Below, in pieces: positions 1 through 64,000 of a stretch of DNA of 64,000 nucleotides (the stretch's first letter is position 1; each line of letters begins with the position of its first letter). Both the position numbers and the translations under genes were made by a program. Location of the stretch: positions 395,095 to 459,094 of the forward strand of contig JBBDRA010000003.1 in assembly GCA_040905715.1 (NCBI GenBank), given 5' to 3'. The notes beneath the pieces were generated by a model, which was not told the DNA's origin, did not search any database, and was given only the letters and a program-made list of their open reading frames with translations. The stretch is from Minisyncoccota bacterium (lineage in GTDB: Bacteria > Patescibacteriota > Minisyncoccia > Phycocordibacterales > CSBR16-193).

Positions 1-554
1 TGGTTCCGGTCGGCTCTGACCAAAAACAGCACGTTGAGTATGCCCGCGACTTCGCCGAAAAATTTAACACTGTCTATGGTGATACCTTTCGTATTCCTGA
101 ACCGTATATTCTCGAGGAAACAAAAACCGTGCCCGGTACTGACGGACGAAAAATGAGTAAAAGCTATAACAACTATATAGGACTTTTCGCCAGTGACGAG
201 GAAATAGAGAAAGGGATAATGAGTATACCAACTGATTCTCAGCCGCTCGAGAGCCCCAAGACAAACTACGAGAATGATACGCTCTATCAGCTTCATACTC
301 ACTTTACGACCGGTTCCGAGCTCGACAAGGTGAACGAGGGCTACCGGGAAGGCGGGCTTGGCTATAAAGAATCCAAAGAGATACTTATTAAAAGCCTCAA
401 GGAATTCATCGACCCGCTTCGCCGGAAACGAGAGGTTGTCGCGAACGATACAGACCATGTCTTCTCCGTACTTGACGAAGGGGCACGAGCTGCACAAGGA
501 GAAGCGACTGAGAAGATGAACGAAGTACGCACAAAGATCGGTCTTACTTCTTGA
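1..554 (+). CDS. trpS: Tryptophanyl-tRNA synthetase, C-terminal part (5' end lies upstream of the window)
   Basis: Translation from nt 3 reads VPVGSDQKQHVEYARDFAEKFN...GRKMSKS (class I KMSKS signature) followed by a TrpRS-like anticodon-binding tail; stop at 554. Confidence 0.85.
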   Translation, partial: VPVGSDQKQHVEYARDFAEKFNTVYGDTFRIPEPYILEETKTVPGTDGRKMSKSYNNYIGLFASDEEIEKGIMSIPTDSQPLESPKTNYENDTLYQLHTHFTTGSELDKVNEGYREGGLGYKESKEILIKSLKEFIDPLRRKREVVANDTDHVFSVLDEGARAAQGEATEKMNEVRTKIGLTS

Positions 555-585
555 TCAAGAACAAACTATTTAGTAATACTCATTT

Positions 586-1977
586 ATGGAAAATCGAATT
601 TACATACAAGATCTACACGAACATATCGGCTCAGAAGTAACTCTGGCTGGATGGGTTGATGTACGCCGAGACCACGGGAAGCTTATTTTCATAGACCTAC
701 GTGACGCAACCGGAAAAGTACAGATGGTCGCCTTACCTAAGAACAAAGCTGCTCACGTGGCCGCAAGCGCAGTGCGTCCGGAGTGGGTCATCAAGGTTGT
801 AGGGGAAGTAAAGGAACGCCCGGAAAAGATGGTTAATCCGGATCTGCCAAACGGCGATCTTGAGTTTGTCGTTACCGAGATGGAGGTGCTTGCTGAGGCG
901 CAGTCACTGCCGTTTGATCTCGATAGCGATCTGAACCTCGATACACTGCTTGATTATCGACCGCTCACGCTCCGAAGAAGTCGTGAACACGCTATTTTCA
1001 AGGTTCAATCTGCTATCGTCAACGCCTATCGAACTTTTTTAAACAATGAAGGCTTTACTGAGTTCCAGTCACCTAAGATCATCGGGGCTGATGCCGAAGG
1101 GAGCGGTGAAGTATTTGAGGTTAAATATCTTTACGATCGCATTGCTCACTTAGCGACTTCGCCCCAGCTTTACAAACAAATGCTCGTTGGTGTCTTTGAG
1201 CGGGTATTCACTGTCGGGAATGTTTTTCGCTCAGAAAAACACGCGACGTCGCGCCACTTGAATGAATATACCTCGCTCGACATGGAGATGGGGTTCATCA
1301 CTGATCATACTGACATTATGAAAGTTGAAACGAACCTTCTTCGTTCTGTGTGCGAACATTTACGTAACACCTGCGAGAAGGAGTTTTCCTTGTGTGGCTC
1401 CGAGATCCCTACTGTCCCTGAGAATATTCCAAGCATGAAGCTCCGAGAGGCTCAAGAGCTTATATACAAAGAAACCGGGAAAGATGTCAGGGAAGAGCCG
1501 GACCTTGAACCCGAAGATGAACGGTGGATGTGTGAATGGTCCAAACGCGAACATGATTCAGATTTTATGTTCATAACTCACTACCCGGTCTCGAAGCGAC
1601 CATTCTATACCTATGAAGATGAACAAGATCCGGGCTTTACGAAAAGTTTCGATCTTTTATTCCGTGGCGTAGAAATAACCACCGGCGGGCAACGTCGCCA
1701 CCTCTATGAGAGCATAGTAGAAGGAGCACGGCTGAAAAACCTGGATCCTGAGAACTTTGAATTTTATCTACAGGCATTCAAATACGGTATGCCGCCTCAT
1801 GGGGGGTGGGGAATGGGGCTCGAACGGCTTACCGCACGATTTCTGAACATTCCAAACGTAAAAGAAGCAACCTTGTTCCCGCGAGATATTAATCGTATCG
1901 ATACACGATTATCATCGGATGAGGAAGAGGGTTCAAGCGAAGCACCCGAAGAAAATATCAAAAATAATGCATCCTAA
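586..1977 (+). CDS. aspS: Aspartyl/asparaginyl-tRNA synthetase, class IIb, archaeal/non-discriminating-type length (463 aa)
   Basis: N-terminal OB anticodon-binding fold. Class II motif 2 FRSEKHATSRHLNEYTSLDME and motif 3 GMPPHGGWGMGLERL. Confidence 0.8.
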   Translation: MENRIYIQDLHEHIGSEVTLAGWVDVRRDHGKLIFIDLRDATGKVQMVALPKNKAAHVAASAVRPEWVIKVVGEVKERPEKMVNPDLPNGDLEFVVTEMEVLAEAQSLPFDLDSDLNLDTLLDYRPLTLRRSREHAIFKVQSAIVNAYRTFLNNEGFTEFQSPKIIGADAEGSGEVFEVKYLYDRIAHLATSPQLYKQMLVGVFERVFTVGNVFRSEKHATSRHLNEYTSLDMEMGFITDHTDIMKVETNLLRSVCEHLRNTCEKEFSLCGSEIPTVPENIPSMKLREAQELIYKETGKDVREEPDLEPEDERWMCEWSKREHDSDFMFITHYPVSKRPFYTYEDEQDPGFTKSFDLLFRGVEITTGGQRRHLYESIVEGARLKNLDPENFEFYLQAFKYGMPPHGGWGMGLERLTARFLNIPNVKEATLFPRDINRIDTRLSSDEEEGSSEAPEENIKNNAS

Positions 1978-2185
1978 ACCCGGTATTTATAAGCATTTTA
2001 AAGGCGATAAATATCGCGTGATTGGTGTTTGCAAACACAGCGAGACCCTTGAAGAACTAGTGATGTATGAAGCGCTGTACGACAACCCGGAGTCGAAACT
2101 TTGGGTTCGACCGCTTGGTATCTTTATGGAGACAATAGAGAGAGGAGATACAAAAACACCGCGGTTTCAATTTTTGAAAGACTAA
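1967..2185 (+). CDS. DUF1653-family small protein
   Basis: GIYKHFKGDKYRVIGVCKHSETLEELVMYEALY matches the DUF1653 pattern. Start chosen at the internal Met overlapping the aspS stop; the ORF track begins at 1919. Confidence 0.5.
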   Translation: MHPKPGIYKHFKGDKYRVIGVCKHSETLEELVMYEALYDNPESKLWVRPLGIFMETIERGDTKTPRFQFLKD

Positions 2186-2195
2186 ATACGTATTT

Positions 2196-2528
2196 ATGGA
2201 ACTTATTTACATTATACTGGCGGCTATCGTAGGTGGTGGAGTCATGTATACGGCAATTTCACGTATCCGGTGCAAAAACGAAGGATTCGAAAAGGAAGCG
2301 GGAAGTAGCGACTTGATCGCTACGCAATCGCTGGAAAAAGAAGAGAACCTTGCTCAGGTAATGCATCTGTTTGACACAAAAGACGAGATCGCCAACGACG
2401 ATGTCGAGAATACGCTCGGCGTATCCGACGCCACTGCAAGCAGGTACTTATCCGAGCTTGAAGAACAGGGACAGGTAAAACAAATAGGAGAAACCGGTCA
2501 CGCAGTGACCTACAAAAAGGTGATCTAG
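2196..2528 (+). CDS. Membrane-anchored protein with C-terminal winged-helix (HTH) domain
   Basis: N-terminal hydrophobic helix (IYIILAAIVGGGVMY); C-terminus VENTLGVSDATASRYLSELEEQGQV resembles DeoR/MarR-like wHTH. Confidence 0.4.
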   Translation: MELIYIILAAIVGGGVMYTAISRIRCKNEGFEKEAGSSDLIATQSLEKEENLAQVMHLFDTKDEIANDDVENTLGVSDATASRYLSELEEQGQVKQIGETGHAVTYKKVI

Positions 2529-2536
2529 AAAGATAT

Positions 2537-2566
2537 TTCAACGCCTCAACGCGTTGAGGCGTTGAA
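2537..2566. repeat. 30-bp perfect palindrome TTCAACGCCTCAACG|CGTTGAGGCGTTGAA just after a stop codon (copy 1 of 2)
   Basis: Self-complementary by direct reading. The same core GAACGCCTCAACGCGTTGAGGCGTT recurs at 63261-63288. Confidence 0.7.
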
Positions 2567-2623
2567 ACGTAAGCACATCAAGAAATGAAAACTGTTCACC
2601 TGATGTAAAAAGCGACAAGGGTA

Positions 2624-2660
2624 AAACAAAAGCCGCCGGTTACACCGGTGGCTTTTGTTC
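2624..2660. terminator. Bidirectional intrinsic terminator between convergent genes
   Basis: AAAAGCCGCCGGTTACACCGGTGGCTTTTGTT: GC stem flanked by an A-run upstream and a T-run downstream. Confidence 0.5.
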
Positions 2661-2688
2661 AGTATAGCGCTCACTCAATTCAATATCG

Positions 2689-3408
2689 CTAGTGATGGCG
2701 CTGCTGATCTCCTGCATGTCCTCCCTGATGACTTCCTGTGGTCGTATCAAGTCGTTCCAAGATCTCACTTGCCTTACTCTGTCCACCAAGACCAAACGCC
2801 AGAGCAACAGCTAATACAAGACCGGCAAACAAGATCTCGATAAGTGACTCAGCGATACCAAGCTGTAAGAGGGCAGCGAGTGTTGCAAAGGTTATGACGG
2901 CGACCTTCGCTATTGTTCCCAGCAAAGCTGTATTTTTAACCGGTAATCGTGTTGCTGTTGCGCCGGAACTTATCAGGCGACCCAAGAAATTGCCGGCGAT
3001 CATACCAACCGCAAGAATAATGATCGCTACAATAACGTTAGGAATGTAAAACAGGATCTCTCGCAAGAACGATGTCACTTCCTCCCAGCCCAGAATATCA
3101 GCTGCGGCGAGAAGAAAAACAATGATAAAGAACCACTTTACTACCTTACCGATCAGCCACGAGAACGTGAAGTTCAACTGAGAACGCCTCATCATATCAG
3201 TGAGTCCACTGCGCTCACTTAATTCATCGATCTTGGCGAGTGAGAGCAATTTTTGAGTTAGCGATCCCAGGAACGAAGCGATAATAAGACCCAGGATAAA
3301 AACGAACAAGGCACTCAGCACCTCGGGTAGGTAGTCGAGGAAGGTGAGCCAAACGTTGTTCAATGACTCAAGTATTTGATCAACGATCACGGTAAATTGG
3401 TTTTGCAT
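2689..3408 (-). CDS. Multi-pass membrane protein with repeated conserved TM-helix motifs (MscS-associated type)
   Basis: 239-aa ORF with four or more hydrophobic helices and repeated LxxIxxGxxxA segments; no catalytic motif recognised. Confidence 0.4.
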   Translation of the reverse strand: MQNQFTVIVDQILESLNNVWLTFLDYLPEVLSALFVFILGLIIASFLGSLTQKLLSLAKIDELSERSGLTDMMRRSQLNFTFSWLIGKVVKWFFIIVFLLAAADILGWEEVTSFLREILFYIPNVIVAIIILAVGMIAGNFLGRLISSGATATRLPVKNTALLGTIAKVAVITFATLAALLQLGIAESLIEILFAGLVLAVALAFGLGGQSKASEILERLDTTTGSHQGGHAGDQQRHH

Positions 3409-3685
3409 AAATACGTATCTTAAATAATTAATAATGTATAACTCATTATGGTGATTTGACTCCCGGCACTATTAGTGGGGATACACAGTATTGAAGACAC
3501 GCTATACCATTCTGCACATACACCCTAAAAATTAGAACACAAAGAAGAGGGGGATGGTCAAGTTACCGCTATAATACAGGGCTTCCAGGCATCCCCACGG
3601 GCGCTTTGGAGTAAAGTAAAATAAGTAAAGGAATACGTAATACCAAAGCAATACACCAGAGCAATACATACGGTCGACATGATCA

Positions 3686-3711
3686 ATAAAAAACCCCTCG
3701 CATAGCAAGGG
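3686..3711 (-). terminator. Intrinsic terminator on minus strand inside a 530-bp gene-free gap
   Basis: Minus strand reads CCCCTTGCTATGCGAGGGGTTTTTTATT (stem with one mismatch, then U-run). On the plus strand this appears as an A-run then the stem. Confidence 0.5.
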
Positions 3712-3937
3712 GTAGGACGGTGGGTGGCCAAAAGGCCGAAGGAAGAAACGTAGTGTGTAGTACTGCTTTTGATTATAACCAGTATTAAACCTTTTGCAAG
3801 TAGCAGGGTTGTGGATAAGTTCTTACGGTGCTGTTTGTATACGCCTCCTTTCGCCAACGTTAGCAATACTATATCAGCTCAATAACACATATCTATTCGC
3901 ATCTAATAAACACTGATCTTCTGCTATACTACAAGCA

Positions 3938-4750
3938 ATGTCCGACCTGCTGGCGAATAATCAAATAGACGACCAGGACGCTCAAATTAATGGAAAGAAG
4001 GGTTTCAAGGTCAAAACAGAGGCTTTTGAAGGGCCATTGGACCTACTGCTGTCTCTGATCCAGAAGCGCAAACTTTTCATTAGTGATATTTCACTTGCTC
4101 AGGTAACCGACGACTATTTGACTCACCTTCAAGAACTTGAGCAATTTCCGGTTGCCGATAGCGCTCAGTTCATTCTCACCTCATCAACCTTGGTTTTGAT
4201 AAAGTCAAAATCGCTTTTACCGACTCTGGACCTTACCGACGAAGAGGAAGAGGACATCGAAGAGCTTGAGGAACGACTCAAGGCATACCAGAGAATACAG
4301 GATCTTTCGGTACACATACGCGACCTCTATGGTGAACAACTCATGGCGAGCGGGTGCTCACATCTTAATAAGACACCGGTTTTTTCACCAACTGACGAGA
4401 TAACACCAGCCAACCTCAGCGAAGCAATGAGAAGTGTCCTGAGCAGACTTCCAAAGCAAGAGCAAATACCGCAGACACAGGTAAAGAAGGTGGTGAGTCT
4501 CAAAGAGACGATAGAACGGCTGAGTGAGCGTATTCAAAGGAGTTTACGGGGCCGATTCTCTGAATTCTCCGGCTATCATCGAGGCAAGGAACTGAGCATG
4601 GAAGAGCGGGTAACGGTAGTGGTGAGTTTTCTGGCTATGCTCGAATTAGTCAAAACCGGACTGGTTCAGGTGAGCCAGCGATCTCATTTTGATGAGATCG
4701 AAATGGAGCACAGTGATATTGGTATTCCTCGTTATAATTCGTTAGAATAG
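3938..4750 (+). CDS. scpA: Segregation and condensation protein A
   Basis: FEGPLDLLLSLIQKRKLFISDISLAQVTDDYLTHL is the ScpA signature; adjacent to scpB. Confidence 0.8.
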   Translation: MSDLLANNQIDDQDAQINGKKGFKVKTEAFEGPLDLLLSLIQKRKLFISDISLAQVTDDYLTHLQELEQFPVADSAQFILTSSTLVLIKSKSLLPTLDLTDEEEEDIEELEERLKAYQRIQDLSVHIRDLYGEQLMASGCSHLNKTPVFSPTDEITPANLSEAMRSVLSRLPKQEQIPQTQVKKVVSLKETIERLSERIQRSLRGRFSEFSGYHRGKELSMEERVTVVVSFLAMLELVKTGLVQVSQRSHFDEIEMEHSDIGIPRYNSLE

Positions 4751-4764
4751 TTGAGCTTTGCATT

Positions 4765-5403
4765 ATGAAAACTGAATCTCAGATAGAAAGCATATTGTTC
4801 GTCAAAGGGGAGCCGGTAAAGCACTCTACGCTGTGCGAGGTCCTTGATATCTCTACTGAAGAGCTGAGAAATGCTCTTGTAAAACTTGAGCAGAACCTTC
4901 AGATCGAAGGAAGTGAGCGGGGTATACGGCTTGTACAAACCACTGACACCGTAGAACTGGCAGCAGCACCTGAGGCACACGAGCTTGTTGAAACACTTAA
5001 CAAAAAAGAGCTAACGAAACGACTTGGTCGAGCAGGCCTCGAGACCCTGACCATAGTACTGTACCAAGGGCCGGTAAGCCGCCGAGATATTGACTACATA
5101 CGCGGGGTAAATTCCACTGCCATTTTACGCAACCTGACCATTCGCGGCCTTATCGAACGACGCGAATCAGAAGACGGTAAACAAGCGATCGTGTACCAAC
5201 CGACCACTCAGCTTTTGCGCCATCTTGGTATATCGAGCACCAAGGAATTACCGGAACATGATGATATAGGAGATAAAGTAGAGCAATTTTACGAGACCAA
5301 TGAGCCGGACGACGTTCAAGCCATTGAGCAAGATGAGGAGCAGAGCGACACTTCAGGTTCACCTGATGAAGAAAGGAGCGAAAGCCAACAACGTACCTCC
5401 TAA
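4765..5403 (+). CDS. scpB: Segregation and condensation protein B
   Basis: IESILFVKGEPV...LETLTIVLYQGPVSRRDIDYIRGV are ScpB winged-helix repeats; acidic C-terminal tail. Confidence 0.8.
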   Translation: MKTESQIESILFVKGEPVKHSTLCEVLDISTEELRNALVKLEQNLQIEGSERGIRLVQTTDTVELAAAPEAHELVETLNKKELTKRLGRAGLETLTIVLYQGPVSRRDIDYIRGVNSTAILRNLTIRGLIERRESEDGKQAIVYQPTTQLLRHLGISSTKELPEHDDIGDKVEQFYETNEPDDVQAIEQDEEQSDTSGSPDEERSESQQRTS

Positions 5404-5432
5404 CGCCTGGTACCCGATCCAACACCTAAATC

Positions 5433-6455
5433 ATGAGATCATTACGATCATTTTTTCAAAAAATTAACCTACCGGAAGAAAACACCGGAATAAAAGCACT
5501 CAGTTATGGAGTGCTTGTTTTAGCAATGTCGGCTTTGATCCTTACCACAACACTCTGGAACCCTGAAACCAAAAGTGACGAGAGCAATAGTCAAACAGCC
5601 ACTCAGGATGAAGTTATCCGGGAGACGGAGGAGAAACCTGATCCGTTCAAGGGAATCCGCCTTCAAGCTGAAGCAGCGTACGTACTTGATACAACAACGG
5701 GTGAAGTACTGTTCGAGAAGAATGCCACCAAACATTGGCCTCTTGCTTCTATCACAAAGGTTATGACCGCAATGACCGCCCTAGATCTTATCCCTGATCA
5801 TACAGTAGTGACGGTTGACCAGAACGCGATGCTGATAGAAGGGGACAACGGACTGTACCGGGATGAGCAATGGTCACTTCAAGATCTGCTTGATTTTAGT
5901 TTAGTAACATCTTCAAACAGTGGATCCGGGGCGATCGCCTCTATTGCCGGGGCGATACATAACGGACCGGCCACAACGACTTTTGATGATAACGTCGCAT
6001 TTTTTGTTTCCGCAATGAACCAAAAAGCCCGAGAAATAGGACTTGCTGACACTGAGTTTCATAATCCTCACGGACTGGACACCGATGAGGAAAACAGCGG
6101 ATCATACAGCACTGCACGAGATACTGCGCTCATGATGGAATATGCTCTTGCCAACTATCCCGACCTTCTTGATTCAACTCGACGGCCATACATAACTCGC
6201 ACATCACTAGCAGACATAACTCATGTGGTAAATAATACAAACAAGGTTGTAAACCGTATACCCGGTGTTATTGCCTCTAAAACCGGGTATACCGACCTAT
6301 CAGGAGGTAACCTTGTGGTCGCGTTTGATGCAGGGCTTAACCACCCGATCATTGTTGTGGTGCTTGGTTCCGGCTATGATGAGCGATTCAGTGATGTGCT
6401 ACAATTAGTAAACGCCTCTATTGACGCAACATCTGATATTACACAAACGGAGTAG
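5433..6455 (+). CDS. dacA: D-alanyl-D-alanine carboxypeptidase (S11, PBP5-like)
   Basis: Signal/TM N-terminus; SITKVMTA (SxxK), SSN (SxN) and KTGYT (KTG) motifs in canonical order. Confidence 0.75.
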   Translation: MRSLRSFFQKINLPEENTGIKALSYGVLVLAMSALILTTTLWNPETKSDESNSQTATQDEVIRETEEKPDPFKGIRLQAEAAYVLDTTTGEVLFEKNATKHWPLASITKVMTAMTALDLIPDHTVVTVDQNAMLIEGDNGLYRDEQWSLQDLLDFSLVTSSNSGSGAIASIAGAIHNGPATTTFDDNVAFFVSAMNQKAREIGLADTEFHNPHGLDTDEENSGSYSTARDTALMMEYALANYPDLLDSTRRPYITRTSLADITHVVNNTNKVVNRIPGVIASKTGYTDLSGGNLVVAFDAGLNHPIIVVVLGSGYDERFSDVLQLVNASIDATSDITQTE

Positions 6456-6508
6456 GTCACTATTTTCAACATACACCGCCATGAAGGCTTCACGCTATAA
6501 TCTCGTCT

Positions 6509-7582
6509 ATGATCATCGATATCGTTAAAGTTATTCTCCCGGCAATTCTTGCGTTTTGGATCGGTATCGCGATCACGCCGTTTCTGACTGATTTTCTTTA
6601 CAAGCACCAGATGTGGAAGAAGAGATCCGGGAAGAAGGACTCGAACGGCATTGCTACGAAGATATTCAACCAACTTCACAAGACACGTGAGGTGGGCACA
6701 CCGAGATTAGGCGGTGTTGTTATTTGGGCATCGGCCACCATTACCATTGCAACTATCTGGTTGATGGCTTTCTTTGCCCCCAACGATCTGACCACCAAGC
6801 TAGACTTCCTCTCGCGGAGCCAAACCTGGGTACCGCTTGTAACACTGCTCGTGGGTGCGTTTGTTGGTCTTGTCGATGATCTCTTTGAGATAACCGGTGT
6901 TATTTCAAGAGTGTCGGGTGGACTTTCGCTTAAGGTACGTCTCGCGATCGTAACAACTGTCGGCGTGCTATGCGGCCTCTGGTTCTTTATGAAACTCGAT
7001 GTGACCGCTATAGGACTGCCGTTCGTTGACGCGCTCCAGATCGGCTGGCTTATTGTTCCACTTTTTGCCATTGTCCTGATCGCCATCTACTCAGGTGGTG
7101 TCATAGACGGGATAGACGGTCTTGCCGGCGGTGTTTTTGCGTCTATGTTTGCCGCTTACGCAGGCATTGCGTTCTATCAACAACAGATCAATCTTGCCGC
7201 TTTCAGTGCAATGATGGTCGGTGCAATCCTAGCGTTCCTCTGGTTTAATATTCCACCCGCCCGTTTTTATATGTCTGAGACCGGCTCGATGGCTCTCACG
7301 ATCACGCTTGGAGTCATCGCCTTCATGACCGACTCGCTTGGTGGGGGATACGGTCTTTTGGTGCTTCCGATCATCGGATTTCCGCTCGTGATGACCGTTC
7401 TCTCAAATATTATCCAGGTTACCTCAAAACGATTACGAGGAGGCAAAAAAGTATTCCTTGTTGCTCCGATTCACCATCATTTTGAAGCTATCGGCTGGCC
7501 CGCATACAAGGTCACGATGCGTTACTGGATCCTCGGTATCGTTGCCGCACTCTTAGGAATGATCTTAGCCCTCATTGGTTAG
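6509..7582 (+). CDS. mraY: Phospho-N-acetylmuramoyl-pentapeptide transferase
   Basis: 10-TM protein; PRLGGV, GLVDD, and APIHHHFEAIGWPAYKVTMRYW motifs. Confidence 0.9.
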   Translation: MIIDIVKVILPAILAFWIGIAITPFLTDFLYKHQMWKKRSGKKDSNGIATKIFNQLHKTREVGTPRLGGVVIWASATITIATIWLMAFFAPNDLTTKLDFLSRSQTWVPLVTLLVGAFVGLVDDLFEITGVISRVSGGLSLKVRLAIVTTVGVLCGLWFFMKLDVTAIGLPFVDALQIGWLIVPLFAIVLIAIYSGGVIDGIDGLAGGVFASMFAAYAGIAFYQQQINLAAFSAMMVGAILAFLWFNIPPARFYMSETGSMALTITLGVIAFMTDSLGGGYGLLVLPIIGFPLVMTVLSNIIQVTSKRLRGGKKVFLVAPIHHHFEAIGWPAYKVTMRYWILGIVAALLGMILALIG

Positions 7583-7660
7583 GTCTTCGCAAGATACAAG
7601 ATCGAGCTGTTTCAGCGGCACGTACGCACAACTCGAAAAGTCACGCCTCGTACGTACACC

Positions 7661-8779
7661 ATGACTACTCACAAACGCACATTTGACCGACCGTTTTTCA
7701 TAGCCGCTCTCATTCTTGTTGTAGGCGGCTTTTTCATATTTATTTCTGCCTCACTAGGACTCCTTGCACAAGAGAGGGTTACTTTTTCTGATGTTGTATT
7801 AAAGCAGTTCCTTTTTGGTTTAGTTGGTGGAACCGGGGCAATGTTCATTGTGAGTCATATACACTACCGTAACTGGCGCGCGTATGCGTTCTATGTTTTT
7901 TGTGCGTCGATTATTCTGACGCTTCTTGTTTTTATACCTCAGATCAGTTTTGAGCATGGTGGCGCCCGGCGATGGCTTTCACTCGGGCCGTTCACACTTC
8001 AACCATCTGAGGTTCTTAAGATCGGATTCGTTATCTATTTTGCTGCTTGGCTTTCCGGTGTGCGAAAGCGTGTTCACACATATTTATACGGGCTTCTACC
8101 ATTTCTTGTTTTACTTGTTATAACCGGAGCAATAGTACTCGGTCAGCGAGATACTGACACCTTTGCCATGATCGTGTTCGCGGGACTCGCTATGTACATG
8201 GTTGCCGGAGCGCGCTGGCGTCATATAGGTATTGTGATAGCAGCCGGACTAAGCGGGGCAGTGGTACTCGCATTATCACGACCATATATTATGGGTCGCA
8301 TTCTTACGTTTCTTGATCCCACGCAGGATCCGCTTGGCGCCAGTTACCAGATCCGTCAATCCTTGATCGCGATCGGTTCCGGTGGATTTTCCGGACGAGG
8401 TTTTGGCCAGAGCATCCAAAAGTTTGGCTTTCTGCCTGAACCTATCGGAGACTCCATCTTTGCAGTTGCCGCAGAGGAGTTCGGTTTCATTGGAAGCTTC
8501 GCGATCATTGCGCTTTTTATCTTTTTTGCATATCGAGGTCTTTACATCGCGGCTCGGGCTCCTGATTTCTTTTCTCGACTTTTGGTGGTCGGAATTGTTA
8601 TACTGATCGTTGTCCAATCATTTATGAACATAGCGGCAATGCTTGGCATGATTCCGCTCTCCGGAATGCCGCTCTTGTTCATAAGTCACGGCGGTACTGC
8701 ACTTATAATAACCCTTGTTGAGGTTGGTATTATACTCAACGTATCCAAATATATGACCAGTAAACCTTCTAACTTTTAA
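7661..8779 (+). CDS. ftsW: SEDS-family peptidoglycan glycosyltransferase FtsW/RodA
   Basis: GARRWLSLGPFTLQPSEVLKIGFVIYFAAWL and C-terminal SHGGTA motifs; sits between mraY and murG. Confidence 0.85.
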   Translation: MTTHKRTFDRPFFIAALILVVGGFFIFISASLGLLAQERVTFSDVVLKQFLFGLVGGTGAMFIVSHIHYRNWRAYAFYVFCASIILTLLVFIPQISFEHGGARRWLSLGPFTLQPSEVLKIGFVIYFAAWLSGVRKRVHTYLYGLLPFLVLLVITGAIVLGQRDTDTFAMIVFAGLAMYMVAGARWRHIGIVIAAGLSGAVVLALSRPYIMGRILTFLDPTQDPLGASYQIRQSLIAIGSGGFSGRGFGQSIQKFGFLPEPIGDSIFAVAAEEFGFIGSFAIIALFIFFAYRGLYIAARAPDFFSRLLVVGIVILIVVQSFMNIAAMLGMIPLSGMPLLFISHGGTALIITLVEVGIILNVSKYMTSKPSNF

Positions 8780-8788
8780 GCCTGATAC

Positions 8789-9910
8789 ATGAAAATAGTA
8801 TTTACCGGAGGCGGAACAGGCGGACACTTCTACCCGATCATAGCCGTTGCTGAACAGCTCCAGAAAAAACTAGAGAACGAACACCAGAGCGATTCGTCAA
8901 CGCTGTACTATATTGCTCCCGAAGCATACGACGAAGCGATGCTTCAAGCTGTCGGACTACAGTATGACAGCATCCCGGCCGGCAAAGTGCGACGGTATTT
9001 TTCCTTTCAAAACGTACTCGATGTTTTTAAAACCATTGCCGGTATTTTCTTGGCTATTTGGAAACTATTCTTACTCTATCCTGATGCCGTATTTGCGAAA
9101 GGCGCGTACGGGAGCGTGCCGGTACTCTGGGCGGCTCGTATACTACGTATCCCGGTCGTGATCCACGAATCAGACAGTGTGCCCGGCAGAACAAATAGGT
9201 GGGCCGCAAAATTTGCTACTAGAATCGCTGTTTCCTACAAAGATGCCGCTCGTTATTTTCCAAAGGAAAAGGTTGCCCACACCGGCCAGCCGGTACGAGA
9301 ACATATTCAGAAACCAATTAAGGAAGGGGCTCGAGATCACTTTGGCATCACATCAGACGTGCCGGTATTACTGATACTTGGCGGGTCACAAGGAGCACAG
9401 AACATTAACAGCGCGATCATTAACGTATTACCTCAACTCCTCAATGAGTACGTTGTGATCCATCAGACAGGGGAGGGGAATCTCGAAGAAACAAGTGAGG
9501 TGGCACGAGCGATCCTTCATGAACATGAACACGGTGAACGTTATATTCCGGTTGGCTCACTGAATAGCACCGAAATGGCGTACGCGGCGGGTGCGGCGTC
9601 GCTTGTGATTTCTCGAGCCGGATCAACGATCTTTGAGATCGCTCAGTGGGGGATTCCGAGTATTATAATTCCGATTGAAGACTCAAATGGAGACCATCAG
9701 CGTACAAACGCCTTTTCCTACGCCCGCATCGGCGCCGCAAGCGTTGTCGAAGAGTCAAATCTCACAGTCAATATTCTTCCTTCAGAGATCCGACGAATTC
9801 TCAAGCAGCCAGAGGTGTATGAACAGATGAAGAAAAGCACCCAATTCTTCGTATACCCTGACGCCGCAGAGATCATTGCTAACGAACTCTACACCATTGC
9901 ACAGCACTAA
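8789..9910 (+). CDS. murG: Undecaprenyl-PP-MurNAc-pentapeptide-UDPGlcNAc GlcNAc transferase
   Basis: N-terminal GGTGGHFYP glycine loop; GT-B fold length; position after ftsW. Confidence 0.85.
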   Translation: MKIVFTGGGTGGHFYPIIAVAEQLQKKLENEHQSDSSTLYYIAPEAYDEAMLQAVGLQYDSIPAGKVRRYFSFQNVLDVFKTIAGIFLAIWKLFLLYPDAVFAKGAYGSVPVLWAARILRIPVVIHESDSVPGRTNRWAAKFATRIAVSYKDAARYFPKEKVAHTGQPVREHIQKPIKEGARDHFGITSDVPVLLILGGSQGAQNINSAIINVLPQLLNEYVVIHQTGEGNLEETSEVARAILHEHEHGERYIPVGSLNSTEMAYAAGAASLVISRAGSTIFEIAQWGIPSIIIPIEDSNGDHQRTNAFSYARIGAASVVEESNLTVNILPSEIRRILKQPEVYEQMKKSTQFFVYPDAAEIIANELYTIAQH

Positions 9911-9930
9911 CACCAGAACTAAAACTATTT

Positions 9931-11304
9931 ATGAATTCAGACCCATCAGCAGCGATCATAACTCGTTTCCCACCCTCACCAACAGGGGTTCTTCATGTTG
10001 GTAGCTACCGCACAGCCCTCTACAGCTGGTTATATGCACGGCAGAATAACGGTACCTTTGTTCTTCGAATCGAAGACACGGACAAGGAACGAAGTACTCC
10101 GGAATTCGAAACGAATATTTACGAGAGCCTTAACTGGCTCGGCATCGAGGCCGATGACGCATACAGGCAGTCCGATCGTAGTGCCCGTCACGCCGAGGTG
10201 CTCCAACAACTTATTGATAACGGACAAGCATATATATCAAAAGAAGAAGTCAAAAAAGAAGGACAGCGAGCAGAAGTGATCCGCTTTAAAAACCCGAACG
10301 AAGAGGTCGTGTTTCGTGATGCAGTGCGAGGAGACGTTACATTTGATACAACCGACCTAGGAGATTTTGTAATAGCCAAAAGCATGAACGAGCCGCTCTA
10401 CCATCTAGCAGTTGTTGTTGACGACTACGACTCCGGCATCACTCACGTCATTCGCGGTGAAGACCATATATCAAATACACCTCGTCATATACTGATCCAG
10501 AAAGCGATCCAGGCACCTCGTCCGATCTATGCGCATATACCGCTTATACTAGCAACGGACAAAAGCAAACTATCCAAAAGAAACGGAGCCCGAGCGATCC
10601 TTGAATATCGTGATGAGGGATTTCTCCCTGACGCAATTTTAAACTACATGGCTCTCTTGGGCTGGAACCCGGGAACTGAACAAGAAATATTTTCCCGTGA
10701 TGAACTTCTTAAGGAATTCTCACTTGAACGCATCCACAAAGGCGGGGCAATATTCAGTGAAGAAAAAATGCGCTGGATAAATCGTGAACACATTAAACGT
10801 CTTCCAGTAGACACTCTTCATACATTCCTGCGAGAATTCCTTTTGCGATCACCGCGATTAACCGAGAAGAAATGGAAACTAACGAACGAGGTCTTTGATC
10901 GTATCGTACCTATCATAACTGAGCGGATCGAGACCTTTAAGGATGCCACTGAGCTGCTCACCAGCGGCGAGCTTGATTATTTTTTCGAAGCCCCGACCTA
11001 CCCTGACGCACAAGCACTCGTTTGGAAAAAGAGCACCCTTGAAAAAGCACGCGAGCACCTATCTACTGTATACAACACTCTTGAGGGTCTGCCGGAAAAT
11101 GCATTCGAGTACGACAAGCTAAAGGAGTCGCTCTGGGACTATGCAGAGGCAGAAGGGAAAGGGGATGTTCTCTGGCCACTTCGCTACGCCCTTTCCGGGA
11201 AAGAAAAGTCACCTGACCCATTTACATTAACTGAAGCACTCGGAAAAACAGAAACACTTACGCGCGTAAAAAACGCTCAACAAAAACTAGATTCAGCGTT
11301 ATAA
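9931..11304 (+). CDS. gltX: Glutamyl-tRNA synthetase
   Basis: RFPPSPTGVLHVGSYRTALYSWLYA (HIGH region), FVLRIEDTD, and KLSKR (KMSKS variant). Confidence 0.85.
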   Translation: MNSDPSAAIITRFPPSPTGVLHVGSYRTALYSWLYARQNNGTFVLRIEDTDKERSTPEFETNIYESLNWLGIEADDAYRQSDRSARHAEVLQQLIDNGQAYISKEEVKKEGQRAEVIRFKNPNEEVVFRDAVRGDVTFDTTDLGDFVIAKSMNEPLYHLAVVVDDYDSGITHVIRGEDHISNTPRHILIQKAIQAPRPIYAHIPLILATDKSKLSKRNGARAILEYRDEGFLPDAILNYMALLGWNPGTEQEIFSRDELLKEFSLERIHKGGAIFSEEKMRWINREHIKRLPVDTLHTFLREFLLRSPRLTEKKWKLTNEVFDRIVPIITERIETFKDATELLTSGELDYFFEAPTYPDAQALVWKKSTLEKAREHLSTVYNTLEGLPENAFEYDKLKESLWDYAEAEGKGDVLWPLRYALSGKEKSPDPFTLTEALGKTETLTRVKNAQQKLDSAL

Positions 11305-11357
11305 TAGCTTTACGTTACAAATTTCGTAATTAAGAGTTCGTAAGGTATCATATACTG

Positions 11358-12704
11358 TTGATGCAACTATTTCTAAAACACTGGCGTGAGCTCATATTCG
11401 GACTCTTTAGCGTTGCTCTCCTGGCAACAAGCATTGTTGCTGGCCCAACCGGCCTACAGGGAAGCGAGATCGATGACCTTCGTAGGCATATCCAAGAGAG
11501 ACAAGGGCAGATCGACAACCTAGAAAAGGAGATCAAAAAATACGAAAACGAGCTCAACCAAACCAGCGCTGAAGCAGAAACCATTGAGCAAAAATTAGCT
11601 GAATTGAGAGCCTCCCGATCAAAACTTGAAGCAGAGATAGGAGTTGCTCAAAACCAGATCTCTTCTAAGAGCTATACCATAGACAAGCTAGCGCTTGAAA
11701 TGGGCGACATTGAAGAACGTGTTGCACTCCACCGAGAAGCGGTAGCTGAGATCCTCCGAGAAATAGATCAAGAGGACAATACCACATTGATCGAAGCAAT
11801 GTTGATCCACGGCACTATTTCCGGCCTCTGGGATGAGATAGAATCACTCGACCAGCTCCAGGAAGGAGTGCATTCACGGATTGAGTCACTTATAGAACTG
11901 AGGGAAGAAATGGAAGAAAAGCAGATCGAGACGATCCAAACCAAAGAAGAACTTGAAAAGTGGCGTGCCACACTGAGCGACAAGAAACAAATACTAGAGA
12001 GCAACGAACACGAGCAATCAAAAGTGCTTGGTGCAACTCGAAGCAAGGAGGAGCAGTATCGAGCTATCTTGGCCGAGAAAAACCGTCAACATGAGGAATT
12101 TGAAAAGGATGTAGCACGACTTGAATCCGAGCTTCAGATCGCCATTGACCCGAACAAGTTCCCGGAAAGAGGGACCGGTGTATTAGCAAGCCCGGTACCT
12201 GACATGTCACTACGTTCATGTTGGGACGGTGGAGGAAGCCATGCCAACTGTGTTACCCAATACTTTGGACACACAAGCTTTTCAAAACGCACAGCTGCCT
12301 ATAAAGGCAACGGGCACAACGGTCTTGATTTTCGAACGAGTGTCGGCACTCCAATCTCCGCACCACTTGGCGGAGTAGTAAGAGCAACAGGCAACACTGA
12401 TGCTATACCGGGTTGCTACTCGTATGGTAAATGGGTGCTCCTAGAGCATTCGAACGGCCTTTCTACCATGTACGCTCATCTTTCCTTAATTAAAGTATCA
12501 CAAGGTCAAGGCGTATCTACGGGAGACGTGATCGGGTACGCCGGAAATACAGGATTCTCGACCGGACCACACCTTCACTTCACCGTATACGCTACCGAGG
12601 GTGTGCGTGTGGTAAAATATACTAGCAGCAACGGATGCAAAGATGCGACCATTCCGATCGCCGACCTTAATGCATATCTAGACCCGATCGACTACCTGAA
12701 ATAA
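11358..12704 (+). CDS. M23-family murein endopeptidase with N-terminal coiled-coil (EnvC/LytM-like)
   Basis: Signal peptide, ~250 aa of heptad-rich coiled coil, then the M23 core HNGLDF...GYAGNTGFSTGPHLHF. Confidence 0.75.
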   Translation: MMQLFLKHWRELIFGLFSVALLATSIVAGPTGLQGSEIDDLRRHIQERQGQIDNLEKEIKKYENELNQTSAEAETIEQKLAELRASRSKLEAEIGVAQNQISSKSYTIDKLALEMGDIEERVALHREAVAEILREIDQEDNTTLIEAMLIHGTISGLWDEIESLDQLQEGVHSRIESLIELREEMEEKQIETIQTKEELEKWRATLSDKKQILESNEHEQSKVLGATRSKEEQYRAILAEKNRQHEEFEKDVARLESELQIAIDPNKFPERGTGVLASPVPDMSLRSCWDGGGSHANCVTQYFGHTSFSKRTAAYKGNGHNGLDFRTSVGTPISAPLGGVVRATGNTDAIPGCYSYGKWVLLEHSNGLSTMYAHLSLIKVSQGQGVSTGDVIGYAGNTGFSTGPHLHFTVYATEGVRVVKYTSSNGCKDATIPIADLNAYLDPIDYLK

Positions 12705-12718
12705 TAGAAGAGTACCGT

Positions 12719-12901
12719 ATGGCAAGACATCCATCACATGATAAATCGGGGAGTAGTGGATTTATCAGACATGTAATTCTTGTCGTCGTCGCCTTATTAT
12801 TCATCCAATTCTATTTTGGCGTTGATGTATATGGCTGGCTGCTGTCCTGGGGACCACTTTTCGACCAGTATCTGATACAACCGATAGCATCACTGTTTTA
12901 A
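12719..12901 (+). CDS. Hypothetical small membrane protein
   Basis: 60-aa ORF with one hydrophobic helix; no recognised motif; RBS unclear. Confidence 0.2.
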   Translation: MARHPSHDKSGSSGFIRHVILVVVALLFIQFYFGVDVYGWLLSWGPLFDQYLIQPIASLF

Positions 12902-13634
12902 ATCTGTTTTTAATACAGGAAAATATTGTGCGAACCTAATTTACAATAACTCTACCTATGCCAAAAATACTAAAACGAATTCTGTTCTTTCTCTTACTGC
13001 CGATCTACGGGCCGATCTATCTCTTTTTAAATCTGACCGGGGAATGGTGGGAAGGATTACTTGATTAAGTTTTTTTATTACTGTTTTATTTCTGTACGAT
13101 CGCAATTAAGTATCAAGAGTTACGATCGAAGAACATAGTTAGGACAAACTCTAAAAAATTCTATCCAAATTCAATCTCACCGGGTTATTTTATCTTCAAA
13201 GGTAGATTTGTATCTATAAATGATTTAAAACGCTCACAGAGGCGCACAGAGGCTCAATATAACCTCTAAACCGTTCGCCTGCTCATAAAAGAGCTTAACG
13301 AATGATCAACAGTACCAAAAATCAGCCCGCGCCTACAAACCTAGTGGTAGGTAGCATCCTCTAGAAAGGCTATGGGAAGAAGAGCAAACAACATTATTAA
13401 GCACGCGACCAAACGAGAATAGAGATAGAAGTAAAAAAGCATAATAATAAAAGAGGTGGGGGTAGATAGTACTAACCATGTCGTCACCACTTTTTACGCA
13501 CTTTTTTATGTATGGGCAGGGAGGTGGAAAGACGCAGGATGAGGGTTTATAATTAGACTGTGTTTATGAGAAAAAACAGGTCTTGTTCGTTTTACATATA
13601 TTGTGCGAACAATACTCTATGATACACTTATACT

Positions 13635-14585
13635 ATGAAAAGCGACAAACCTATCACTGCTCATATACTCCCCTTTCTCGATTACTGCGAGATCGAGAAA
13701 GGGCTGTCGAGTAATACTCAACGCAACTACAAACAGTACCTGCAGGTCTTTGAACTCTGGCTTACAAAGACGGGGAACAGCACTCTCCTCCCCCACAACC
13801 TTACTGCCGAACATGTTTGGGAATATCGATTATATCTTGCTCGAACCTATAAGTCCCCTGCCGGTAAGCATTTGAGTAAAAAATCTCAGAATTATTATTT
13901 GATCGCGCTCCGGGCTTTACTTAATTACTTTTCTGATCGCGACATGGGGTCACTACCTTCTACAAAAGTGAAACTTGCAAAGCAGAAGACCGAAGAGGCT
14001 ATATCTTTTCTTGAATACAACGACATTGAATCCATTGTGGCAGTACCGGACACTTCTACCCCGAAAGGTCTGCGAGACCGAGCGATTATGGAACTCCTGT
14101 TTTCATCAGGAATGCGTATTGCGGAACTCGTCGCGCTTGATCAAGATCAAATGTCTTTTCTCAAGGACGGCTCAACTGACAAAACATATGAGCTTGCGAT
14201 CGTAGGCAAAGGCAATCGTGTTCGTACAATTTTCATCTCTCCTCGAGCAGCTCAGTGGCTTCGCGAATATCTTGGTTCACGAGGTGATGTAGAGAAACCA
14301 CTTTTCAGTAACATCCGATCACGTGACCCGGGAAACAAGCGACTCTCTCCCCGATATATTCAAAAGATGATCTCCCAATGCGCCATGCTTGCCGGCATCT
14401 CAAAGAAAGTAACTCCGCACACGCTTCGCCACACATACGCCACCGACCTTCTCTCCCACGGAGCAGACCTCAGAAGTGTACAAGAGCTTCTTGGTCACAA
14501 AAATGTCTCCACTACTCAGGTATACACACACGTCACCAACAAACAGCTTAAAAATATTCACGAAAAATTTCACGGTAAGAAATAA
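13635..14585 (+). CDS. xerD: Tyrosine site-specific recombinase, XerC/XerD-like
   Basis: N-terminal core-binding domain (LDYCEIEKGLSSNTQRNYKQYL); catalytic R...HTLRHTYAT...LGHKNVSTTQVYTHV with R-H-R-Y residues in the XerD arrangement. Confidence 0.8.
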   Translation: MKSDKPITAHILPFLDYCEIEKGLSSNTQRNYKQYLQVFELWLTKTGNSTLLPHNLTAEHVWEYRLYLARTYKSPAGKHLSKKSQNYYLIALRALLNYFSDRDMGSLPSTKVKLAKQKTEEAISFLEYNDIESIVAVPDTSTPKGLRDRAIMELLFSSGMRIAELVALDQDQMSFLKDGSTDKTYELAIVGKGNRVRTIFISPRAAQWLREYLGSRGDVEKPLFSNIRSRDPGNKRLSPRYIQKMISQCAMLAGISKKVTPHTLRHTYATDLLSHGADLRSVQELLGHKNVSTTQVYTHVTNKQLKNIHEKFHGKK

Positions 14586-14614
14586 GCAACAGAAAGCATA
14601 TAGATGGAACGAAC

Positions 14615-14645
14615 AAAAACCTCTCGCCAAAGGCGAGAGGTTTTT
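14615..14645. terminator. Bidirectional intrinsic terminator
   Basis: AAAAACCTCTCGCCAAAGGCGAGAGGTTTTT: perfect 9-bp GC stem with A-run before and T-run after; lies between xerD (+) and a convergent minus-strand gene. Confidence 0.65.
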
Positions 14646-14651
14646 GAGATG

Positions 14652-15137
14652 CTATCGTTGAGCGATCTGACTTCTTCCCGACCAACACGGTTTAGATGCT
14701 GACCATGGCTGAAGTCCTTGATCCTCGTAGAGAAGCTTGGCATATGCCAGGTTTCCCTCAAGACTGTAAATGTTGTAACCGAGCTCTTCCGCGCGTTCGA
14801 GGTGGTATCGCTCGTTGATCTGCATGACACCAACGTCATTTGAATCAACATAACCTCGTAAAACAGAACCGTTCTCTTTATACTGTCTTACTCGAGACTC
14901 ACACCAAGCGACATCATACATCTCCGGTGAATCAGCGAAATAAGCGCGCACGATCTCGTCGGTAGTTAATCCTTTGTTTGATCCTTCCTTATCTGCCTGA
15001 GCCTCATCAACATCATTACTTTGGGCAATTTCAGCATCCTGTTGCTCGCTTTGCTCAACTGCAATAACGTTTATCGGTTCAAGTGATATCGGTGAATCAG
15101 CGGTAACTCCTGCTACTGATATATGCGTTACAAGCAT
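14652..15137 (-). CDS. Secreted transglycosylase-like (lysozyme-like/Rpf-type) domain protein
   Basis: N-terminal signal peptide; AWCESRV...GVMQINERYH matches the CES...G.FQI core of the transglycosylase-like domain. Confidence 0.5.
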   Translation of the reverse strand: MLVTHISVAGVTADSPISLEPINVIAVEQSEQQDAEIAQSNDVDEAQADKEGSNKGLTTDEIVRAYFADSPEMYDVAWCESRVRQYKENGSVLRGYVDSNDVGVMQINERYHLERAEELGYNIYSLEGNLAYAKLLYEDQGLQPWSASKPCWSGRSQIAQR

Positions 15138-15822
15138 TCCAATCGTTGCAAGACGTAATATAAGCCTATCACTAGTAGTAATGCCCTTATATCAAGCCGG
15201 GTACCACAATTACTAGAGAGGACTTCCCTCTCTACAACCGCAGTGAGTGAGAAAAAGTGGCTTGCTAAGGGGTGCTCTCGTCTCATTTCGTGCAGGGTCA
15301 ACCCATCGATCCTGCTGTGAAATGACGAGATCTCCGCAGCCTTCAACAGGTATACAATAACACACTGTTATATTTTGTCAAGTATTTTTGAATTTAAGTT
15401 TAACTCTCCTGGATCCGTGGTATAGACGGGATCACAGACGCCAAAAATGAACTGAAAACAAAAAAATGCCGGCTACGGCAACGCAGATAAACTAGCACAC
15501 TTCCCTCTTCCTTGCAAGAGATATTTCAATAATACTGCTCTATTGAGCGTTATTTTATAAATACCATACTTGTGAATACGTTGCACCATTCTATCGAATC
15601 AGTAAGGCAGACAAGTAGAGTGATATTTACTCTGTTCCCTCCCCTTGCCTAACTCAACTGTACTTTCATTAGGATATGTGAGGTTTTTTGAGCATACTTT
15701 TTTTCATACGAGCTATACCTGGACAGTACCTAGACATTTTTCTAATATGTGATATAACTGTTTCAGTAATTCTTACGTATTTTGTTCAACCTGGCAGGGA
15801 CCGCCAACCATGGAGAAAGGCC

Positions 15823-16170
15823 ATGAAAGAAATTATGAGGAAAAGAGAGGAAAAGATCCGAGCGTTCCACCGAATGACCGCAGAGGAAGATCTCTGGGGA
15901 ATCTATGAGTTCTGCCAAAGGGACCGGAGACTCACTGTGCTGTGGAAGGACATGTGCGAATATGCCAGCGTCTACCATAGGCACGCCGTTCGTCCACTTG
16001 CAAGAAAGTTTAAAGAAGGACGAGGGGTCTCTGAGGCAGAGAAGATTTTCTACCTCTACCTACAGGCTGAGTTCCTCAGGAGACAGCAGATGCTTCGAAA
16101 ACAGCTTGCGAAAAAAGGCAAAGAGATGAAAGCTGTTTACGCTTCCACGTTGGCAAACAAGTTCTGTTAA
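15823..16170 (+). CDS. Hypothetical protein with atypical codon usage (AGG/AGA/CGA-rich)
   Basis: Internal Met with RBS GGAGAAAGG 7 nt upstream (the ORF track starts at 15688); basic, helical 115-aa product; ends at a strong intrinsic terminator. Confidence 0.35.
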   Translation: MKEIMRKREEKIRAFHRMTAEEDLWGIYEFCQRDRRLTVLWKDMCEYASVYHRHAVRPLARKFKEGRGVSEAEKIFYLYLQAEFLRRQQMLRKQLAKKGKEMKAVYASTLANKFC

Positions 16171-16203
16171 CCGCCCCAGCAGTATGGCTGCGGGCGGTTT
16201 TTC
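16171..16203 (+). terminator. Intrinsic terminator
   Basis: CCGCCCCAGCAGTATGGCTGCGGGCGGTTTTTC. Confidence 0.55.
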
Positions 16204-16222
16204 ATTTTAATAGCTACGCCTT

Positions 16223-16432
16223 TTACTCCTTAGGGTGCCATTTACCATCACTTCCCTTTTCGTATTTTTCCTTAACTGCCGCCCAGGCAACACGGGCAGC
16301 GCGACTTTCTTCTCCGTCATATTGCTCCATTGCACTATTGTACGCCTCCATCCAAATATCCTGTGCGTGAGGCACGTCCTCTAATGGATCTTGAACCTGC
16401 TTTGGAAGATCTTCCCTTTTTGAATATGGCAT
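16223..16432 (-). CDS. chaB: ChaB-family protein
   Basis: MPYSKREDLPKQVQDPLEDVPHAQDIWMEAYNSAMEQY...AARVAWAAVKEKYEKGSDGKWHPKE aligns with ChaB along its full length. Confidence 0.7.
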   Translation of the reverse strand: MPYSKREDLPKQVQDPLEDVPHAQDIWMEAYNSAMEQYDGEESRAARVAWAAVKEKYEKGSDGKWHPKE

Positions 16433-16559
16433 GCAATAAAAGACACACCTCCGGACAGATGATTACACAAATACTTCCTGTCGGGAGTATTTTGACGCAG
16501 TACTTCGCACTATCGTGCTTGCACTGCGTAGCTCGATGCGGCAGCATCGAGCGAAGCAG

Positions 16560-16632
16560 TGGACCTGAGGGGATTTGAACCCCTTGCCTCACGCATGCCA
16601 TGCGTGCGCTCTACCAATTGAGCTACAGGCCC
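16560..16632 (-). tRNA. tRNA-Ala (anticodon GGC)
   Basis: Reverse complement folds as a 73-nt cloverleaf: acceptor GGGCCTG/CAGGTCC with a G3:U70 pair (Ala identity element), D-arm GCTC-AATTGGTA-GAGC, anticodon stem-loop CACGC-ATGGCAT-GCGTG, T-arm AGGGG-TTCAAAT-CCCCT, discriminator A. CCA not encoded. Confidence 0.85.
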
Positions 16633-16688
16633 CAGTGAGGAGCGGTCGAAAGCTTGCTTTCGTTCCGTCCGAACGCCGGGTCTGCAAG
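16623..16688. repeat. 66-bp direct repeat, copy A (tRNA-Ala first 11 nt plus 5' leader)
   Basis: CTACAGGCCCCAGTGAGGAGCGGTCGAAAGCTTGCTTTCGTTCCGTCCGAA[CGCCGGG]TCTGCAAG; about 63/66 identical to copy C. Confidence 0.75.
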
Positions 16689-16842
16689 ATCTTCTTACAG
16701 GCCCGAGTGAGAAGCAGAATGCAAATTTTTAATTTATATTCTCTTCGAACGAGGGTTTGCAAGCTTTGCTTACTCCAACAAGCGAAGGAGAAAACAAAAG
16801 TTTACTTTTATTTTTCCTGAGCGCAGTTGGAGCAGGCTTTGC

Positions 16843-16908
16843 CTACAGGCCCCAGTGAGGAGCGGTCGAAAGCTTGCTTTCGTTCCGTCCGAATGCTGAG
16901 TCTGCAAG
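16843..16908. repeat. 66-bp direct repeat, copy C
   Basis: Same sequence as copy A with 3 mismatches (TGCTGAG in place of CGCCGGG), 220 bp upstream of copy A on the minus strand. A degenerate third copy lies at 16694-16722. Confidence 0.75.
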
Positions 16909-16985
16909 TTTCGTCTAACCCCTCCTCCTATCTGCTAGAGAATACCACATGTCTCGAACGATAGAAATAATAATACTCCGAATCT

Positions 16986-17867
16986 CTATTCTTTCGTATG
17001 GGACGTAGCAGATGAGACGCACCGACCACAACACTCTCCCCTATCTTCAGACGAGCACGACGTACAACAGATAAAATGCCTATTGCACTCAGCCTCTTTG
17101 CAATTAATATACCGTTCGCACTTTTCTTCACACAGCTCACAGTGACCAACAACATCCGACGAGGAAGTATCCATTACAACACGACCGTCAAATACATACA
17201 ATTTCCCCTTGAAATGCTTTCCCGGGTACTTCTTCACATACTGATCAATTCCACCCTGGAGCTGATACACATTCTTTAATCCTCCCTGTTTAAGCACGTG
17301 AGCAGTCGCCTTTTCACAACGTACCCCTCCGGTACAAACAGACACAACAGGGCGATCTCCAAGGTCTTTTACTTTTTCCGGAAGCTTTTGAACATCACGA
17401 AAGGTATTCATGCCTGATGGTACTGTTTTATCTAAACACCCGACCGCAAGCTCGTAGTCATTTCGCATATCAAGCACATAGAACTCCCTACCTTCTTCAT
17501 ACCATTTATGCAGTTCATCCGGAGTAATATATGGTGCACTCTCCTTACTAGGATCCACTCCCTTCACACCCGAGCTCACGATCTCATTACGTACCTTTAT
17601 CGATAGTTTTGGAAAAGAAGAACCGGTGCCCTCGCTCTTCTTGAAAACAATATCCGCAAATCGCGCATCCTTCTTGAGTGTCTCACAGTACACCTCGATA
17701 CTCTCTGATTCCCCCTCAAGGGTTCCATTTATACCCTCTTCAGCAAGAATAACCCGTCCGGTCAGACCAAGCTCACTACACAGCTTCCACTGGGCATCAC
17801 GAAGAGCAGCAGGATCTTCAACGGTAACGTACTTGTAATATAGAATGACATTGTGACTGCTTTGCAT
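16986..17867 (-). CDS. trhO: Rhodanese-domain tRNA U34 hydroxylase TrhO (YceA/UPF0176)
   Basis: VILYYKYVTVEDP...GRVILAEEGINGT N-domain; rhodanese core FYVLDMRNDYE...VCTGGVRCEKA; Cys-rich C-terminus. Confidence 0.8.
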   Translation of the reverse strand: MQSSHNVILYYKYVTVEDPAALRDAQWKLCSELGLTGRVILAEEGINGTLEGESESIEVYCETLKKDARFADIVFKKSEGTGSSFPKLSIKVRNEIVSSGVKGVDPSKESAPYITPDELHKWYEEGREFYVLDMRNDYELAVGCLDKTVPSGMNTFRDVQKLPEKVKDLGDRPVVSVCTGGVRCEKATAHVLKQGGLKNVYQLQGGIDQYVKKYPGKHFKGKLYVFDGRVVMDTSSSDVVGHCELCEEKCERYINCKEAECNRHFICCTSCSSEDRGECCGRCVSSATSHTKE

Positions 17868-17878
17868 AGGTAGTTACT

Positions 17879-18508
17879 TTACCTTTTTGCACCACTCTCT
17901 TCAAGCCACGGAATCGAGTGGTCAAAGAACTTCTCAAAACTTGAGCGTTGATACAGTAGCCGTGACAACGACTCCGCTTCCCAAACGGCGCCATTAAGCG
18001 AGTTGTGCGGATGAGGCTCGGCTGGAATACCAACGTATTTGTAGATATCCTCACCTCGAAGTTTTGAAAAGCCATTTTCAGACACCGGAGGCGCTACGCC
18101 ACGCGCTACCATGTGTGCGTAGCAAACAGAGTGGAGATCCACAATGCGTTTTGGCACAACGCTCCCCGACTCAAGACCAACCGTGATCCCGCCCCGCCTT
18201 GCTGCAGCCATAATAAATAGAAGATCAAAATGATGATTAAGTCCACCAAAAACATAGTCATTTTGTTGAGCAAGCCACTCTGAGAACTTCGCGATAAGCT
18301 GTGCATCACTGCACTTCTCCTCATCCATAATCTCGTCTCGGGTAAAACCATTCACATTGAGCGCCTCCTGATGTATCTCAGCCCCATTCCAAACCCGACA
18401 CTCCATATAAAAGGTCTTATTGGTATCTACCAAGGAAACCGCCCCGAGAGACACAATGCTCGATCGATCTGGATCAAGTCCGGTTGTTTCGATATCAAGA
18501 ACTATCAT
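17879..18508 (-). CDS. DEDDh-family 3'-5' exonuclease (DnaQ/RNase T-like)
   Basis: Exo I VLDIETTGLD, Exo II FGGLNHHFDLLFI, and Exo III HNSLNGAVWEAESL motifs. Confidence 0.7.
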   Translation of the reverse strand: MIVLDIETTGLDPDRSSIVSLGAVSLVDTNKTFYMECRVWNGAEIHQEALNVNGFTRDEIMDEEKCSDAQLIAKFSEWLAQQNDYVFGGLNHHFDLLFIMAAARRGGITVGLESGSVVPKRIVDLHSVCYAHMVARGVAPPVSENGFSKLRGEDIYKYVGIPAEPHPHNSLNGAVWEAESLSRLLYQRSSFEKFFDHSIPWLEESGAKR

Positions 18509-18546
18509 TTGCTACTACGTATGTGATACGTTACATCTAATAAAAA

Positions 18547-18816
18547 TTACTGATACGACAACGTGCGCCTTACCCTCTCGCTGAATCGCACTGCTTTCAC
18601 CCGAACATATGCATACTGCCTGCCAATGAGCGGGTATCGAACAAGAAAACTGTCTCGCTTATGAGCAAGCCATGGCCAGCGCAAAGACAGAATGCTAAGC
18701 CCAATGATAATAAACAATACTCCTTGCAAAATAGGTAAGACAAGGCCAATAACACCGATGAGGAGACACAAGATCCCGCTTACATATATACCTATTGTTT
18801 TAACTGATGCTTTCAT
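18547..18816 (-). CDS. Small inner-membrane protein (DUF454/YbaN-like)
   Basis: 89 aa with two TM helices; GLVLPILQGVLFIIIGLSILSLRWPW resembles the YbaN family. Confidence 0.35.
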   Translation of the reverse strand: MKASVKTIGIYVSGILCLLIGVIGLVLPILQGVLFIIIGLSILSLRWPWLAHKRDSFLVRYPLIGRQYAYVRVKAVRFSERVRRTLSYQ

Positions 18817-18819
18817 ATA

Positions 18820-19182
18820 TTAATTATCCAAACCCGGGCAGTTTTTTGCCGGCGTATATCCAGACCGTCGCGCCTCCTCTTCTGTAGCAAATGAGATCTT
18901 GTTCTGATCTGCTATTCTGGAAGCGCCTGAACACCAGGCAAAGTGAAATATGTCAGAATTCTTAGAAGCCACGTATAACCCGACATCACCTTCACCTTTT
19001 GCCGGAACCGTTCTCTCGATAGTCGGTTCTATGTGTACACTGTCACTCCCGGCCAACCAGCCAAGCGCAAACGATGAAAGCCCGACGCACGCAATTATCA
19101 GCGCTACAAGTGCAGACTGCGAAAGCAGGGTCGACCTTACAGGCAATGTGCGTGACTTGGTTTCTTCAGTATAGGGTCGCAT
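18820..19182 (-). CDS. Membrane-anchored protein with Ada-like Zn-binding domain
   Basis: TM helix, then IFHFAWCSGASRIADQNKISFATEEEARRSGYTPAKNCPG, which matches the Ada_Zn_binding pattern (C..A.RI...N..F...EEA...GY.P.K.C.P). Confidence 0.4.
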   Translation of the reverse strand: MRPYTEETKSRTLPVRSTLLSQSALVALIIACVGLSSFALGWLAGSDSVHIEPTIERTVPAKGEGDVGLYVASKNSDIFHFAWCSGASRIADQNKISFATEEEARRSGYTPAKNCPGLDN

Positions 19183-19447
19183 CGAGATCTCGTGTTACAG
19201 TATACAGGACTCAGGTTTGCTGATAAAGCTTATCTTCTTGATTTATATAAATTTTCTTTGAGAACCAGATATGCTACGCTCCCAAGAGCTAAAAATCGCT
19301 TGCAAAAAACTCGTCTTCTTGGCGTTTTCTTCGAAAACGTCCGCGAAGCGAATTTAAGCTTTTTTGGATAACGAACGTTCCATACTACCAGAGCACTGCT
19401 TGTATTTCTAATTCACAGCAAAGCTGTTCATAAGAAAACAATGGAGC

Positions 19448-19475
19448 TTGCAAAAAACTCAAATTCGTATATACT
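19448..19475 (+). promoter_or_regulatory. Putative sigma70 promoter of rpmA
   Basis: TTGCAA, 16-nt spacer, TATACT, about 30 nt before the rpmA ATG. Confidence 0.4.
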
Positions 19476-19508
19476 CGTTTTTAAATAGTATCATAGTAGT
19501 AGCAATAT

Positions 19509-19793
19509 ATGGCACACAAAAAAGCAGGTGGATCTACAAATAACACACGAGATTCAAATCCAAAATATCTCGGTATTAAGAAAAACCACGGTGAAAAGGT
19601 TCGCCCGGGGCATATTTTAGTACGTCAGCGAGGCACAAAATTCGTGCCAAGCGACAATGTTGGTATCGGTACTGACCACACTCTCTTTGCACTCGTTCCT
19701 GGAATCGTACGTTACTTCGAGCGACGCAAGAAGCGTTTCGACAATACAACCTCACGAAAGAAATTTATAGCTATTGACGAGACTACCGTATAG
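19509..19793 (+). CDS. rpmA: 50S ribosomal protein L27
   Basis: [25 protein letters not shown]...[10 protein letters not shown]...DHTLFA is the canonical L27 sequence. Confidence 0.9.
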
Positions 19794-19830
19794 AACACAG
19801 TAGACCCGGACAGATAACAGGCAAACAAAC

Positions 19831-19865
19831 GAAAAAGACCTCGCACATGTGCGAGGTCTTTTTCT
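19831..19865. terminator. Bidirectional intrinsic terminator (rpmA / rplI)
   Basis: GAAAAAGACCTCGCACATGTGCGAGGTCTTTTTC: 12-bp perfect stem with an A-run before and a T-run after. Confidence 0.65.
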
Positions 19866-19898
19866 ATATAATATAATATCTACCTTTGAATCAGATCG

Positions 19899-20363
19899 CT
19901 AAGCGGTAGTGGCTGCCTCTTCAGCAGCACTCACTACAACCGGAACCCCAAGTTCTTCCTCACCTACTGCCACCACGACCTTATACTCACCCACCTCCTT
20001 TACCTCCTTACCAACAGAGATCACTGACTCAGGTATTTCAACACCTGATCTTTCTGTAAGCGTCTGGGCGATATCAGCACTGTGAATGGCAGCAAAAAGG
20101 TGTCCCTTTTCATTAGCGGCAGCACTAAGAGTAATACCTGACTCCATAAGTGGCTTGAGAGCTGATTTTATAGCCTCAGAGCGCTCAGCAACAGCTACGG
20201 CATTCCTTTCGTGTCGTCTCTCAGCTTCGGCAAGGGCGCTCATGGTCGCAACCTCAGCCCGTTTCTGCGGAACGAGAAAATTAAGTGCGTAGCCTTTTGC
20301 CACCTCAATAATATCTCCTTTTCGGCCTAATTTTTTAACGTCTGTGGTAAGGATAACTTTCAT
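19899..20363 (-). CDS. rplI: 50S ribosomal protein L9
   Basis: MKVILTTDVKKLGRKGDIIEVAKGYALNFLVPQKRA is the L9 N-domain; alanine-rich acidic tail. Confidence 0.85.
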   Translation of the reverse strand: MKVILTTDVKKLGRKGDIIEVAKGYALNFLVPQKRAEVATMSALAEAERRHERNAVAVAERSEAIKSALKPLMESGITLSAAANEKGHLFAAIHSADIAQTLTERSGVEIPESVISVGKEVKEVGEYKVVVAVGEEELGVPVVVSAAEEAATTA

Positions 20364-20563
20364 GATGTGTTATTAGTTCAGTTATATTGTGATTCTATAC
20401 TACACAGGAAACAGTAAAAGTAAACCCTAAAATGTATTTTAAAGCACTTTAGAGTTTGCTGTAACTACGCCTGCCTGCCGGCAGAGGCAGGCTTTCAACC
20501 GCTCCTCGCTGGTTGCAGTAAAGCTATACAACTCTACAGAACTCTCCTAACCTCCCGGCTTAA

Positions 20564-21796
20564 TTACTGATTAAGCAACTCAATAGCCTTATCCATCTGC
20601 GGGTCTACACCCTGCTGATACTGCTCCGGTGTACGCTCCACCTCGATCTGTGGAGTAAGGCCGGCTTCTGAGATCGAGTTTCCGCCTGGGGTTACCCATT
20701 GGGCAATCGTTACTTTTAGCGATGTTTTCGGATTACTTGTTATCTGCACCAATTCCTGAACCGACCCCTTTCCGAATGTTTGAGTACCTACAAGAGTTGC
20801 TTTTCCGTGCTCACTCAAAGCTCCGGCAAGAATTTCTGAGGCAGACGCAGACCCTCCATCTACGAGTATCGCTATTTCAACATCGTCGTCTACCACATTG
20901 TATCCTTTGCTTCGCCAAACCTGATCTTCACGTTTGTCTCCATAGTCTTCGCGAACAACAACACTTCCTTCCGGAAGAAAGTGGCTTGCCATGTCTACTG
21001 CTGCGGTAAGAAAGCCGCCCGGATTCTGACGTACATCAATGATTAACTTATCACTACCACTTTCGATAAAGCTTTTCATGCTCTGCCGAAAAAGCGAAGC
21101 AGATGGTTCAGAGAAATTATACAGCTCGATCACGTAAATACCGTCATTGCGCTCATACGCATTGATCGTCGGAATATCGATCGCGTCTCGAACCACAGGT
21201 ATTGTGAGCGGCTCTTCTTCTCCCTCGCGGATGATCGTAAATGTCACCGTAGTCCCTTTCTCGCCACGAATGATCTGCACCGCTTCATCCACAGCCATAT
21301 CTTGGGTAGACCTACCATCAATTTCAACGATCATATCTTGAGACTGAATACCCGCTCGTTTTGCCGGTGTTCCTTCAAGCGGTGCAATTACCGTCAAGAC
21401 ACCGTCACGCATGCCAACCTCCATCCCTACCCCTTCGAAGTTGCCGCTAATATCTTCCTCGAACGACTTATTGTCCTTTGGTGGTAAGAAAACCGTATAC
21501 GGGTCACCGAGCGAAGATGTTAAGCCCTGAATAGAGCCCCACAACTTTTCTTCAGCGGTTATCGTGCTTTCTGAGGATGTTCCCGCAGGAACATACTTTT
21601 CATCAATTGATTTCCAAGCGCGCCAGTACGCACTGAAATCAACATCATCAGACTTGTCCTGAGTGATATTCTTTAAACCGTTCGCTCGGTCGTCGCTGTT
21701 TTGATACAGGCCAACATAAACTCCGGTTCCAAATGAAAAGACCATCAGTCCGAGAGCTATAACCACAGAGAGTGTTTGTTTCCCGTATTGACTCAT
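20564..21796 (-). CDS. ctpA: C-terminal processing peptidase (S41, CtpA/Prc-like) with PDZ domain
   Basis: TM anchor, PDZ region, and catalytic block LIIDVRQNPGGFLTAAVDMASHFL with S/K dyad context. Start placed at the internal Met (MSQYGKQ) to avoid overlap with divergent corA; the ORF track extends to 21919. Confidence 0.8.
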   Translation of the reverse strand: MSQYGKQTLSVVIALGLMVFSFGTGVYVGLYQNSDDRANGLKNITQDKSDDVDFSAYWRAWKSIDEKYVPAGTSSESTITAEEKLWGSIQGLTSSLGDPYTVFLPPKDNKSFEEDISGNFEGVGMEVGMRDGVLTVIAPLEGTPAKRAGIQSQDMIVEIDGRSTQDMAVDEAVQIIRGEKGTTVTFTIIREGEEEPLTIPVVRDAIDIPTINAYERNDGIYVIELYNFSEPSASLFRQSMKSFIESGSDKLIIDVRQNPGGFLTAAVDMASHFLPEGSVVVREDYGDKREDQVWRSKGYNVVDDDVEIAILVDGGSASASEILAGALSEHGKATLVGTQTFGKGSVQELVQITSNPKTSLKVTIAQWVTPGGNSISEAGLTPQIEVERTPEQYQQGVDPQMDKAIELLNQ

Positions 21797-21859
21797 ACAC
21801 ACATGACATTGCTCATAAGTAATCAACTTATGATACCATAAATACAAAGCACACCAACT

Positions 21860-22777
21860 ATGCGACGAGACTACCAACACAACGGCGTTACCTGGATCGA
21901 CCTTCATCAACCAACTCACGAGGAGTTGCGAGAACTGATGAACGAAATAATGCTGTCTCCGGATATTATTAATGACTTATCCACTCCTTCGCCGCGTCCA
22001 ACCACGGAATTACACGGCGACCTCTTATACACTGCGTTTCTTTTTCCCGCCTTTCAGCACACCCACAAAGAAGGTGGCACAAAGCAAGAAATAGACTTTG
22101 TGCTTACTCAAAACACACTCATCACTGTTCACTATGACACGATCGATGCTCTCCACAAGTTCGGCAAGATGGTCGAGACTCGATCGATACTCAATAACAA
22201 AACAAGTCCTTCTACAAGCAGCTCCCTCTTTTTTGCACTACTTAAAAAACTCTATAAATCGGTATACCACGAGATAGAATACGCCGAAGATTGGCTTGAT
22301 CGTACCGAGGACGATATTTTTTCCGGTCAAGAGCGCGAGATGGTCACTACACTTTCCCAGATCAATCGTCGCTTCCTTGATATTAGAAAAACGATCCACC
22401 TCCACGACGAGCAGCTCCGCTCTCTGAAAGACGCATCTCATCACGTTGATCAAAACGATTTCGCTCACAATATTGACTCTTTGCTTGAGGAATACAGCAA
22501 GATACAGGAAACGATCGTCCACGATCTGGCTCTTGTACGTGAGCTTCAGGACACGAACAATTCACTTGTCCGAACGAAACAAAACGAGAGCATGCAAACT
22601 CTAACCTCTATCGCCTACATCGCACTTCCGATCACGCTTGTTGCGTCTATCTTTGGAATGAACGCATCCAACATGCCTATCGTTGGCGCCGCGTATGATT
22701 TCTGGTTCATACTGAGCATTATGGCTGTTTCTGCAGCCGTTCTCTTCCTTACCTTTAGAGGTAAAGGGTGGTTATAA
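21860..22777 (+). CDS. corA: CorA-family Mg2+/Co2+ transporter
   Basis: Cytoplasmic N-domain, two C-terminal TM helices and the GMN signature (IFGMNASNMP). Confidence 0.8.
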   Translation: MRRDYQHNGVTWIDLHQPTHEELRELMNEIMLSPDIINDLSTPSPRPTTELHGDLLYTAFLFPAFQHTHKEGGTKQEIDFVLTQNTLITVHYDTIDALHKFGKMVETRSILNNKTSPSTSSSLFFALLKKLYKSVYHEIEYAEDWLDRTEDDIFSGQEREMVTTLSQINRRFLDIRKTIHLHDEQLRSLKDASHHVDQNDFAHNIDSLLEEYSKIQETIVHDLALVRELQDTNNSLVRTKQNESMQTLTSIAYIALPITLVASIFGMNASNMPIVGAAYDFWFILSIMAVSAAVLFLTFRGKGWL

Positions 22778-22811
22778 ATTATTTTTTCTATTTAATTACT
22801 AGAAAGAAGAA

Positions 22812-24284
22812 ATGCCCGTATTCGACCGCATCCTGTGGTATCATTTCCCTATGCTTACGCTATATAATGATCTGACAAACAAAAAGGAGGTATTCGAACC
22901 GCTCGATCCTCCACGAGTGACCATGTACAACTGCGGCCCGACCGTATACCACTATGCCCATATCGGTAATCTGCGCTCCTTTGTCTTTGCCGACACGCTA
23001 CGTCGTGCCCTGGAAAGCAACGGCTACACCGTTGACCAAGTTATCAACATTACCGATGTCGGTCATCTGACCGGTGACACTAACGATACCGGCGCTGACA
23101 AAATAGAAGCTCAAGCCAAAAGAGAGAACAAAACCGCAGAAGAGATAGCGCAATTCTACACCGACGCATTTCTTTGTGACCTTGATCATCTTGGTATTGA
23201 CCGGAATACCATTCGCTTCCCGATGGCGACCGCGCATATCGACCAGCAAATTGAACTCATCGAGCAACTAGAGAAAAAAGGAGTGACGTACGCTACCGAT
23301 GATGGCATTTACTTTGATACATCAGCCGCTGAGAACTATCCAAAACTTGGCACAATACAAGCGAGTGGTCTTCAGGCCGGAGCTCGAGTTGAGGAAAATA
23401 AACAAAAGCGACAACCGGCTGATTTTGCATTGTGGAAATTCTCCAAGACCAAAACACAACAGAGTGAAAAGCGGCTTCAAGAATGGAATTCACCATGGGG
23501 AGTAGGTTTTCCCGGCTGGCATCTTGAGTGTTCAGCAATGGCTATTCAATACCTAGGAGAGACCATTGATATTCACACCGGAGGAATCGATCTTGAGTTC
23601 CCTCACCACGCCAACGAGATCGCCCAGAGCGAATGCGCCACCGGTAAACCGTTCGCTCGCTACTGGCTTCACAGTGAACACCTTAATCTGAAGGGTGCAA
23701 AAATGGCCAAGTCTGATGGCAACATTATTACCCTTCAGGATCTGATACAAGACGGTATTCACCCTCTCTCGTACCGGTACTGGCTCTTGACCGCTCACTA
23801 CCGCTCACCGATCACATTTGACCCTGAAGCTGTCCTCGGAACCCAGCGAGCACTCGAACGGCTCAAGACACAGCTCGATCAACTCCCTCAGAAAGACACG
23901 GAGGGAAACACAAAGACTGACACGGTAGTACCGGAAGCATATCTGATCAAAATAACTGAAGCAATAAATGACGATCTTGACACGCCGACACTAACAGCTC
24001 TTATCTGGGAAACCCTCAAAGACACTGAACTAACCGGTATAGCAGAACGCTATACGGTTGAATACATTCTTGATCTCCTTGGCATTGACCTTGCTGACTT
24101 CTCCGGCAGAGAATCTATTGGCATTACCGAACTTCCTCCAGAAGTAGCTGAACTTGCACAGGAACGTGAAAACGCTCGTGCATCTAAAGACTTCGACCGT
24201 GCAGACAAACTCCGTGCAGATATTAAACAAGCCGGCTATGAGATCCACGACACCGAAACCGGACCTGAATTCACCCACGTCTAA
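22812..24284 (+). CDS. cysS: Cysteinyl-tRNA synthetase
   Basis: MYNCGPTVYHYAHIGN (HIGH region), zinc-site Cys residues, KMAKSDGN (KMSKS). Confidence 0.9.
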   Translation: MPVFDRILWYHFPMLTLYNDLTNKKEVFEPLDPPRVTMYNCGPTVYHYAHIGNLRSFVFADTLRRALESNGYTVDQVINITDVGHLTGDTNDTGADKIEAQAKRENKTAEEIAQFYTDAFLCDLDHLGIDRNTIRFPMATAHIDQQIELIEQLEKKGVTYATDDGIYFDTSAAENYPKLGTIQASGLQAGARVEENKQKRQPADFALWKFSKTKTQQSEKRLQEWNSPWGVGFPGWHLECSAMAIQYLGETIDIHTGGIDLEFPHHANEIAQSECATGKPFARYWLHSEHLNLKGAKMAKSDGNIITLQDLIQDGIHPLSYRYWLLTAHYRSPITFDPEAVLGTQRALERLKTQLDQLPQKDTEGNTKTDTVVPEAYLIKITEAINDDLDTPTLTALIWETLKDTELTGIAERYTVEYILDLLGIDLADFSGRESIGITELPPEVAELAQERENARASKDFDRADKLRADIKQAGYEIHDTETGPEFTHV

Positions 24285-24988
24285 ATAGTATTTATCTTCT
24301 CGAAAGAATCTGACGAGAAGTACTGCTCTGCCCTTTCGATATCTTCCGGGGAGGTCATTTGCATCCAAAACTGTGACTCAACCAATGCGATAAGATGACC
24401 GTCCTTTGCGGCAGACAAAATAGTTTGCGGCAACCCGTATTCATCCTTACCCGGTAATTTTACAAGATCGTACGAGAAAATATCTGGCTGCAACACGAAC
24501 ATACCAATGTTCACTGTTCCATTTTTCACCTGATGCACTCCCTCAACAATATCGGCAAGCGTACCGTCGTCATTCAACGTCACGCGACCTCCCCGCTCAA
24601 GATACGGCAGTGTCGTTACTCCCATTGACCAGCCATGCCCTAAAAGCGCTTCCATGTCCTGCCGACAGTAAATGTCATCGCCCATCATCACAAGAAAACG
24701 CTCAGTGAGATGCTCACGCGCCTTCCAAAGCGCTCCGCCGGTTCCGTCAAGCACATCAGTATGAACGTAGGTTATTTTGCGTCCGTCGTAGGAATCGCCA
24801 AAATGTGAGCGAACCTGGTCGCCGTGATATCCGACCACAAGCACCACCTCATCGATCTCACCGGGCATCATTGCTATTTTGTGCTCCAGCAATGTCTTTC
24901 CTGCAACCTGAAGCATGGGTTTCGGTGTATCCTCAGTCAAGTGAAGCATGCGTTTTCCGCGCCCGGCTGCAAGAATAACTGCTTTCAT
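24281..24988 (-). CDS. Sugar-phosphate nucleotidyltransferase (NTP_transferase fold)
   Basis: MKAVILAAGRGKRM (G-loop), GGALWKA, MMGDDIY motifs; substrate cannot be assigned. Confidence 0.65.
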   Translation of the reverse strand: MKAVILAAGRGKRMLHLTEDTPKPMLQVAGKTLLEHKIAMMPGEIDEVVLVVGYHGDQVRSHFGDSYDGRKITYVHTDVLDGTGGALWKAREHLTERFLVMMGDDIYCRQDMEALLGHGWSMGVTTLPYLERGGRVTLNDDGTLADIVEGVHQVKNGTVNIGMFVLQPDIFSYDLVKLPGKDEYGLPQTILSAAKDGHLIALVESQFWMQMTSPEDIERAEQYFSSDSFEKINTI

Positions 24989-25124
24989 ACGTGAAGGTAA
25001 GTGCTCATCTTATATACGGGTAACTATTCATCTATACTACCATATTTAAGCATGCGCACATCACACGCTACGCACAGAGTTCTGACTATACACATATTAA
25101 CCACACGCTCTCCCCCATCACTTT

Positions 25125-26564
25125 TTGAAAGCGTCATCCAGCATGGTAGGATACATACGACTTCATATGAGCACCACGGTAACTACACCCAAAAAAAGTA
25201 CGAGCGGACTGCGCGTCCCCCCGCAAAATATCGAGAGTGAACAAGCTTTGATCGGCTCTATTCTACTACGTCCGGAGGCCATGTACGAAGTGACCGATAT
25301 GGTAACCGCAAACTCTTTCTACGCCGATAAGCACCGCCTCATCTACGAGGCAATGATCGAGCTGTTTCAAAAACATGAACCGATCGACATGCTCTCGCTT
25401 TCAAACCGTCTCAAGGAAAAAGGTATACTTGACCAGATCGGTGGCAACGAGTATCTGACCGATCTCACAAACGCGGTCCCTTCCTCAGCCAACCTGAAAT
25501 ATTACGCCAAGTTAATACAGAAGAAATTCATGATGCGTGGTCTGATCGATGCTTCAGAGTTTATCGGTGCACTTGGGTACGATGACAACAGCGAACTCGA
25601 AGAGATCCTGGACAAGGCCGAAAAACGTATTTATGAACTCAGCAACGCTTCAGCAACGCACAAATTTGTTGAGATGAAGGACGAACTTACAGAGGCCTGG
25701 GAACGCCTCGACAAACTTCACAATTCAAAAGAAGATATTCGAGGTGTACCGACCGGCTTTCCAGCAATTGATAATACTATTGCCGGCCTACAGCCTTCTG
25801 ATCTTATTATTTTAGCCGCTCGTCCTTCCATGGGTAAGACCGCACTCGCACTTGATATCGCCCGCCAGGCTGCCGTTAACCATAATGTATCAGTTGGTAT
25901 CTTCTCACTCGAAATGAGCTCTCAGCAACTCGTAGACCGTATGCTCGCTGCCCAGGCTCTTGTTGATGCCTGGAAACTGCGTACCGGCAAACTCACCAGC
26001 GACGAGGATTTCAAATCGATTCAAGAATCCCTCGACAAGCTCTCTCGAGCACCTATCTATATTGACGACGAGGCAACCAACAACATCCTTAAGATGCGCT
26101 CTGTAGCCCGTCGGCTCAAGAGTGAAAAAGGGCTCGACCTTATCATCGTGGACTACCTGCAGCTTATGCAACCAATTGAATCACGAGGTAGCGACTCGAC
26201 CGTCCAGCAAATTACTGAGATCTCGCGAAGCTTGAAGCAGCTCGCACGTGAACTCGATGTGCCCGTTCTGGCTCTCTCTCAGCTTTCTCGTGCTGTTGAA
26301 CAGCGCGGCGGTCGACCGAAGCTATCTGACCTTCGTGATTCCGGTGCGATTGAGCAAGATGCCGATGTCGTGATGTTCATTCATCGTGAGAAGGGGCACG
26401 AGGCAGACGAGGACAACGACAACATTGCTGAAATCCTGATCGAAAAACACCGAAACGGTCCGACCGGTATCGCTCAGCTCCATTTCAATGACAAAAAATC
26501 TACCTTCCAGAGTATAGAGAAAGGTCAGTATGCCGGAGTCGAAGATGAATTCGCTAGCTTTTAA
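25125..26564 (+). CDS. dnaB: Replicative DNA helicase DnaB
   Basis: N-domain NIESEQALIGSILL; RecA core AARPSMGKTALALDIA (Walker A), IIVDYLQLM (Walker B), SQLSRAVEQR. The true start may be the internal Met at 25167. Confidence 0.9.
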   Translation: MKASSSMVGYIRLHMSTTVTTPKKSTSGLRVPPQNIESEQALIGSILLRPEAMYEVTDMVTANSFYADKHRLIYEAMIELFQKHEPIDMLSLSNRLKEKGILDQIGGNEYLTDLTNAVPSSANLKYYAKLIQKKFMMRGLIDASEFIGALGYDDNSELEEILDKAEKRIYELSNASATHKFVEMKDELTEAWERLDKLHNSKEDIRGVPTGFPAIDNTIAGLQPSDLIILAARPSMGKTALALDIARQAAVNHNVSVGIFSLEMSSQQLVDRMLAAQALVDAWKLRTGKLTSDEDFKSIQESLDKLSRAPIYIDDEATNNILKMRSVARRLKSEKGLDLIIVDYLQLMQPIESRGSDSTVQQITEISRSLKQLARELDVPVLALSQLSRAVEQRGGRPKLSDLRDSGAIEQDADVVMFIHREKGHEADEDNDNIAEILIEKHRNGPTGIAQLHFNDKKSTFQSIEKGQYAGVEDEFASF

Positions 26565-26610
26565 ATTAGACTCTACCGGCAGACAGAGTCTAATATCTAA
26601 CGTCTAACGC

Positions 26611-27240
26611 ATGTCTTCATTCGACAAACTTCAACAACTTCTTACAGAGCTTCCCGGCATTGGTCCACGTCAAGCGCAGCGTTTTGCTACTTTTCTTACC
26701 CGAAAAAACAGTGCCTACATCAATCAGCTTATACACGCACTGAATGATACCCGGTCGCACATGAAGCTCTGTACCGACAGCTATATGCTTTTTTATGCGA
26801 CAGACCCCAAACAAACACTTTCCCCTATTGCCCGCGATACCAATCGAGAAAAGAGTCAACTTCTCATTGTTGAAAAAGATGTTGACGTGACCCAGATCGA
26901 GCGAAGTAATTCGTATCACGGTCACTATTTCGTCATCGGCGGAACTGTTCCCTTTGTTGAATCAGATCCAAAGCAACAGATCCGTCTCAATGAGTTAAAA
27001 GCAGTGATCGAACGCAAAGTACCGGAAGGATTGAACGAGATAATACTCGGACTCTCAGCTACCCCTGAGAGCGAGCACACAGCAGCAATCCTCAAGGCAG
27101 AGCTTCAACCGATCGCTGAAAAAAATACCCTCACTATTTCCACACTCGGTCGCGGGCTTTCCACCGGTACCGAACTCGAGTACTCCGACGAGAATACGAT
27201 CAAATACGCGCTCAAAAATCGACAGTCTAGTGGTCAATAG
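26611..27240 (+). CDS. recR: Recombination protein RecR
   Basis: LPGIGPRQAQRFATFL HhH motif, C4 zinc finger region, Toprim (YFVIGGTV). Confidence 0.85.
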   Translation: MSSFDKLQQLLTELPGIGPRQAQRFATFLTRKNSAYINQLIHALNDTRSHMKLCTDSYMLFYATDPKQTLSPIARDTNREKSQLLIVEKDVDVTQIERSNSYHGHYFVIGGTVPFVESDPKQQIRLNELKAVIERKVPEGLNEIILGLSATPESEHTAAILKAELQPIAEKNTLTISTLGRGLSTGTELEYSDENTIKYALKNRQSSGQ

Positions 27241-27321
27241 CTACTTGATAATAGGTATCCCCACACTACGGTCGAAACTCCGACCCGAAGGGGTGTCAAC
27301 GTGGCATGTTGACACACAAAT

Positions 27322-27349
27322 GTCCTAACCCAGGGTTAGGACATTTTTT
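27322..27349 (+). terminator. Intrinsic terminator after recR
   Basis: GTCCTAACCCAGGGTTAGGACATTTTTTAT. Confidence 0.6.
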
Positions 27350-27353
27350 ATAC

Positions 27354-27376
27354 TAAAAAATCCGCTTCCGCGGATC
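27354..27376 (-). terminator. Intrinsic terminator after rplU (minus strand)
   Basis: Plus strand shows AAAAAATCCGCTTCCGCGGAT; on the minus strand this reads as stem ATCCGC/GCGGAT followed by a U-run. Confidence 0.55.
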
Positions 27377-27404
27377 CTTGCGCCTAAAGCCAAAAGCCTA
27401 ATGC

Positions 27405-27869
27405 CTATCTAATTGCTTCGATCTTCACCTTTATAAATTGCTGACGGTGTCCTTTCTGCTTGAAGTAACGACTCTTTGATTTATACTTGATAACATCTAC
27501 CTTCTTTGAGCGGCCTTTTGACTCGTAGATACCTTCAACTTTTGCTTTTTCAATAAATGGAGTACCGATCGTTGTGTCGCTTCCATTGTCAACAAAGAGT
27601 ACATTCTCAAATACTACTTTGTCTCCTTCTTTGAGCTCGTCGTTAAGCTTTTCAATAGTAATACTATCTCCCACAGCAACACTGTATTGCTTGCCACCAG
27701 TTTCGATAACCGCGAACTCGTCTGAGTTAGTCTTTGTTGCAGTCTTCTTCTTTGCTTCTTTTTTCGGGGCAGCTTTTTTTACAGCTGTCTTTTTAGAAGC
27801 TGTTTTGCTCGTTGATTTCTTGGTTGCTTTTGTCTTTTTCTCTGCCATATATGTCTCGCTATTGTACAT
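27405..27869 (-). CDS. rplU: 50S ribosomal protein L21 with ~50-aa lysine/alanine-rich N-terminal extension
   Basis: FAVIETGGKQYSVAVGDSITIEKL...GHRQQFIKVKIEAI is the L21 core, preceded by KKTKATKKSTSKTASKKTAVKKAAPKKEAKKK. Confidence 0.85.
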   Translation of the reverse strand: MYNSETYMAEKKTKATKKSTSKTASKKTAVKKAAPKKEAKKKTATKTNSDEFAVIETGGKQYSVAVGDSITIEKLNDELKEGDKVVFENVLFVDNGSDTTIGTPFIEKAKVEGIYESKGRSKKVDVIKYKSKSRYFKQKGHRQQFIKVKIEAIR

Positions 27870-27898
27870 ATTCCCTCAAAAAACGCAACATCTCGCCT

Positions 27899-29023
27899 CT
27901 ATTCTTCCCGCTCTTGGGGTCTGTCCAGCTGCATCCCCTCAACTCCACTTGCCACACCGGTGATCTTAGTCACATCCTTATCTATTTTTACCAACTCTTT
28001 ATCAGCAGCATTATAATGGTTTACGGTTGTTGAGAGTGACTTACCGATCTTTTTAAAATACTCATCATACCGATTAATATGACGTGAAAGTTCACCAACA
28101 TTCTTCTGTATTTGCTCGGCATTCTTTTCTATTTTAAAAGCATTAAAGCCATAGAGCACGGACTGTAAATACGCATAGAACGTAGTCGGTGAGACAATGA
28201 TCACTTTTTTGTCGTTCATTGCATAATCAACGAGGTTGCGAGCATTAACATCCAGCCCGCCGACTCTATTGACCAAAAGATCGTAATAAATCCCCTCCGC
28301 CGGTATGAACATGAACGCAAACGGCAGTGTTCCCTCCTTGGGCTTTATATACTTTGCAGTCTCATCTATACGTTTCTTGAGATCGTCCTTGAACTGTTTA
28401 ATGAACTGGTCCCGGCGCATTTCATCTTTCTCATTCGATAACTGACTGTAGCTTTCAAGCGAAAATTTAGCGTCCACTGGAATAATACCGTCACGTGCGT
28501 GAATGACAGCGTCGACCGCGGTGCCGTCGTCAAATCGATACTGAAGCTCATATACATCCGGGGGCAATATATTAGAAAGAATAAGGTCAAGACTGGCCTC
28601 CCCAAAATTTCCCCGCTCCTTCTGGCTTTTGAGCGTTCGCTGCAGATCTTGCAACTGCTCCGCAACCGTGAATATCTGATTTGAGCGCTCTTTCATCTCC
28701 ACCTGACCTTTTGAAACTTCGCTCAACTGCTTATTTACCTGTTCATTGATCTGCTGTATGAGTCGCTGTGAGTCATGGAACTGATTACGCACCGTATCAC
28801 TCATCTGCTTCGAGGTCTCGCCGATCTTGCTGTCGACCACCTTAGAAAGCTCATTCATCTGCTGAAGCACCAGCTCTAGCCCTTCCCCTTTTGGCGCCTG
28901 CTGCTTAAGCTGACGAAGTATGAGCCAACCGACGAACCCCACGGCTGCCATAATAGCGACACCAACAAATACAATCAATGTAGTCTCTGACATAGTGTGG
29001 TAAAGTATATCATGTATAGACAT
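27899..29023 (-). CDS. rmuC: DNA recombination protein RmuC
   Basis: N-terminal TM, long coiled coil, C-terminal RmuC nuclease-like region (FAFMFIPAEGIYYDL...VIIVSPTTFYAYLQ). Confidence 0.75.
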   Translation of the reverse strand: MSIHDILYHTMSETTLIVFVGVAIMAAVGFVGWLILRQLKQQAPKGEGLELVLQQMNELSKVVDSKIGETSKQMSDTVRNQFHDSQRLIQQINEQVNKQLSEVSKGQVEMKERSNQIFTVAEQLQDLQRTLKSQKERGNFGEASLDLILSNILPPDVYELQYRFDDGTAVDAVIHARDGIIPVDAKFSLESYSQLSNEKDEMRRDQFIKQFKDDLKKRIDETAKYIKPKEGTLPFAFMFIPAEGIYYDLLVNRVGGLDVNARNLVDYAMNDKKVIIVSPTTFYAYLQSVLYGFNAFKIEKNAEQIQKNVGELSRHINRYDEYFKKIGKSLSTTVNHYNAADKELVKIDKDVTKITGVASGVEGMQLDRPQEREE

Positions 29024-29043
29024 TTCATCTAATCACCACCTAT

Positions 29044-29502
29044 ATGTCACTTCAGCAACAAATAAAAGACGACCTCAAAGCATCAATGCGCGAGAAAAAC
29101 GCAGTAAAAGTAAGCGTACTCCGCAATATAACCAGCGAGATAACCAACCAACTTCTTAAGGAAGGTCAGACCCCACAAGGAGCACTCGCCGACGAAAGCG
29201 TTCAGAACGTCATTGAGCGTCTGGCTAAACAGCGTCGCGAATCAGTTCAACAATATGAGCAGAACGATCGACCAGAGGCAGCCCTACAGGAAAAGCAAGA
29301 ACTAGAGGTACTTGAAGCCTATCTTCCCGAAAAAATGAGCGAAGATGAGGTACGTGTCATTGTTATAGAAAAGATCAAAGAGACTGGCGCAAGCTCTCCT
29401 TCAGATATAGGTAAAGTAATGGGTCCGATAATGCAAGCCCTAAAAGGTAAAGCCGACGGTGAAACAGTAAAGAAAGTGGTAACAGAGGAACTGTCAGCCT
29501 AG
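29044..29502 (+). CDS. GatB/YqeY-domain protein
   Basis: IKDDLKASMREKNAVKVSVLRNITSEI...AYLPEKMSEDEV...IGKVMGPIMQALKGKADG shows the YqeY family pattern. Confidence 0.75.
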   Translation: MSLQQQIKDDLKASMREKNAVKVSVLRNITSEITNQLLKEGQTPQGALADESVQNVIERLAKQRRESVQQYEQNDRPEAALQEKQELEVLEAYLPEKMSEDEVRVIVIEKIKETGASSPSDIGKVMGPIMQALKGKADGETVKKVVTEELSA

Positions 29503-29595
29503 ATTGACAGTCTTTTATAATAGTCGTAGTATTATAACGGGGTACACATCGTAGTGTACAGCACATGACAGTGACAATTTCTGAAGGGGCTCACC

Positions 29596-29778
29596 ATGAG
29601 CGAACGAAACGATGACCAAGCTCCGCGCCCGGAAGAGGATGGCAAAGGTCTCCTGGAGGCGCTTGAAAACTCCACTCAAGGACTGTCCGATGATTGGCTC
29701 TTTCCAGGCGCCACCGGAAGAAAACGCTCGTCTCCCCTTACTCCCAATGACGAACTCGACAGACAATCTGCGGGTTAA
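29596..29778 (+). CDS. Orphan acidic small ORF (60 aa) in a GC-rich islet
   Basis: RBS-like GAAGGGG 6 nt upstream; no recognisable domain; overlaps an alternative +1-frame ORF (29612-29902), so coding status is uncertain. Confidence 0.2.
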   Translation: MSERNDDQAPRPEEDGKGLLEALENSTQGLSDDWLFPGATGRKRSSPLTPNDELDRQSAG

Positions 29779-29799
29779 ACATTTGTACGGAGATCTGAC

Positions 29800-30036
29800 A
29801 TGTACCACGGCAGACAGGAAACTGCTTCGCTCGACCGATTTGATATCGCGCGCGAGGTGGTACGGAATCGAAACGCACGACGGAGAGACGACAGGCCACT
29901 GATAGAGCTAGGTACCCACATTAGAGAAGTGCTTCGAATGCACTCTCTTGATGCGGGTGACGTAGCTCTTATCCGGTCCGTCCGTCGGGCGGTTCTAGAT
30001 CAAGAAGAAGATCGTTCCGGTTTGTTCCCCGGATAA
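29800..30036 (+). CDS. Orphan Arg-rich small ORF (78 aa) in a GC-rich islet
   Basis: ACGGAG 7 nt before ATG; followed at ~30040-30100 by two GC hairpins and a T-run (terminator); no recognised domain. Confidence 0.2.
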   Translation: MYHGRQETASLDRFDIAREVVRNRNARRRDDRPLIELGTHIREVLRMHSLDAGDVALIRSVRRAVLDQEEDRSGLFPG

Positions 30037-30542
30037 ACAAACCGATACGGTTTATCCGCCCAATCCCCCGCATAGGCGACGCCTATCCGCGGGGTTTTTT
30101 CTATTTTATTTTCAGGGATAATTATCCCACTATCCTCAAACCACACGCCGGTATCAGGTATCGAAGGTAATCCATGTATTGATCTATCTATACCAAGATC
30201 TCTGGTTAACTTACCTGGACCGTTAAAACCTTCTACACCACGAATAAGCACCGCGGAGGGATACCCCCTCTCCCCCGTCACTATATTGAGCATATGGTAC
30301 ATTCCATACACGAGATACACATAAAACACACCGCCCTCCCTATACATTACTTCTGTACGAGCAGTTCTGCCCTTTGAGGCATGGCACGCAAGATCATTTT
30401 GCCCGTCATACGCCTCCACCTCGGTTATACAATACCGTTCAACACCATCCTCCCTTGCTAGCACAAGGTACTGACCTAGTAGTTCCGGAGCAACTTTCAA
30501 AACAGGGCGTTGAAACCATTCTTTCGATAGGATTGTACTCAT
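30000..30542 (-). CDS. mpg: DNA-3-methyladenine glycosylase (Mpg/AAG family)
   Basis: FQRPVLKVAPELLGQYLV...ITEVEAYDGQNDLACHASKGRTARTEVMY...YVYLVYGMYHMLNIV...AVLIRGVE is the AAG-family core. Start at the second Met; the ORF track's first Met at 30566 falls inside the plus-strand -35 box. Confidence 0.8.
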   Translation of the reverse strand: MSTILSKEWFQRPVLKVAPELLGQYLVLAREDGVERYCITEVEAYDGQNDLACHASKGRTARTEVMYREGGVFYVYLVYGMYHMLNIVTGERGYPSAVLIRGVEGFNGPGKLTRDLGIDRSIHGLPSIPDTGVWFEDSGIIIPENKIEKTPRIGVAYAGDWADKPYRFVYPGNKPERSSS

Positions 30543-30559
30543 GGAAAAACAGGTAATAA

Positions 30560-30587
30560 TTGACATTTAGTCAAAAAAGATTATAAT
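30560..30587 (+). promoter_or_regulatory. Near-consensus sigma70 promoter with no downstream ORF
   Basis: TTGACA (30560-30565), 16-nt spacer, TATAAT (30582-30587). Confidence 0.5.
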
Positions 30588-30595
30588 AGCTGATG

Positions 30596-30872
30596 GAGTC
30601 GACGAGAAAGACATGCTGGAATAGAGATTGCGTATCAGTCTCTACATCTGAAGGGATTCCAGCCCAAGGCAAATGTTCTTTGGTCATTCGTGATCCAGCA
30701 AGTTAACGGCGCAGCATACGCGTCTATAATCGCAGTGAGATATGCTTGAATCATACATGGACTTGCTCGGAAACTCGGATGCCCGAAAAGGAGCCTGTCA
30801 TGGACTTCTAAAGAAACATGACTAGCGACTACGCCCCGGATAAGACAACATCTTATCCGGGGCAATTTTTTT
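30596..30872 (+). ncRNA. Candidate ~275-nt small RNA (orphan promoter-to-terminator unit)
   Basis: Bounded by the promoter above and by the intrinsic terminator CCCCGGATAAG-acaacat-CTTATCCGGGG+T7 (30833-30872). Longest ORF inside is 10 aa. Internal stems include GCTGGAAT...ATTCCAGC. Confidence 0.3.
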
Positions 30873-30876
30873 AAAA

Positions 30877-31650
30877 TTATTCCTCCTCACCTGCTGCACT
30901 TTTTTTCTTTGTATCGTACACAAAATTAATAAGGCTGCGTATAGTTTCCGCAAACTCAGGGCTTTGAATATACACGCCCGACACAGTATCCCCTAGAATA
31001 CTCACTCTTACCTTATCTCCAAAAACCCCCACGTCACATTGAATCGGATACTTTGAAGCATCAAGCCAAACAGCTTCACTTTTTTCTTGCTTAGGTAAAA
31101 CATTCTTTTCTTTGGATGTATAAACAGCTCGAGCGGAGACGCCGCGGTCGAGGCGTATTTGCCGGTAACGATCTCTCTCTTGCTTCGTAAACTTTTCCTG
31201 CAACATATCAAATGGGAAAAGAATATGAAGCATCTTGTCCTCCGACTCTGACCGACTAAACTCATCGAGAATACTAAGGACTCCCTCGTGTCCTTCATAA
31301 TATTTCACAACAGGTCGCTCTCCTGTTCCGCGTTGCATACTTCTTAGTTGCGGAATAACATCACTTTTCAGCTCTTTTGACTGTTCGTTGAGCTCCTGTT
31401 TCCGACGCTCCACGTATGTCTCAAGCCGCTCCGGTGACTCTGCTTGAAACTGTGTCCGCTTCCCTACCGTCGTCTCACTTACTAGCCCCTTCTCTGCCAG
31501 CGACTCTATGATCACATAGACAGTCGGACGCTTAATATCTGTCGTACGGGACAACTCTGTCGCCGACGCAGAATCAACTTGCAATAAAGCCAAATACACT
31601 TTGGCTTCTTTTTCGCTCATTCCCAGATTTTGGAGGTTTTTTTCCAACAT
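30877..31650 (-). CDS. TrmB-family transcriptional regulator (paralogue 1)
   Basis: N-terminal wHTH LGMSEKEAKVYLALLQVDSASATELSRTTDIKRPTVYVIIESLAEKGLV plus a C-terminal TrmB effector-like domain. Confidence 0.7.
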   Translation of the reverse strand: MLEKNLQNLGMSEKEAKVYLALLQVDSASATELSRTTDIKRPTVYVIIESLAEKGLVSETTVGKRTQFQAESPERLETYVERRKQELNEQSKELKSDVIPQLRSMQRGTGERPVVKYYEGHEGVLSILDEFSRSESEDKMLHILFPFDMLQEKFTKQERDRYRQIRLDRGVSARAVYTSKEKNVLPKQEKSEAVWLDASKYPIQCDVGVFGDKVRVSILGDTVSGVYIQSPEFAETIRSLINFVYDTKKKSAAGEEE

Positions 31651-32043
31651 ATTTCCTAAAAATAGCGTCTATTTCATGTGTTTACTATACCATAGTTATG
31701 CTACTTTTTACAAGAATTGTTGTATGACAAAAATTGCATTTAGTGACAATTTGTGATAATATAAAAAATGGAGGTTCGATGAAAGACAGGGCAAAAACAC
31801 GGGGTTTTTGCCTAGGTGTGGAGGACTGTCCATTGTGTTGATGGAACAAAAGTAGTTTCCTCTACATGCTGCCTTTCATTGTAGGTTCTTTCATGGGTAT
31901 TAGCCCAGCGCTCAGCTGATCTGGGACACCGCCCGAGAAAGGAGCGAAAGAGGCATGGATGTATAACATCCCCGAACAAGGCCCGGCGAATCTAATTCGC
32001 CGGGCCATTTATTTGTTTCTACCTTGTACTCTGACTTTTATAC

Positions 32044-32826
32044 TTATGCGTTTTCCTCACTTTCTTTTTTACTTTTCTTATATTCAAATGCCAAATTAAA
32101 AAGTGTGCCGAGCGTTTCTGCTATGTCTTTACTATGTATAACTATGCCGGTTATATCACCGCCGAGCGTATTAATACGAACTCGATCTTTATAAATACCA
32201 ATATCGCAACTAATTGGATACTCCTGACCTTCAATACGATATTGATTTACCATTTTATCTGATGGCAACTCCGCACCACTGTATACATACAGAGCTTTTG
32301 AACTCGCACCATTTTTTAATCGTAAATGTCTAAAGTCGTCTAGTTCGTGCTCGGAGAAACGACTTTCAACCAGATCTTTATCATAAACGGTATAGGCAGG
32401 TCCTTCAGTTTTTTCACCACCTTGATACTCCTCTTGTATTGCACTTAGAGCACCTTTCTTTCCGGTATAATACTTCACAACAGGCTTCTCCCCTTCACTC
32501 AACTCAATACTCTTAAGCTTAGGGATTAAATCATGAGTTAGTGATTCCTCATGATTTTTTAAACTTCGGATTCGCTGAGAGAGATATACCTCCAATCGCT
32601 CCGGTGACTCCGCCTGATAATGCGTTCGTTTTCCGACTGTTGTTTCACTTACTACCCCTTTCTCTGCAAGTCCTTCAATTGTTGAATAAACAGTCGGGCG
32701 CTTAATTCCGGTTGCTCGAGCTATTTCAGTGGCAGAAGCGTTATTAACTTTTAACAACATTACATAAACTGTCGCTTCTTTTGCTGTAAATCCTATTTTT
32801 TTTAGATAGTCTTCCATAAAAATCAA
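32044..32826 (-). CDS. TrmB-family transcriptional regulator (paralogue 2)
   Basis: IGFTAKEATVYVMLLKVNNASATEIARATGIKRPTVYSTIEGLAEKGVV; clearly related to the upstream paralogue (PERLE.Y, PVVKYY, C-terminal blocks). Confidence 0.7.
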   Translation of the reverse strand: MIFMEDYLKKIGFTAKEATVYVMLLKVNNASATEIARATGIKRPTVYSTIEGLAEKGVVSETTVGKRTHYQAESPERLEVYLSQRIRSLKNHEESLTHDLIPKLKSIELSEGEKPVVKYYTGKKGALSAIQEEYQGGEKTEGPAYTVYDKDLVESRFSEHELDDFRHLRLKNGASSKALYVYSGAELPSDKMVNQYRIEGQEYPISCDIGIYKDRVRINTLGGDITGIVIHSKDIAETLGTLFNLAFEYKKSKKESEENA

Positions 32827-32984
32827 AACTCCCGCGTTTATGTTATTGGTAATTCCTACTTACCTAGTTATGACACTTAAAAACCAAAAGTGTTACAAAA
32901 AAGTACATTATATTTTTCATAGTGTCCGATAGAATAATCAGAAAAGCGCTTTGACAAACAGTAGTCAGTCGCAAAAAATGAATT

Positions 32985-33012
32985 TTGACAATTCAAATAA
33001 ATTGAGTATAAT
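32985..33012 (+). promoter_or_regulatory. Consensus sigma70 promoter for the lipoprotein gene
   Basis: TTGACA (32985-32990), 16-nt spacer, TATAAT (33007-33012), about 48 nt before the ATG at 33061. Confidence 0.55.
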
Positions 33013-33060
33013 TTCTAAATCGTGTTCTTTTGTTTTGAAACCACCAGTGAAGGTTAACGC

Positions 33061-33393
33061 ATGTTGAAGATATCAGTACTTACCGTTTCGATTTTAGCCC
33101 TAATCACTCTTGGCACAGGAGGATGTGCCAGCGTCACAGACGTGCAAAGCGTCCAAGGTAACCGTTGGATGCATGAGTTGGAAGGTGAACTTCTGGCAAA
33201 GCGCTACATGAGCGATTACGACCAAACGTTCGCTTACATCAGACGGCAGGTCGACGATCAGGACATCGTTGAGGCATGGACAGCAAATCCATACGACATG
33301 GAGGGGCCGTACAAGGTGGCGCAGATGCTGTACAGCCAGTACGACATCGAGAAAATGGACATCCTGGTGAACATGAACCTGAGTAACAAGTGA
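33061..33393 (+). CDS. Small lipoprotein, unknown function, atypical composition
   Basis: Signal peptide plus lipobox ITLGTGGC; GC about 52% with CTG/GTG/CAG-rich codons, unlike neighbours; own promoter and terminator. Confidence 0.5.
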   Translation: MLKISVLTVSILALITLGTGGCASVTDVQSVQGNRWMHELEGELLAKRYMSDYDQTFAYIRRQVDDQDIVEAWTANPYDMEGPYKVAQMLYSQYDIEKMDILVNMNLSNK

Positions 33394-33418
33394 AGCAGAG
33401 ACCGGCGATCTCTGTCCG

Positions 33419-33450
33419 GCACGCATAGCAATATGCGTGCTGATTTTTTT
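33419..33450 (+). terminator. Intrinsic terminator
   Basis: GCACGCATAGCAATATGCGTGCTGATTTTTTT. Confidence 0.6.
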
Positions 33451-33613
33451 ACATAAAGATCTACCTTATCGGTAAGCTAAAAATTTTATGAGCCTATAAG
33501 AATCGGTGGAGCTCACAACAAAAGCCGGAACGCATTCGCGTATCCGGCTGGCTGATTTGTGATGATGTACTAGCCTTTGCTCGAACCCATTTCGAGGAAA
33601 GACTAGTACATCA

Positions 33614-33744
33614 TCACAAAAAGAAACTTCCTCGGCGCAAAGCGCCAACTCGCGCCTACGGCGCGGAATGTGGGGAGCCAAAATACCACGTCGCTTCGCG
33701 ACGAATTGGGACGGGACGGGCGCGCCGAAGCGCGCGGATTTGTC
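33614..33744. repeat. 131-bp inverted repeat, left copy (IR-L)
   Basis: Exact reverse complement of 35160-35290, verified block by block; about 62% GC; made of four short GC hairpins. Confidence 0.9.
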
Positions 33745-33770
33745 TTTGTTTCGTATCTAAAAACTTTTAT

Positions 33771-35348
33771 ATGATCAAACCAAAATATTTTCTATACGCT
33801 CGCAAGAGCACTGAAGATGATGATAAGCAGGTGATGTCTATCGAGGCACAGTTGTTTGAGCTTCGTGAATTTGCGCGTAAAGAAAATCTTGAAATCCTAA
33901 CGGAGTTTCAAGAGTCGAAAAGCGCAAAGACTCCTGGACGTGAGCAGTTTGCGGAAATGATGACGCGCATTGAAGCGGGAGAAGCACAGGGTATTCTCTC
34001 GTGGCACCCAGACCGTTTAGCCAGAAATAGTATCGATGGAGGGCGCGTCATTTATGCTGTCGATACTTCCAAGATATCGTCTTTGCGCTTTCCGACATTT
34101 TGGTTTGAACCCACCCCGCAAGGGCTCTTTATGTTGCAAGTGGCGTTCGGACAATCGAAATATTATTCAGACAATCTGACGCAGAATGTGAAGCGCGGGA
34201 TGCGCCAAAAAGTTCGGCGAGGCGAGTGGCTCACCAAAGCTCCCTTTGGCTATGTGAACAATCCACGTACGAGAAATATCGAACCGCATCCAGTTCATAG
34301 CAAGATCATTGTGAAAGCGTTTGAGGAATACGCCAAAGGTGAGCATGGATTGGTTTCGCTCGCCGACTTTTTGGCGCTGCATGGAGTAACTACCCAGAAA
34401 GGAACGCCACTTGGCAAAGCTTCCATCAAACGAATGCTGACGAACCGAGCATATCTTGGATTTGTCCGTCATCATGGCGAATGGTTTGACGGAAGCTTTG
34501 CGCCAATTATTTCCCCGAAATTGTTTGAAGCCGTACAAAAAGTATTGTCGGCAAGAGAACGTCCTCGCAAGCGGAAAGTGAAGCATGACTTTCCCTTTGT
34601 TGGTATTTTTGAGTGCGGTGAGTGTGGGAGCATGTTCACGGCACAGTGGGCTACGGGCAAGTGCGGAGGAAAGTATCGGTATTATCGTTGTACCAAAAAG
34701 AAAGGGTCATGCTCCCAAGGATATGTGCGTGAGGACGTTCTCGCCGACCAAGTAAAGGAACAGCTTCAAACAATTTCGATTTGCGATGCATACACTGATT
34801 ATATGCTCGACAAAGTCGAGGAAATGGAGAAAACAGAAAATACTGCATCGCAAAGCGGTGTCCAAAATCTTTCCGATAGAATCAAAGCCAGTGAGGCACG
34901 CATGGATAAGCTAGTCGGTGCATATCTTGATGGCGACATTCCGCGAGACATCTACACCAAGAAAAAAGACGAGATCATGCGTGCCACCCTTGCTTTGAAA
35001 GAGGAAAAGAAAGATTTTGCACACCAAGGAAATAATTGGGTCGAACCCCTGCGGGAGTGGATTTTAGATACGAAACAAGCCACCTTTTTATCCTCATCCG
35101 ACAATTTCCCTGAAATTGCCTCCTTCGTCAAAAAAGTTGGAACGAACCCCTTGGTTCGTGACAAATCCGCGCGCTTCGGCGCGCCCGTCCCGTCCCAATT
35201 CGTCGCGAAGCGACGTGGTATTTTGGCTCCCCACATTCCGCGCCGTAGGCGCGAGTTGGCGCTTTGCGCCGAGGAAGTTTCTTTTTGTGACCCTACGGGG
35301 AATCGAACCCCGGTTTCATCCGTGAGAGGGATGTGTCCTAGCCGCTAG
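33771..35348 (+). CDS. Large serine recombinase (resolvase/invertase N-domain + recombinase domain + zinc ribbon)
   Basis: YARKSTEDDDKQVMSIEAQ carries the catalytic Ser; GILSWHPDRLARN; recombinase domain; C4 ribbon CGECGSMF...CTKKKGSC; coiled-coil tail. The last ~43 codons are encoded by IR-R. Confidence 0.85.
   Translation: MIKPKYFLYARKSTEDDDKQVMSIEAQLFELREFARKENLEILTEFQESKSAKTPGREQFAEMMTRIEAGEAQGILSWHPDRLARNSIDGGRVIYAVDTSKISSLRFPTFWFEPTPQGLFMLQVAFGQSKYYSDNLTQNVKRGMRQKVRRGEWLTKAPFGYVNNPRTRNIEPHPVHSKIIVKAFEEYAKGEHGLVSLADFLALHGVTTQKGTPLGKASIKRMLTNRAYLGFVRHHGEWFDGSFAPIISPKLFEAVQKVLSARERPRKRKVKHDFPFVGIFECGECGSMFTAQWATGKCGGKYRYYRCTKKKGSCSQGYVREDVLADQVKEQLQTISICDAYTDYMLDKVEEMEKTENTASQSGVQNLSDRIKASEARMDKLVGAYLDGDIPRDIYTKKKDEIMRATLALKEEKKDFAHQGNNWVEPLREWILDTKQATFLSSSDNFPEIASFVKKVGTNPLVRDKSARFGAPVPSQFVAKRRGILAPHIPRRRRELALCAEEVSFCDPTGNRTPVSSVRGMCPSR
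35160..35290. repeat. 131-bp inverted repeat, right copy (IR-R)
   Basis: See IR-L; its terminal TGA (35288-35290) is also the discriminator plus last two acceptor nucleotides of tRNA-Glu. Confidence 0.9.
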
Positions 35349-35359
35349 ACGATAGGGTC
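35288..35359 (-). tRNA. tRNA-Glu (anticodon CTC)
   Basis: Reverse complement GACCCTA-TC-GTCT-AGCGGCTA-GGAC-A-CATCC-CTCTCAC-GGATG-AAAC-CGGGG-TTCGATT-CCCCG-TAGGGTC-A: a 72-nt cloverleaf with Glu-type architecture; CCA not encoded. Confidence 0.85.
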
Positions 35360-35713
35360 AGTGTTTGTATTGTATCAGAACCTTGCGGGTTCGATTCCAA
35401 AGGAATCGGTCACACTAATTTAAGGCTTAAAATGAGGCCCACGTATGAAAAAATATAACACACAACACTCGTGCCATCAACACTCTCCTAAGCATACCCC
35501 GTGCGATTCAGAACAGTCCAGACTCTACGTTATACTTTGTCCCAACTTGATCATACTTAATCACCCTAATCCCAAAGGTTACAGCAAGAGTGTTTGGAAA
35601 GTAATTAGGCGTATTCCTCCTTCAATCACCCCTCATCGATGACTTTTCTATGTAGTCTTCTCAGGTGGTTGGGCTTGGGTCTGGGCCTGAGAAGACTACA
35701 TGGAAAGGCATCT

Positions 35714-37015
35714 TTACTCACCCTTCCACTCACTTCCCTGCCTGACCAAGAGCTCATCGGCTCTCATCGGTTCTGCCATTACCTCTTCGACCACTTTTTC
35801 ACATCGTACCGCTTGAGAACCCTTCACAAGTACCACGTCACCCGCTTCCAGAACCTTCTCAAGCTCTTTTCCCGCCTTTTGAGCATCATCAAAGGAAAAC
35901 ACCTTGCTCTCGCTCATGCCTGCGCTTAGTGCTCCTTCAGCGATTGCGCGCGCATCGACACCTACGGTAAACAGAGTATCGCAAAAACTTGCTGCTTGTT
36001 CTCCAACATTCATATGCGCTGTCTTAGAATGCTCTCCCAGCTCGCGCATGTCACCAAGCACAGCTATTCGATGGTTTGGAACCCGTATCTCCTTGAGTAC
36101 ACTCAACGCTTCCTGAACCGCGACCGGCGAAGCATTATACGAATCGTCGATTATAAGTGAATTTTTTATCCCACGCAAAAGATTCATTCTCCCTTGTGGA
36201 GGAGCGTGTTTGGCCAGCGCCTGTGCGATTGTGATCAGATTCATTTGCTGACTGACACCGACCGCAACCGCAGCAAGCACCGGATAGATGTGCTGAAGAC
36301 CGAGCACTCCCTGAAGCATAACCGGCACTGAGCTGCCGTTTGTATTTGCTTTTACACTAACACCAGCGGGCATCTCTATCTTTTCCTGGCTCTGATACAC
36401 CACCGACTCATGAGACGCAAAAACATGCGCTTGGCTGTGAAAACCGTAATATAAAACACTGCCATTCGCATGACGAGCAAAGTCCCGAACATCACTATCG
36501 TCATAGTTAAGTATTGCTACACCCTCCTTTTTCACGGCCCGGATAAGCTGGCTTTTTTCCTCGATCAGCTGTTCTCGTGAACGAAAGAATTCAATATGAA
36601 CCGGCGTCTCACTGAGGCGTGTGACGATAGCTATATCTGGTTTGAGCCAGCGGGTAATTGAGCGAATATCTCCGGGCCGATCTGCTCCCACTTCAAGAAC
36701 AAGCCATTCAGGATATGAGCCCGGAAACACGATCATCGTTGCCCCTTTGAAGATGGTTACGATCCAATGCAGTGGATTGCTCCAGCCACTAGAGCGACCA
36801 ATGATCGTGAGTGGAACACCGATCTCGCTGTTATAACTTTTTTGACTTTTGCGGATGGTATATGTTGCCGAAAGAACTGTTGCAACAGCATCTTTGGTTG
36901 ATGTTTTACCTACACTTCCGGTAACCGCTACGATCCGCGGCTGAAAACGGCGAAGAATAGCACGGGCTTCCCAGGTTATGATCTTTATAATAATACGTTT
37001 GAGTATTTGTTTCAT
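35714..37015 (-). CDS. murF: UDP-MurNAc-tripeptide--D-Ala-D-Ala ligase
   Basis: Mur ligase ATP site VAVTGSVGKTSTKD; central and C-terminal Mur-ligase domains; position in the dcw block. Confidence 0.85.
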   Translation of the reverse strand: MKQILKRIIIKIITWEARAILRRFQPRIVAVTGSVGKTSTKDAVATVLSATYTIRKSQKSYNSEIGVPLTIIGRSSGWSNPLHWIVTIFKGATMIVFPGSYPEWLVLEVGADRPGDIRSITRWLKPDIAIVTRLSETPVHIEFFRSREQLIEEKSQLIRAVKKEGVAILNYDDSDVRDFARHANGSVLYYGFHSQAHVFASHESVVYQSQEKIEMPAGVSVKANTNGSSVPVMLQGVLGLQHIYPVLAAVAVGVSQQMNLITIAQALAKHAPPQGRMNLLRGIKNSLIIDDSYNASPVAVQEALSVLKEIRVPNHRIAVLGDMRELGEHSKTAHMNVGEQAASFCDTLFTVGVDARAIAEGALSAGMSESKVFSFDDAQKAGKELEKVLEAGDVVLVKGSQAVRCEKVVEEVMAEPMRADELLVRQGSEWKGE

Positions 37016-37051
37016 AGTGCAGAATAGTAAAGCGAAGTTGTAAGGATAGAG

Positions 37052-38761
37052 CTATCGGTCAGGCGGAACTTCGTAATAATTTATTAAATAAGTTATCAGA
37101 TCCATAAACGGGTCTGTCAGTGTTTGTGAAGCGTACTGGGTTCCTTGCGGTTCGATCGTGTACAGGAACACAAGAAACTTGGGGTCGTACGCGGGGGCAT
37201 ACCCGAAAAACGAGTGAAGGTATTTATTCTCATAGTAACCGCTACCGCCAACAATTGGGATCTGAGCTGTGCCGGTCTTTGCCGCTATTGAGTGGCGATC
37301 ACGTGCATGTTCGCCACCAGCTAATGCTTCATCGACAACATTCACCAGCATCCTGGTAATAGTCTCTGACGTAGTTGGATCGATCACTTGTTCACCGACA
37401 TCCGGCACCAGTGACGTTGACCCGCCAATATCATAAACGATCTTCCTGCCAACATGAGGTGTCACAAGGCGACCTCCATTTGCCAGAACAGCAAGGGCGC
37501 GTGTCGTACTGATCGGTGACATAGCGATTCCTTGCCCGTATGACGCAGTAGCAACTTCAATATCTCGAGCTGTTTCCAGGTTACTGATCAATCCGCTTGT
37601 CTCGCTTGGTAGATCAATTTTGGTTTTCTCGCCAAGTCCGAAGGCCCGCATTTTATTAGCAAACCTCTCAACATCTACTTGCTGAGCAACAAATGCTGAT
37701 CCGGTATTAAGTGATTCATTGAGAACATCCTGCATTGACACAATACCTCGGCCAACACCGTCGTAGTTCTTTATTGTATATCCGCTTAATTCAAGAAATC
37801 CTTTGTCATTGTATGTAGTGTCAGGTGTGATTGCGCCGGCATCGAGCCCGATCGCCATAGTTATCGGTTTTATGATCGACCCCATTTCATGAACATTCTC
37901 GATAAGTGGATTCTTGAACATCGACTGATCTGTACCACTGCGATCGTTGGGATCATACGTTGGATCTACTGCCATCGCCAGTATCTGACCGGTTGCAGGA
38001 TCCATAATAATGCCACCCGTCAAACGAGAATTCCAGGTATTCGATATCTTTTCTAGCTGACTTTCGAGAAGAGCCTGGACGTTCGGCTCAATACCGGTAA
38101 CAATGCTACCTTGCTTTGCTGATCCTTGAAATATCGTGTCCTTCATATTTGAGAACACCTCGGCAAAGAAATTTACATGAAGCTGACTATTGCCGCGCCT
38201 TAAGACTTCTTCATAAAACCTCTCAAGTCCGTATTGACCGACGTTTTTACCGTCCTGATACCCTACGATCCCAAGCGTGTGAGCTGCCATTGAATCGCCC
38301 GGATAATGCCGCCATTTCTCCTTATAAAGCTGCACACCTTCAAGTGGCAGTTCATCGAGAGCATCAGCTGTTACTCTATCGAGACGTTTTGCTATCTCCT
38401 CGTAGGGATCATCTTCTTTGGCCGCCTTTTCTAAAAAAGATTCCTTTTCTATATCAATAATTGAACTCAGGAGTCTATAGGTCTCCTCAGGTCTACTGAC
38501 TTGCTGAGGATTTATCGCGACAGTAAAACCGGAATCGAGAGTTGCCGCCGGGAGTGGCTCGCCGTCATGCGGTTGAAAGTATATAGTACCTCTATTATAC
38601 AAGTTGTGATTGGGGCGAACATACTGATGATCTGCCTCTTCACTGTACTGAGCTCCATTAACGATCTGAACGAGATACAATTTCCCGACCAGCCCGATAC
38701 CAACAAGTATTACTAAAAATAGAAGTGCTCGAATTCGACCTGTTGATCCAATAACCGCCAT
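37052..38761 (-). CDS. ftsI: Penicillin-binding protein (class B transpeptidase, FtsI-type)
   Basis: N-terminal TM anchor, dimerisation domain, GSIIKP (SxxK), SLN and KTGTA motifs. Confidence 0.8.
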   Translation of the reverse strand: MAVIGSTGRIRALLFLVILVGIGLVGKLYLVQIVNGAQYSEEADHQYVRPNHNLYNRGTIYFQPHDGEPLPAATLDSGFTVAINPQQVSRPEETYRLLSSIIDIEKESFLEKAAKEDDPYEEIAKRLDRVTADALDELPLEGVQLYKEKWRHYPGDSMAAHTLGIVGYQDGKNVGQYGLERFYEEVLRRGNSQLHVNFFAEVFSNMKDTIFQGSAKQGSIVTGIEPNVQALLESQLEKISNTWNSRLTGGIIMDPATGQILAMAVDPTYDPNDRSGTDQSMFKNPLIENVHEMGSIIKPITMAIGLDAGAITPDTTYNDKGFLELSGYTIKNYDGVGRGIVSMQDVLNESLNTGSAFVAQQVDVERFANKMRAFGLGEKTKIDLPSETSGLISNLETARDIEVATASYGQGIAMSPISTTRALAVLANGGRLVTPHVGRKIVYDIGGSTSLVPDVGEQVIDPTTSETITRMLVNVVDEALAGGEHARDRHSIAAKTGTAQIPIVGGSGYYENKYLHSFFGYAPAYDPKFLVFLYTIEPQGTQYASQTLTDPFMDLITYLINYYEVPPDR

Positions 38762-38789
38762 GTGATATCCAGACTACACTATGATCGGA

Positions 38790-39116
38790 CTAGATACTAC
38801 CTTGAGTACCGCCGGCCTGACCAAGTGCAGGTCTTGTTATATATGTCACCCGGTCTTCCTCGACAAATCCAAGCTCCTTTGCCTTTTCCAGATCAATATC
38901 ATTCTTCTGGTGAATATATTCAAACTCAAGGCTGCCTATCTCAGAACTCAATAGCGCTAGCTCCTGCTGAAGATCCTGCCGCTCAACAACATTATATACC
39001 GTTTGGTTGATGGCGTAGAAATAAAACCCTACTGAAAGTAGGAACATAGATCCAAGCACCCACACGGCAAAACCGTCGGAATAATATTGTGATACTGTTT
39101 TTTTAAATTGAGTCAT
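38790..39116 (-). CDS. ftsL: Cell-division protein FtsL-like
   Basis: 108 aa, single TM plus a short coiled coil; lies between rsmH and ftsI, as ftsL does. Confidence 0.5.
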   Translation of the reverse strand: MTQFKKTVSQYYSDGFAVWVLGSMFLLSVGFYFYAINQTVYNVVERQDLQQELALLSSEIGSLEFEYIHQKNDIDLEKAKELGFVEEDRVTYITRPALGQAGGTQGSI

Positions 39117-39200
39117 AGTAGTTTATATTTTCTTTACTCATGCTTCTTTGTCATAAAAGTATCTTCCAGTACAAAAATAATTTTGTATTCGAAGATAATT

Positions 39201-40133
39201 TCATAATGCAGGATTCTTTTGGAATATTCGTAATTTTGCACTTCTTGATCGCGGATTTGCTTCTCGTTCCTCATCGTCTGGTCCAACCGGCTTCTTGGTC
39301 ACGATTGTGCCAAGCTTTTCTTTTGACCATTCACGAAACTGACGCTTAACTATTCGGTCTTCCAGACTATGAAAGCTGATCACTGCAACACGCCCGTCAG
39401 GAGAAAGAACCTCGAGGCTCTTTCGTAGACCCTCTTCGAGCACCGTGATCTCATCGTTTACCGCCATTCGTATTGCCTGGAAGGTCAAGGTGGCCGAATG
39501 AAGTCTGCCGTGTCGATACCATACCGGAACAGCCTCCTCAATGATCTGTGCGAGCTCCTTGGTACTTTCGATCCGCTTTCGCTCTCGTGCCTCTGTTATG
39601 CATCGTGCGATGCGACCGGCGAATCGCTCCTCACCATATCCTCGGATGATCGTTCGAAGTGCCTTCTCATCCCAGGAATTAACGACGGTCTCTGCTGTCA
39701 CGCCACTGTCGCCCATCTCGCTTGCATACATCATCTTCAGAGGCTCGTCGCGCCGAAAACTGAAACCTCTGCCTGACTGTTCGATCTGCGGAGTGCTCCA
39801 GCCAAGATCAAATAGGATCTTGTCAACAGAATCATGTCCTACCGTTTTTAGAGACTGATCCAGATCGCGGAAATTATTGACAACGAACGTTACACGGCAT
39901 TTGTTGTCAGCGATTACTCCGGAAAGCCTCTCCTTAGCCCGAGCGATCTGTTGACCATCAGCATCGGTCCCAATAAGCTCAACTGAGTCACCGTAGCGAT
40001 CACAGAAGGCTGATAAATGTCCGCCGTCACCGGCAGTAACATCAAGGATGATATCGCCTTCTTTCACCGCTAGCCCGCCGAGCACTTCCTGAACTAATAC
40101 TGACTCATGCCATTCCATATACGTATACTTCAT
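39201..40133 (-). CDS. rsmH: 16S rRNA (cytosine1402-N4)-methyltransferase RsmH/MraW
   Basis: HESVLVQEVL...DVTAGDGGHLSAF SAM motif; FHSLEDRIVK; C-terminal NPRSRSAKLR. Confidence 0.9.
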   Translation of the reverse strand: MKYTYMEWHESVLVQEVLGGLAVKEGDIILDVTAGDGGHLSAFCDRYGDSVELIGTDADGQQIARAKERLSGVIADNKCRVTFVVNNFRDLDQSLKTVGHDSVDKILFDLGWSTPQIEQSGRGFSFRRDEPLKMMYASEMGDSGVTAETVVNSWDEKALRTIIRGYGEERFAGRIARCITEARERKRIESTKELAQIIEEAVPVWYRHGRLHSATLTFQAIRMAVNDEITVLEEGLRKSLEVLSPDGRVAVISFHSLEDRIVKRQFREWSKEKLGTIVTKKPVGPDDEEREANPRSRSAKLRIFQKNPAL

Positions 40134-40144
40134 TTCTATCGTTC

Positions 40145-40579
40145 TCAGAATTCCTTCGTTTCGCCGAGCTGTTCGGCGAGAACATCCGCCTGCCCTTCTA
40201 TCTTGCGTTTGTACTTACTCCACGCCTGGTCATTCCAGATCTCGATCCGATCATAGACTCCGGCAAAAACAACCTTACTCTTGAGACCGGCAAATGTTTT
40301 AAGAAAATCCGGGATCAGAATACGGCCGTTCTTGTCGATGTCTACTTCTTGAGCTCCGGCGAACAAGAATCGGTTGAGGCCTCGTTTATCTGCTTTTGAA
40401 AGACCAAGCTCACCAACATGCTTACTCAGTTTTTCCCATTCACTCATCGAATACAGAAAGAGGCAGGTATCTAAACCGCGGGTGATGATCACTTTTTTAC
40501 CAAGCTCTTTACGAAATTTGCTCGGTAGCGCGATTCGAGATTTATCGTCTACTGAATGGGTATATTCGCCGATCAGCAT
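40145..40579 (-). CDS. mraZ: Transcriptional regulator MraZ
   Basis: Duplicated SpoVT/AbrB-like halves with DDKSRIALPSKFR and DKNGRILIPDFL (DxxxR motifs). Confidence 0.85.
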   Translation of the reverse strand: MLIGEYTHSVDDKSRIALPSKFRKELGKKVIITRGLDTCLFLYSMSEWEKLSKHVGELGLSKADKRGLNRFLFAGAQEVDIDKNGRILIPDFLKTFAGLKSKVVFAGVYDRIEIWNDQAWSKYKRKIEGQADVLAEQLGETKEF

Positions 40580-40758
40580 ATGGTTGTGAGAGTGAGGTTA
40601 GGTAACCTGTCGGGTTCCGCTCGGTAATACCGGGCGGAAACTGACAGGTTTTTCTATACCACTTTCTCCCACTCATCTACCATTATATCCCACCACCTCC
40701 CACTTGCAAGCCCCTGTATGTGGACAACCAGTGACTATTCAGGCAAGTAAATGCACAC

Positions 40759-40793
40759 AAAAAGAACGGCTCACATTGCTTGTGAGCCGTTCT
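40759..40793 (-). terminator. Intrinsic terminator after lysS
   Basis: Plus strand shows AAAAAGAACGGCTCACATTGCTTGTGAGCCGTTC: 12-bp stem preceded by an A-run, which becomes the U-run on the minus transcript. Confidence 0.6.
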
Positions 40794-40810
40794 AGTCCAT
40801 CTTTTATGAA

Positions 40811-42289
40811 TCACTGACCCTCTTTGGGTTTCAGTAGCGGGAACAATATAACGTCGCGTATATTGTGGGAATCTGTCAGAAGCATCGTCATGCGATCTAT
40901 CGAAATAGCTGAGCCGGCTGCCGGCGGTAGACCGTACTCAATAGCTTCAATGTATTCCTGATCGAACGGCTGAGCCTCCTCGTCTCCGGCTTCTTTTACC
41001 TTCTGTTGCGCTTCAAACCGCCTCTTTTGCTCGACCGGATCATTTAATTCTGAGAATCCATTAACTATCTCCAGACCGCCAACTACTAACTGGTACCGGT
41101 CAACCATTGTCGGGTCATCGTCCTTTTGTTTAGCCAGCGGAGAAAAATCAGTTGGGTATTCGACAATATACGTAGGCTGAATGAGCTTTGGCTTGCATGT
41201 TTTTTTATAAATATTATCAACTATCTTTACGGTTGTATCAGAATCGGCTACCGGCACACAGAGCTCTTGAGCTTTTGCTTTTGCTTGCTCGAGCGAGAGG
41301 CTTCCTACATCCTCAATGCCGGCGTGCGTTTTGAGCAAATCGGTATAGGTAATAACATCAAACGGCGCAGCATACGAGATCATATCATCGCCAAACAGAA
41401 CATCGGTGCCGCCGGTGACTCGTTCTACGGTACCTTGAATGACTTGCTCAATAAAACCGCGGTGTCGCTCGGCCGTGCTGTAGGCAACATAAAATTCTAC
41501 CGTCGTAAACTCCGGATTATGAGTTACATCTATTCCCTCATTTCGAAATAGACGTCCAAGCTCGTACACCTTCTGGTAACCGGCCACAAGCAATTCTTTG
41601 AGGTACAGCTCGGGGGCCACACGCAAGTACAGATCTAGATCGAGCGCGTTGTGGTGCGTTTGAAACGGCTGAGCAGTCGCGCCACCGGCAAGACGCTGAA
41701 GGACCGGTGTTTCAACCTCCAAGTATCCGTCGTCATCCAAAAATGAGCGTATCGCCTGAACGATCTTTGAGCGAGCTACGAACCGATCACGCGTTTCGTC
41801 AGACATTAAAATATCAAGGTATCGCTGTCGGTACTTTGTTTCCTGATCCTGTAGACCGTGCCATTTCTCGGGCAAAGGACGCAGTGACTTGGTCAGCATT
41901 GACCAGTCGCTGACCTCGAGCGTTTCTTCACCACGCTTTGTGACCAAGAGTGTCCCGGTCCACTGAATAACATCCCCTACATCAACTGTTTCCTCCCAAA
42001 GATCGAAGAGTTCTTCGCTCACTCCTTCACCGCGCTTAAGCAGACCCTGGAAGCGAGCTGTTCCGTCGCTTATATTGCAAAACGTTATCTTCCCTTGCGG
42101 GCGCAGCGACAGAACTCTACCGACAAGCGTAACCTTCTCTCCAACCTCAGAAAGCTCAGTAAAACGCCCTCGCAGATCTGCGAGTGTATAGTCCGCACGT
42201 GATTCTACCGGATACGGATTCACACCCCGTTCACGTAGTTTTTCAAGTTTTTGGAGTCGTTCCTGTCGGATCTCCTCGATTGATGCCAT
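40811..42289 (-). CDS. lysS: Lysyl-tRNA synthetase (class II)
   Basis: OB-fold N-domain; motif 2 [20 protein letters not shown]; motif 3 [15 protein letters not shown] / ...[15 protein letters not shown]. Confidence 0.9.
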
Positions 42290-42310
42290 AACAAATTACT
42301 GATACTTCAC

Positions 42311-42778
42311 CTACGAAATATCTTTTATAACATAACTCTTAGCCCCACCCGGTGTTTGGGCAACCACCTCGTCGCCTTTCTTTTTACCAAAGATCACCTC
42401 ACCGATCGGTGATTTAATTGATATCTTACCCTGTGTTGTGTCTGCTTCTTCAGTTCCTACGATCGTAAATTCTTGAGTTTTTCCTTTTTCCTTCTGGACC
42501 AAAACAACATGCGACCCTACGGTTACCGAATCTACTCCGTGAGTAGAGACGATCTCAGCGTTCTTCAAAAGATGTTCGAGGTGCGCAATACGATCCTCAA
42601 CTTTAGCTTGCATGTCACGTGCCTCCTGGTACTCTGCGTTCTCAGAAAGGTCGCCAAGTGACTTGGCGTATTCGAGCTGATCAGCAACTTCCTTGCGACG
42701 ACGTGTCCGTAGATATTCAAGTTCGTCTTGCACTTCCTGATGCTTTTCCGGAGTTAAATATTCTTTCTCATCAGCCAT
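42311..42778 (-). CDS. greA: Transcription elongation factor GreA
   Basis: LTPEKHQEVQDELEYLRT...LSENAEYQEARDMQ coiled coil with conserved acidic tip; FKBP-like C-domain. Confidence 0.85.
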   Translation of the reverse strand: MADEKEYLTPEKHQEVQDELEYLRTRRRKEVADQLEYAKSLGDLSENAEYQEARDMQAKVEDRIAHLEHLLKNAEIVSTHGVDSVTVGSHVVLVQKEKGKTQEFTIVGTEEADTTQGKISIKSPIGEVIFGKKKGDEVVAQTPGGAKSYVIKDIS

Positions 42779-43049
42779 GAAATGAAAGTTAGTTCGTAAT
42801 TTTACTATATTCTCTCCTCGCCAGGTTTTAAAAAAGCCCGCGTTCTGCGAGTAGTCAGTAAGTACTTATCTTGTTGAAGACCACTAACTACCCTATTACT
42901 GTCATATCTGTGACGGTAATAAACGCGGCGCCCTTAAAACCAAGGCTTGAATGTAGTCTCATTCTTTTCATCCCGTCTATTATAACGAGGAGTTTATTGT
43001 ATTGTCAATGTTTTTATGTGTGCGCACAGAAAACCAAAAATATTTAGCT

Positions 43050-44780
43050 TTATAGAGCCGTATATATTGATTTCTCCTGATGCATCCAGTCAATAAGATT
43101 TCTCATGACCCAGACTCCTCCGTATAAGTTTTCTCGAGGACCCCGTTCCATCACTACAACAAATGCATATTTCGGCTCGTCATACGGATAAAAACCAATG
43201 ATCCAAGAGTTCACGCTAGCCTTTCCGATCTCGGCAGTACCGGTTTTTGCGGCAACATCAAGGAATGAAGTGTTCAATCCCGCAGCAGTGCCGCTCGTTA
43301 CTGCGCGGCGCATTCCCTCTCGTACCACTTGGAAATCTTCTTCGGCAATAGGAATATCTTTCTCACCGGTCACCTGAGATCGATCACTCTGCCGCAACAT
43401 CGGCTGCACCCGATAACCACCGTTGGCAATAGCAGCGGTTGCCTGAAGCGCCTGAATAGGCGTGACCAGTGTTCCATACTGACCGATAGAGGTGTTATAC
43501 GTATCACCTACTCGCCACACCTGATCTTCAAAGTTATCTTGTTTCCACTGCGGTGAAGGTATTACACCCTTTATCTCACCTGCCAGATCAATGCCCGTCT
43601 TCTCACCAAATCCAAACATATTCATGTACTTCTTGATCTTGGTGATACCCAAGCCGGGCTGACTCTCAAAGCCGCCGCCGATCTGATAAAAATACACGTT
43701 TGAAGAGACAGCAAGGGCTTCGCGCATGTCCACCGCGCCATGAGCTTTCCAGTCAGCAAAAGATGTCGACTCATCCGGATCGTAGGGATTCGGCACAACA
43801 AGAGATCCGGTACTCATGATGGTTTTGGATGGTGAGATAATGTCCTCATGAAGCGCCCCAAGCGCAAGAAATGGCTTCACGATCGATCCGGCAACAAATG
43901 AACCTCCGATAACCCGGTTAAGAAACGGATTTCCTTCTATCTCTTGGATTTTTTGGATGGCCTCACTGTCCCCTTCGGTCATGATGCCCGAATCGTATTC
44001 AGGATAACTGGTTAGAGCGAGCACTTCCCCGGTTTCTACATCCATGATAGCACCGGCTCCGCCCTGAAAACCGGAATCGATCGATCGGTCACGTATAAGT
44101 TCGAAAAGTTTATGTTGAACATCACTATCGATCGCGAGATGAAGATTTTTACCGTTTTGAGGATGACGTACAGTGCTCCCCGAGCGAATAGTATTTTGTG
44201 CATCGATCTCAACGATCTGGATGCCATGCTGACCACTCAAATAATTATTAAAAGATTCTTCAACACCGCTTTTTCCATCGTAACTTACTCGATAATAGAC
44301 ACCCGACGAATCACGCGATGGATATTTAAGATACCCAAGTAAATGTGACAGACCAGTCTTCGACGTGTATTTACGATGTGCAAAATCATCTGTTGAAGTG
44401 GCAGTGTAATTCCAAGCCAGGCGTGTACGATCTCGATCGAATACCGCTCCGCGTTCAGAAAATATAAGAGCATGCCGCAACCGATTCTCCTGACTACGCT
44501 GCGCAAAATCCTCCCCTCTCACAATCTGAAGACTTGCGATCCTACCTGTATAGATAAGTGACACGAGAAGAAACACCATCCCCGTCATGACCACTACCCG
44601 AAACGAAATTCGGCGGTCAAATCTTCCTTCCATGTGGTGTCGATCAAATTGAGGAAGGTTGTGAGAATCCAGCAACACATCTTCGGGGTATATTTCAAGA
44701 CCCCGTCCTCGGCCGAAAAATCGCCTGATTGCTTTAAGTATAGTTCGCATAAATAGAGTCTTTGACCTCCCCAACCGCAC
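43050..44780 (-). CDS. mrdA: Penicillin-binding protein 2 (elongasome transpeptidase)
   Basis: TM anchor; GSIVKP (SxxK), SSN, KTGTAE; located downstream of mreBCD. Confidence 0.8.
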   Translation of the reverse strand: MRLGRSKTLFMRTILKAIRRFFGRGRGLEIYPEDVLLDSHNLPQFDRHHMEGRFDRRISFRVVVMTGMVFLLVSLIYTGRIASLQIVRGEDFAQRSQENRLRHALIFSERGAVFDRDRTRLAWNYTATSTDDFAHRKYTSKTGLSHLLGYLKYPSRDSSGVYYRVSYDGKSGVEESFNNYLSGQHGIQIVEIDAQNTIRSGSTVRHPQNGKNLHLAIDSDVQHKLFELIRDRSIDSGFQGGAGAIMDVETGEVLALTSYPEYDSGIMTEGDSEAIQKIQEIEGNPFLNRVIGGSFVAGSIVKPFLALGALHEDIISPSKTIMSTGSLVVPNPYDPDESTSFADWKAHGAVDMREALAVSSNVYFYQIGGGFESQPGLGITKIKKYMNMFGFGEKTGIDLAGEIKGVIPSPQWKQDNFEDQVWRVGDTYNTSIGQYGTLVTPIQALQATAAIANGGYRVQPMLRQSDRSQVTGEKDIPIAEEDFQVVREGMRRAVTSGTAAGLNTSFLDVAAKTGTAEIGKASVNSWIIGFYPYDEPKYAFVVVMERGPRENLYGGVWVMRNLIDWMHQEKSIYTAL

Positions 44781-44788
44781 CAGAGAAC

Positions 44789-45058
44789 CTAGCTTGACTG
44801 ACGCACCTCATAAAAACGCAGCCGCGACTTTAAGGTCTGCACAACGAGAAACAGTACAAGCATGAAGACTGCCTGCCACGGCACACCAACACCGACCGTA
44901 GATGCCCCGAAGAGAATATCACCCAGAAGCGCCACCGCGATCGCCTCAGCATAATAATTAAAAACGAACAGCCCTAAGGCTGTCATAGGCAACACTACCC
45001 ACCATGGTGCGAGCAAGACACCAAGTATAAGTACGAGACTGCTAAGAAGCCTGATCAT
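44789..45058 (-). CDS. mreD: Rod-shape protein MreD-like small membrane protein
   Basis: 89 aa, three hydrophobic helices; sits between mreC and mrdA. Confidence 0.4.
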   Translation of the reverse strand: MIRLLSSLVLILGVLLAPWWVVLPMTALGLFVFNYYAEAIAVALLGDILFGASTVGVGVPWQAVFMLVLFLVVQTLKSRLRFYEVRQSS

Positions 45059-45093
45059 AGGTGATGTATCTGATCTTTTACAATTATATTCAT

Positions 45094-45909
45094 CTAAAAC
45101 AACTGCTCATTATGGTCTACGATCCGCACCCAGCGAAGCTGGGTAACATTAAGGGGTGATCGAGCTCGAATATGCTGGAATGAGTCCGTTGGATCGACCC
45201 TCACCTCAACTACGCGGGCAAATTCAAGTGCGCGCGAGTCAGGAAGCGTTATTATATCATCCTCATAAACATCAATATCTTTTGGGATCTCAGCACGAAA
45301 AGACCCACCTCCCTCGCCTAGTAAGGTTACCGTTATATCTTCGCCCACAATGATACCGGGAGTTTCAACGCCGGTGGTTGAATACAATTCAGCAACTGCT
45401 GTATTTGCATACACCTCGTGAATACGCCCTAGTCCCACATCACCATAGATCACTCTATCCTCAACATCTATCCCTTGCTGACTACCCACATCAAGAACCA
45501 CCAGATCATGAGGTGATTGTGGCGGCGTCGTCAGAACAGAGGCAAGAATTCCACTGCTCGTCGTCGCCCGAGACCACATATCACGAAACAATGTATTCTC
45601 CTCTTCAAGGATCAGTCGCTGACCTAGCTCTACTTCAGCAAGCTTTATCTTCTCACGAAGCTCCTCGTTCGTGTGCTGTAGAGAACTTTTTGTTGTGAAG
45701 TAGCCAGTAAAAGACGATGAGCCATCCGAAAATAAGCCGCCTATACTCCATATAGGCGAAGCTACTGCATGAAACACTCCGGTGATACCACCCGGTGCGA
45801 ACATATACAAACCACCAACGAGAACGGTAACTATAATTACAATAGTTCCCGACAAACGACGGCGACGTCTCTGTTGTATTTTACGCTGTTGGAGGTAGTT
45901 CATCTTCAT
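45094..45909 (-). CDS. mreC: Rod-shape protein MreC
   Basis: TM anchor, coiled coil (LQHTNEELREKIKLAEVELGQ), beta-rich C-domain. Start trimmed to an internal Met to limit overlap with mreB. Confidence 0.7.
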   Translation of the reverse strand: MKMNYLQQRKIQQRRRRRLSGTIVIIVTVLVGGLYMFAPGGITGVFHAVASPIWSIGGLFSDGSSSFTGYFTTKSSLQHTNEELREKIKLAEVELGQRLILEEENTLFRDMWSRATTSSGILASVLTTPPQSPHDLVVLDVGSQQGIDVEDRVIYGDVGLGRIHEVYANTAVAELYSTTGVETPGIIVGEDITVTLLGEGGGSFRAEIPKDIDVYEDDIITLPDSRALEFARVVEVRVDPTDSFQHIRARSPLNVTQLRWVRIVDHNEQLF

Positions 45910-46957
45910 TAACAATAAGAACCTCTTCAAATGCTTCCATATTCTCCAAGATAACCCCTGTACCGCGCGCAACAGCTGTCAGTGGATCATCCGCGACATG
46001 AACAGGAACCTTAATATACTCCGTAAGCAATTGATCCAGTCCGGTCAGCAGCGCACCACCACCGACAAGATAGATACCTCGTTGCATCACGTCAGCCAAG
46101 ACTTCCGGCGGTGTTGCTTCCAGCACCTCACGCACCGATTCAACAAGTGTATCTATCGAGTGAGAGATAGCCTCGCGCACATCAGTATCAGTGATCACTA
46201 CTTCTCGAGGCAAGCCGGTAACAAGATCTCGACCTTTGACCGGCGCCTCAGTCGGCTCATCACTGCCAATAACCGTTCCGAGTTTCAACTTGATCAGCTC
46301 TGCAGTTTTCTCACCGACCAATATCTTAAACTCGCTTCGAATATACGACATAATATCGTTGTTGAGTTTGTCACCGGCAATGCGCAAGTTCTTAGCCTGA
46401 ACGACACCGTTGAGTGATATAACCGCGATATCAGACGTTCCGCCACCGATATCAATGATCATGCTTCCCATTGGATCACGCACCGGAAGCCGGACCCCGA
46501 TAGCTGCTGCCATAGGCTCTTCAACAATATGCACTTCACGTGCCCCGGCGTTCTTTGTCGCATCGCGCACGGCGCGTATCTCAACGTTGGTGATACCTGA
46601 GGGCACCCCAACCACAACGCGGGGACCGAGAAGCTTACGTGACTTCTCCTGAGCTTTATTAAGTAAATAGGCGATCATCTCCTCAGTGACCTCGAAATCA
46701 GAGATAACCCCGTCAATCAACGGATGGACCGCAGTGATGTGTGGCGGAGTTCGACCGAGCATTTGCTTGGCCTGCACACCGACTGCTACTACTTGATCTG
46801 TTTTTTGATTCACCGCAACGACCGACGGCTCATTGATCACAATTCCTTTACCACGAACGTACACCAGCGTATTTGCTGTTCCAAGATCGATGCCGATATC
46901 ATTCGACATCCATCGCTTCATACGATCAAGTGACGGAAATTCGGGTAAGAAATCCAT
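45881..46957 (-). CDS. mreB: Actin-like rod-shape protein MreB
   Basis: DIGIDLGTANTLVYV phosphate-1, DIGGGTSD, LVGGGALL motifs. The N-terminal ~15 aa of the ORF may not be translated. Confidence 0.9.
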   Translation of the reverse strand: MDFLPEFPSLDRMKRWMSNDIGIDLGTANTLVYVRGKGIVINEPSVVAVNQKTDQVVAVGVQAKQMLGRTPPHITAVHPLIDGVISDFEVTEEMIAYLLNKAQEKSRKLLGPRVVVGVPSGITNVEIRAVRDATKNAGAREVHIVEEPMAAAIGVRLPVRDPMGSMIIDIGGGTSDIAVISLNGVVQAKNLRIAGDKLNNDIMSYIRSEFKILVGEKTAELIKLKLGTVIGSDEPTEAPVKGRDLVTGLPREVVITDTDVREAISHSIDTLVESVREVLEATPPEVLADVMQRGIYLVGGGALLTGLDQLLTEYIKVPVHVADDPLTAVARGTGVILENMEAFEEVLIVNEDELPPTA

Positions 46958-46964
46958 ATATTCT

Positions 46965-48254
46965 CTATTCAGTAACGTATCGATTTATAATCACCTCGGA
47001 TGCAACCACTTCAACGCTGTCTTCGATGCGATCCGTAAACTCTACCCCTCCTGCCTCGCGTGCTTTTGTGCTCACCACGGCGCGGGACGGAATACCGATG
47101 AGATCAGCATCAGCAAATTTTGCACCGGCCGACACCGCCCGATCATCCCACAGTACTTCCACGCCTAACTGAGTCAGTTTTTGATATAGCGCTTCAGCTT
47201 CGCTCTTCGTTTGCTCGTCATCGCTAAGCTGGATAAGATGCAGATCAAACGGCGCCACCTCCTTCGGCCAGATCATTTCATTTTTGCCTCCAAGTACTTC
47301 AACGATAGCCCCCATAAGTCGCCCTGGTCCGATACCGTATGAACCCATAATAACCGGTCTCTTTTCGTTCGTTTCATCGATATAGGTAAGACCGAACGCA
47401 TCCGAGAATTTTGTTCCAAGACTAAATATATTACCCACCTCAACTGCTGTTACTTTCTCGAGATCATCCTTTAAAAGACCGAGGTCTTTCAAAACATCTT
47501 CTGAGTAGATCTCATCGTTTACGGCTATCTTTCGAGTACGATCTAGGTAGATCGTATCTTCACCGGCGTCCGTGAGTGTTTGAAACTCATGAGAGTACGG
47601 GCTAAAACTACCTCCGGAAGCAGACGTAAAGAACGTCCGCTCCCCAATACCGGCTCGATCAAAAATGCGAATATATGCATTCTTAGCTTCTTCGTAAAAA
47701 GCACTATGCTCTTCTTGCGACCGTGAGAAAGAGTACAGATCCTTCATTAAAAACTCACGTCCGCGCATTATACCGCTTTTCGCACGCTTCTCATTTCGAA
47801 ATTTCGTTTGAAACTGATATACGTATGCCGGCAGATCTTTATATGAATGAATGAATTCGGTCATTAGGTTCGTCAACGGCTCTTCGTGAGTCGTCGCCAA
47901 TCCCACCTCGCCTCCAGCACTCAATGTTGTTTTAAACCAGTTATCGATCACCTCATCGCTCCAGCGCCCGGTCTTCTCCCAAACTCGCTTGTCCTGAAGC
48001 GATGTTAAATGGAGTTCCTGGCCACCGATGCCGTTCATCTCGTCACGGATAATGCCACAGATCCGTTGCAGTACCCGGTACCCTAGGGGGAGATACGCGT
48101 AAGCACCGGCCATCTCCTTGTGAATAAACCCGCTTCTGATAAGCAGCTTAGCATTCTTCGCCGTTTCGTCTTTTGGTGCCTCTTTTCTTGTTTTTGTGAA
48201 TAGTTCGCTCTGTCGCATACGGCTCATCTTACCGCAAACACCGCACCTCGACAA
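46965..48254 (-). CDS. proS: Prolyl-tRNA synthetase, short form lacking the INS editing domain
   Basis: LIRSGFIHKEMAGAYAYLPLGYRVL; motif 2 FRNEKRAKSGIMRGREFLMKDLYSF; motif 3 GSYGIGPGRLMGAIVE; anticodon-binding domain. Confidence 0.85.
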   Translation of the reverse strand: MSRCGVCGKMSRMRQSELFTKTRKEAPKDETAKNAKLLIRSGFIHKEMAGAYAYLPLGYRVLQRICGIIRDEMNGIGGQELHLTSLQDKRVWEKTGRWSDEVIDNWFKTTLSAGGEVGLATTHEEPLTNLMTEFIHSYKDLPAYVYQFQTKFRNEKRAKSGIMRGREFLMKDLYSFSRSQEEHSAFYEEAKNAYIRIFDRAGIGERTFFTSASGGSFSPYSHEFQTLTDAGEDTIYLDRTRKIAVNDEIYSEDVLKDLGLLKDDLEKVTAVEVGNIFSLGTKFSDAFGLTYIDETNEKRPVIMGSYGIGPGRLMGAIVEVLGGKNEMIWPKEVAPFDLHLIQLSDDEQTKSEAEALYQKLTQLGVEVLWDDRAVSAGAKFADADLIGIPSRAVVSTKAREAGGVEFTDRIEDSVEVVASEVIINRYVTE

Positions 48255-48298
48255 TACGAGGTGCGGTGTTTGTACACGAACAAAGTTACATCAACTGT

Positions 48299-48706
48299 TT
48301 ACGCCTGAATATCTGCTCGCCGCCTCAGGATATCATCAAGGGTGATAGACGGAACAAATGCCGGAGCGCTAGTTTCCGAAACAGTCCCATCGTCCGGCTG
48401 CGTCTTTACCTCGCCATCTTCTTCATCCTTACCTGGGCGCTGATCACTTAAAAGACCTTGGAACGCAAGTTCGAGTCCGTGCTCGTTCCAGATATCAAAA
48501 GCCTCACCCTGAAGCTCTTTGCGATCCAAAAATTCAGCAAGATCTATCTCTTCACCACGTTGCTGTTTGTACGTTTGAAAATACTCCCACATAAGTTGGA
48601 AGTGGCGGTCATACTCATTTTGAGGCTCTTCCTCGCCCGCGAGAACATTACGTGTATGCTCGTTTATATCATCTGAACTGAAAAGTTTTGAAGTGGTGTC
48701 GGTCAT
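48299..48706 (-). CDS. Hypothetical acidic protein (paralogue B)
   Basis: Starts at the internal Met MTDTTSK; shares the QLMWxYF...E.FD block with the upstream ORF. Confidence 0.35.
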   Translation of the reverse strand: MTDTTSKLFSSDDINEHTRNVLAGEEEPQNEYDRHFQLMWEYFQTYKQQRGEEIDLAEFLDRKELQGEAFDIWNEHGLELAFQGLLSDQRPGKDEEDGEVKTQPDDGTVSETSAPAFVPSITLDDILRRRADIQA

Positions 48707-48782
48707 ATGAAATATGATAATAATAGCTTTTTCACGTATATAAACTATATCACGAGCATAATTACAGGCGCAACAAACATTA

Positions 48783-49118
48783 CTACGCAGCACGTTGCTG
48801 TTCCCTACTCTCACGAAGCTGCTCAAGTAGGTTATCTGAATCTACTTGGGTCACATTAATATCGGCCGATACCTCTTTATGGAACGCATCAAGCATGCCT
48901 TCCCTTGACCACATCCCAAGAACGGCACCTTGAACCGATTCAAAGTCATCCGGATCAAGAGATTCTCCGGTTACTTTTTCGTAGAAGTGCCACATAAGCT
49001 GAAGCTGAAGTTCGTTACGGGTTTCAGGCACCACTTCTCCGCTTAGCACCTTCGCCAAACGTTCACGTACTCCTTCTGCAGATTCTGCCGATGTGTGAGG
49101 AGGTTGTTCAAGTGACAT
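48783..49118 (-). CDS. Hypothetical acidic protein (paralogue A)
   Basis: LQLQLMWHFYEKVTGESLDPDDFESVQGAVLGMWSREGMLDAF is similar to the downstream ORF. Confidence 0.35.
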   Translation of the reverse strand: MSLEQPPHTSAESAEGVRERLAKVLSGEVVPETRNELQLQLMWHFYEKVTGESLDPDDFESVQGAVLGMWSREGMLDAFHKEVSADINVTQVDSDNLLEQLRESREQQRAA

Positions 49119-49135
49119 AGTGAATAGTAGCTACG

Positions 49136-50236
49136 TTACAAAAGATTCAGAATATCATTATACGTCACCGCGATCATCAGGAGAATGAGTAGCGCAAAAC
49201 CAACCAAATTAAGCCCATTGGCTACTTTTGGATTTATCGGTGAGCGCTTAACCGCCTCGATAGCCACCATTACTAACCGACCGCCATCGAGCGCCGGAAA
49301 CGGCAGCAAGTTAATGATCGCCAGGTTTATCGAGATAAGCGCCGTAAACTGAAGAAGGTAGACGAACCCAAGCACGGAAGCGTCACCAACGAGCCCGACA
49401 ATACCCACAGGGCCGGCGACCTGAGAGTAGTCAGCCGCACCGGTGAATGCATCAAAAACAAATACTGAAATACCGATCGCTATAGACTTCGTAAGCTCAC
49501 CCGTGACCAAATACCCCTGCCAGAGTGCCTGGTGCGGTGCAAGTCGCAACGTTCCCATCATACTCATGGTAATACCGACCGCTTGACCATCCTCAATGAC
49601 ACCTTCTGCAGGTTCAATACTCTCGGTCAAAAGCTGATCTCCCCGTTCTATCGAAAAAGCAAGTTCACTATCCGGATTCGATTGAATGAAAGCACTTACG
49701 TCCCCGGGTAACAACGGTGCTTCCAATTGAGTTTCGCCTGAAGAAAGTCCGACAATGACATCACCGGACCGTAAACCCGCCAACTCTGCCGGAGAATCCG
49801 GCGCGACTGTTATAACCATGAGCTCAGGATCGGTTACGGTGCCAAGCGCGTCATACTCCACCGGCGTTGGCTGACCGATCATAAAACCAACTGATATTAA
49901 AAGCCAAGCAAAGATCATATTAAAGGTGACGCCCGCAACTAACACGAGCGCCTGCTTGTACCGCGGCTTGCTGACAAAACTACGCGGGCTACTCTGCGCT
50001 CCGGGGTCATCCGCGTCGTCGTAGTTTTCTCCGAATATCTTTACAAACCCACCTATCGGCAAGAGATTAAGTGTGTATTCAGTCTCTCCGATCTTAAATA
50101 AACGAAGAACTCGAGGCGGAAGCCCGAGTCCGAATTCATCAACTCGAATACCGGATGCTTTTGCAACAATGAAGTGCCCAAATTCGTGCACTAAGATCAA
50201 AAGTGCCAGTATGATTATAAAATAGAGTATGGTCAT
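49136..50236 (-). CDS. rseP: Site-2 protease RseP (M50 zinc metalloprotease with PDZ)
   Basis: HEFGHF (HExxH) in TM1, PDZ insert, LDGG motif near the C-terminus. Confidence 0.8.
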   Translation of the reverse strand: MTILYFIIILALLILVHEFGHFIVAKASGIRVDEFGLGLPPRVLRLFKIGETEYTLNLLPIGGFVKIFGENYDDADDPGAQSSPRSFVSKPRYKQALVLVAGVTFNMIFAWLLISVGFMIGQPTPVEYDALGTVTDPELMVITVAPDSPAELAGLRSGDVIVGLSSGETQLEAPLLPGDVSAFIQSNPDSELAFSIERGDQLLTESIEPAEGVIEDGQAVGITMSMMGTLRLAPHQALWQGYLVTGELTKSIAIGISVFVFDAFTGAADYSQVAGPVGIVGLVGDASVLGFVYLLQFTALISINLAIINLLPFPALDGGRLVMVAIEAVKRSPINPKVANGLNLVGFALLILLMIAVTYNDILNLL

Positions 50237-50373
50237 GACGATTTAAATCTCAAATTCCAAGCACCAAATTTCAATGTTCCCAAATATTCCAGCGCGCGGA
50301 CTACTTTGATCTTTGATATTAGAATTAATGATAGTGATTGCTATTTGTAATTTAGTGCTTTTGCTTAATGTAA

Positions 50374-50925
50374 TTACTCAGTAATTTCTTTTTTCTTTCG
50401 TTCCTCCATTTCTTCAAGGCCCTTGTTGGTTTTCTTTACCAGATCTTCCATCTGTTCTTTCAGACGATACTTATCATCTTCGCTAATATCACCATCTTTC
50501 TGTTGATTCTGGATATCGTCCCAAACCTCATCTCGAGCAGTACGCACCGAAACCCGAGCCTCTTCAAGCTTTTGTTTTGAAAGCTTTAAAAGCTGCTCTC
50601 TTCGCTCACTCGTTAATTCAGGAAACGTCACACGCAAACCCTGATCATCCACATTGACCGACAGACCAACGTTTGCATTTTCGATCGCGCTCTCAATAGC
50701 GCTTGAAACACTCTTGTCCCACGGTACGATCCGGATCGTCTTCGCATCTTCGGTTGTTACCGTTGCAACCTGGTTGATCGGCATCTGTGAGCCGTACACC
50801 TCCACTTTTACTGAATCGAGCACGGCGGGTGCCGCGCGTCCAGTACGGATACCTTTGAACTCGCTACTTAGCCAGTCCTCTGCGTCTTGAAGCTGTTTTT
50901 TAAAATCACTAAAATCGTAATTCAT
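50374..50925 (-). CDS. frr: Ribosome recycling factor
   Basis: From MNYDFSDFKK: EFKGIRTGRAAPAVLDSVKVEVYG...LSVNVDDQGLRVTFPELTSERREQL is the Frr sequence. Confidence 0.85.
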   Translation of the reverse strand: MNYDFSDFKKQLQDAEDWLSSEFKGIRTGRAAPAVLDSVKVEVYGSQMPINQVATVTTEDAKTIRIVPWDKSVSSAIESAIENANVGLSVNVDDQGLRVTFPELTSERREQLLKLSKQKLEEARVSVRTARDEVWDDIQNQQKDGDISEDDKYRLKEQMEDLVKKTNKGLEEMEERKKKEITE

Positions 50926-51001
50926 ACGTGAGCGCCTAAGTTTAAAGAAGGGTTTAAGAGAAGTGTTCGTATCATACCAAGGAATATAAATTGGAACAAT
51001 A

Positions 51002-51514
51002 TTACAAAATATCAATAAAGGTCATAACGCCTGCCCAAACCATAACTGCAAGGACAGCTATAAGAAACTGTGAGAAAGCGCCCACCAAAGGCTGTGGGAT
51101 CTCATATTCACTATGGATCCACTCATGAAATGACTGCAACCAGCCGAGTGGCCGAGGAGCCAAAAAATAACCAAACTGAAGCACGTCCGGCAACACGCCA
51201 CCGACAAGACCGGCAACGAGCACCGATGCAAAGCTTGGTGTAAGAACAACGAACGCAAGCACGGCAAGTATACCCAGACCAAAATCAACTCCCAGCTTTA
51301 CACAATCACCGAGAAACGATCGATCGAACACCATTGTCTTGTGAACCACACCGTGACTCTCCGGCGTTCGCTTAGACACAAGCGTATAATCCCAATGCGG
51401 GATCATATCCAGCAAAAAATGACTCGCCACACCAACAGCAACACCGACAACCGGGTCTGTAGTTATCACCGCTGCTGCTGCGGCGCCAACAACTGAATGC
51501 GTACTAAGGATCAT
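51002..51514 (-). CDS. Membrane-bound metal-dependent hydrolase (DUF457/YdjM-like)
   Basis: Four TM helices with HSVVGA...HFLLDMIPHWD His/Asp cluster. Confidence 0.45.
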   Translation of the reverse strand: MILSTHSVVGAAAAAVITTDPVVGVAVGVASHFLLDMIPHWDYTLVSKRTPESHGVVHKTMVFDRSFLGDCVKLGVDFGLGILAVLAFVVLTPSFASVLVAGLVGGVLPDVLQFGYFLAPRPLGWLQSFHEWIHSEYEIPQPLVGAFSQFLIAVLAVMVWAGVMTFIDIL

Positions 51515-51523
51515 AGGTCACAT

Positions 51524-52228
51524 CTAGAGGCGCAGGGCAATATACTCGAGCAGTAATTTTAATGATGATCCCGGATCATCAAGATACTGTTTATATTTAG
51601 TAATAATTTCCAGTCCGTCTCTGCTTCGCCGGGTAAGAGTGCCATCAGCCGCTCTCAGGCCGGCAAGTACGCGCTCGCAATTATCCACAAGACGTCTGGC
51701 GGCTGTCTTATCCTTTGCCTCGATAATAGGTTTGAGTAGCTCTATCCGCTCAGGCGCACTCGCGCGAAGAAATATTTCAGCGTCAACTCCCCTGCTTGTG
51801 TCTTGTCTCTGGTCACCCAGCTCAGCCAGCGAACCATCAGTCAATGAAATAAGAGCAAGCCTGGAACGGAGAGTCGGCAAAAGACCGTCAGCGTGAGGCA
51901 GGCAGAGAACGAATACGGTTGACTGGGCCGGATCCTCAAACGTTTTCAGTAATGCGTTTTGGGACGCCTGTGGTAAATGATCAGTTTCAATAACAATAAG
52001 TGTTCGCGCTGCAAGAACCGGCTTGCGCGCCTGCTCCTCTCGTATACGTCGCGCTGTCTCTATGGACAGTGGTGACTCGATGTAACGATAGAGATCAGGA
52101 TGACCCTGCGGCGGAACCTCGAATACTTGTTCTATCGCTTGCGCAATACTGTCTCGCACATGACCTCCTTCACCCACCACACAAATAGCGTGATGCTGTG
52201 AAAGAAGTTGAACAAGATTATCTATCAT
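51524..52228 (-). CDS. holB: DNA polymerase III delta'/delta-like clamp-loader subunit (short, degenerate P-loop)
   Basis: NALLKTFEDPAQSTVFVL...LLPTLRSR (sensor-1/SRC box) following a degenerate GEGGHVR loop. Confidence 0.5.
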   Translation of the reverse strand: MIDNLVQLLSQHHAICVVGEGGHVRDSIAQAIEQVFEVPPQGHPDLYRYIESPLSIETARRIREEQARKPVLAARTLIVIETDHLPQASQNALLKTFEDPAQSTVFVLCLPHADGLLPTLRSRLALISLTDGSLAELGDQRQDTSRGVDAEIFLRASAPERIELLKPIIEAKDKTAARRLVDNCERVLAGLRAADGTLTRRSRDGLEIITKYKQYLDDPGSSLKLLLEYIALRL

Positions 52229-52289
52229 ATACTGCGTACCTATCGCTCCTTATAACGTATAAAAATATAACGAGATCAAAAACAACTCT

Positions 52290-53303
52290 TTATCTTTTAG
52301 CAGCGATCGTTCTCTTGTACATCTCTAGATGTTCCAGTGCAATACCGGTCCCTTTAACCACACACAGCATCGCCTCATCAGCGAGTGCACATTTTACACC
52401 GGTTCTTCTATACACCAACTCCGGTAGATTACGAAGCTGAGATGACCCGCCCGTCATGATGATCCCCCGGTCAATAATGTCAGAAGACAACTCCGGTGGA
52501 GTTTCCTGGAGCACATCTTTGATAGCGTTTATCATCTCCTTGAGTTCCTGATTGATCGCCTTGGTGATCTCGTTCGTCTTGATCTCGACCGAGCGTGGCA
52601 GACCGGAAACATAGTCACGACCTTTGATCGTGATCGAACTCTCTTCATCGAGCGGCACAGCTGAACCGATCTTGATCTTAATATCCTCAGCTGTTTTATC
52701 ACCAACCGCGAGATTGAACGTTTTTTTAATGTAATCAGTTATCGCCGCGTCTACACGATTTCCTGCACACTTCACAGATGTAGAAGCAACAATACCGCCC
52801 AGCGAGATGACCGCAACATCGGTCGTACCGCCACCAATGTCAACGATCATGTGTCCGGCCGCTTCGTGAATAGGAATCCCGGCCCCGATAGCGCTAAGGA
52901 TCGGCTCTTTGACCACGTATGCGTGCTTAGCACCTGCACGAACCGCCGCCTCAACGACGGCCCGGCGCTCGGTTGAGGTGACGCCCGCAGGCACCGACAC
53001 AAGCACCTCAGGTTTAAAGAATGTCCATTTACCGAGGGCTTTGCTTATGTAATAGCGAAGCATTGCCTCAGTCACTCGATAGTCAGCGATCACACCGTCC
53101 TTCATGGGCCGATACGCGATCACGTTATCCGGTGTGCGGCCGATCATGATCTTCGCCTCGTTGCCGACCGCCAAGATCTTATTGTCTTCCTGCGAGACGG
53201 CGACAACCGACGGCTCGTTGAGCACGATACCCTTACCAGGTACGTATACGAGCGTATTTGCTGTTCCAAGATCGATACCAAGTTTTCGAGTGAATAGTGC
53301 CAT
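52290..53303 (-). CDS. mbl: Second MreB/Mbl actin-like paralogue
   Basis: LGIDLGTANTLVYV, DIGGGTTDVAV and MTGGSSQL motifs; clearly paralogous to the protein at 45881-46957. Confidence 0.85.
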   Translation of the reverse strand: MALFTRKLGIDLGTANTLVYVPGKGIVLNEPSVVAVSQEDNKILAVGNEAKIMIGRTPDNVIAYRPMKDGVIADYRVTEAMLRYYISKALGKWTFFKPEVLVSVPAGVTSTERRAVVEAAVRAGAKHAYVVKEPILSAIGAGIPIHEAAGHMIVDIGGGTTDVAVISLGGIVASTSVKCAGNRVDAAITDYIKKTFNLAVGDKTAEDIKIKIGSAVPLDEESSITIKGRDYVSGLPRSVEIKTNEITKAINQELKEMINAIKDVLQETPPELSSDIIDRGIIMTGGSSQLRNLPELVYRRTGVKCALADEAMLCVVKGTGIALEHLEMYKRTIAAKR

Positions 53304-53540
53304 ACCATTGAGAAGTAAGTATCTAGTATACAGTATTATGGAGTATGGTACCCCTTGCCCCCTTTTTTGACAAACCTGTTCTCAGTGAAGCGGCTTTTCT
53401 ATTCTGTGACACCTCTAACTATTTCTAGAACGTAAACTATAGAGGCGGCATGTCACATCCGTGAGAGGGATATTTAAGGGGATGACAAAAAGTAATATCT
53501 CATATATGATATACTCTTAAATCACTTAACTTCATACGCC

Positions 53541-55064
53541 ATGACATCCCAATCTCAAGAATTTCTTACCCACCTCGGCTCTCTGATCCACCAGCTTCGT
53601 GAAGAGCGTGGGATCACTCAAAAAACCTTTGCTACTAAACTCGGTACGGCCCAAAGCGCAATTGCTCGCATTGAAGCCGGCCAGCAGAACATCTCAACTG
53701 AAATGCTTTCTCGCATTAGCGCCGTACTTGAGCGAGACTTGGTCAACCTCTCCGAGGGTTCTTTAAGTATCCAGATCAACGGAGGCAAGAAATTAAGCGG
53801 CACTATCCCTGTCAAAACCTCCAAGAATGCCGCCGTTGCCCTACTAGCGGCCTCCCTTTTGAATAAAAGCACCACCACTCTCAAAAGGGTTCCGAAGATC
53901 GAGGAGGTTCACCGACTCATTGAAGTGCTTAAAAGTATCGGTGTGAGTGTGGTCTGGAATAACGGCGATCTTACCATCACACCCCCCGAAAAACTCTCCC
54001 TGTCTGATATTGACGCAGTTGCTGCCGGGCGCACGCGCAGCATTATTCTCTTTATCGGCGCTCTCCTTCATCGGAGCAAACGTTTTCGTATCCCTCAGGC
54101 GGCCGGGTGCAAACTTGGCGCGCGCACGATCAAACCACACCTCTACGCTCTCGAAGAACTCGGTGTATCTATCACGACCAAACATGATAACTACACGATC
54201 GAACATAAAGGGCTCTCAAGCGGACGTATCGTGTTATATGAATCCGGTGACACAGTCACAGAGAACGTCCTCATGGCTGCTGCTCTAACGCCCGGCACGA
54301 CCACAATTCGCTACGCTTCTGCTAATTACCAGGTCCAGGATCTTTGCTACTTTCTTGAGACGCTTGGTGTAAAGATCGAGGGTATTGGCACCACAACTCT
54401 TGTGGTTCATGGCATAAAGGAGATCAACACACCGGTCGAATATCACCTTTCTGAAGATCCAATCGAAGCAATGTTCTTTATTGCGGCAGCCGCGGTCACC
54501 CGCTCCGCGATCAAGATAGAACGATGTCCGATCGATTTTCTCGAGCTTGAATTACTCACACTCGAAAAGATGGGCTTCAAGTATACCGCAAGCAAGCGCT
54601 ACAAAGCCGCCAACGGCAAGACAGACCTCGTTGATATTAAAACACGGCCTTCTCGACTGATAGCGCCGAGCGAAAAGATCCACCCACGCCCATACCCGGG
54701 GCTCAATATTGACAACCTTCCATTTTTTGCAGTTATTGCCACGCAGGCCGAAGGTCAGACGTTTATTCACGACTGGGTGTTCGAGAACAGAGCGATCTAT
54801 TACAAAGAGCTCGACAAACTCGGTGCTGACACGATCCTCGGCGACCAGCATCGCTTCTATGTGACCGGACCGACCAAGTTAAAGGCCCAAGAGATCGTCT
54901 GCCCCCCTGCCCTACGACCCGCGGCCATCATCTTAATCGCCATGCTTGCAGCTGAAGGAACATCAACGCTACGTAACATCTACAGCATCAACCGCGGATA
55001 CGAAGACCTTGTAAAGCGTTTGAACAGCCTCGGTGCTGACATTCACTTATTGCGGTCGGTGTAA
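53541..55064 (+). CDS. murA: UDP-GlcNAc 1-carboxyvinyltransferase with N-terminal XRE-type HTH fusion
   Basis: Residues ~10-65 (LREERGITQKTFATKLGTAQSAIARIEAGQQNISTEMLSRISAVL) form a Cro/C1 HTH. The remainder is MurA (LSIQINGGKKLSGTIPVKTSKNAAVALLAA...; active-site Cys in AAGCKLGARTIKPH). Confidence 0.85.
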   Translation: MTSQSQEFLTHLGSLIHQLREERGITQKTFATKLGTAQSAIARIEAGQQNISTEMLSRISAVLERDLVNLSEGSLSIQINGGKKLSGTIPVKTSKNAAVALLAASLLNKSTTTLKRVPKIEEVHRLIEVLKSIGVSVVWNNGDLTITPPEKLSLSDIDAVAAGRTRSIILFIGALLHRSKRFRIPQAAGCKLGARTIKPHLYALEELGVSITTKHDNYTIEHKGLSSGRIVLYESGDTVTENVLMAAALTPGTTTIRYASANYQVQDLCYFLETLGVKIEGIGTTTLVVHGIKEINTPVEYHLSEDPIEAMFFIAAAAVTRSAIKIERCPIDFLELELLTLEKMGFKYTASKRYKAANGKTDLVDIKTRPSRLIAPSEKIHPRPYPGLNIDNLPFFAVIATQAEGQTFIHDWVFENRAIYYKELDKLGADTILGDQHRFYVTGPTKLKAQEIVCPPALRPAAIILIAMLAAEGTSTLRNIYSINRGYEDLVKRLNSLGADIHLLRSV

Positions 55065-55094
55065 GAGATCCACCATTGCAATTACCTGTGTTTT

Positions 55095-55949
55095 TTGAAA
55101 CGATGGGAGCTAACCTATACCGCCATGGTACATACAGACCGTATTCGTGAACAATTGCGTGAGAAGAGAGCATACGTGTGGACTGCTTTCAGCTTTCTCA
55201 TCTTTTTTCTGCTACTCGGTCTTGTTACTGAGACCGGATATCGGATCTTCTCGACATTAGGACTCACAGACGCCGGAACCGTGAAGATCGTTCTGCCGGA
55301 CACAAATATGCAGGTGTACCATAACGATACGTATGTCGATCAGAGCTCAGAGCAAGGCGAGATCATTACGCTCAACAACCTTCCTACCGGCGAGCACAGT
55401 ATTATTGTTGCACGACAAGGATCATATCCTTGGGCAAAAAAATTCAAACTCACGGCCGACGAAACACGTGTTCTTGAGCCGTTTCTGATACGACACAAAC
55501 TCCCCCAAAGAACAGTTGATTCAAGCGCCGATCATTTCGCTGAGCTCGTGAGCGAAGTACAACGAACACAAGTACCGACAAAAGAATCACCGCTTTCTTC
55601 CCCGGATCAACCGGTTTTAGTCTGGGTAGAGAACAATGTGATCCAAGCGCAGTGGGAAGGTGACCTAGATAACGCACCTCACTCATTTTGCGTAGACTCA
55701 GAACAGTGCCTCAAGAGCATTTCTGCACTCCCTTCTGACGAACCTATAAAAAACATCACTTTTTACCATAACCGAAGTGACGTAATACTATTCTCTTCCG
55801 GAAACGGTATCTACGCGCTTGAATTAGTGGCCAGTGGCGCACCAAGCTTTCAGCCGATCTTCGAAGGAACTGACCCGAATTTCATAAAGACCGGAACCAC
55901 TACGATCGCCGTCTTGGACGATGGTCAACTTTTTGAGGTTGGACTCTAA
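55095..55949 (+). CDS. Membrane-anchored protein with PEGA-like beta domain
   Basis: TM helix (FSFLIFFLLLGLV), then VKIVLPDTNMQVYHNDTYV...GEHSIIVARQGSYPWAKKFKL resembling a PEGA domain. Confidence 0.35.
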   Translation: MKRWELTYTAMVHTDRIREQLREKRAYVWTAFSFLIFFLLLGLVTETGYRIFSTLGLTDAGTVKIVLPDTNMQVYHNDTYVDQSSEQGEIITLNNLPTGEHSIIVARQGSYPWAKKFKLTADETRVLEPFLIRHKLPQRTVDSSADHFAELVSEVQRTQVPTKESPLSSPDQPVLVWVENNVIQAQWEGDLDNAPHSFCVDSEQCLKSISALPSDEPIKNITFYHNRSDVILFSSGNGIYALELVASGAPSFQPIFEGTDPNFIKTGTTTIAVLDDGQLFEVGL

Positions 55950-56041
55950 CTACGCTTTACAGAGCGAGATTCTGACCCCCTCCTTTTTCTTTGTGACAAG
56001 CGACGCTTGATACAAAATACGAAATACTAGATACTAGCCAC

Positions 56042-57961
56042 ATGTATATCATTGACGTTATCCCCATAGCAAAAGGAATGGGCAAAGATCATTTGTCATA
56101 TTTTACCTCACAAGAGGTCCTGCCGGGCAAACTGGTCACCGTACCCGTACGCAAACGCACGCTTTCCGCGCTTGTCGTGAACTGTGAAAGCGCACAGAAG
56201 CGCAAGACCGAATTGAAATCCTCCGGCTTTGCACTCAAGAAGATAGCCAAGCTTCACAAGACATCCTTTTTAGACGAAGGACTGATCACCGCTGCTCGAG
56301 ATACAGCAACATATTTTGCCACAACGCCCGGCCGAGTACTTCAGACGATCATTCCAAGCGCGATCCTAAACGATCTATCTTCGATAAAAAAACCCAAGAA
56401 TTCAACACGGAATACGAAAAAGAACCTTGAGCAGACGAAAACAACGCACGAAAAGTTCCTGCTCCAAACACAGCCAAGTGAACGCCTGGCACACTACAAA
56501 AGCCTGATCCGAGAAGACTTCGCCAAGGATCAGTCTGTTTTTTTCTGTCTCCCGACGATCGAAGATATCAACAAAGCAAAAGCAACCTTAGAGAAAGGTA
56601 TCGATACCTACACTTATGTTTTGCACAGCAACTTAAGTAAAAACAAACTCCAAGAGATCTGGAATGAGATCACGCAACAGAACCATCCGGTACTGATCAT
56701 TGCCACACCGCTTTTCCTATCGATCCCCCGAAATGATCTCGGCACGATCATAGTCGAACGTGAAGCTTCCCAAAGTTATAAGCAACAGTCCGCGCCATTT
56801 CTTGATATGCGCACTTACGCTGAGTTCTTATCACGCGCACGCGGTGTTCGTTTTGTTCTCGGCGATACACTTCTTCGAGTTGAGACACTCAAACGATACC
56901 ATGACCTTGAGTTTACTGAATACATGCCGCTCAAATACCGATCACTGACCTCTGCACAAACATCACTAGTAGATATGCGCGAAAGCGTCGCTAACGAGAA
57001 TGATGAATTCCCGATCATCAGCCCGGAACTCAAGGAACTTCTTTCAAACGCTCTCGAGAAAAGTGAATTAACCTTCTTGTTTGCAAGTCGCCGGGGACTT
57101 GCTCCAATAACTGTCTGCGGAGACTGTGGTGCCCTGGTTCGTTGTAAGTACTGCGAGACTCCTGTTGTGCTTCACGAAATAAGTGAGAATACTGAACACA
57201 ATGTATTTCAATGTCACAAATGTGGCACAACTCGCTCGGCCCATGAAACCTGTAAAAGCTGTGGTAGTTGGCGACTCAACGCTCTCGGTGTCGGCGTCGA
57301 AAGAGTTATTGAATCGATCACAAAGTCATTTCCTGATGTCACCATCTTTCGAATAGACAAAGACAACACACGCACCCATAAACAGGCCCTCAGCGTCATT
57401 GAAAAATTTTACCAAACACCCGGCAGCGTCCTGATCGGCACTGAAATGGGTATCCTCTATCTTTCTGAGGAGATCGAGAATATTGGCGTTGTCTCCCTCG
57501 ACAGCCTGTTTTCGGTACCTGACTTTCGCATTAACGAAAAGATCATCAATATTCTCATTACGCTTCGCCTTCTCGCGCAGAAACAGTTTCTGGTCCAAAG
57601 CCGAAACGCTGAACAACCTATTCTTCAGCACGGTCTTTCCGGAAACCTGATCGACTTTTATCGACAAGAGGTGACGGTCCGCAAACAATTTTCCTATCCA
57701 CCTTTCACTGTTCTTGTTAAGATCACTCGTCGTGGAACCCAAGACAAGGTTGAAGCAGATATGAAGTGGCTTCAAGATACGGTTGGATCTGATCGCATAA
57801 CCATGTATGCCGGATCCCCACCGATCGTAAAAGGAAAATTTGTAATGAACGCTCTTATTAAAGTTCCACGTGAGCAGTGGGTGGACGAACCCCTCCTTAC
57901 GTTACTTAATTCCCTTCCACCTCAATTCATTATTCAGATCGATCCGCAAAATATTCTTTGA
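56042..57961 (+). CDS. priA: PriA-like primosomal protein with degenerate helicase ATPase motifs
   Basis: N-terminal 3'-DNA-binding-like domain; FLLQTQPSERLAHYKSL aligns where PriA has FLLxGVTGSGKTEVY; IIVEREASQSYKQQ aligns where PriA has VIVDEEHDSSYKQ; PriA-type Cys cluster CGDCG...CKYCE...CHKCG...CKSCGS. Confidence 0.65.
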   Translation: MYIIDVIPIAKGMGKDHLSYFTSQEVLPGKLVTVPVRKRTLSALVVNCESAQKRKTELKSSGFALKKIAKLHKTSFLDEGLITAARDTATYFATTPGRVLQTIIPSAILNDLSSIKKPKNSTRNTKKNLEQTKTTHEKFLLQTQPSERLAHYKSLIREDFAKDQSVFFCLPTIEDINKAKATLEKGIDTYTYVLHSNLSKNKLQEIWNEITQQNHPVLIIATPLFLSIPRNDLGTIIVEREASQSYKQQSAPFLDMRTYAEFLSRARGVRFVLGDTLLRVETLKRYHDLEFTEYMPLKYRSLTSAQTSLVDMRESVANENDEFPIISPELKELLSNALEKSELTFLFASRRGLAPITVCGDCGALVRCKYCETPVVLHEISENTEHNVFQCHKCGTTRSAHETCKSCGSWRLNALGVGVERVIESITKSFPDVTIFRIDKDNTRTHKQALSVIEKFYQTPGSVLIGTEMGILYLSEEIENIGVVSLDSLFSVPDFRINEKIINILITLRLLAQKQFLVQSRNAEQPILQHGLSGNLIDFYRQEVTVRKQFSYPPFTVLVKITRRGTQDKVEADMKWLQDTVGSDRITMYAGSPPIVKGKFVMNALIKVPREQWVDEPLLTLLNSLPPQFIIQIDPQNIL

Positions 57962-58045
57962 TCACGTTTGGCACGTAGACAAACCATTTGTAACAATGCT
58001 ATAACATGGTGGACTGTTCTTCACCATCAACCATGGAGATCACTG

Positions 58046-58306
58046 ATGCGACGACTCATCGCTACCGCTCACACTCCTGTGCACATTGTACGCACACGCG
58101 TACTGCACCTGAGAATACTCTATAGACGCGGCCGCGGGAGGTTCAACGGACACGATTTCACCCCTTGTCCCAAGTGCGGAAACGACACGCTCGCGAAAGC
58201 CAACTTTGATCTTAAAAAGAGCGACATCGCTGGTCCCGGCATCTGGCCAGGCGAATACCACGGTCAATGCATACATCCGCACTGTGATCATCGTGAATCT
58301 GTGTGA
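58046..58306 (+). CDS. Hypothetical small Cys/His-rich (zinc-ribbon-like) protein
   Basis: GGAGA RBS 6 nt before the internal Met; CPKCG...CIHPHCDH. The ORF track starts at 57968. Confidence 0.3.
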   Translation: MRRLIATAHTPVHIVRTRVLHLRILYRRGRGRFNGHDFTPCPKCGNDTLAKANFDLKKSDIAGPGIWPGEYHGQCIHPHCDHRESV

Positions 58307-58401
58307 CCTTCCGGTTTGATCTCCATAACAACCTTCTGCCCTCTCCGTAAAACGGTCCAGGGCTTTTTCTTTTCTCACTATTCCGATACAATTCACTGAT
58401 C

Positions 58402-58968
58402 ATGCCTATATCAAAGATCGTTCAGGAAGGGGAAGGCACTATACTGCGCAAACGAGCCAAGGACATTAAAGAATCCGAGATCGGCTCTGAGACTCTTTCG
58501 AATATCATCCAAAAAATGAAAGACGTTCTCGCCCTCCAAGACGACGGGGTGGCAATAGCAGCGCCACAGATCGGCGAATCACTGAGAGTATTCGTGGTAT
58601 CCGGTAAAGTCTATGATCAACTTGAGAGATCTGATCAACCAGAACTCGACAGAATCGATGAGTCCCGCAAAAAAAGAAGCCCCGACAAAACATTTATTAA
58701 TCCCGAGATCATTAAAACCTCAAAGGAAACCCTTCCTCTTGACGAAGGATGCCTGTCGGTTCGTCACTACTACGGGCAAGTACTTCGCCACAGTAAAGTT
58801 ACTGTCAGAGCACTCGATGAAGAGGGCAACGCATTCACAGAAGGGCGTTCCGGTCTTCTCGCGCAGATCTTTCAGCACGAGACCGATCATCTCAACGGTG
58901 TTCTATTTATAGATAAAGCAAAGAAAGTTGATTATCGAGCGCCGAAGGAGAAAAATGAAACAAAATAA
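58402..58968 (+). CDS. def: Peptide deformylase
   Basis: Motif I GVAIAAPQIG, motif II EGCLS, motif III HETDHLNG. Confidence 0.85.
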   Translation: MPISKIVQEGEGTILRKRAKDIKESEIGSETLSNIIQKMKDVLALQDDGVAIAAPQIGESLRVFVVSGKVYDQLERSDQPELDRIDESRKKRSPDKTFINPEIIKTSKETLPLDEGCLSVRHYYGQVLRHSKVTVRALDEEGNAFTEGRSGLLAQIFQHETDHLNGVLFIDKAKKVDYRAPKEKNETK

Positions 58969-59046
58969 ATGGAAGGATCTGAAAATAAAATATTAAAGTG
59001 TAAGATCCTTGTAAAATAATAGATCACCTTTAGATACTTTTCATAC

Positions 59047-59904
59047 ATGAATACAAACATAAAAATGGTTTTTTTCGGCACCGACGATTTTTCAATACTT
59101 GTTCTCGAAGAACTAGCTCGTCGCGATATCCTTCCTGACCTTGTTGTCACCGCGCCGGACACACCACAAGGTCGACAGCTCAAGGTTCTGCCACCCTCGG
59201 TAAAGGTCTGGGCACTCGCTCACAACATACCGTTCCTTCAACCGTACTCACTAAACGAGGCATTCGGCAACGAACTCAAACGTCAGGAATGGGATGTTTT
59301 CCTGGTAGCTTCATACGGCAAAATAATACCCAAGGAGATACTGGATATTCCAACCAATGGATCATTAAATATTCACCCTTCCCTGCTTCCGAAGCTTCGC
59401 GGGGCTTCACCGATCCAGAGTGCTATTCTTACTGAAGAAGAAACCGGAGTAACACTCATGCTTATGGACGAAAAAATGGATCACGGCCCCATAATTGCTC
59501 AGAAAAAAGTTTCTATCGACAGCTGGCCACCTAAGGCAAATATCCTAGAAGCCATTCTTGCGCGTGAAGGAGGTGCGCTATTTGCTGATAATCTTCATCC
59601 GTGGATCAAAGGAGAGAAAAAGTCAGAAGAACAAGACCACTCACAAGCCACGTTCACTAAAAAAATAACAAAAGACCAAGCCGAGCTTGATCTATCAGAC
59701 GATCCTGAGAAAAACTTTCGCAAGATCCAGGCGTTTCATGAATGGCCACGTGCGTACTTTTTTACGACCAAAGACAACAAGCAGTTTCGGGTGATCGTTA
59801 CCGATGCAAAACTTCAGAACGACCAACTGGTCATTAAACGAGTTATCCCTGAGGGCAAGAAAGAAATGGATTTTGAATCGTTCGAACGAGGATATCGAGA
59901 ATAA
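59047..59904 (+). CDS. fmt: Methionyl-tRNA formyltransferase
   Basis: MVFFGTDDFS; formyl-transferase core NIHPSLLPKLRGASPI; C-terminal tRNA-binding domain. Confidence 0.85.
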   Translation: MNTNIKMVFFGTDDFSILVLEELARRDILPDLVVTAPDTPQGRQLKVLPPSVKVWALAHNIPFLQPYSLNEAFGNELKRQEWDVFLVASYGKIIPKEILDIPTNGSLNIHPSLLPKLRGASPIQSAILTEEETGVTLMLMDEKMDHGPIIAQKKVSIDSWPPKANILEAILAREGGALFADNLHPWIKGEKKSEEQDHSQATFTKKITKDQAELDLSDDPEKNFRKIQAFHEWPRAYFFTTKDNKQFRVIVTDAKLQNDQLVIKRVIPEGKKEMDFESFERGYRE

Positions 59905-60149
59905 AAGATTCTCTACCGGATATCTTGTGAGTCATTCGGCTCGTTATCGCCCTCACTCATATCCTGCAGAAGATCACTTCCTACTCCGCCCGGATTTAAC
60001 ATACGAGAATGACTATGCGCCTGCTCAGCATCCTGATACAAGGCGGTCATGATAATTGTTATTGCAACCGCCCAAACGAGTACTGCCACAAAAAGATATG
60101 GGTGGATAGGCTTATGTTTACTCGTGCGTATATACATACATTATTATGT

Positions 60150-60524
60150 CTATTTACGACCCCAGCCGCGAAGCATCTCTTTTAATTTCTTTCCACCTTT
60201 CCGTAGCAGAGTTGTTTGTTTTTTCTGGTGAGACTTCAACTGCCTCTCAAGATCATCGCGCGCCTCATCAATAGCGGCATATAGGTCTATTTCTTCAGCC
60301 TCGGCATACAGGTCTTTGCCGGCAATATGTAGATTAAATTCCGCACGATATACCTCACCGGTTTTGTGGTGTTCGGTTGTCCTGCCCAGGTCAACATCGC
60401 ACATCGCACTTTCATCATTCGGGTCAACTAATTTTTCACTAACTCTGCTAAGCTTTTTTTCAAGATAATTGGTTATTGCATCGCTAAGATCAATGTTCGT
60501 TGCCTGCACAATATTGATTTTCAT
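60150..60524 (-). CDS. hpf: Ribosome hibernation-promoting factor (RaiA/HPF family)
   Basis: MKINIVQATNIDLSDAITNYLEKKLSRV...EVYRAEFNLHIAGKDL is the sigma54-modulation-protein fold sequence. Confidence 0.8.
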   Translation of the reverse strand: MKINIVQATNIDLSDAITNYLEKKLSRVSEKLVDPNDESAMCDVDLGRTTEHHKTGEVYRAEFNLHIAGKDLYAEAEEIDLYAAIDEARDDLERQLKSHQKKQTTLLRKGGKKLKEMLRGWGRK

Positions 60525-60714
60525 ACAAGTATATATTTATTGGCCGTAGTTTAATTACGATACCCTTAGTATATCACAGCAGTATTTACACTATTCCCCA
60601 CCTCGTCCGCCACACTCTGAGTTATGTGATAACGGACCACCTGCACTATCCCGCACTATCTTTGATCAATGACAGTGTGCAGAGATAATACTTACCAACA
60701 CAGATAAACAAACG

Positions 60715-61194
60715 TTATACACCTCGTCTTTTAAAATGCGTAGGTAATACGATCTTCTGGAGCACATTCCCGGTCATTGCCACCATAACATCGTCTTTCG
60801 TTACTCCTTCCGAAAGATTTAGTAATGCGTCCAAGCTGTACAAGGTAAAGAGGTATCGATGGCGCTCTCCGACAGGAGGGCACGGACCGTAATATCCGAT
60901 ATTCCCGGACGTACCTACCCCCAATGTACCGTCTGGATCTTGGCCTTCAGGTATATCAGTTGTCTCCGGCAGTATGTCAAACACTATCCAGTGATCGAAT
61001 ACACCGGTTGGGGCATCAGGATCATCCATTGTCAACACAAGAGACCGGGCTTCTTCATCAACACCGCTAATAGTAAGAGGTGGACTAATATTGTCACCGT
61101 CACATGTATATTTAACCGGTAGATCTTTACCTTCCTCAAAAGCAGTACTGGAAAGTGTAAGTCCATTCCTTTCTAGATCGTTCATTTTGCTCAT
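60715..61194 (-). CDS. YbhB/YbcL-family PEBP (Raf-kinase-inhibitor-like) protein
   Basis: DDPDAPTGVFDHW...GYYGPCPPVGERHRYLFTLYSLD is the PEBP signature. Confidence 0.75.
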   Translation of the reverse strand: MSKMNDLERNGLTLSSTAFEEGKDLPVKYTCDGDNISPPLTISGVDEEARSLVLTMDDPDAPTGVFDHWIVFDILPETTDIPEGQDPDGTLGVGTSGNIGYYGPCPPVGERHRYLFTLYSLDALLNLSEGVTKDDVMVAMTGNVLQKIVLPTHFKRRGV

Positions 61195-61300
61195 TTCTCT
61201 TTAGACAGCGCAACAACCGTATTTATGACACACCGGAGATAATAAAACCGCCCAGCTAATGCTGAGACGGTGTCGAAACGCTTCTATCATGTGATGACGC

Positions 61301-61552
61301 TTATTTTTTGATCTTTCTCTTCCTCGGGACTAAACTTTTCTTGGTGAATTTCCCCGTGCGCCGACCGGCCGGTTTCCCATGGATCGGACAATCCGGATTT
61401 TTTGAGCTGATGGGGCCGAATATCACTCCGAGTGAATTGCGATATCGAGAACAAGAACATTTCTTCCCGTAAATTACATCATCACATACAGGACAGGTTG
61501 GATACGTAGTACTGTGCTCGTTACCACATTTTCCGCATCTGATTTCAATCAT
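61301..61552 (-). CDS. Hypothetical Cys-rich small basic protein
   Basis: CGKCG...CPVC...CSCS...CPIHG followed by a Lys/Arg-rich tail; no family assigned. Confidence 0.3.
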   Translation of the reverse strand: MIEIRCGKCGNEHSTTYPTCPVCDDVIYGKKCSCSRYRNSLGVIFGPISSKNPDCPIHGKPAGRRTGKFTKKSLVPRKRKIKK

Positions 61553-61753
61553 CTCTCACTCTCCTTGTTGCATTTTTGAAGCAAAAAATAACTCTCAGCC
61601 TCCCTCTCCCCACGTATAGTACCGTTCTTTACACTTCGTGCAAGCAAGCAAATTAATGTGCAACCAAACCTACAATAGTGTGTAACAACCTGTATTACAT
61701 GCTCTTATATCGCTTCACTGTTGCACAAAAGACATCCTCTCTCACAACAAAAG

Positions 61754-62740
61754 CTAAAGGAACAGCGTACCAATCTGCGCCAGAACAAAAAATAAGTATA
61801 GCACAACGAGCAAGAGTCCTTCCCTTCGAGAGATCGATCTTTTTGACTTCAAGAAAAGCGACGCAAAGAAGAAAGACAAAGCAGTAAAAACAATACCGAC
61901 CATCAAAATGTGCGAGTCATTCAAACGAACGGGAGAAATGAGTGCCACTATTCCAAGCGTCAATGTTGAGTTGATAGCCGCCGCCCCAAAAATATCGCCG
62001 AGCGCCACACCGCCGTGTTTTTTCAATACACTTCGCAAGCCAATAGTAAGTTCAGGCAGACTGGTACATGTACCGACGATCAATACCCCCACGAGTACTT
62101 CAGATATACCAATTGCGAGCGAGAAGTCCTTTGCGTTTACAACTATCGTAAGTGTAGCAACGATCAAAGCAGCAACACCTATCGCAAAAATAAGTAAGTG
62201 TTTAGAGAAATCTTTCCAACTCGTAGCAACCTCATTCACTGAAGCAACTAGGTGAGGACGGAGAACTTTGCGGCCCAAAATAGTATCGTCAATGTCTAGA
62301 AGTCTAAATATAAGCACAACAAAAAGCACTAACAGTATTGAACCGTCAAGCCGCGAAAGCGTACCATCGAGCGCCAGCATAAGTGGGGCAAGCATCACAG
62401 AGAGTTCGATGAGCCGATTTTCCTTAAAGTGTGCGTAATCTTTAAGATTGATTGAACCACCCACAACAGCAACGGCACCAAGTATAAGCGTGAGATTCAC
62501 TATGTTAGTACCGAGAATATCTCCAAATGAAAGCTCTGATACACCCAAAAGAGCGGAATTGATACCCACCGATAACTCAGGAAGCGCGGTCGCGAGTGCG
62601 ATCAAGAAGAAAGAAAGCACGTACTCAGAGACGGAAAGAAAACGCGCCAGCACACTCAGCGACCGAACAACGTACTTCCCTGCCTGGATCAAGGCAAAGA
62701 TCGCTATAAAAATGACAAGAAGAGAATAAAAAATATCCAT
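61754..62740 (-). CDS. CaCA-family Na+/Ca2+ antiporter (YrbG-like)
   Basis: Two alpha-repeat signatures (ALPELSVG and GTCTSLPELTIG); ~10 TM helices. Start at the internal Met MDIFYSLL. Confidence 0.7.
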   Translation of the reverse strand: MDIFYSLLVIFIAIFALIQAGKYVVRSLSVLARFLSVSEYVLSFFLIALATALPELSVGINSALLGVSELSFGDILGTNIVNLTLILGAVAVVGGSINLKDYAHFKENRLIELSVMLAPLMLALDGTLSRLDGSILLVLFVVLIFRLLDIDDTILGRKVLRPHLVASVNEVATSWKDFSKHLLIFAIGVAALIVATLTIVVNAKDFSLAIGISEVLVGVLIVGTCTSLPELTIGLRSVLKKHGGVALGDIFGAAAINSTLTLGIVALISPVRLNDSHILMVGIVFTALSFFFASLFLKSKRSISRREGLLLVVLYLFFVLAQIGTLFL

Positions 62741-62930
62741 AGATTCTAAGTTCTGAATAATGTGAAATCCTAACGATCTCTTCACAATCGGTATCTAACA
62801 TATATCAGTATAACTGAAATAGTATCTTACCGTATGGGGACTGGACATTCTAAATACAGAAATTCTAAAAGCCACCATTACACCGATCAATTTCTGTGGC
62901 AGAAAATCTTCGGTTTGCTAAGATGGTTAC

Positions 62931-63245
62931 ATGTCAAAAAAGAAGATGTCCAGCGGCACAGCACACAAACTACCGAGCGATCTGCGAAGAGCGCTTTCCT
63001 CCTCTTCGAAAGCCCTTGTGACATGGGAGGACATTACACCCCTTGCCCGCAATGAATGGATCTGCTGGACGATATCGGTCAAGACCAAAGAAACAAGAAA
63101 AAAACATATTGAACGAGCAATTGAGGAACTCGCGGAAGGAAAGCGCCGCCCGTGCTGCTGGATGGGTTGCGTCCATCGGAAAGACAAGCCGGCAAGCCCT
63201 TCACAAAAATACCTACTCAATAGACATTCCAAGAAGTCATCGTGA
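62931..63245 (+). CDS. YdeI/OmpD-associated family protein
   Basis: LPSDLRRALSSSSKALVTWEDITPLARNEWICWTISVKTKETRKKHIERAIEEL fits the family pattern. Confidence 0.5.
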   Translation: MSKKKMSSGTAHKLPSDLRRALSSSSKALVTWEDITPLARNEWICWTISVKTKETRKKHIERAIEELAEGKRRPCCWMGCVHRKDKPASPSQKYLLNRHSKKSS

Positions 63246-63260
63246 GGACCATCAAATCTA

Positions 63261-63288
63261 TGAACGCCTCAACGCGTTGAGGCGTTCA
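63261..63288. repeat. 28-bp perfect palindrome TGAACGCCTCAACG|CGTTGAGGCGTTCA just after a stop codon (copy 2 of 2)
   Basis: Shares a 26-nt core with 2537-2566. Confidence 0.7.
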
Positions 63289-63438
63289 GCATAATACATT
63301 ACTGCTATCGCGATGAGGTTAAACCGGTGTTTGCTCCGATTGATAAAGGAAGTTAGAACGTGTTTGGTATAAAAAGAACCCTTCGCTTGTCGCTAAGGGC
63401 TCAGTACGCAATATGGATTTCAGAGAGCTTAAGTGCCC

Positions 63439-63807
63439 TCAGCCAACGTCGGTGTAACTGTACTCTTTGCCTTGTAGGTCAGGGCATAGCTCTTCGAGCT
63501 TTGCACGAATAACTTCAAAGCGTTTTTCGGAGAGTGATTCCCAATCACACACCTCAAACCAAGCAACTTTGTGCAACTCTTGAAGCAGCTTGTGCGCGGC
63601 GTCGCTTTGGTTGCCAATACTCGAATCTCGTTGTTGCACAAGAGCGCGTATTCTTCGATGTAACTCCCCACAAGCGTTATTCGCTGTCTCATGTGCTTGA
63701 GGAGAGTTCGAACCAGAAAGACCTTCTTCATATCTGACTTTATCTACGAGCTTGTTTATTTCCAGGTCAGATGTGTGCTGGGGATAATAAGGTGCTCCAC
63801 CGGGCAT
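63439..63807 (-). CDS. Hypothetical protein
   Basis: 122-aa ORF with good coding periodicity; no recognised motif. Confidence 0.3.
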   Translation of the reverse strand: MPGGAPYYPQHTSDLEINKLVDKVRYEEGLSGSNSPQAHETANNACGELHRRIRALVQQRDSSIGNQSDAAHKLLQELHKVAWFEVCDWESLSEKRFEVIRAKLEELCPDLQGKEYSYTDVG

Positions 63808-64000
63808 GGTGCATCCTTTCAGTTAAGAATTAAAGGAACAGGAGTGTTTGCCAACAATAGTACCACTGAGAATGAAGTTCGACTTCACTATTTCCACCAC
63901 GTCTATCTCTTCCTCTGAAGCCTCTTCGGGTGATTCGATTTCAGGATGCTTCTTTCTTTGGGCTGGAGCTCAGACTATATCATCTGTGACAGTAGAGAAG

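Follow-up and report, generated by a model that had tools for sequence, protein, structure and literature searches.

The window, i.e. the whole stretch of 64,000 nt of DNA that was analysed, carries an intact tRNA-Ala(GGC) gene on its minus strand, read from 16632 to 16560 by both ARAGORN and the Rfam tRNA model, with the G3:U70 pair present and the CCA end not encoded. The gene upstream of it on the same strand, trhO, reached 226.7 bits with the NCBIfam equivalog model NF001133 (cutoff 170), and a spacer of 353 nt separates the two genes. An Rfam search at E ≤ 10 across positions 15000-18500 returned the tRNA and noise, and no other family. A tyrosine recombinase gene is located 2 kb away (13635-14585), outside the repeats described below; it was best identified as XerC/XerD (229 and 218 bits), and the integron integrase model TIGR02249 matched its C-terminus only, with 105 bits for a cutoff of 265. 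The features of the locus are collected in Table 1.

Table 1. Features of the trhO-tRNA-Ala(GGC) locus, in window coordinates, with the predicted folds of the repeat units
Feature	Position	Strand	Basis	Predicted fold
Hairpin of 18 bp starting from tRNA position 72; trailer or terminator-like, without T run	16522-16561	-	Repeat search, 89% complementary
tRNA-Ala(GGC), intact	16560-16632	-	ARAGORN; Rfam RF00005, 67.5 bits, E 8e-14
Unit A, tRNA-proximal: linker GAAGAT, then repeat copy A; last 10 nt = tRNA nt 1-10	16623-16694	-	R1, 102 bits	-27.0 kcal/mol; z -2.8; 23 pairs
Unit B, diverged, full length; ends CGGGCCTGTAA(G)	16695-16771	-	R1, 57.2 bits, E 4e-15	-17.2 kcal/mol; z -3.0; 0/200 shuffles equally stable
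Sigma-70-like promoter candidate in the AT-rich tip of unit B: TTGCAA (16762-16757), 18-nt spacer, TATAAA (16738-16733)	16733-16762	-	Relaxed scan
Unit X	16772-16842	-	R1, 17.1 bits, E 0.002 in 16 kb, 0.03 in 211 kb	-31.8 kcal/mol; z -6.8; most stable hairpin
Unit C: linker ACGAAA, then repeat copy C; ends GGGCCTGTAG, matching tRNA nt 1-10	16843-16914	-	R1, 101.2 bits	-23.1 kcal/mol; z -2.2
Unit D, possible decayed fifth unit, 71 nt; contains CGTTCGAGA and GGGGTTAGACGAAA	16915-16985	-	Not significant
trhO (tRNA uridine-34 hydroxylase)	16986-17867	-	Pfam UPF0176_N, Rhodanese, Rhodanese_C
Solitary half-unit (3' half and linker-like sequence), between S41 peptidase and L9 genes	20484-20520	+	Borderline

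Repeat units between trhO and tRNA-Ala(GGC)

A preliminary description of the region had reported a direct repeat, and our repeat search recovered it: copy A (16623-16688) and copy C (16843-16908) are 66 nt long, 63/66 identical and spaced by 220 bp. The three mismatches are clustered as reported (CGCCGGG versus TGCTGAG, at repeat positions 52, 55 and 57), and the first 51 nt of the repeat, in plus-strand reading, are identical between the copies. A 32-nt core of the repeat occurs twice in the window and never occurred twice in 100 shuffles of it. Copy A does overlap the 5' end of the tRNA, but its reported share of 11 tRNA nucleotides has to be reduced: as the gene runs on the minus strand from 16632 to 16560, the copy holds tRNA nt 1-10, the extra G being position -1, and the rest consists of 56 nt of leader. 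Copy C was correctly placed downstream of trhO, starting 77 nt past the stop codon at 16986. The partial third copy reported at 16694-16722 is real (15/17 matches); its extent had been understated, as it forms the 3' end of a full-length unit B covering 16695-16771. The description was also right that the repeat contains tRNA-internal sequence and is not a plain duplicated promoter. It did not include the minus-strand position of the tRNA, the number of units (four instead of 2.5), their palindromic character over the whole length or the pairing of the tRNA-like end with the 5' end of the unit.

The spacer is nearly filled by a head-to-tail array of four units, in the order C-X-B-A, each of 71-77 nt. 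The units are in register, with periods of 72, 71, 77 and 72 nt. Unit homology was scored with R1, a covariance model built on the unit, and by alignment against shuffled sequences: unit B aligned to A and C better than all of 1000 shuffles (p<0.001), and the in-register alignment of unit X with unit B gave p=0.002, so that X, the fourth unit, fills the seemingly unique DNA between C and B. Tandem Repeats Finder returned nothing on the array, the units being too diverged. Each unit begins with a linker (ACGAAA in C, GCAAAG in X and B, GAAGAT in A), after which C, B and A read CTTGCA(G/A)AC...GTTCG, a central stem-loop and ...CTCACT(G/C)GGGCCTGTA(A)G. The match to tRNA nt 1-10 is exact in A and C, reaches 9/10 in B and is absent from X. 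The last unit, A, is fused in register with the tRNA, its 3' arm being tRNA nt 1-10 themselves. The 71 nt between unit C and trhO (unit D) were considered as a fifth copy and rejected (alignment p 0.15-0.37, no R1 match, fold z -0.75).

Outside the array, a half-unit was found at 20484-20520. It matches the motif GCTTTCRACCGCTCCTCRCTGG at 20/22 nt, for 0 expected by chance, and its nhmmer E value of 0.026 ranked above that of unit B. Lying 3.6 kb off and on the other strand, it could be a sign that the unit is not confined to this locus.

The array is real. A separate scaffolded assembly, GCA_040879545.1 (L006), differs from the window by one SNP in 4.3 kb and is 100% identical over 16200-17100; the array, with its unit copy number, is thus the same in the two assemblies covering the locus. 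In addition, a Logan k=31 unitig (L001, from SRR27977661) is 100% identical to 19765-16864 and ends at 16864, exactly 30 nt beyond the last A/C mismatch. Since a k=31 de Bruijn graph must branch at this position if both copies are present, the break indicates that the reads contain both. The window and L006 seem to differ by an indel, but this is not biological: it reflects a scaffold gap of 100 N whose ends overlap by 55 bp.

Assembly duplication, a possibility left standing in the preliminary description, is accordingly not supported by the assembly data, which back both copies. The source is indeed a metagenome-assembled genome, of an uncultured member of the Patescibacteria / Candidatus Paceibacterota; however, assembly k-mers are typically longer than the 51-nt block shared by the copies, every base is the same in an independent assembly, and the unitig breaks as expected from two copies. 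The array could also be looked at as an integron-like cluster of attC sites, whose core consensus is RYYYAAC / GTTRRRY, as the arms CTCCAAC and GTTGGAG of unit X match these cores at 6/7 positions each. Yet the AAC/GTT cores are absent from A, B and C, the nearby recombinase falls far below the integron integrase cutoff, and cassette ORFs are missing between the units; an array of true attC sites would come with IntI or cassette ORFs, and X is here the only unit resembling the cores. We give next to no credence to either an artefact or an attC cluster.

Predicted folding and transcription of the units

According to minimum-free-energy folding, each unit would form an imperfect hairpin over its whole length, the 5' arm pairing with the 3' arm, and all four units were more stable than their shuffles (Table 1). 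The hairpin CGAAAGC/GCTTTCG, already reported for the repeat, is present and forms the tip of this longer structure. With the ten tRNA-like bases counted as part of the unit, pairing takes place between UUGCAGACCC as 5' arm and GGGCCUGUAG as 3' arm; the 5' arm of unit A is CUUGCAGACCC. A, B and C each have a tRNA-like 3' arm. When the whole spacer and the tRNA were folded together, a z of -7.8 was obtained, and the tRNA still adopted its cloverleaf in the minimum-free-energy structure.

Unit X was the most informative in this respect. It shares a homologous inner hairpin with A, B and C: unit positions 39-42 form the apical loop and position 53 a single-base bulge in X as in A and C, and the pairs A35-U46 to G38-C43 also coincide in these three units. 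The outer arms of X now read CUCCAAC / GUUGGAG, which are perfectly complementary and no longer tRNA-like; compared with A, two pairs of this outer stem are flipped, from A-U to U-A and from G-C to C-G. Between A and C, two of the three differences keep the pairing (C-G to U.G and G.U to A-U). In a three-sequence MAFFT alignment, 87.7% of the cells were paired and 3 pairs were changed on both sides, a result reached by 18/500 shuffles. In a four-sequence model-fitted alignment, 89.7% of the cells were paired and 8/12 inner-stem pairs were changed on both sides, which none of 500 shuffles reached, and sliding the partners collapsed the pairing; these counts come from four paralogous rows, and the model-fitted alignment leans toward structure. 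As X lacks tRNA-like sequence and has nevertheless a perfect stem in which both sides have changed, the property retained among the units is the hairpin and not the tRNA fragment.

The level at which the structure acts is less clearly separated. Both DNA strands fold equally well as RNA, with no strand asymmetry in folding or in G.U counts, and X is the only clearly exceptional unit with DNA parameters, so that these data do not discriminate between RNA- and DNA-level structure. Given that the hairpin shape outlasted the sequence, the hairpins have probably been kept as RNA stem-loops, in the 3' region of trhO or in the tRNA leader, and correction of quasi-palindromes at the DNA level could leave an equal signature.

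Two further candidates were rejected. A template/variable repeat as in DGRs, considered from the three A/C mismatches, does not fit a region that is non-coding and whose Pfam lists contain no reverse transcriptase. In an acceptor-like helix, it is on the 5' side of the 5' strand that RNase P cuts; in each hairpin the tRNA-like strand is the 3' strand, and this wrong topology led us to discard the units as RNase P mini-substrates.

With respect to transcription, a relaxed scan found the best promoter candidate of the minus strand between trhO and the tRNA in unit B (9/12 consensus positions), with a predicted start near 16726. A stricter scan listed none on the minus strand of the spacer, the unit-B site escaping it because its -10 hexamer lacks the T at position 6. 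Judging from sequence, unit B would thus be the sole unit keeping a sigma-70-like -35/-10 pair. The terminator scan detected no canonical terminator between trhO and tRNA-Ala. With a sole promoter candidate in B and no terminator, the tRNA is expected to be transcribed either from the start near 16726 or by read-through out of trhO. By either route, the precursor would carry a structured leader of at least 90 nt, comprising unit A, to be removed by RNase P at 16633/16632.

These predictions bear on the proposal that the units are functional tandem promoters, each driving transcription of tRNA-Ala in the manner of P1/P2 of stable-RNA operons. A -35-like hexamer (TTGCAG or TTGCAA) does open every unit, unit B offers the complete TTGCAA-18-TATAAA, and a -10-like box stands close to the tRNA in several of the 42 related loci described below, from which it is plausible that the module descends from a promoter region. 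However, a correctly spaced -10-like hexamer is missing from A, C and X, whereas tandem stable-RNA promoters have the -35/-10 pair in each copy; the repeat reaches 10 nt into the gene, which a promoter does not need; and it is base pairing, not the promoter hexamers, that is conserved across the units. Functional tandem promoters are therefore very unlikely in our opinion.

Distribution and resemblance to known repeats

The array is specific to one species-level lineage. A TrhO scan of genome contigs (GTDB representatives) retrieved relatives that are 34-47% identical, none with a tRNA neighbour; the next TrhO in the protein database is about 55% identical, and no alignable orthologous trhO-tRNA-Ala spacer was available among the TrhO relatives found. 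The preliminary description had envisaged relatives sharing the same two copies; those found are devoid of the structure. A metagenome probe made of the first 25 nt of the tRNA and the anticodon context led to 42 JGI tRNA-Ala(GGC) loci, and 0 of the 42 had an upstream copy of the 5' fragment, the leader, synteny with trhO or an R1 match. The upstream sequences of several of these loci, when read, showed a -10-like box some 7-12 nt ahead of the 5' end of the mature tRNA. The 22-nt unit motif gave 0 matches in metagenomes, and R1 detected nothing in 360 kb of related contigs. In the 105 kb searched of this genome, of which the largest contig alone measures 523 kb, R1 found nothing beyond the array.

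Among 90 tRNA genes in about 450 kb of contigs, a repeat across the 5' junction was found only at this tRNA-Ala. A classical 3'-junction repeat, similar in kind to the E. coli tRNA-linked repeats discussed below, was found at one tRNA-Ala(CGC) locus (L046), where the last 17 nt of the gene and about 45 nt of trailer are repeated 139 nt downstream. The array shares with such duplications of a tRNA 3' fragment, i.e. att sites, a direct repeat composed of a tRNA gene end and its flank. The preliminary description accordingly listed an att-type duplication among the possible origins, and one may see in the units attL/attR-type scars of integrative elements that inserted at the tRNA 5' end and were later lost, the more so as tRNA genes are classic integration sites and the tyrosine recombinase gene (13635-14585) lies within 2 kb. 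Att repeats, however, enclose a mobile element with its integrase gene and are derived from the 3' part of the tRNA gene. Here, the 154 bp between the repeats are made up of units X and B and contain neither an ORF nor an integrase, and the tRNA 3' end is not duplicated. Moreover, the recombinase is best assigned to XerC/XerD, and clean excision would leave one copy, not four. An attP search in IMG/VR, INPHARED phages and PLSDB plasmids gave 0 matches, either to the leader/tRNA junction in viral contigs or to the array in phages and plasmids, although this is a weak test given the few Patescibacteria elements in those collections. In view of this, we regard an att-type origin as highly improbable.

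The palindromic character of the units is reminiscent of REP/BIME/REPIN, BOX and MIRU sequences, which are likewise imperfect palindromes of tens of nt, cluster in intergenic regions after a gene, may act as mRNA-stabilising stem-loops and, for MIRU and boxB, form tandem arrays. The locus could accordingly hold one cluster of a dispersed REP/REPIN- or MITE-like family, abutting the tRNA and having recombined with, or been captured at, its 5' end. All units are indeed imperfect palindromes, of 71-77 nt, two nearly identical direct repeats of 10 nt (TAGGCAAAGC and TAAGCAAAGC) border X in the manner of a target-site duplication, and a half-unit occupies another intergenic region on the opposite strand. 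The units also end in GTAG, a tetranucleotide conserved in enterobacterial REPs. Families of this type are, however, dispersed in tens to hundreds of copies, and REPINs occur as inverted pairs associated with a RAYT gene, whereas we observed one local array and a single borderline, doubtful extra fragment in about 105 kb of genome searched; the four units are all direct and head-to-tail, with no inverted pairs, and no IS200/RAYT-type transposase was seen among the Pfam assignments of the window genes and flanks. As for the supposed target duplication around X, it is the inter-unit linker present at every junction. Membership of a dispersed family is, on balance, unlikely.

The closest described system is the tRNA-linked repeats (TLRs) of E. 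coli (Egan & Landy 1978; Rudd 1999; reviewed in PMC8144298). A TLR locus, the first of which was seen at tyrT, has between one and five units in tandem; every unit closes with the final 18-19 nt of the neighbouring tRNA or rRNA gene, and the function of TLRs is mostly unknown (PMC8144298). The array resembles them in that short tandem units (here four, contiguous and in the orientation of the gene) adjoin a stable-RNA gene whose terminal nucleotides are copied at the end of each unit, the units are non-coding, and local duplication is the probable source; transcription together with the stable RNA, as in TLRs, would be a further likeness, which for the array is a prediction. The two systems differ in position, as TLRs lie downstream and copy the 3' end (18-19 nt) whereas the array lies upstream and copies the 5' end (10 nt). 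The array has in addition no sequence similarity to E. coli genomes (no match by blastn in distant mode against 5,426 genomes), no Rfam family was matched, and unit X has lost the gene-derived end. The array units are also predicted whole-length hairpins, a character by which TLRs are not known to be defined.

Loci of the E. coli tyrT type combine tandem tRNA genes with such repeats (PMC8144298), and this lends some interest to another origin given in the preliminary description, according to which the array is the remnant of tandem tRNA-Ala genes whose upstream copies were each deleted from position 11 onward. That C and B each end precisely in a tRNA 5' fragment would be explained in this way. 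But nothing resembling a D, anticodon or T arm, or the 3' end of a tRNA, is detectable in the spacer, X has no tRNA fragment at all, and three independent deletions would be needed, all running from position 10 or 11 to one leader position. Such a remnant seems to us very improbable indeed.

Possible origin and significance

Of the three origins put forward in the preliminary description, the sole one that fits is a tandemly amplified processing/leader element. We consider the array to be probably a product of local duplication and not a new kind of system; our best reading, to which we give somewhat better than even chances, is the serial local duplication of a promoter/leader module, as a 5'-side mirror of the E. 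coli tRNA-linked repeats. The tRNA-proximal module, i.e. promoter, leader and first 10 nt of the gene, would have been duplicated in place several times, through slipped-strand mispairing or unequal recombination. Units X and B would be old copies, and A and C either a recent, non-adjacent copy pair or sequences homogenised by gene conversion. The 51 nt identical between A and C, with a similarity that decays upstream, would fit recent gene conversion as well as recent non-adjacent copying. The observed order, in which the A-like unit C is followed by X, B and A, is not predicted by simple stepwise tandem duplication. One of these two processes has consequently to be invoked, and the order of the duplications is beyond reconstruction since close relatives are missing, the next TrhO being that distant.

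Under serial local duplication, the upstream copies would be unable to yield a tRNA. Their stem-loops, acting as RNA, might have a buffering or stabilising effect on the 3' end of the trhO message, or might serve as double-strand processing sites between the mRNA and the tRNA. A stronger claim, which we deem quite unlikely, would make the array a set of structured RNA modules maintained by selection, a true 5' counterpart of TLRs whose transcript is processed into discrete, leader-derived hairpin sRNAs. In that case, the 5' arm, complementary to tRNA-Ala nt 1-10 in three of the four units, could regulate maturation of the tRNA or sponge its 5' fragments, and further loci may have acquired the unit, the half-unit at 20.5 kb pointing in this direction.

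On present evidence, the array is a curiosity of a single species-level lineage, and the roles considered for it are proposals. A stretch of 350 nt of non-coding DNA is nevertheless unusual in a reduced Patescibacteria genome, and the locus raises the question of how a tRNA copes with a leader able to pair with its own acceptor strand. It provides a testable case in which neutral duplication debris can be set against stem-loops kept for mRNA-end stabilisation, as processing sites or as leader-derived sRNAs. If serial local duplication is the right reading, tRNA-linked repeats would occur outside the enterobacteria, and on the 5' as well as the 3' side of stable-RNA genes, and local duplication would be able to build structured 5'-side arrays even in a reduced Patescibacteria genome.

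Terminators and DNA around tRNA-Ala

A canonical intrinsic terminator was located after ORF 15811-16170 (see table). This genome therefore does use terminators composed of a GC stem and a T-run, and the lack of one after trhO, the gene upstream of tRNA-Ala(GGC), is thus notable. In the 2 kb past the tRNA-Ala 3' end (14652-16432) lie small genes that show at most minor matches to families: the 161-aa and 119-aa proteins matched neither Pfam nor NCBIfam, and a 69-aa protein belongs to the ChaB family. A duplicate of the tRNA-Ala 3' end, looked for in this region as the mark of an island, was not found.

The scaffold of the second assembly covering the locus (GCA_040879545.1, L006) carries a 100-N gap at L006 4341-4440, i.e. 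window positions 16025-16079, within ORF 15811-16170. A biological indel was rejected here, as the two edges of the gap share a 55-bp overlap, the sign of an unclosed scaffold join.

Features located in the window and in L046 (window coordinates unless indicated)
Feature	Position	Strand	Description
Intrinsic terminator	16172-16205	plus	CCGCCC...GGGCGG then TTTTTCATTTT; read from sequence
Solitary half-unit	20484-20520	plus	Resembles 3' half of the repeat unit + linker; motif match, nhmmer
GC hairpin, 8 bp	20470-20493		Overlaps the half-unit
Perfect inverted repeat, 131 bp	33614-33744 and 35160-35290		1415 nt between arms
Large serine recombinase ORF	33771-35348	plus	Pfam Resolvase, Recombinase, Zn_ribbon_recom
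tRNA-Glu(CTC)	35287-35359	minus	
Xer-like recombinase gene	13635-14585		
dnaB	25125-26564		
tRNA-Ala(CGC) with 3'-side repeat	L046 about 1700-1922	minus	JGI contig Ga0209726_10000163

Other tRNA-associated repeats and possible replication landmarks

The tRNA-Ala(GGC) probe also fetched L046, a contig from another metagenome, in which the last 17 nt of a tRNA-Ala(CGC) and about 45 nt of its trailer recur 139 nt downstream. The repeated trailer contains a terminator-like hairpin, and the whole corresponds to a classical 3'-side TLR/att-like arrangement.

Within the window, the serine recombinase ORF is bracketed by the arms of the inverted repeat. The right arm, composed of the last 4 nt of tRNA-Glu(CTC) and 127 nt of its trailer, sits within the 3' end of this ORF. 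A look-up of the exact recombinase protein gave no record elsewhere. The arms could delimit an invertible segment, repeat and recombinase together could represent an element integrated at tRNA-Glu, or the repeat could be an assembly artefact.

GC skew is positive before about 6 kb and persistently negative after; the origin or terminus of replication may lie at this sign switch (about 4000-8000).

A possible half-unit outside the array

The solitary half-unit is flanked by the genes for S41 peptidase and L9 and lies on the strand opposite to the hairpin array that separates trhO from tRNA-Ala(GGC). It matches the repeat-unit motif at 20 of 22 nt, for a chance expectation of 0, and was recovered by nhmmer with an E-value of 0.026. 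The half-unit hints that the repeat unit may occur beyond the trhO/tRNA-Ala array.

Follow-up and report, generated by a model that had tools for sequence, protein, structure and literature searches.

A predicted promoter-to-terminator unit beside TrmB-like regulator genes in Patescibacteria: a possible atypical member of a mini-ORF RNA class

Introduction

Members of the Candidate Phyla Radiation have tiny genomes and few regulators, and to our knowledge almost nothing is known of the regulatory RNAs or small translated ORFs of these bacteria. In a Minisyncoccota genome, of which a stretch of 64,000 nt was analyzed here (the window), a consensus promoter and a strong terminator enclose an interval in which no gene is annotated, between the DNA repair gene mpg and a pair of TrmB-like regulator genes. 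A reading of this DNA made from the letters alone (the sequence-only reading) proposed that the interval encodes a novel regulatory sRNA, a 6S-like RNA or a leader-like element. We asked what kind of transcript, if any, this locus would produce, and whether regulator genes of the same family have a comparable neighbor in other genomes.

Results

A predicted transcription unit between mpg and a TrmB-like gene

The features of the locus are as follows.

30000–30542, minus strand: mpg (3-methyladenine DNA glycosylase), divergent neighbor; it probably begins at 30542, which gives the 180 aa of public records
30560–30587, plus strand: promoter, -35 TTGACA (30560–30565), 16-nt spacer, -10 TATAAT (30582–30587); 12/12 sigma-70 match
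30703–30730, plus strand: second, weaker promoter-like site within the unit, TTAACG-16-TATAAT (10/12)
30833–30872, plus strand: intrinsic terminator, 13-bp stem at 30833–30863 (8 G-C, loop of 5), T7 at 30866–30872
30877–31650, minus strand: TrmB-like regulator 1, 257 aa, convergent partner of the unit; wHTH, long helix, PLD-like C-terminal domain
31734–32006, plus strand: second unit of like kind, between both TrmB genes
32044–32826, minus strand: TrmB-like regulator 2, 260 aa, 43% identical to regulator 1

The promoter and terminator signals are far above chance expectation. The window contains three exact copies of TTGACA-16-TATAAT where shuffles predict 0.03, and a count of three was reached in 0 of 100 shuffles. 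The sigma-70 promoter and the intrinsic terminator that had been proposed were both confirmed, the latter as a 13-bp stem with its T7 on the plus strand. The terminator would serve that strand only, because the minus strand has no T-run. Its T-run ends at 30872, 5 nt from the stop codon of regulator 1 (30877–30879), and the 12/12 promoter lies 290–317 nt from the same stop. Because the octamer ATTATAAT (30580–30587) reads the same on both strands, mpg is also faced by a minus-strand TATAAT.

Based on these signals, the interval is predicted to be an independent plus-strand transcription unit of ~280 nt with a promoter, an RNA body and its own intrinsic terminator. The suggestion that such a unit has nothing downstream to regulate in cis was borne out, as the next genes are on the minus strand. 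A riboswitch or cis-acting leader was rejected on this ground and because riboswitch families gave no match.

Known RNA families and close relatives

An Rfam search, which the sequence-only reading had recommended, returned nothing but two tRNAs and chance matches, whether run at gathering score across the whole window, at E<=10 on 29400–31000 (1.6 kb) or at E<=1 on 26000–38000. The window unit matches no Rfam family, even at E<=10. The impression of a tmRNA-like 5' end did not survive: ARAGORN found no tmRNA in the window, the Rfam tmRNA model had no match at E<=10 and, as had been noted at the outset, the unit has no tRNA-like 3' end, so tmRNA was rejected. The 6S-like reading fared no better, as the 6S covariance models had no match and the MFE fold was multibranched rather than rod-like. 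SRP RNA was also rejected after an Rfam search without a match.

In a synteny search through mpg, nhmmer matched the element in 0 of 80 genome loci, the closest mpg relatives being 62–70% identical. Contigs of the same population (L081, L083–L088) were identical, except that L087 lacks 1 nt of a loop and L083 and L084 have an N-gap. In the sister species L089 (mpg 70% identical), whose intergenic DNA upstream of mpg spans only some 125 nt, the element was unmatched in the ~190 nt upstream of mpg, up to the contig end. Covariation was therefore unreadable on the window copy. A housekeeping RNA so diverged that the models miss it (tmRNA, 6S, SRP or RNase P RNA) is barely credible: the impression of a tmRNA-like 5' end and the length are all that speak for it, and the negative ARAGORN and Rfam searches, the lack of a tRNA-like 3' end or rod-like fold and the unmatched sister-species DNA all speak against it.

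Both stems named by the sequence-only reading were contained in the MFE fold (GCTGGAAT/ATTCCAGC at 30615–30622/30656–30663, and AGAGATT/AGTCTCT at 30623–30629/30637–30643), and the direct repeats that it had listed, CATGGACTT, were located at 30756–30764 and 30799–30807. The fold z-score of the unit was -4.4 with the terminator; without it, the score was -1.7 on the plus strand and -0.15 on the minus strand, and hence the terminator contributes much of the apparent structure. A search near the unit for an island boundary made of direct repeats found none.

Open reading frames within the unit

Within the interval we located the following elements.

30593–30706, plus strand: 37-aa ORF, beginning at the predicted transcription start
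30595–30598, plus strand: GGAG at the predicted RNA 5' end
30613–30624, plus strand: three-codon ORF ATG CTG GAA TAG (MLE, then stop), within the 5' arm of the hairpin; found by reading
30615–30663, plus strand: hairpin GCUGGAAU...AUUCCAGC enclosing AGAGAUU/AGUCUCU; the 70-nt segment from 30614 has a fold z-score of -2.4
30635–30865, minus strand: 76-aa ORF; a further 38-aa ORF is also on this strand
30757–30825, plus strand: 22-aa ORF
30788–30793, plus strand: AAGGAG, followed after a 6-nt spacer by the three-codon ORF ATG GAC TTC TAA (MDF, then stop) at 30800–30811

The longest ORF had been put at 10 aa, which these frames of 37 and 22 aa on the plus strand and 76 and 38 aa on the minus strand contradict. 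Coding support is nonetheless absent for every longer ORF of the interval. A tblastn search of the four peptides against 92 loci gave chance matches only, a phmmer search among 1.84 billion representatives matched the 76-aa ORF only to long repetitive proteins (E >= about 1e-5), and there were no gene calls within the interval across six public assemblies. The 37-aa ORF, which would require leaderless translation, had no homologues in the 92 loci, is unannotated and is not supported as a gene. That the unit serves as the mRNA of a genuine small protein, encoded by either the 37-aa leaderless ORF or the 76-aa minus-strand ORF, is highly improbable in view of these searches, even though the ATG at 30593 is 5 nt past the -10 hexamer, making a leaderless start conceivable, and ORFs of 32–41 aa occur in the equivalent units of the more distant TrmB loci L132 and L143.

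The statement that no ORF lies between the two signals was also wrong. It overlooked the three-codon ORFs driven by ribosome-binding sites, and with them the units of other Patescibacteria, described below, in which such mini-ORFs are central.

A family of mini-ORF RNAs beside TrmB homologues

Homologues of the adjacent TrmB-like gene (39–57% identity) were collected from 32 metagenomic loci. A near-consensus promoter on the strand opposite TrmB (TTGACA, at least 10/12 matches) was found in 26 of the 32, at 20–650 nt (mostly 230–530) past the TrmB stop, and most of the promoter-bearing loci also had an opposite-strand terminator -14 to +53 nt from that stop. The location of the window unit beside duplicated TrmB regulators, remarked upon by the sequence-only reading, therefore matters, since equivalent units adjoin TrmB homologues elsewhere.

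The canonical unit has a near-consensus promoter, often with an extended -10, and starts with a very strong Shine-Dalgarno (SD) sequence, AAAGGAGGUG, and a three-codon ORF, Met-X-Asp-stop (mini-ORF1; family consensus AAAGGAGGUG-N5-AUG-NNN-GAC-stop). Within about 30 nt follows a stable hairpin of 12–17 bp, whose loop often pairs with the mini-ORF1 start codon. The 3' part usually contains a second strong SD and an ORF of 3–7 codons starting Met-Gly-Asp (mini-ORF2), and then the terminator abutting the regulator gene. This TrmB-linked mini-ORF RNA family was defined in the present analysis; it is absent from Rfam 15, and a literature search did not find a description of such units.

A strict motif, SD-N3-9-ATG/GTG-NNN-GAY-stop, had 25 distinct sites in 20 loci, all opposite the TrmB strand and within 600 nt downstream (43.6 kb). 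There were no sites on the other strand of that downstream region and none inside TrmB (63 kb), and the only three found elsewhere (234 kb) were all in units in tandem upstream of TrmB. At codon 2 of the mini-ORFs all four Gly codons are used, codon 3 is GAC in 33 cases and GAT in 10, and all three stop codons are present; mini-ORF2 of L100 differs from that of L108 by two synonymous changes (GGC GAC versus GGA GAT). The use of all four Gly codons and all three stops indicates that the family mini-ORFs are probably translated.

The hairpin after mini-ORF1 had a z-score below -2 in 25 of 26 loci (mean -4.8). In an unfitted MAFFT alignment both sides change in 13 of 14 pairs, and 72.9% of cells pair, compared with 41–49% for slid partners, a level reached by 0 of 500 shuffles. 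The complementarity of loop and start codon was better than all 5000 permutations, a GUG-start locus with a CAC loop included. Together, these comparisons establish the signals and architecture of the units, their linkage to the regulator, the covariation of the hairpin and a pattern of codon conservation by which translation is implied. We also considered whether the 5' arm of the hairpin mimics an anti-SD and rejected this, since on average it was no better than shuffled arms (mean -6.35 versus -5.6 kcal/mol); a handful of loci (L091, L092, L094 and L095) do have strong pairing between such a mimic and the first SD.

The arrangement is not always convergent. In L137 and L164 a like unit, ending in a terminator of its own, precedes TrmB on the same strand, and the regulator of such a tandem pair has a separate promoter beyond the unit terminator. 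No third conserved gene was found beside the TrmB/RNA pair, an apparent nine-locus cluster having proved to be one ClpP gene and antisense-of-TrmB artefacts. A scan of viral contigs for TrmB relatives found none.

Relationship of the window unit to the family

The window unit shares with the family its position, orientation, promoter type, length and terminator distance. Its near-consensus promoter is aimed at the regulator, as in the family (typically 230–530 nt), and its terminator is 5 nt from a TrmBL2-like gene, where family terminators lie at -14 to +53 nt. It also has two three-codon ORFs, one of them with an AAGGAG-N6 start. The GGAG at 30595–30598 has the same location as the mini-ORF1 SD of L109 (TATACTAGCAGATGGAGG...) but sits 14 nt before the next ATG, that of the MLE ORF, which is possibly a degenerate mini-ORF1. 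The MDF ORF, 22 nt ahead of the terminator, is a second strong-SD mini-ORF between hairpin and terminator; it occupies the position of the family mini-ORF2 and resembles that of L102, AAAGGAGCCAATCATGG.

The tests of sequence gave a different result. The strict Met-X-Asp motif has no site in the whole window, the variants there being the MLE and MDF ORFs, and the window hairpin, which overlaps its mini-ORF, is weak by comparison (z-score -2.4 versus the family mean of -4.8). A covariance model of SD, mini-ORF and hairpin (R1) scored 6.7 bits on the window unit (30782–30866, E=2) and 4.7 bits on the second unit (E=7), compared with 21–43 bits on family members outside its seed. Searches by nhmmer with the window unit, the L082 unit and the second window unit matched none of 82 TrmB loci, and local alignments of the window unit with family units scored no better than shuffles. 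Because the window unit fails these sequence tests, its homology to the family is argued from position and architecture alone.

The second unit has much the same plan. In its 5' part GGAGG (31770–31774) is followed after 4 nt by ATG AAA GAC AGG..., in which MKD has no stop and the frame continues to 20 aa (31779–31841), and a hairpin, GGCAAAAAC/GUUUUUGCC, comes after this ORF. In its 3' part AAAGGAG (31938–31944) is followed after 10 nt by ATG GAT GTA TAA (MDV, then stop; 31955–31966), and the terminator (31980–32006) is 38 nt from the stop of the second TrmB gene. Common to both window units is AAAGGAG...ATG GAY NTN TAA ~20 nt ahead of the terminator.

We consider it close to an even chance, though short of one, that the window unit is a diverged, atypical member of a new and apparently undescribed class of regulator-linked mini-ORF RNAs of Patescibacteria. 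The missing strict motif, the wrong spacing of the first SD, the weak hairpin, the R1 score of E=2 and the missing stop after MKD in the second unit would also suit a canonical Met-X-Asp unit that is decaying into a relic, still transcribed thanks to its surviving promoter and terminator but having lost the family job, as would the accessory nature of the region and the element being unmatched upstream of mpg in the sister species. We regard such a relic as distinctly unlikely, as neither the 12/12 promoter nor the perfect 13-bp terminator would last without selection, AAGGAG-N6-ATG-two codons-stop is intact, and the variant layout common to both units suggests a maintained variant rather than random decay. 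The RNA of the window unit is probably translated rather than purely non-coding, because three-codon ORFs driven by ribosome-binding sites occur here and equivalent units beside TrmB homologues elsewhere are built of mini-ORFs.

Discussion

How the unit might act

The structure model of regulator 1 (pLDDT 90) gave a full-length Foldseek match to archaeal TrmBL2 (E=1e-12). We propose that the unit and the convergent gene of this TrmBL2-like regulator may form a two-gene module, in which the TrmB-like protein would control an otherwise constitutive-looking promoter. Once the window RNA was made, ribosomes would load at AAGGAG-N6-AUG of the MDF ORF, and the RNA would work by being translated rather than by base-pairing with targets. 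Its translation might tie up ribosomes or tRNA-Asp, as a minigene does, or the tripeptide product might feed back on the regulator.

If the RNA were an ordinary lineage-specific, trans-acting sRNA pairing with mRNAs, the tiny ORFs of the window copy would be incidental. Orphan promoter-terminator pairs are the hallmark of sRNAs, and the moderate structure on the plus strand alone, the lack of an Rfam match and of coding support for the longer ORFs all agree with it. However, the units of the relatives are built round conserved, evidently translated mini-ORFs rather than a conserved single-stranded seed, and in a duplex-energy search against the start regions of the window ORFs 18 of 40 shuffles were at least as good, so that we think an sRNA of this kind rather unlikely.

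Transcription of the plus strand, or its RNA, could instead limit the TrmB mRNA by collision or by a 3'-end duplex cleaved by RNase III. This reading is invited by the convergence of the unit, whose terminator ends 5 nt from the TrmB stop, by terminators that reach into the final TrmB codons (-8 to -14) in several relatives, and by the usual lack of a terminator for TrmB genes on their own strand. We think such interference quite improbable, since the overlap is not constant, the units of L137 and L164 are on the same strand as TrmB, and the conserved mini-ORFs are left unexplained. More generally, no single cis mechanism fits all units, because some are convergent to TrmB and others lie in tandem with it.

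A bolder reading, which we consider less likely than not, is of an unrecognized two-gene system of Patescibacteria: a TrmBL2-like DNA-binding protein and a dedicated, highly expressed transcript that would act through translation of its conserved three-codon ORFs (fMet-X-Asp, Met-Gly-Asp and others), with a hairpin or pseudoknot gating the start codon. It would be either a regulator-controlled throttle of ribosomes or tRNA-Asp, or an intracellular tripeptide signal sensed by the PLD-like domain, and the window units would be a lineage-specific Met-Asp-X variant.

Comparison with known systems

The lambda bar minigenes are a close parallel to the mini-ORFs, with a strong SD and an ORF that stops after two or three sense codons. 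The present units have this same layout, a conserved identity of the last sense codon (Asp here) and an expected high expression. Unlike the lambda examples, they have a transcript to themselves, bounded by a terminator and containing conserved hairpins; they are also linked to a TrmB-like regulator gene and conserved across a phylum-level group. Minigenes that sequester tRNA have been discussed (PMC2490762), and a minigene acts in the axe-txe toxin-antitoxin operon (PMC8708949). In the window, the MDF ORF with its AAGGAG-N6 has the SD and two to three sense codons of a minigene.

Dual-function sRNAs (SgrS/SgrT, RNAIII/hld and SR1/SR1P) combine peptides of 26–43 aa with base-pairing seeds. They resemble the present units as short stand-alone transcripts, structured and translated, with their own promoter and terminator, whereas the present units encode 3–7 aa and have no evident seed or target. 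Leader-peptide and uORF attenuators, including antibiotic-sensing short uORFs, have an SD, a very short ORF, alternative structures and a terminator. This order of elements recurs here, with the loop pairing with the start-codon region in many members; however, convergent units have no same-strand downstream gene, and in tandem ones the regulator has its own promoter past the terminator.

Cassettes of a regulator and an adjacent short-peptide gene are known from Rgg/SHP, PlcR/PapR and AimR/AimP, whose receptors have TPR domains (RRNPP). The tight linkage, in either orientation, of a transcription factor gene to a locus-variable tiny peptide gene is similar, but the present regulator is TrmBL2-like (wHTH/PLD-like), the model of regulator 1 has no TPR domain, so that it is not an RRNPP-type receptor by this measure, and peptides of 3–7 residues are too short to contain export or processing signals. 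Convergent sRNA/mRNA pairs that overlap at their 3' ends are known from Bacillus type I toxin-antitoxin systems (txpA/RatA). A strong-promoter sRNA of ~200–300 nt convergent to a protein gene, with abutting 3' ends, is common to both; here, in contrast, the partner is a predicted DNA-binding protein of 257 aa and not a small membrane toxin, the terminator of the window unit ends 5 nt short of the TrmB stop, and tandem arrangements exist in the family.

Implications

The covariance model and the strict sequence motif now allow the family to be catalogued, and for annotation the family accounts for the 'empty' DNA after these regulator genes and for spurious ORF calls there, such as a 141-aa call in L092. 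The proposal makes testable predictions of transcript ends, toeprints on the mini-ORFs, binding of the regulator at the unit promoter and toxicity in pth-deficient hosts. If it is true, the mini-ORFs would be among the clearest cases of purifying selection on an ORF of tripeptide length, and a conserved stand-alone transcript built on three-codon ORFs and genetically tied to a single regulator family would represent a regulatory device of a new kind.

Promoter, Terminator and Surroundings of the Window Unit

The window belongs to a metagenome-assembled genome of Candidatus Paceibacterota (Patescibacteria/CPR). The unit at 30560-30872 (plus strand) was found in the gene order DnaB, RecR, L21, RmuC, YqeY, a 500-nt stretch with two small ORFs, mpg (minus strand), the unit itself, TrmB-like 1 (minus), a 393-nt gap, TrmB-like 2 (minus), a lipoprotein-like ORF, a serine recombinase and tRNA-Glu. 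A sequence-only reading had proposed a consensus promoter and strong terminator here, and both were confirmed: the promoter (TTGACA-16-TATAAT) had 12/12 hexamer matches, and the terminator had a 13-bp stem with eight G-C pairs (30833-30863) followed by T7 (30866-30872). The stems and CATGGACTT repeats named in that reading were also found in the interval. The exact promoter consensus occurred three times in 64 kb, versus 0.03 expected:

30560-30587, plus strand: promoter of the window unit
32985-33012: just upstream of a real-looking 110-aa lipoprotein-like ORF (33061-33393) without a family match
42979-43008, minus strand: upstream of an ORF at 42311-42778

Because the copy at 32985 sits just before a real-looking gene (33061), we consider that perfect-consensus promoters are used in this genome. 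When read on the minus strand, the terminator hairpin is followed by GUAGUCGC in place of a U-run, indicating that it serves a plus-strand transcript. The fold of the whole window-unit RNA was far better than those of shuffled sequences (z -4.4), but without the terminator z was only -1.7 on the plus strand and -0.15 on the minus strand. In addition, ATTATAAT (30580-30587) is self-complementary, so that the plus-strand -10 element supplies a minus-strand TATAAT as well, ~38 nt before the start of mpg (30542). The promoters of mpg and of the window unit may overlap back to back and compete.

With the exception of its ORF claim, the earlier observation is real. The longest ORF had been put at 10 aa, but the plus strand has ORFs of 37 and 22 aa and the minus strand ORFs of 76 and 38 aa. 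No homologues of ORFs in the interval were found, and no gene was called there in six public assemblies. The suggested resemblances to tmRNA and 6S RNA did not hold, as ARAGORN found no tmRNA and Rfam 15 matched neither. At the gathering score, Rfam 15 identified two tRNAs and nothing else, and relaxed searches gave only chance matches (E<=10 over 29400-31000 and E<=1 over 26000-38000). Based on Rfam 15 and ARAGORN, we rejected tmRNA, 6S, SRP, RNase P and riboswitch readings of the interval.

Units Are Linked to TrmB Homologues

The partner protein, TrmB-like 1 (30877-31650), has an identical counterpart in NCBI. The structure model of the window TrmB-like protein (pLDDT 90) matched archaeal TrmBL2 along its whole length (Foldseek E ~1e-12) and also TrmB (3qph), and its modeled C-terminal domain additionally matched a PLD-family fold (Zucchini). 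Sequence searches agreed for the N-terminal wHTH domain.

In the comparison locus L082, whose TrmB homologue is 57% identical to that of the window, the opposite strand has a 12/12 promoter at 455-482 nt beyond the TrmB stop, and an opposite-strand terminator overlaps the stop. We scanned the DNA downstream of aligned TrmB homologues in 80 metagenomic loci, counting opposite-strand promoters in which TTGACA was exact and 10 or more of the 12 positions matched. Among the 32 loci whose TrmB was 39% identical or more and whose flanking DNA was long enough, 26 had such a promoter, mostly at 230-530 nt beyond the TrmB stop (range 20-650), and most of these loci also had an opposite-strand terminator -14 to +53 nt from the stop. 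The window unit matches this pattern: measured from the TrmB stop, its promoter starts at 317 nt and its terminator lies at 5 nt. With nhmmer, the units showed no similarity to one another at the nucleotide level.

Across 20 loci, the strict motif (SD-N3-9-ATG/GTG-NNN-GAY-stop) was identified at 25 different positions, always opposite the TrmB strand and no more than 600 nt from the TrmB stop (43.6 kb). There were none on the TrmB strand of the same zone and none inside TrmB (63 kb). The remaining 234 kb held only three sites, in loci L137 and L164, each belonging to a complete unit that has a promoter and a terminator to itself and directly precedes TrmB in the same orientation. As these units stand in tandem with TrmB, the constant is adjacency to the regulator gene, not convergence, and an RNA acting purely in antisense against the TrmB gene is a weakened explanation. 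No conserved third gene beside the TrmB-unit pair was found.

Several other features of these loci were recorded. In L092, a called 141-aa gene on the strand opposite TrmB (977-1402) covers a canonical unit (GGAGGTGACACATGGGGGACTGA and hairpin) and is probably a spurious call. Past the L082 unit, a divergent 12/12 promoter (5899-5926) is followed by ~400 nt (5930-6330) in which GATCGGTGACA motifs recur beside an AT-rich palindrome, which resembles iterons or operators; nearby genes look phage- or plasmid-like (STIV_B116-like). Type III hammerhead ribozyme matches, below the gathering score of 48.5, occurred in long ORF-poor DNA past the mini-ORF units of L097 (2191-2245, 46.3 bits; 2529-2591, 31.2 bits) and L096 (2011-2065, 37.4 bits); none was found in the window (26000-38000, E<=1). 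The end of contig L108 is contaminated, its first ~70 bases in unit orientation being Illumina adapter (AATGATACGGCGACCACCGAGATCTACAC...).

Mini-ORFs and Hairpin of the Canonical Units

Units were read in transcript orientation and their SD-preceded short ORFs listed. The canonical layout that they share has an extended SD (typically AAAGGAGGTG), 4-8 nt, and a mini-ORF of ATG/GTG, a variable codon, GAC/GAT and a stop, encoding MGD, MND, MSD, MHD, MFD, MED or MWD. It continues with a 3-30 nt spacer, a hairpin of 12-17 bp, a second SD that precedes a 3-7 codon ORF starting Met-Gly-Asp, and the terminator. Among the strong-SD short ORFs of these loci, Gly at codon 2 used all four codons (GGC 17, GGT 10, GGA 9, GGG 5), codon 3 was GAC in 33 and GAT in 10, and the stops were TAA (52), TGA (40) and TAG (30). 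The related units of L100 and L108 have two synonymous differences in mini-ORF2 (GGC GAC versus GGA GAT). This codon pattern is what selection on translation, not on RNA sequence, would predict. Canonical units matched no Rfam family, and no description of such units was found in the literature.

Two loci with TrmB homologues ~36% identical (L132 and L143) have equivalent convergent units with ORFs of 41 and 32 aa, not three codons, ending ...ESGGGY and ...SGDGSGW; further distant loci encode MGTGY, MSMGVGY, MGGGS and MMIGGFGG. These short, Gly-rich peptides, whose C-terminal residue is aromatic or acidic, seem to form a graded series together with MGD.

The 70 nt past mini-ORF1 had a fold z below -2 in 25 of 26 loci (mean -4.8), and the 5' arm of the hairpin was pyrimidine-rich in 22 of 26. 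In A4, a plain MAFFT alignment of 15 units, there was a 14-bp helix in which both sides change in 13 pairs. Paired cells made up 72.9%, versus 41-49% with the 3' partners slid by 1-3 columns, and the observed values were reached in 0 of 500 shuffles. R1, the covariance model built from A4, recovered the non-seed loci L091, L164, L108, L103/L104, L092 and L110, plus second modules inside units. The hairpin loop often includes YCAUAG, the complement of CUAUGG around the start codon, and same-locus loop/start duplexes were stronger than permuted pairings in 5000/5000 permutations. Loci that are informative here are L082, where a GUG start is matched by CAC in the loop, L105 (CCUAUGCA with UGCAUAGG) and L116. 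These complementarities, seen in ~10 of 24 loci, are suggestive of a loop/start-codon pseudoknot.

The Window Unit as a Probable, Atypical Family Member

Several observations favored membership of the window unit in this family. Its position and orientation relative to TrmB, its promoter type, its length and its terminator 5 nt from the TrmB stop are as in the family, and the loci with the closest TrmB homologues (L082, L091 and L092, 54-57%) all have canonical units. It contains AAGGAG-N6-ATG GAC TTC TAA (MDF*) 22 nt before the terminator, with an SD/start region similar to that of mini-ORF2 in L102 (AAAGGAGCC..TCATGG). A second three-codon ORF, ATG CTG GAA TAG (MLE*), lies within a hairpin close to the 5' end, which itself (TATAATAGCTGATGGAG) parallels that of L109 (TATACTAGCAGATGGAGG), where the SD of mini-ORF1 is GGAGG. 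Moreover, the gap between TrmB-like 1 and 2 contains a second unit:

31734-32006, plus strand: unit 2, with GGAGG-N4-ATG AAA GAC (AGG in place of a stop), a 9-bp hairpin, then AAAGGAG-N10-ATG GAT GTA TAA (MDV*) ~14 nt before its terminator

However, the strict Met-X-Asp-stop motif is absent from the window unit, its SD1 spacing is 14 nt and its hairpin is weak (z -2.4). It scored 6.7 bits (E=2) with the covariance model and unit 2 scored 4.7 bits, and its alignment to family units gave no score above shuffles. We think it fairly likely that the window unit is a diverged homologue of canonical units; that it still works like them is uncertain. The proposal of a novel sRNA next to TrmB was partly right. 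The description that fits the interval best is an atypical copy of a mini-ORF RNA that is linked to a regulator and belongs to an apparently undescribed class.

Close Relatives and Neighboring Features

In same-population contigs (L081, L083-L088) the interval was identical, except for a 1-nt terminator-loop deletion (L087) and a scaffold gap beginning in the loop (L083/L084). In public assemblies of this population, breaks or gaps fall precisely on the terminator hairpin or where the TrmB region starts (window 30848-30880), which hints at strain heterogeneity right of the terminator. The nearest other organism, the sister species L089 (mpg 70% identical), retains mpg, the two small ORFs, YqeY, RmuC, L21, RecR and DnaB. 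As only ~125 nt there separate mpg from the end of the co-oriented upstream ORF, and nhmmer found no match to the element in the ~190 nt available upstream of mpg, the element has no syntenic conservation in the closest available relative.

Other features of the window were as follows:

29504-29532: promoter-like site (TTGACA-17-TAGTAT) directly past the YqeY stop, within the 500 nt of "empty" DNA that separate YqeY from mpg (29503-30036)
29596-29778: SD-preceded 60-aa ORF between YqeY and mpg
29800-30036: SD-preceded 78-aa ORF overlapping the mpg 3' end
30065-30100, plus strand: terminator-like hairpin CCCCGCATAGGCGACGCCTATCCGCGGGG with T6, in the 3' part of the minus-strand mpg coding sequence
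33614-33744 and 35160-35290: perfect 131-nt inverted repeat flanking the serine recombinase gene (33771-35348)

Both small ORFs were called in Logan contig L086, and the 78-aa ORF also in L084; neither matched a Pfam or NCBIfam family. The 78-aa product showed weak conservation at the same place in L089 (tblastn E=3e-4). The best R1 match in the window (29578-29665, 16 bits, E=0.005) is at the start of the 60-aa ORF (AAGGGG-N6-ATG AGC GAA CGA). The hairpin at 30065-30100 is positioned to stop a convergent YqeY/small-ORF transcript, and L089 has a similar hairpin and T-run at the same place. The right arm of the inverted repeat abuts or overlaps tRNA-Glu (35287-35359, minus strand); the repeat may represent a segment that inverts, an attachment site that was duplicated, or an artefact of assembly.

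Proposed Mode of Action

The canonical units combine a strong promoter and terminator of their own with mini-ORFs that look translated and a conserved hairpin, and they are linked to the regulator whichever way they point. Local regulators commonly control an adjacent gene, and for this reason we infer that the TrmB-like protein would regulate the near-consensus promoter. The unit RNA would act through its translation; a base-pairing sRNA received no support from the target scan. Based on the conserved Asp codon directly before the stop and the maximal SD, the unit may be a minigene, controlled by the regulator, which would keep ribosomes or tRNA-Asp occupied, comparable to minigene tRNA sequestration (PMC2490762). 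Alternatively, the amino-acid-level conservation, the variable middle residue and the other short peptides at distant loci suggest a tripeptide that would be read by the C-terminal domain of the regulator. Both the minigene and the tripeptide models fit the data.

What the first reader, a model, noticed from the sequence alone, without database searches (positions are those of the whole stretch)
56042..57961. PriA homologue whose Walker A and Walker B helicase motifs appear to be replaced
The protein has the PriA N-terminal 3'-DNA-binding region and the diagnostic four-Cys-pair zinc cluster (CGDCG…CKYCE…CHKCG…CKSCGS), and overall collinearity with PriA. Where PriA has GVTGSGKTEVY the sequence reads TQPSERLAHYKSL (no GK[TS]). 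Where PriA has VDEEHD it reads VEREAS. If the alignment is right, this PriA cannot hydrolyse ATP and would act only as a scaffold or fork-recognition factor. That is an unusual state for the replication-restart helicase, and it sits next to a stand-alone small zinc-ribbon ORF.
Basis: partly seen in the sequence, partly recalled or inferred. Interest (0 to 1): 0.5.

Follow-up and report, generated by a model that had tools for sequence, protein, structure and literature searches.

The report
Motor-less PriA replication-restart protein in Parcubacteria
The gene encodes a real, well-conserved PriA replication-restart protein whose ATP-driven helicase motor has been replaced throughout a large group of tiny uncultured bacteria, a state already shown by experiment in Deinococcus, so it is a useful new example and not a new kind of protein.

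Summary
ORF 56042-57961 (+, 639 aa) is a PriA homologue with a 3'-DNA-binding domain, eight zinc-binding cysteines and a C-terminal domain.

It has no working ATPase site:
- Walker A GVTGSGKT is QTQPSERL.
- Walker B DEEH is EREA.
- Motif III is lost.
- Motif VI (QxxGRxGR) is removed by a 5-residue deletion.
- The winged-helix domain and the stretch before the P-loop are absent.

This is not an error or decay. About 430 non-redundant homologues (28-79% identity) from Parcubacteria/Paceibacteria MAGs share the same replacement. The Walker A lysine is arginine in about 99% of them, usually preceded by an acidic loop. Clade-specific patterns found relatives in 455 GTDB species genomes. The former helicase lobes are the best-conserved part of the protein.

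It is most likely an ATP-independent fork-recognition and helicase-loading scaffold. It resembles E. coli priA300 (K230R) and the D. radiodurans PriA pseudohelicase (Lopper 2015). An actinobacterial PriA I checked also lacks the motifs, so loss of the motor recurs.

The neighbouring zinc-ribbon ORF has poor codon usage and is absent from 80 related loci. It is not a conserved partner of PriA.

Verdict: a new member of a known kind, of moderate interest.

The parts
56042..57961 (+). priA, a motor-less (pseudohelicase) PriA of 639 aa
   Evidence: ORF. TIGR00595 245.8 bits. PDB PriA E=1.7e-37. AF2 model pLDDT 89.5 with best PDB match E. coli PriA 8fak_H, TM 0.81.
56042..56356 (+). 3'-DNA-binding domain (aa 1-105). 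The pocket Tyr (Y20) is unchanged in all 120 closest homologues, the Lys (K59) is K or R, and E. coli D17 is S/T here.
   Evidence: Pfam PF17764, E=7e-8. Column counts.
56357..56458 (+). Short Lys/Thr/Asn-rich linker (aa 106-139) in place of the winged-helix domain and the stretch before the P-loop (E. coli ~109-215 deleted)
   Evidence: MAFFT and hhalign gaps. Low pLDDT of 55-76 and no domain in the model. Least conserved region, 0.29.
56465..56500 (+). Replaced Walker A (aa 142-153, QTQPSERLAHYK). Clade signature is Q-x4-[DE]-R-x3-Y-[KR], with an acidic loop and Arg in place of the catalytic Lys.
   Evidence: The model has strand 138-142 and a helix from P145.
56564..56566 (+). D175 in the former motif Ia (PTIED). 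It covaries by charge with R240.
   Evidence: MI-APC z=9.3. R/K240 is paired with D/E175 in 267/273 sequences. E/D240 is never paired with D/E.
56756..56767 (+). Replaced Walker B (aa 239-242, EREA). Clade pattern is [ED][RK]E[NS].
57110..57277 (+). Cysteine-rich region (aa 357-412) with four Cys pairs (two predicted Zn sites), all unchanged
57548..57574 (+). Site of former motif VI (aa 503-511). QxxGRxGR is lost through a 5-residue deletion.
57722..57958 (+). C-terminal domain (aa 561-639)
   Evidence: hhalign runs to the end of canonical PriA. Model strands and helices 556-633.
57968..58306 (+). Small four-Cys ORF (112 aa from TTG, 86 aa from ATG 58046) in a 440-bp spacer. Doubtful gene, not a conserved PriA partner.
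   Evidence: No tblastn hit in 80 loci. Codon score -0.13 to -0.17 against 0.37+-0.11 for genes, and GC 0.52-0.54 against 0.46. Only L082 has a collinear CPxC...CxxC ORF, BLASTP E=3.9.
58402..59904 (+). def and fmt, the conserved downstream neighbours of priA
   Evidence: Pfam. Present after priA in about 60 of 80 loci. The same linkage occurs in Listeria and Monoglobus.
25125..26564 (+). DnaB replicative helicase with an intact Walker A (ARPSMGKT), the presumed client of PriA
   Evidence: Regex scan. Pfam DnaB_C 338 bits and DnaB N-domain.

Best explanation
This is the organism's PriA orthologue, turned into a pseudohelicase. It keeps the PriA architecture: 3'-end-binding domain, two RecA-like lobes, a zinc-binding cysteine-rich region and a C-terminal domain. 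It has lost the nucleotide-binding and hydrolysis site and the winged-helix domain.

It most likely binds abandoned replication forks or D-loops. The 3'BD pocket would hold the leading-strand 3' end, and the lobes, CRR and CTD would hold the lagging-strand template. It would then serve as an ATP-independent platform on which DnaB is reloaded, without unwinding any DNA itself. This is what E. coli PriA K230R/K230A does in the PriA-PriB pathway, and what has been proposed for D. radiodurans PriA.

The former ATP site is rebuilt, not decayed. An acidic stretch sits at the start of helix alpha-1, followed by an Arg present in about 99% of members. A new covarying ion pair links the former Walker B (R/K240) with the former motif Ia (D/E175).

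Shown here: the sequence state, its conservation and the fold. Inferred: absence of ATPase activity, fork binding and DnaB loading.
For: Family assignment and fold:
-.
- AF2 model with pLDDT 89.5 and pTM 0.88.
- Foldseek top nine PDB hits are all PriA. Best is 8fak_H at TM 0.81, ahead of the apo delta-WH protein 6dcr at 0.72 and the ADP form 4nl4 at 0.70.

Loss of the motor:
- Motifs I, Ib, II, III, V and VI are altered or deleted.
- The region upstream of the P-loop is deleted.

Selection rather than decay:
- There are 335 non-redundant sequences from the first two searches and the loci, plus 99 more from the third search.
- Arg replaces K230 in 334/335 and in 96/99.
- 315/335 fit the signature, with loop net charge -1 to -4.
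- The lobes are the most conserved regions, 0.68-0.69 against 0.62 overall.
- R/K240 and D/E175 covary, z=9.3.
- All ORFs are full length, 602-680 aa.

Extent:
- Clade-specific patterns found relatives in 455 GTDB species genomes.
- All 149 best 50%-identity cluster representatives have the replaced Walker A motif.
- Median pairwise identity among them is 36.5%.
- Bit scores drop sharply from >=254 for the clade to <=99 for canonical PriAs.

Retained PriA-specific DNA-binding features:
- Y20 and K59 of the 3'BD pocket.
- The YK after Walker B, and the P252/D255/R257 loop.
- RRG, DFR and YPPF.

Context:
- The murA-priA-def-fmt neighbourhood is conserved.
- priA-def or priA-fmt linkage also occurs in Firmicutes.
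- An intact DnaB lies in the same window.

Precedent:
- K230R abolishes ATPase and helicase activity, yet priA300 cells are near wild type.
- PriA K230A supports DnaB loading in vitro (PMC5778457, PMC10175261).
- D. radiodurans PriA has the same K-to-R change. It has no ATPase or helicase activity, binds forks and binds DnaB (PMC4504706).
Against: - There is no biochemical or genetic data for any member of this clade.
- I could not scan a whole genome, so a second, canonical PriA or another compensating SF2 helicase elsewhere is not excluded. None lies in the 64-kb window.
- The partner proteins (PriB, DnaT, DnaD, DciA, DnaC/I) are unknown.
- The winged-helix domain contacts the parental duplex in E. 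coli and is missing here, so fork recognition may differ.
- The better fit to the fork-bound conformer is a model property, not an observation.
Confidence: 0.75

Rival explanations
1. The protein is still an ATPase or helicase that uses a non-canonical site. For example, Arg148 and acidic residues might coordinate Mg-nucleotide in a different geometry.
For: The former site is highly conserved rather than random. R148 and E241 are near-invariant and the lobes are the most conserved regions. A second, weaker nucleotide site has been suggested for E. coli PriA (PMC5778457).
Against: - The glycine-rich anion hole is gone and the loop carries net charge -1 to -4.
- The Ser/Thr Mg ligand is replaced by a hydrophobic residue (F/L/Y/I).
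- The motif VI arginine fingers are deleted, and the region before the P-loop is deleted.
- K230R alone kills E. coli PriA ATPase, and the K-to-R Deinococcus protein is inactive (PMC5778457, PMC4504706).
Confidence: 0.05
2. The protein keeps the PriA fold but has taken on a role other than replication restart. Examples are a general branched-DNA binding or protection factor, or a structural partner of other machinery. Restart would then be handled differently or be absent.
For: - The WH domain is lost and the CRR docking surface is altered. E. coli T482 is an invariant Trp here and H483 is R/K.
- No PriB, DnaT or DnaD lies in the window.
- Very small genomes often repurpose proteins.
Against: - The features specific to fork recognition are the ones retained: the 3'BD pocket Tyr/Lys, the CRR, the CTD and the loop after Walker B.
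- It occupies the ancestral priA-def-fmt position.
- Helicase-dead PriA is known to be sufficient for restart in E. coli and is proposed to be so in Deinococcus (PMC5778457, PMC4504706).
Confidence: 0.15
3. The gene is a decaying pseudogene or an assembly or sequencing artefact.
For: Pfam recognises no helicase domain. The TIGR00595 score is barely above its cutoff.
Against: - Intact full-length ORFs occur in about 430 non-redundant homologues down to 28% identity, all with the same replaced motifs.
- Codon usage is normal, 0.30.
- There is compensatory covariation in the rebuilt site.
- The AF2 model is confident.
Confidence: 0.01

Closest known systems
Deinococcus radiodurans / Deinococcus-Thermus PriA pseudohelicase (Lopper, Boone & Morrow 2015, PMC4504706)
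   Same: It is a PriA orthologue with poor matches to Walker A and B. The catalytic Lys of GKT is replaced by Arg. It is retained under selection across a whole lineage. By experiment it lacks ATPase and helicase activity but binds ssDNA and fork DNA and its own DnaB, which is the working model adopted here.
   Different: The lineage is different (Parcubacteria/Paceibacteria, NCBI phylum Minisyncoccota). Here motifs III and VI, the pre-P-loop region and the winged-helix domain are also gone, and the P-loop is replaced by a conserved acidic stretch. I could not obtain a Deinococcus-Thermus sequence, so common descent versus convergence is untested. Nothing has been tested biochemically for this clade.
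E. coli PriA K230R (priA300) and K230A/D variants
   Same: They carry the same Lys-to-Arg change at the same position. They lack ATPase, helicase and translocase activity yet still assemble primosomes. In-vitro DnaB reloading assays are routinely run with PriA K230A (PMC5778457, PMC10175261).
   Different: These are engineered single substitutions in an otherwise intact motor that works with PriB, DnaT and DnaC. Helicase-dead PriA fails in the PriA-PriC pathway. The natural protein here has a thoroughly rebuilt site, no WH domain and unknown partners.
Canonical PriA (TIGR00595 / PRK05580; structures 4NL4, 6DCR, 6DGD, 8FAK)
   Same: It shares the 3'BD, bilobed core, CRR with eight Cys, CTD, the YK, RRG, DFR and PP[FW] motifs, and the priA-def/fmt neighbourhood. 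TM-score is up to 0.81.
   Different: Identity is only 21-24%. All ATPase motifs are replaced, the WH domain is absent, and the protein is about 100-180 aa shorter. The TIGR00595 score is 246 bits against about 590 for canonical PriAs.
Actinobacterial PriA (NCBIfam PRK14873 group, e.g. Nonomuraea gerenzanensis, L088)
   Same: It is also a PriA family member without recognisable motifs I, II, III or VI in my alignment.
   Different: It is only 18% identical to the window protein, and the replacement residues are unrelated (ALPGARGWAT, WDDGDD). The window protein scores only 75 bits on the best PRK14873 model, so the two are separate lineages.

Membership tests
PriA (primosomal protein N', TIGR00595/PRK05580) | N-terminal 3'-DNA-binding domain | tested here: met
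   Pfam PF17764 at residues 23-105, E=7e-8, 32.6 bits against cutoff 22.7. Pocket Tyr unchanged and Lys is K/R in the 120 closest homologues.
PriA (primosomal protein N', TIGR00595/PRK05580) | Curated whole-protein HMM score above cutoff | tested here: met
   TIGR00595 scores 245.8 bits against cutoff 230.35, a narrow margin. Canonical PriAs score about 590, and the divergent clade member P0357 scores 180, below the cutoff.
PriA (primosomal protein N', TIGR00595/PRK05580) | Two RecA-like lobes with an inserted cysteine-rich region binding two Zn (four Cys pairs), followed by a C-terminal domain | tested here: met
   All eight Cys are invariant columns. AF2 model matches PriA structures at TM 0.66-0.81. 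hhalign covers 612 columns. Zinc binding itself was not tested.
PriA (primosomal protein N', TIGR00595/PRK05580) | SF2 helicase motifs I (GxxGSGKT), II (DEEH), III (SAT) and VI (QxxGRxGR) | tested here: not met
   The motifs read QTQPSERL, EREA and GDTLLR, and motif VI carries a 5-residue deletion. The same state holds across the clade.
PriA (primosomal protein N', TIGR00595/PRK05580) | Winged-helix domain between the 3'BD and the helicase core | tested here: not met
   E. coli ~109-215 has no counterpart and is replaced by a 34-residue low-confidence linker.
PriA (primosomal protein N', TIGR00595/PRK05580) | 3'-5' helicase and DNA-dependent ATPase activity; fork-specific DNA binding; primosome assembly | not testable with these tools
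   Requires purified protein or genetics.
PriA pseudohelicase (Deinococcus-Thermus type, PMC4504706) | Walker A catalytic Lys replaced by Arg, and a degenerate Walker B | tested here: met
   R148 aligns with K230 in MAFFT and hhalign, and is Arg in 334/335 and 96/99 clade members. Walker B is [ED][RK]E[NS].
PriA pseudohelicase (Deinococcus-Thermus type, PMC4504706) | No ATP hydrolysis or unwinding in vitro, with fork binding and DnaB interaction retained | not testable with these tools
   Inferred only.
PriA pseudohelicase (Deinococcus-Thermus type, PMC4504706) | Common descent with the Deinococcus-Thermus PriA clade | not tested
   No Deinococcus-Thermus PriA sequence could be obtained. None appeared in the plasmid collection hits and the paper has no held supplement.
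Actinobacterial PriA (PRK14873) | Score above the curated cutoff of a PRK14873 model | tested here: not met
   The best is NF011453 at 75.5 bits against cutoff 812. Identity to Nonomuraea PriA is 18%.

The most novel reading that the evidence does not exclude
Loss of the PriA motor is a recurrent evolutionary outcome and not a Deinococcus oddity. It would have arisen independently at least three times: in Deinococcus-Thermus, in Actinomycetota and in the very large Parcubacteria/Paceibacteria radiation. In the Parcubacteria version, the acidic stretch that replaces the P-loop would act as a built-in phosphate mimic. It caps helix alpha-1 and, together with the new R/K240-D/E175 ion pair, holds the two lobes and the CRR permanently in the fork-bound 'ssDNA pore' conformation. 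PriA would then be a constitutive, ATP-free clamp that recruits DnaB directly, without PriB, DnaT or a winged-helix contact.
Probability: 0.25. Interest if true: 0.6.

Novelty: new member of a known kind. Interest (0 to 1): 0.4.

Why it matters
[quoted passage not shown] These results show that an entire major radiation of ultra-small bacteria carries a PriA that cannot be a motor. Clade-specific patterns found relatives in at least 455 species-level genomes, and at least 150 clusters at 50% identity carry the replaced motifs. At least one actinobacterial PriA is also motor-less.

This supports the idea that the essential, ancestral job of PriA is structure-specific fork recognition and helicase loading, with unwinding as an accessory function. 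The clade offers a natural, minimal (639 aa, no WH domain) version for structural and biochemical study.

There is also a practical point. Divergent members fall below the TIGR00595 cutoff and are annotated 'hypothetical'. Others are named as a helicase, an activity they very probably lack.

Tried and rejected
1. Frameshift or sequencing error. Rejected, because the replaced motifs are shared by all homologues examined.

2. A P-loop or DExH elsewhere in the protein. None found.

3. The zinc-ribbon ORF as a PriA partner.
- tblastn found no hit in 80 loci.
- BLASTP against the positional counterpart in L082 gave E=3.9.
- Codon usage is outside the gene range.
- Other long priA-def spacers carry unrelated ORFs.
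- There is no match in phage genomes and no Rfam family in the spacer.
- Judged not conserved and doubtful.

4. Finding the edge of the clade. The top 150 of the representative search were all still clade members. A second homologue search from the divergent member P0220 did reach the gap to canonical PriA. It gives no taxonomy beyond Parcubacteria-type names.

5. A covariation partner in lobe 2 for the acidic loop, as a test of the phosphate-mimic idea. There was no strong signal (z no higher than about 5). The only strong pair involving the site was R240-D175, within lobe 1. A first charge tally was spoiled by alignment gaps and was redone by regex.

6. Foldseek against AFDB50 for taxonomic spread. 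The library was not available.

7. Obtaining a Deinococcus-Thermus PriA for direct comparison. None is in the plasmid collection and the paper has no held supplement.

8. Another SF2 helicase in the window. None among 65 ORFs of at least 90 aa by P-loop scan, and none among 36 proteins scanned with Pfam. Only DnaB was found.

9. Literature on a CPR/Patescibacteria or actinobacterial PriA pseudohelicase. None found.
Full report
**What is at the locus.** The window carries a single uninterrupted ORF at 56042-57961 on the + strand (639 aa, ATG). The frame is closed just upstream, so the short N-terminal region is not a mis-called start.

The gene order is:
- murA, with an N-terminal HTH
- a 284-aa membrane-anchored unknown
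- priA
- a 440-bp spacer
- def
- fmt

An identical protein is in the public database, named 'primosomal protein N'' from a Candidatus Paceibacterota MAG. NCBI now places that name under phylum Minisyncoccota.

**Checking the observation.**
- Pfam recognises only the PriA 3'-DNA-binding domain (residues 23-105, E=7e-8). No helicase domain passes threshold.
- NCBIfam TIGR00595 (priA) scores 245.8 bits against a cutoff of 230.35. That alignment starts only at residue 152, just after the place where the P-loop should be.
- phmmer against PDB finds K. pneumoniae and E. coli PriA (E=1.7e-37 and 4e-35). It aligns GTIIVEREASQSYKQQ with GVIVIDEEHDSSYKQQ.
- MAFFT with E. coli PriA places QTQPSERL under GVTGSGKT and EREA under DEEH.
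- A more careful alignment with six canonical PriAs gives the same columns. The six are from Escherichia, Listeria, Bacteroides, Fusobacterium, Rhizobium and Monoglobus.
- A profile-profile comparison of 70 clade members against those six gives probability 100, E=4e-66, 612 aligned columns and 22% identity. It puts R148 under K230 and the clade consensus erEn under DEEH.
- hhalign differs from MAFFT in one respect only. It treats the P-loop as deleted outright, where MAFFT treats it as substituted. Either way there is no P-loop.

**The loss goes well beyond Walker A and B**.

| Element | Canonical PriA | This protein / clade |
|---|---|---|
| Motif Ia | PEIGLT | PTIED |
| Motif Ib | conserved Arg present | Arg lost |
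| Motif III | GSATP | GDTLLR |
| Motif V | GTQMLAKGHHFP | GTEMGILYL |
| Motif VI | QVAGRAGR | removed by a 5-residue deletion |
| Winged-helix domain and pre-P-loop region (LNxEQxxA) | E. coli ~109-215 | 34-residue Lys/Thr/Asn-rich linker |

The retained features are the 3'BD, the YK after Walker B, the following loop, RRG (motif IV), the eight cysteines, DFR, YPPF and the C-terminal domain. In the 3'BD, the pocket Tyr is unchanged in all 120 closest homologues and the Lys is K or R. In the loop after Walker B, P252 and D255 are invariant and R257 nearly so.

**It is not an error or a decaying gene.**
- None of the 120 closest database homologues (44-100% identity) has a P-loop or DExH at the right place.
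- Three clade-specific peptide patterns matched 523 stretches in the GTDB species-representative genomes, and 455 of them encode a relative.
- The best 80 all carry the replaced motifs. All but two or three are labelled as Parcubacteria/Paceibacteria-type MAGs or simply as uncultured bacteria. One record is labelled Nitrospira.
- An exhaustive search of 1.84 billion cluster representatives returned 150 best hits. The 149 that were new (36-47% identity to the query) all have the replaced Walker A motif, with R at the K230 column in 147/149.
- Their median pairwise identity is 36.5% (minimum 27.7%). That is similar to the divergence among canonical PriAs of different phyla, which are 29-35% identical to E. 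coli.
- A further search started from a divergent member followed the clade down to 28% identity (at least 254 bits). It then met a sharp gap before canonical PriAs, which score 99 bits or less and carry GVTGSGKT, DEEQ/DESH and GRAGR.

**The former ATP site is rebuilt under selection.** These counts come from 335 non-redundant sequences.
- The K230 position is Arg in 334.
- The preceding residue is Asp or Glu in 321.
- The third Walker B residue is Glu in 327.
- 315 fit Q-x4-[DENS]-R-x3-[YFWH]-[KR], and the five loop residues carry net charge -1 to -4 in 311 of those 315.
- The two former helicase lobes are the best-conserved parts of the protein, 0.68-0.69 against 0.62 overall and 0.29 for the linker.
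- A mutual-information scan found that R/K240 (second Walker B position) covaries with D/E175 (former motif Ia) at z=9.3, among the ten strongest pairs in the protein.
- R/K240 goes with D/E175 in 267 of 273 sequences. When 240 is acidic, 175 is never acidic. This points to a new salt bridge.

**Fold.** AlphaFold2 with the clade alignment gives a confident model (pLDDT 89.5, pTM 0.88).
- Strand beta-1 is at 138-142 and helix alpha-1 starts at P145. The acidic residues and R148 therefore sit in the first helical turn, where a P-loop would hold phosphate.
- Foldseek against PDB returns only PriA chains at the top. The best is E. coli PriA from the PriA/PriB/fork cryo-EM complex (8fak_H, TM 0.81).
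- That is ahead of the apo winged-helix-deletion crystal form (6dcr, 0.72) and the ADP form (4nl4, 0.70).
- The 8FAK model also lacks the WH domain (PMC10175261). The better fit therefore reflects the CRR and lobe-2 arrangement that forms the lagging-strand ssDNA pore. This is a property of a prediction and only a hint.

**How it most likely works.** Established knowledge gives a clear template.
- E. coli PriA K230R (priA300) has no ATPase, helicase or translocase activity, yet cells are near wild type.
- The helicase is needed for the PriA-PriC route but not for PriA-PriB.
- In-vitro DnaB reloading is routinely done with PriA K230A (PMC5778457, PMC10175261).
- D. radiodurans PriA carries the same Lys-to-Arg change. 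It neither hydrolyses ATP nor unwinds DNA, but binds ssDNA and forks and binds DnaB (PMC4504706).

By analogy, I propose that this protein recognises abandoned forks or D-loops through the 3'BD, lobes, CRR and CTD. It would then act as an ATP-independent platform for reloading DnaB. An intact DnaB (Walker A ARPSMGKT) lies at 25125-26564 in the same window.

The sequence state, its conservation and the fold are shown here. The absence of ATPase activity, fork binding and DnaB loading are inferred.

**Rivals.**
- A non-canonical ATPase is unlikely. The acidic loop, the hydrophobic residue at the Ser/Thr position and the deleted arginine fingers all argue against it.
- A new role unrelated to restart cannot be excluded. 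The WH domain is lost, the CRR docking surface is altered (E. coli T482 is an invariant Trp here), and the partners are unknown.
- Pseudogene or artefact is refuted by the conservation described above.

**The neighbouring zinc-ribbon ORF** (57968-58306).
- It lies in a 440-bp spacer that most relatives lack. In most loci def starts about 20-70 bp after priA, and in L012 (79% identical PriA) the gap is 85 bp.
- It has no tblastn hit in 80 related loci.
- Its codon-usage score (-0.13 to -0.17) is outside the range of real genes in the window (0.37 +- 0.11, minimum 0.013). Its GC is higher than that of neighbouring genes (0.52-0.54 against 0.46).
- Only the closest relative that has a spacer (L082, 78% identical PriA) has a positional counterpart. 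That ORF has a similar M[KR]RL start and a CPxC...CxxC layout, but the similarity is not significant (E=3.9).
- At best it is a fast-evolving, lineage-restricted small gene. It is not a conserved PriA partner.
- A conserved TTCC(G/T)ATACAAT element just upstream of def suggests that def has its own promoter.

**Other helicases.** A P-loop scan of all 65 ORFs of at least 90 aa in the window found only DnaB. Pfam scans of 36 window proteins found no SF2 helicase. The rest of the genome could not be examined.

**Comparison with what is known, and novelty.**
- The kind of protein, a PriA pseudohelicase, is known from Deinococcus-Thermus. The 2017-18 review treats Deinococcus as the sole exception to conserved helicase activity (PMC5778457).
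- I found no paper describing this state in CPR/Patescibacteria.
- In passing, I found that an actinobacterial PriA also lacks motifs I, II, III and VI. It is from Nonomuraea and scores 1033 bits on NF011452 against a cutoff of 980.
- Its replacement residues are unrelated and it is only 18% identical to the window protein. I found no paper on that either.
- Loss of the motor therefore appears to recur.
- I file the window gene as a new member of a known kind. It is a natural, minimal, motor-less PriA that characterises a very large radiation.

**Limits.**
- There is no biochemistry for this clade.
- No whole-genome scan was possible.
- No Deinococcus-Thermus sequence was available for a direct test of convergence.
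- No model coordinates were available to inspect contacts.

Noticed in passing
L088:1940-4168 (Nonomuraea gerenzanensis, record NZ_LT559118.1): An actinobacterial PriA also lacks helicase motifs I, II, III and VI (ALPGARGWAT, WDDGDD, GGYART, no GRAGR). It scores 1033 bits on NF011452/PRK14873.1-2 against a cutoff of 980. It is only 18% identical to the window PriA, so it looks like a separate lineage of motor-less PriA. No paper on this was found.
   Followed up: partly
window 53541-55064 (+): MurA carries an N-terminal XRE-type helix-turn-helix (Pfam HTH_3 at 16-67, EPSP_synthase at 80-494; 507 aa). The same fusion is called in the relative L082 (3471-4994). A DNA-binding domain fused to a cell-wall enzyme is unusual.
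   Followed up: no
window 58340-58401; L012 ~2775-2815; L082 ~8350-8394: A conserved TTCC(G/T)ATACAAT element preceded by a T-rich run lies just upstream of def in three related genomes. It is probably the def promoter. The spacer holding the zinc-ribbon ORF is inserted between the priA stop codon and this element.
   Followed up: partly
window 33771-35348 (+) and 35288-35359 (-): A large serine recombinase (Resolvase, Recombinase and Zn_ribbon_recom domains; 525 aa) has its 3' end overlapping a tRNA gene on the opposite strand. This may mark the edge of an integrated element.
   Followed up: no
window 1-14000: GC skew is positive up to about 6 kb and negative for the remaining 50 kb, whatever the gene orientation. 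The cumulative skew peaks near 6 kb, which could mark a replication terminus or origin boundary. The murA-priA-def-fmt genes lie on the G-poor strand.
   Followed up: no
window 55095-55949 (+): This 284-aa protein has one N-terminal transmembrane segment and no Pfam or NCBIfam match. It sits directly upstream of priA here and in at least 22 of 80 related loci (24-45% identity).
   Followed up: partly
window 25125-29023: A cluster of DNA-maintenance genes: DnaB (25125-26564), RecR (26611-27240) and RmuC (27899-29023, - strand). A short holB-like clamp-loader subunit lies at 51524-52228 (-). An MreB gene lies at 45881-46957 (Pfam), and a second ORF at 52290-53303 is probably MreB too, judged only from the matching gene in L082.
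   Followed up: no
Clade members P0024, P0054, P0055, P0087, P0098, P0281, P0318, P0357: Many members of this PriA clade are annotated 'hypothetical protein'. The divergent member P0357 scores 180 bits on TIGR00595 against a cutoff of 230, so the family is partly missed by current annotation models.
   Followed up: partly
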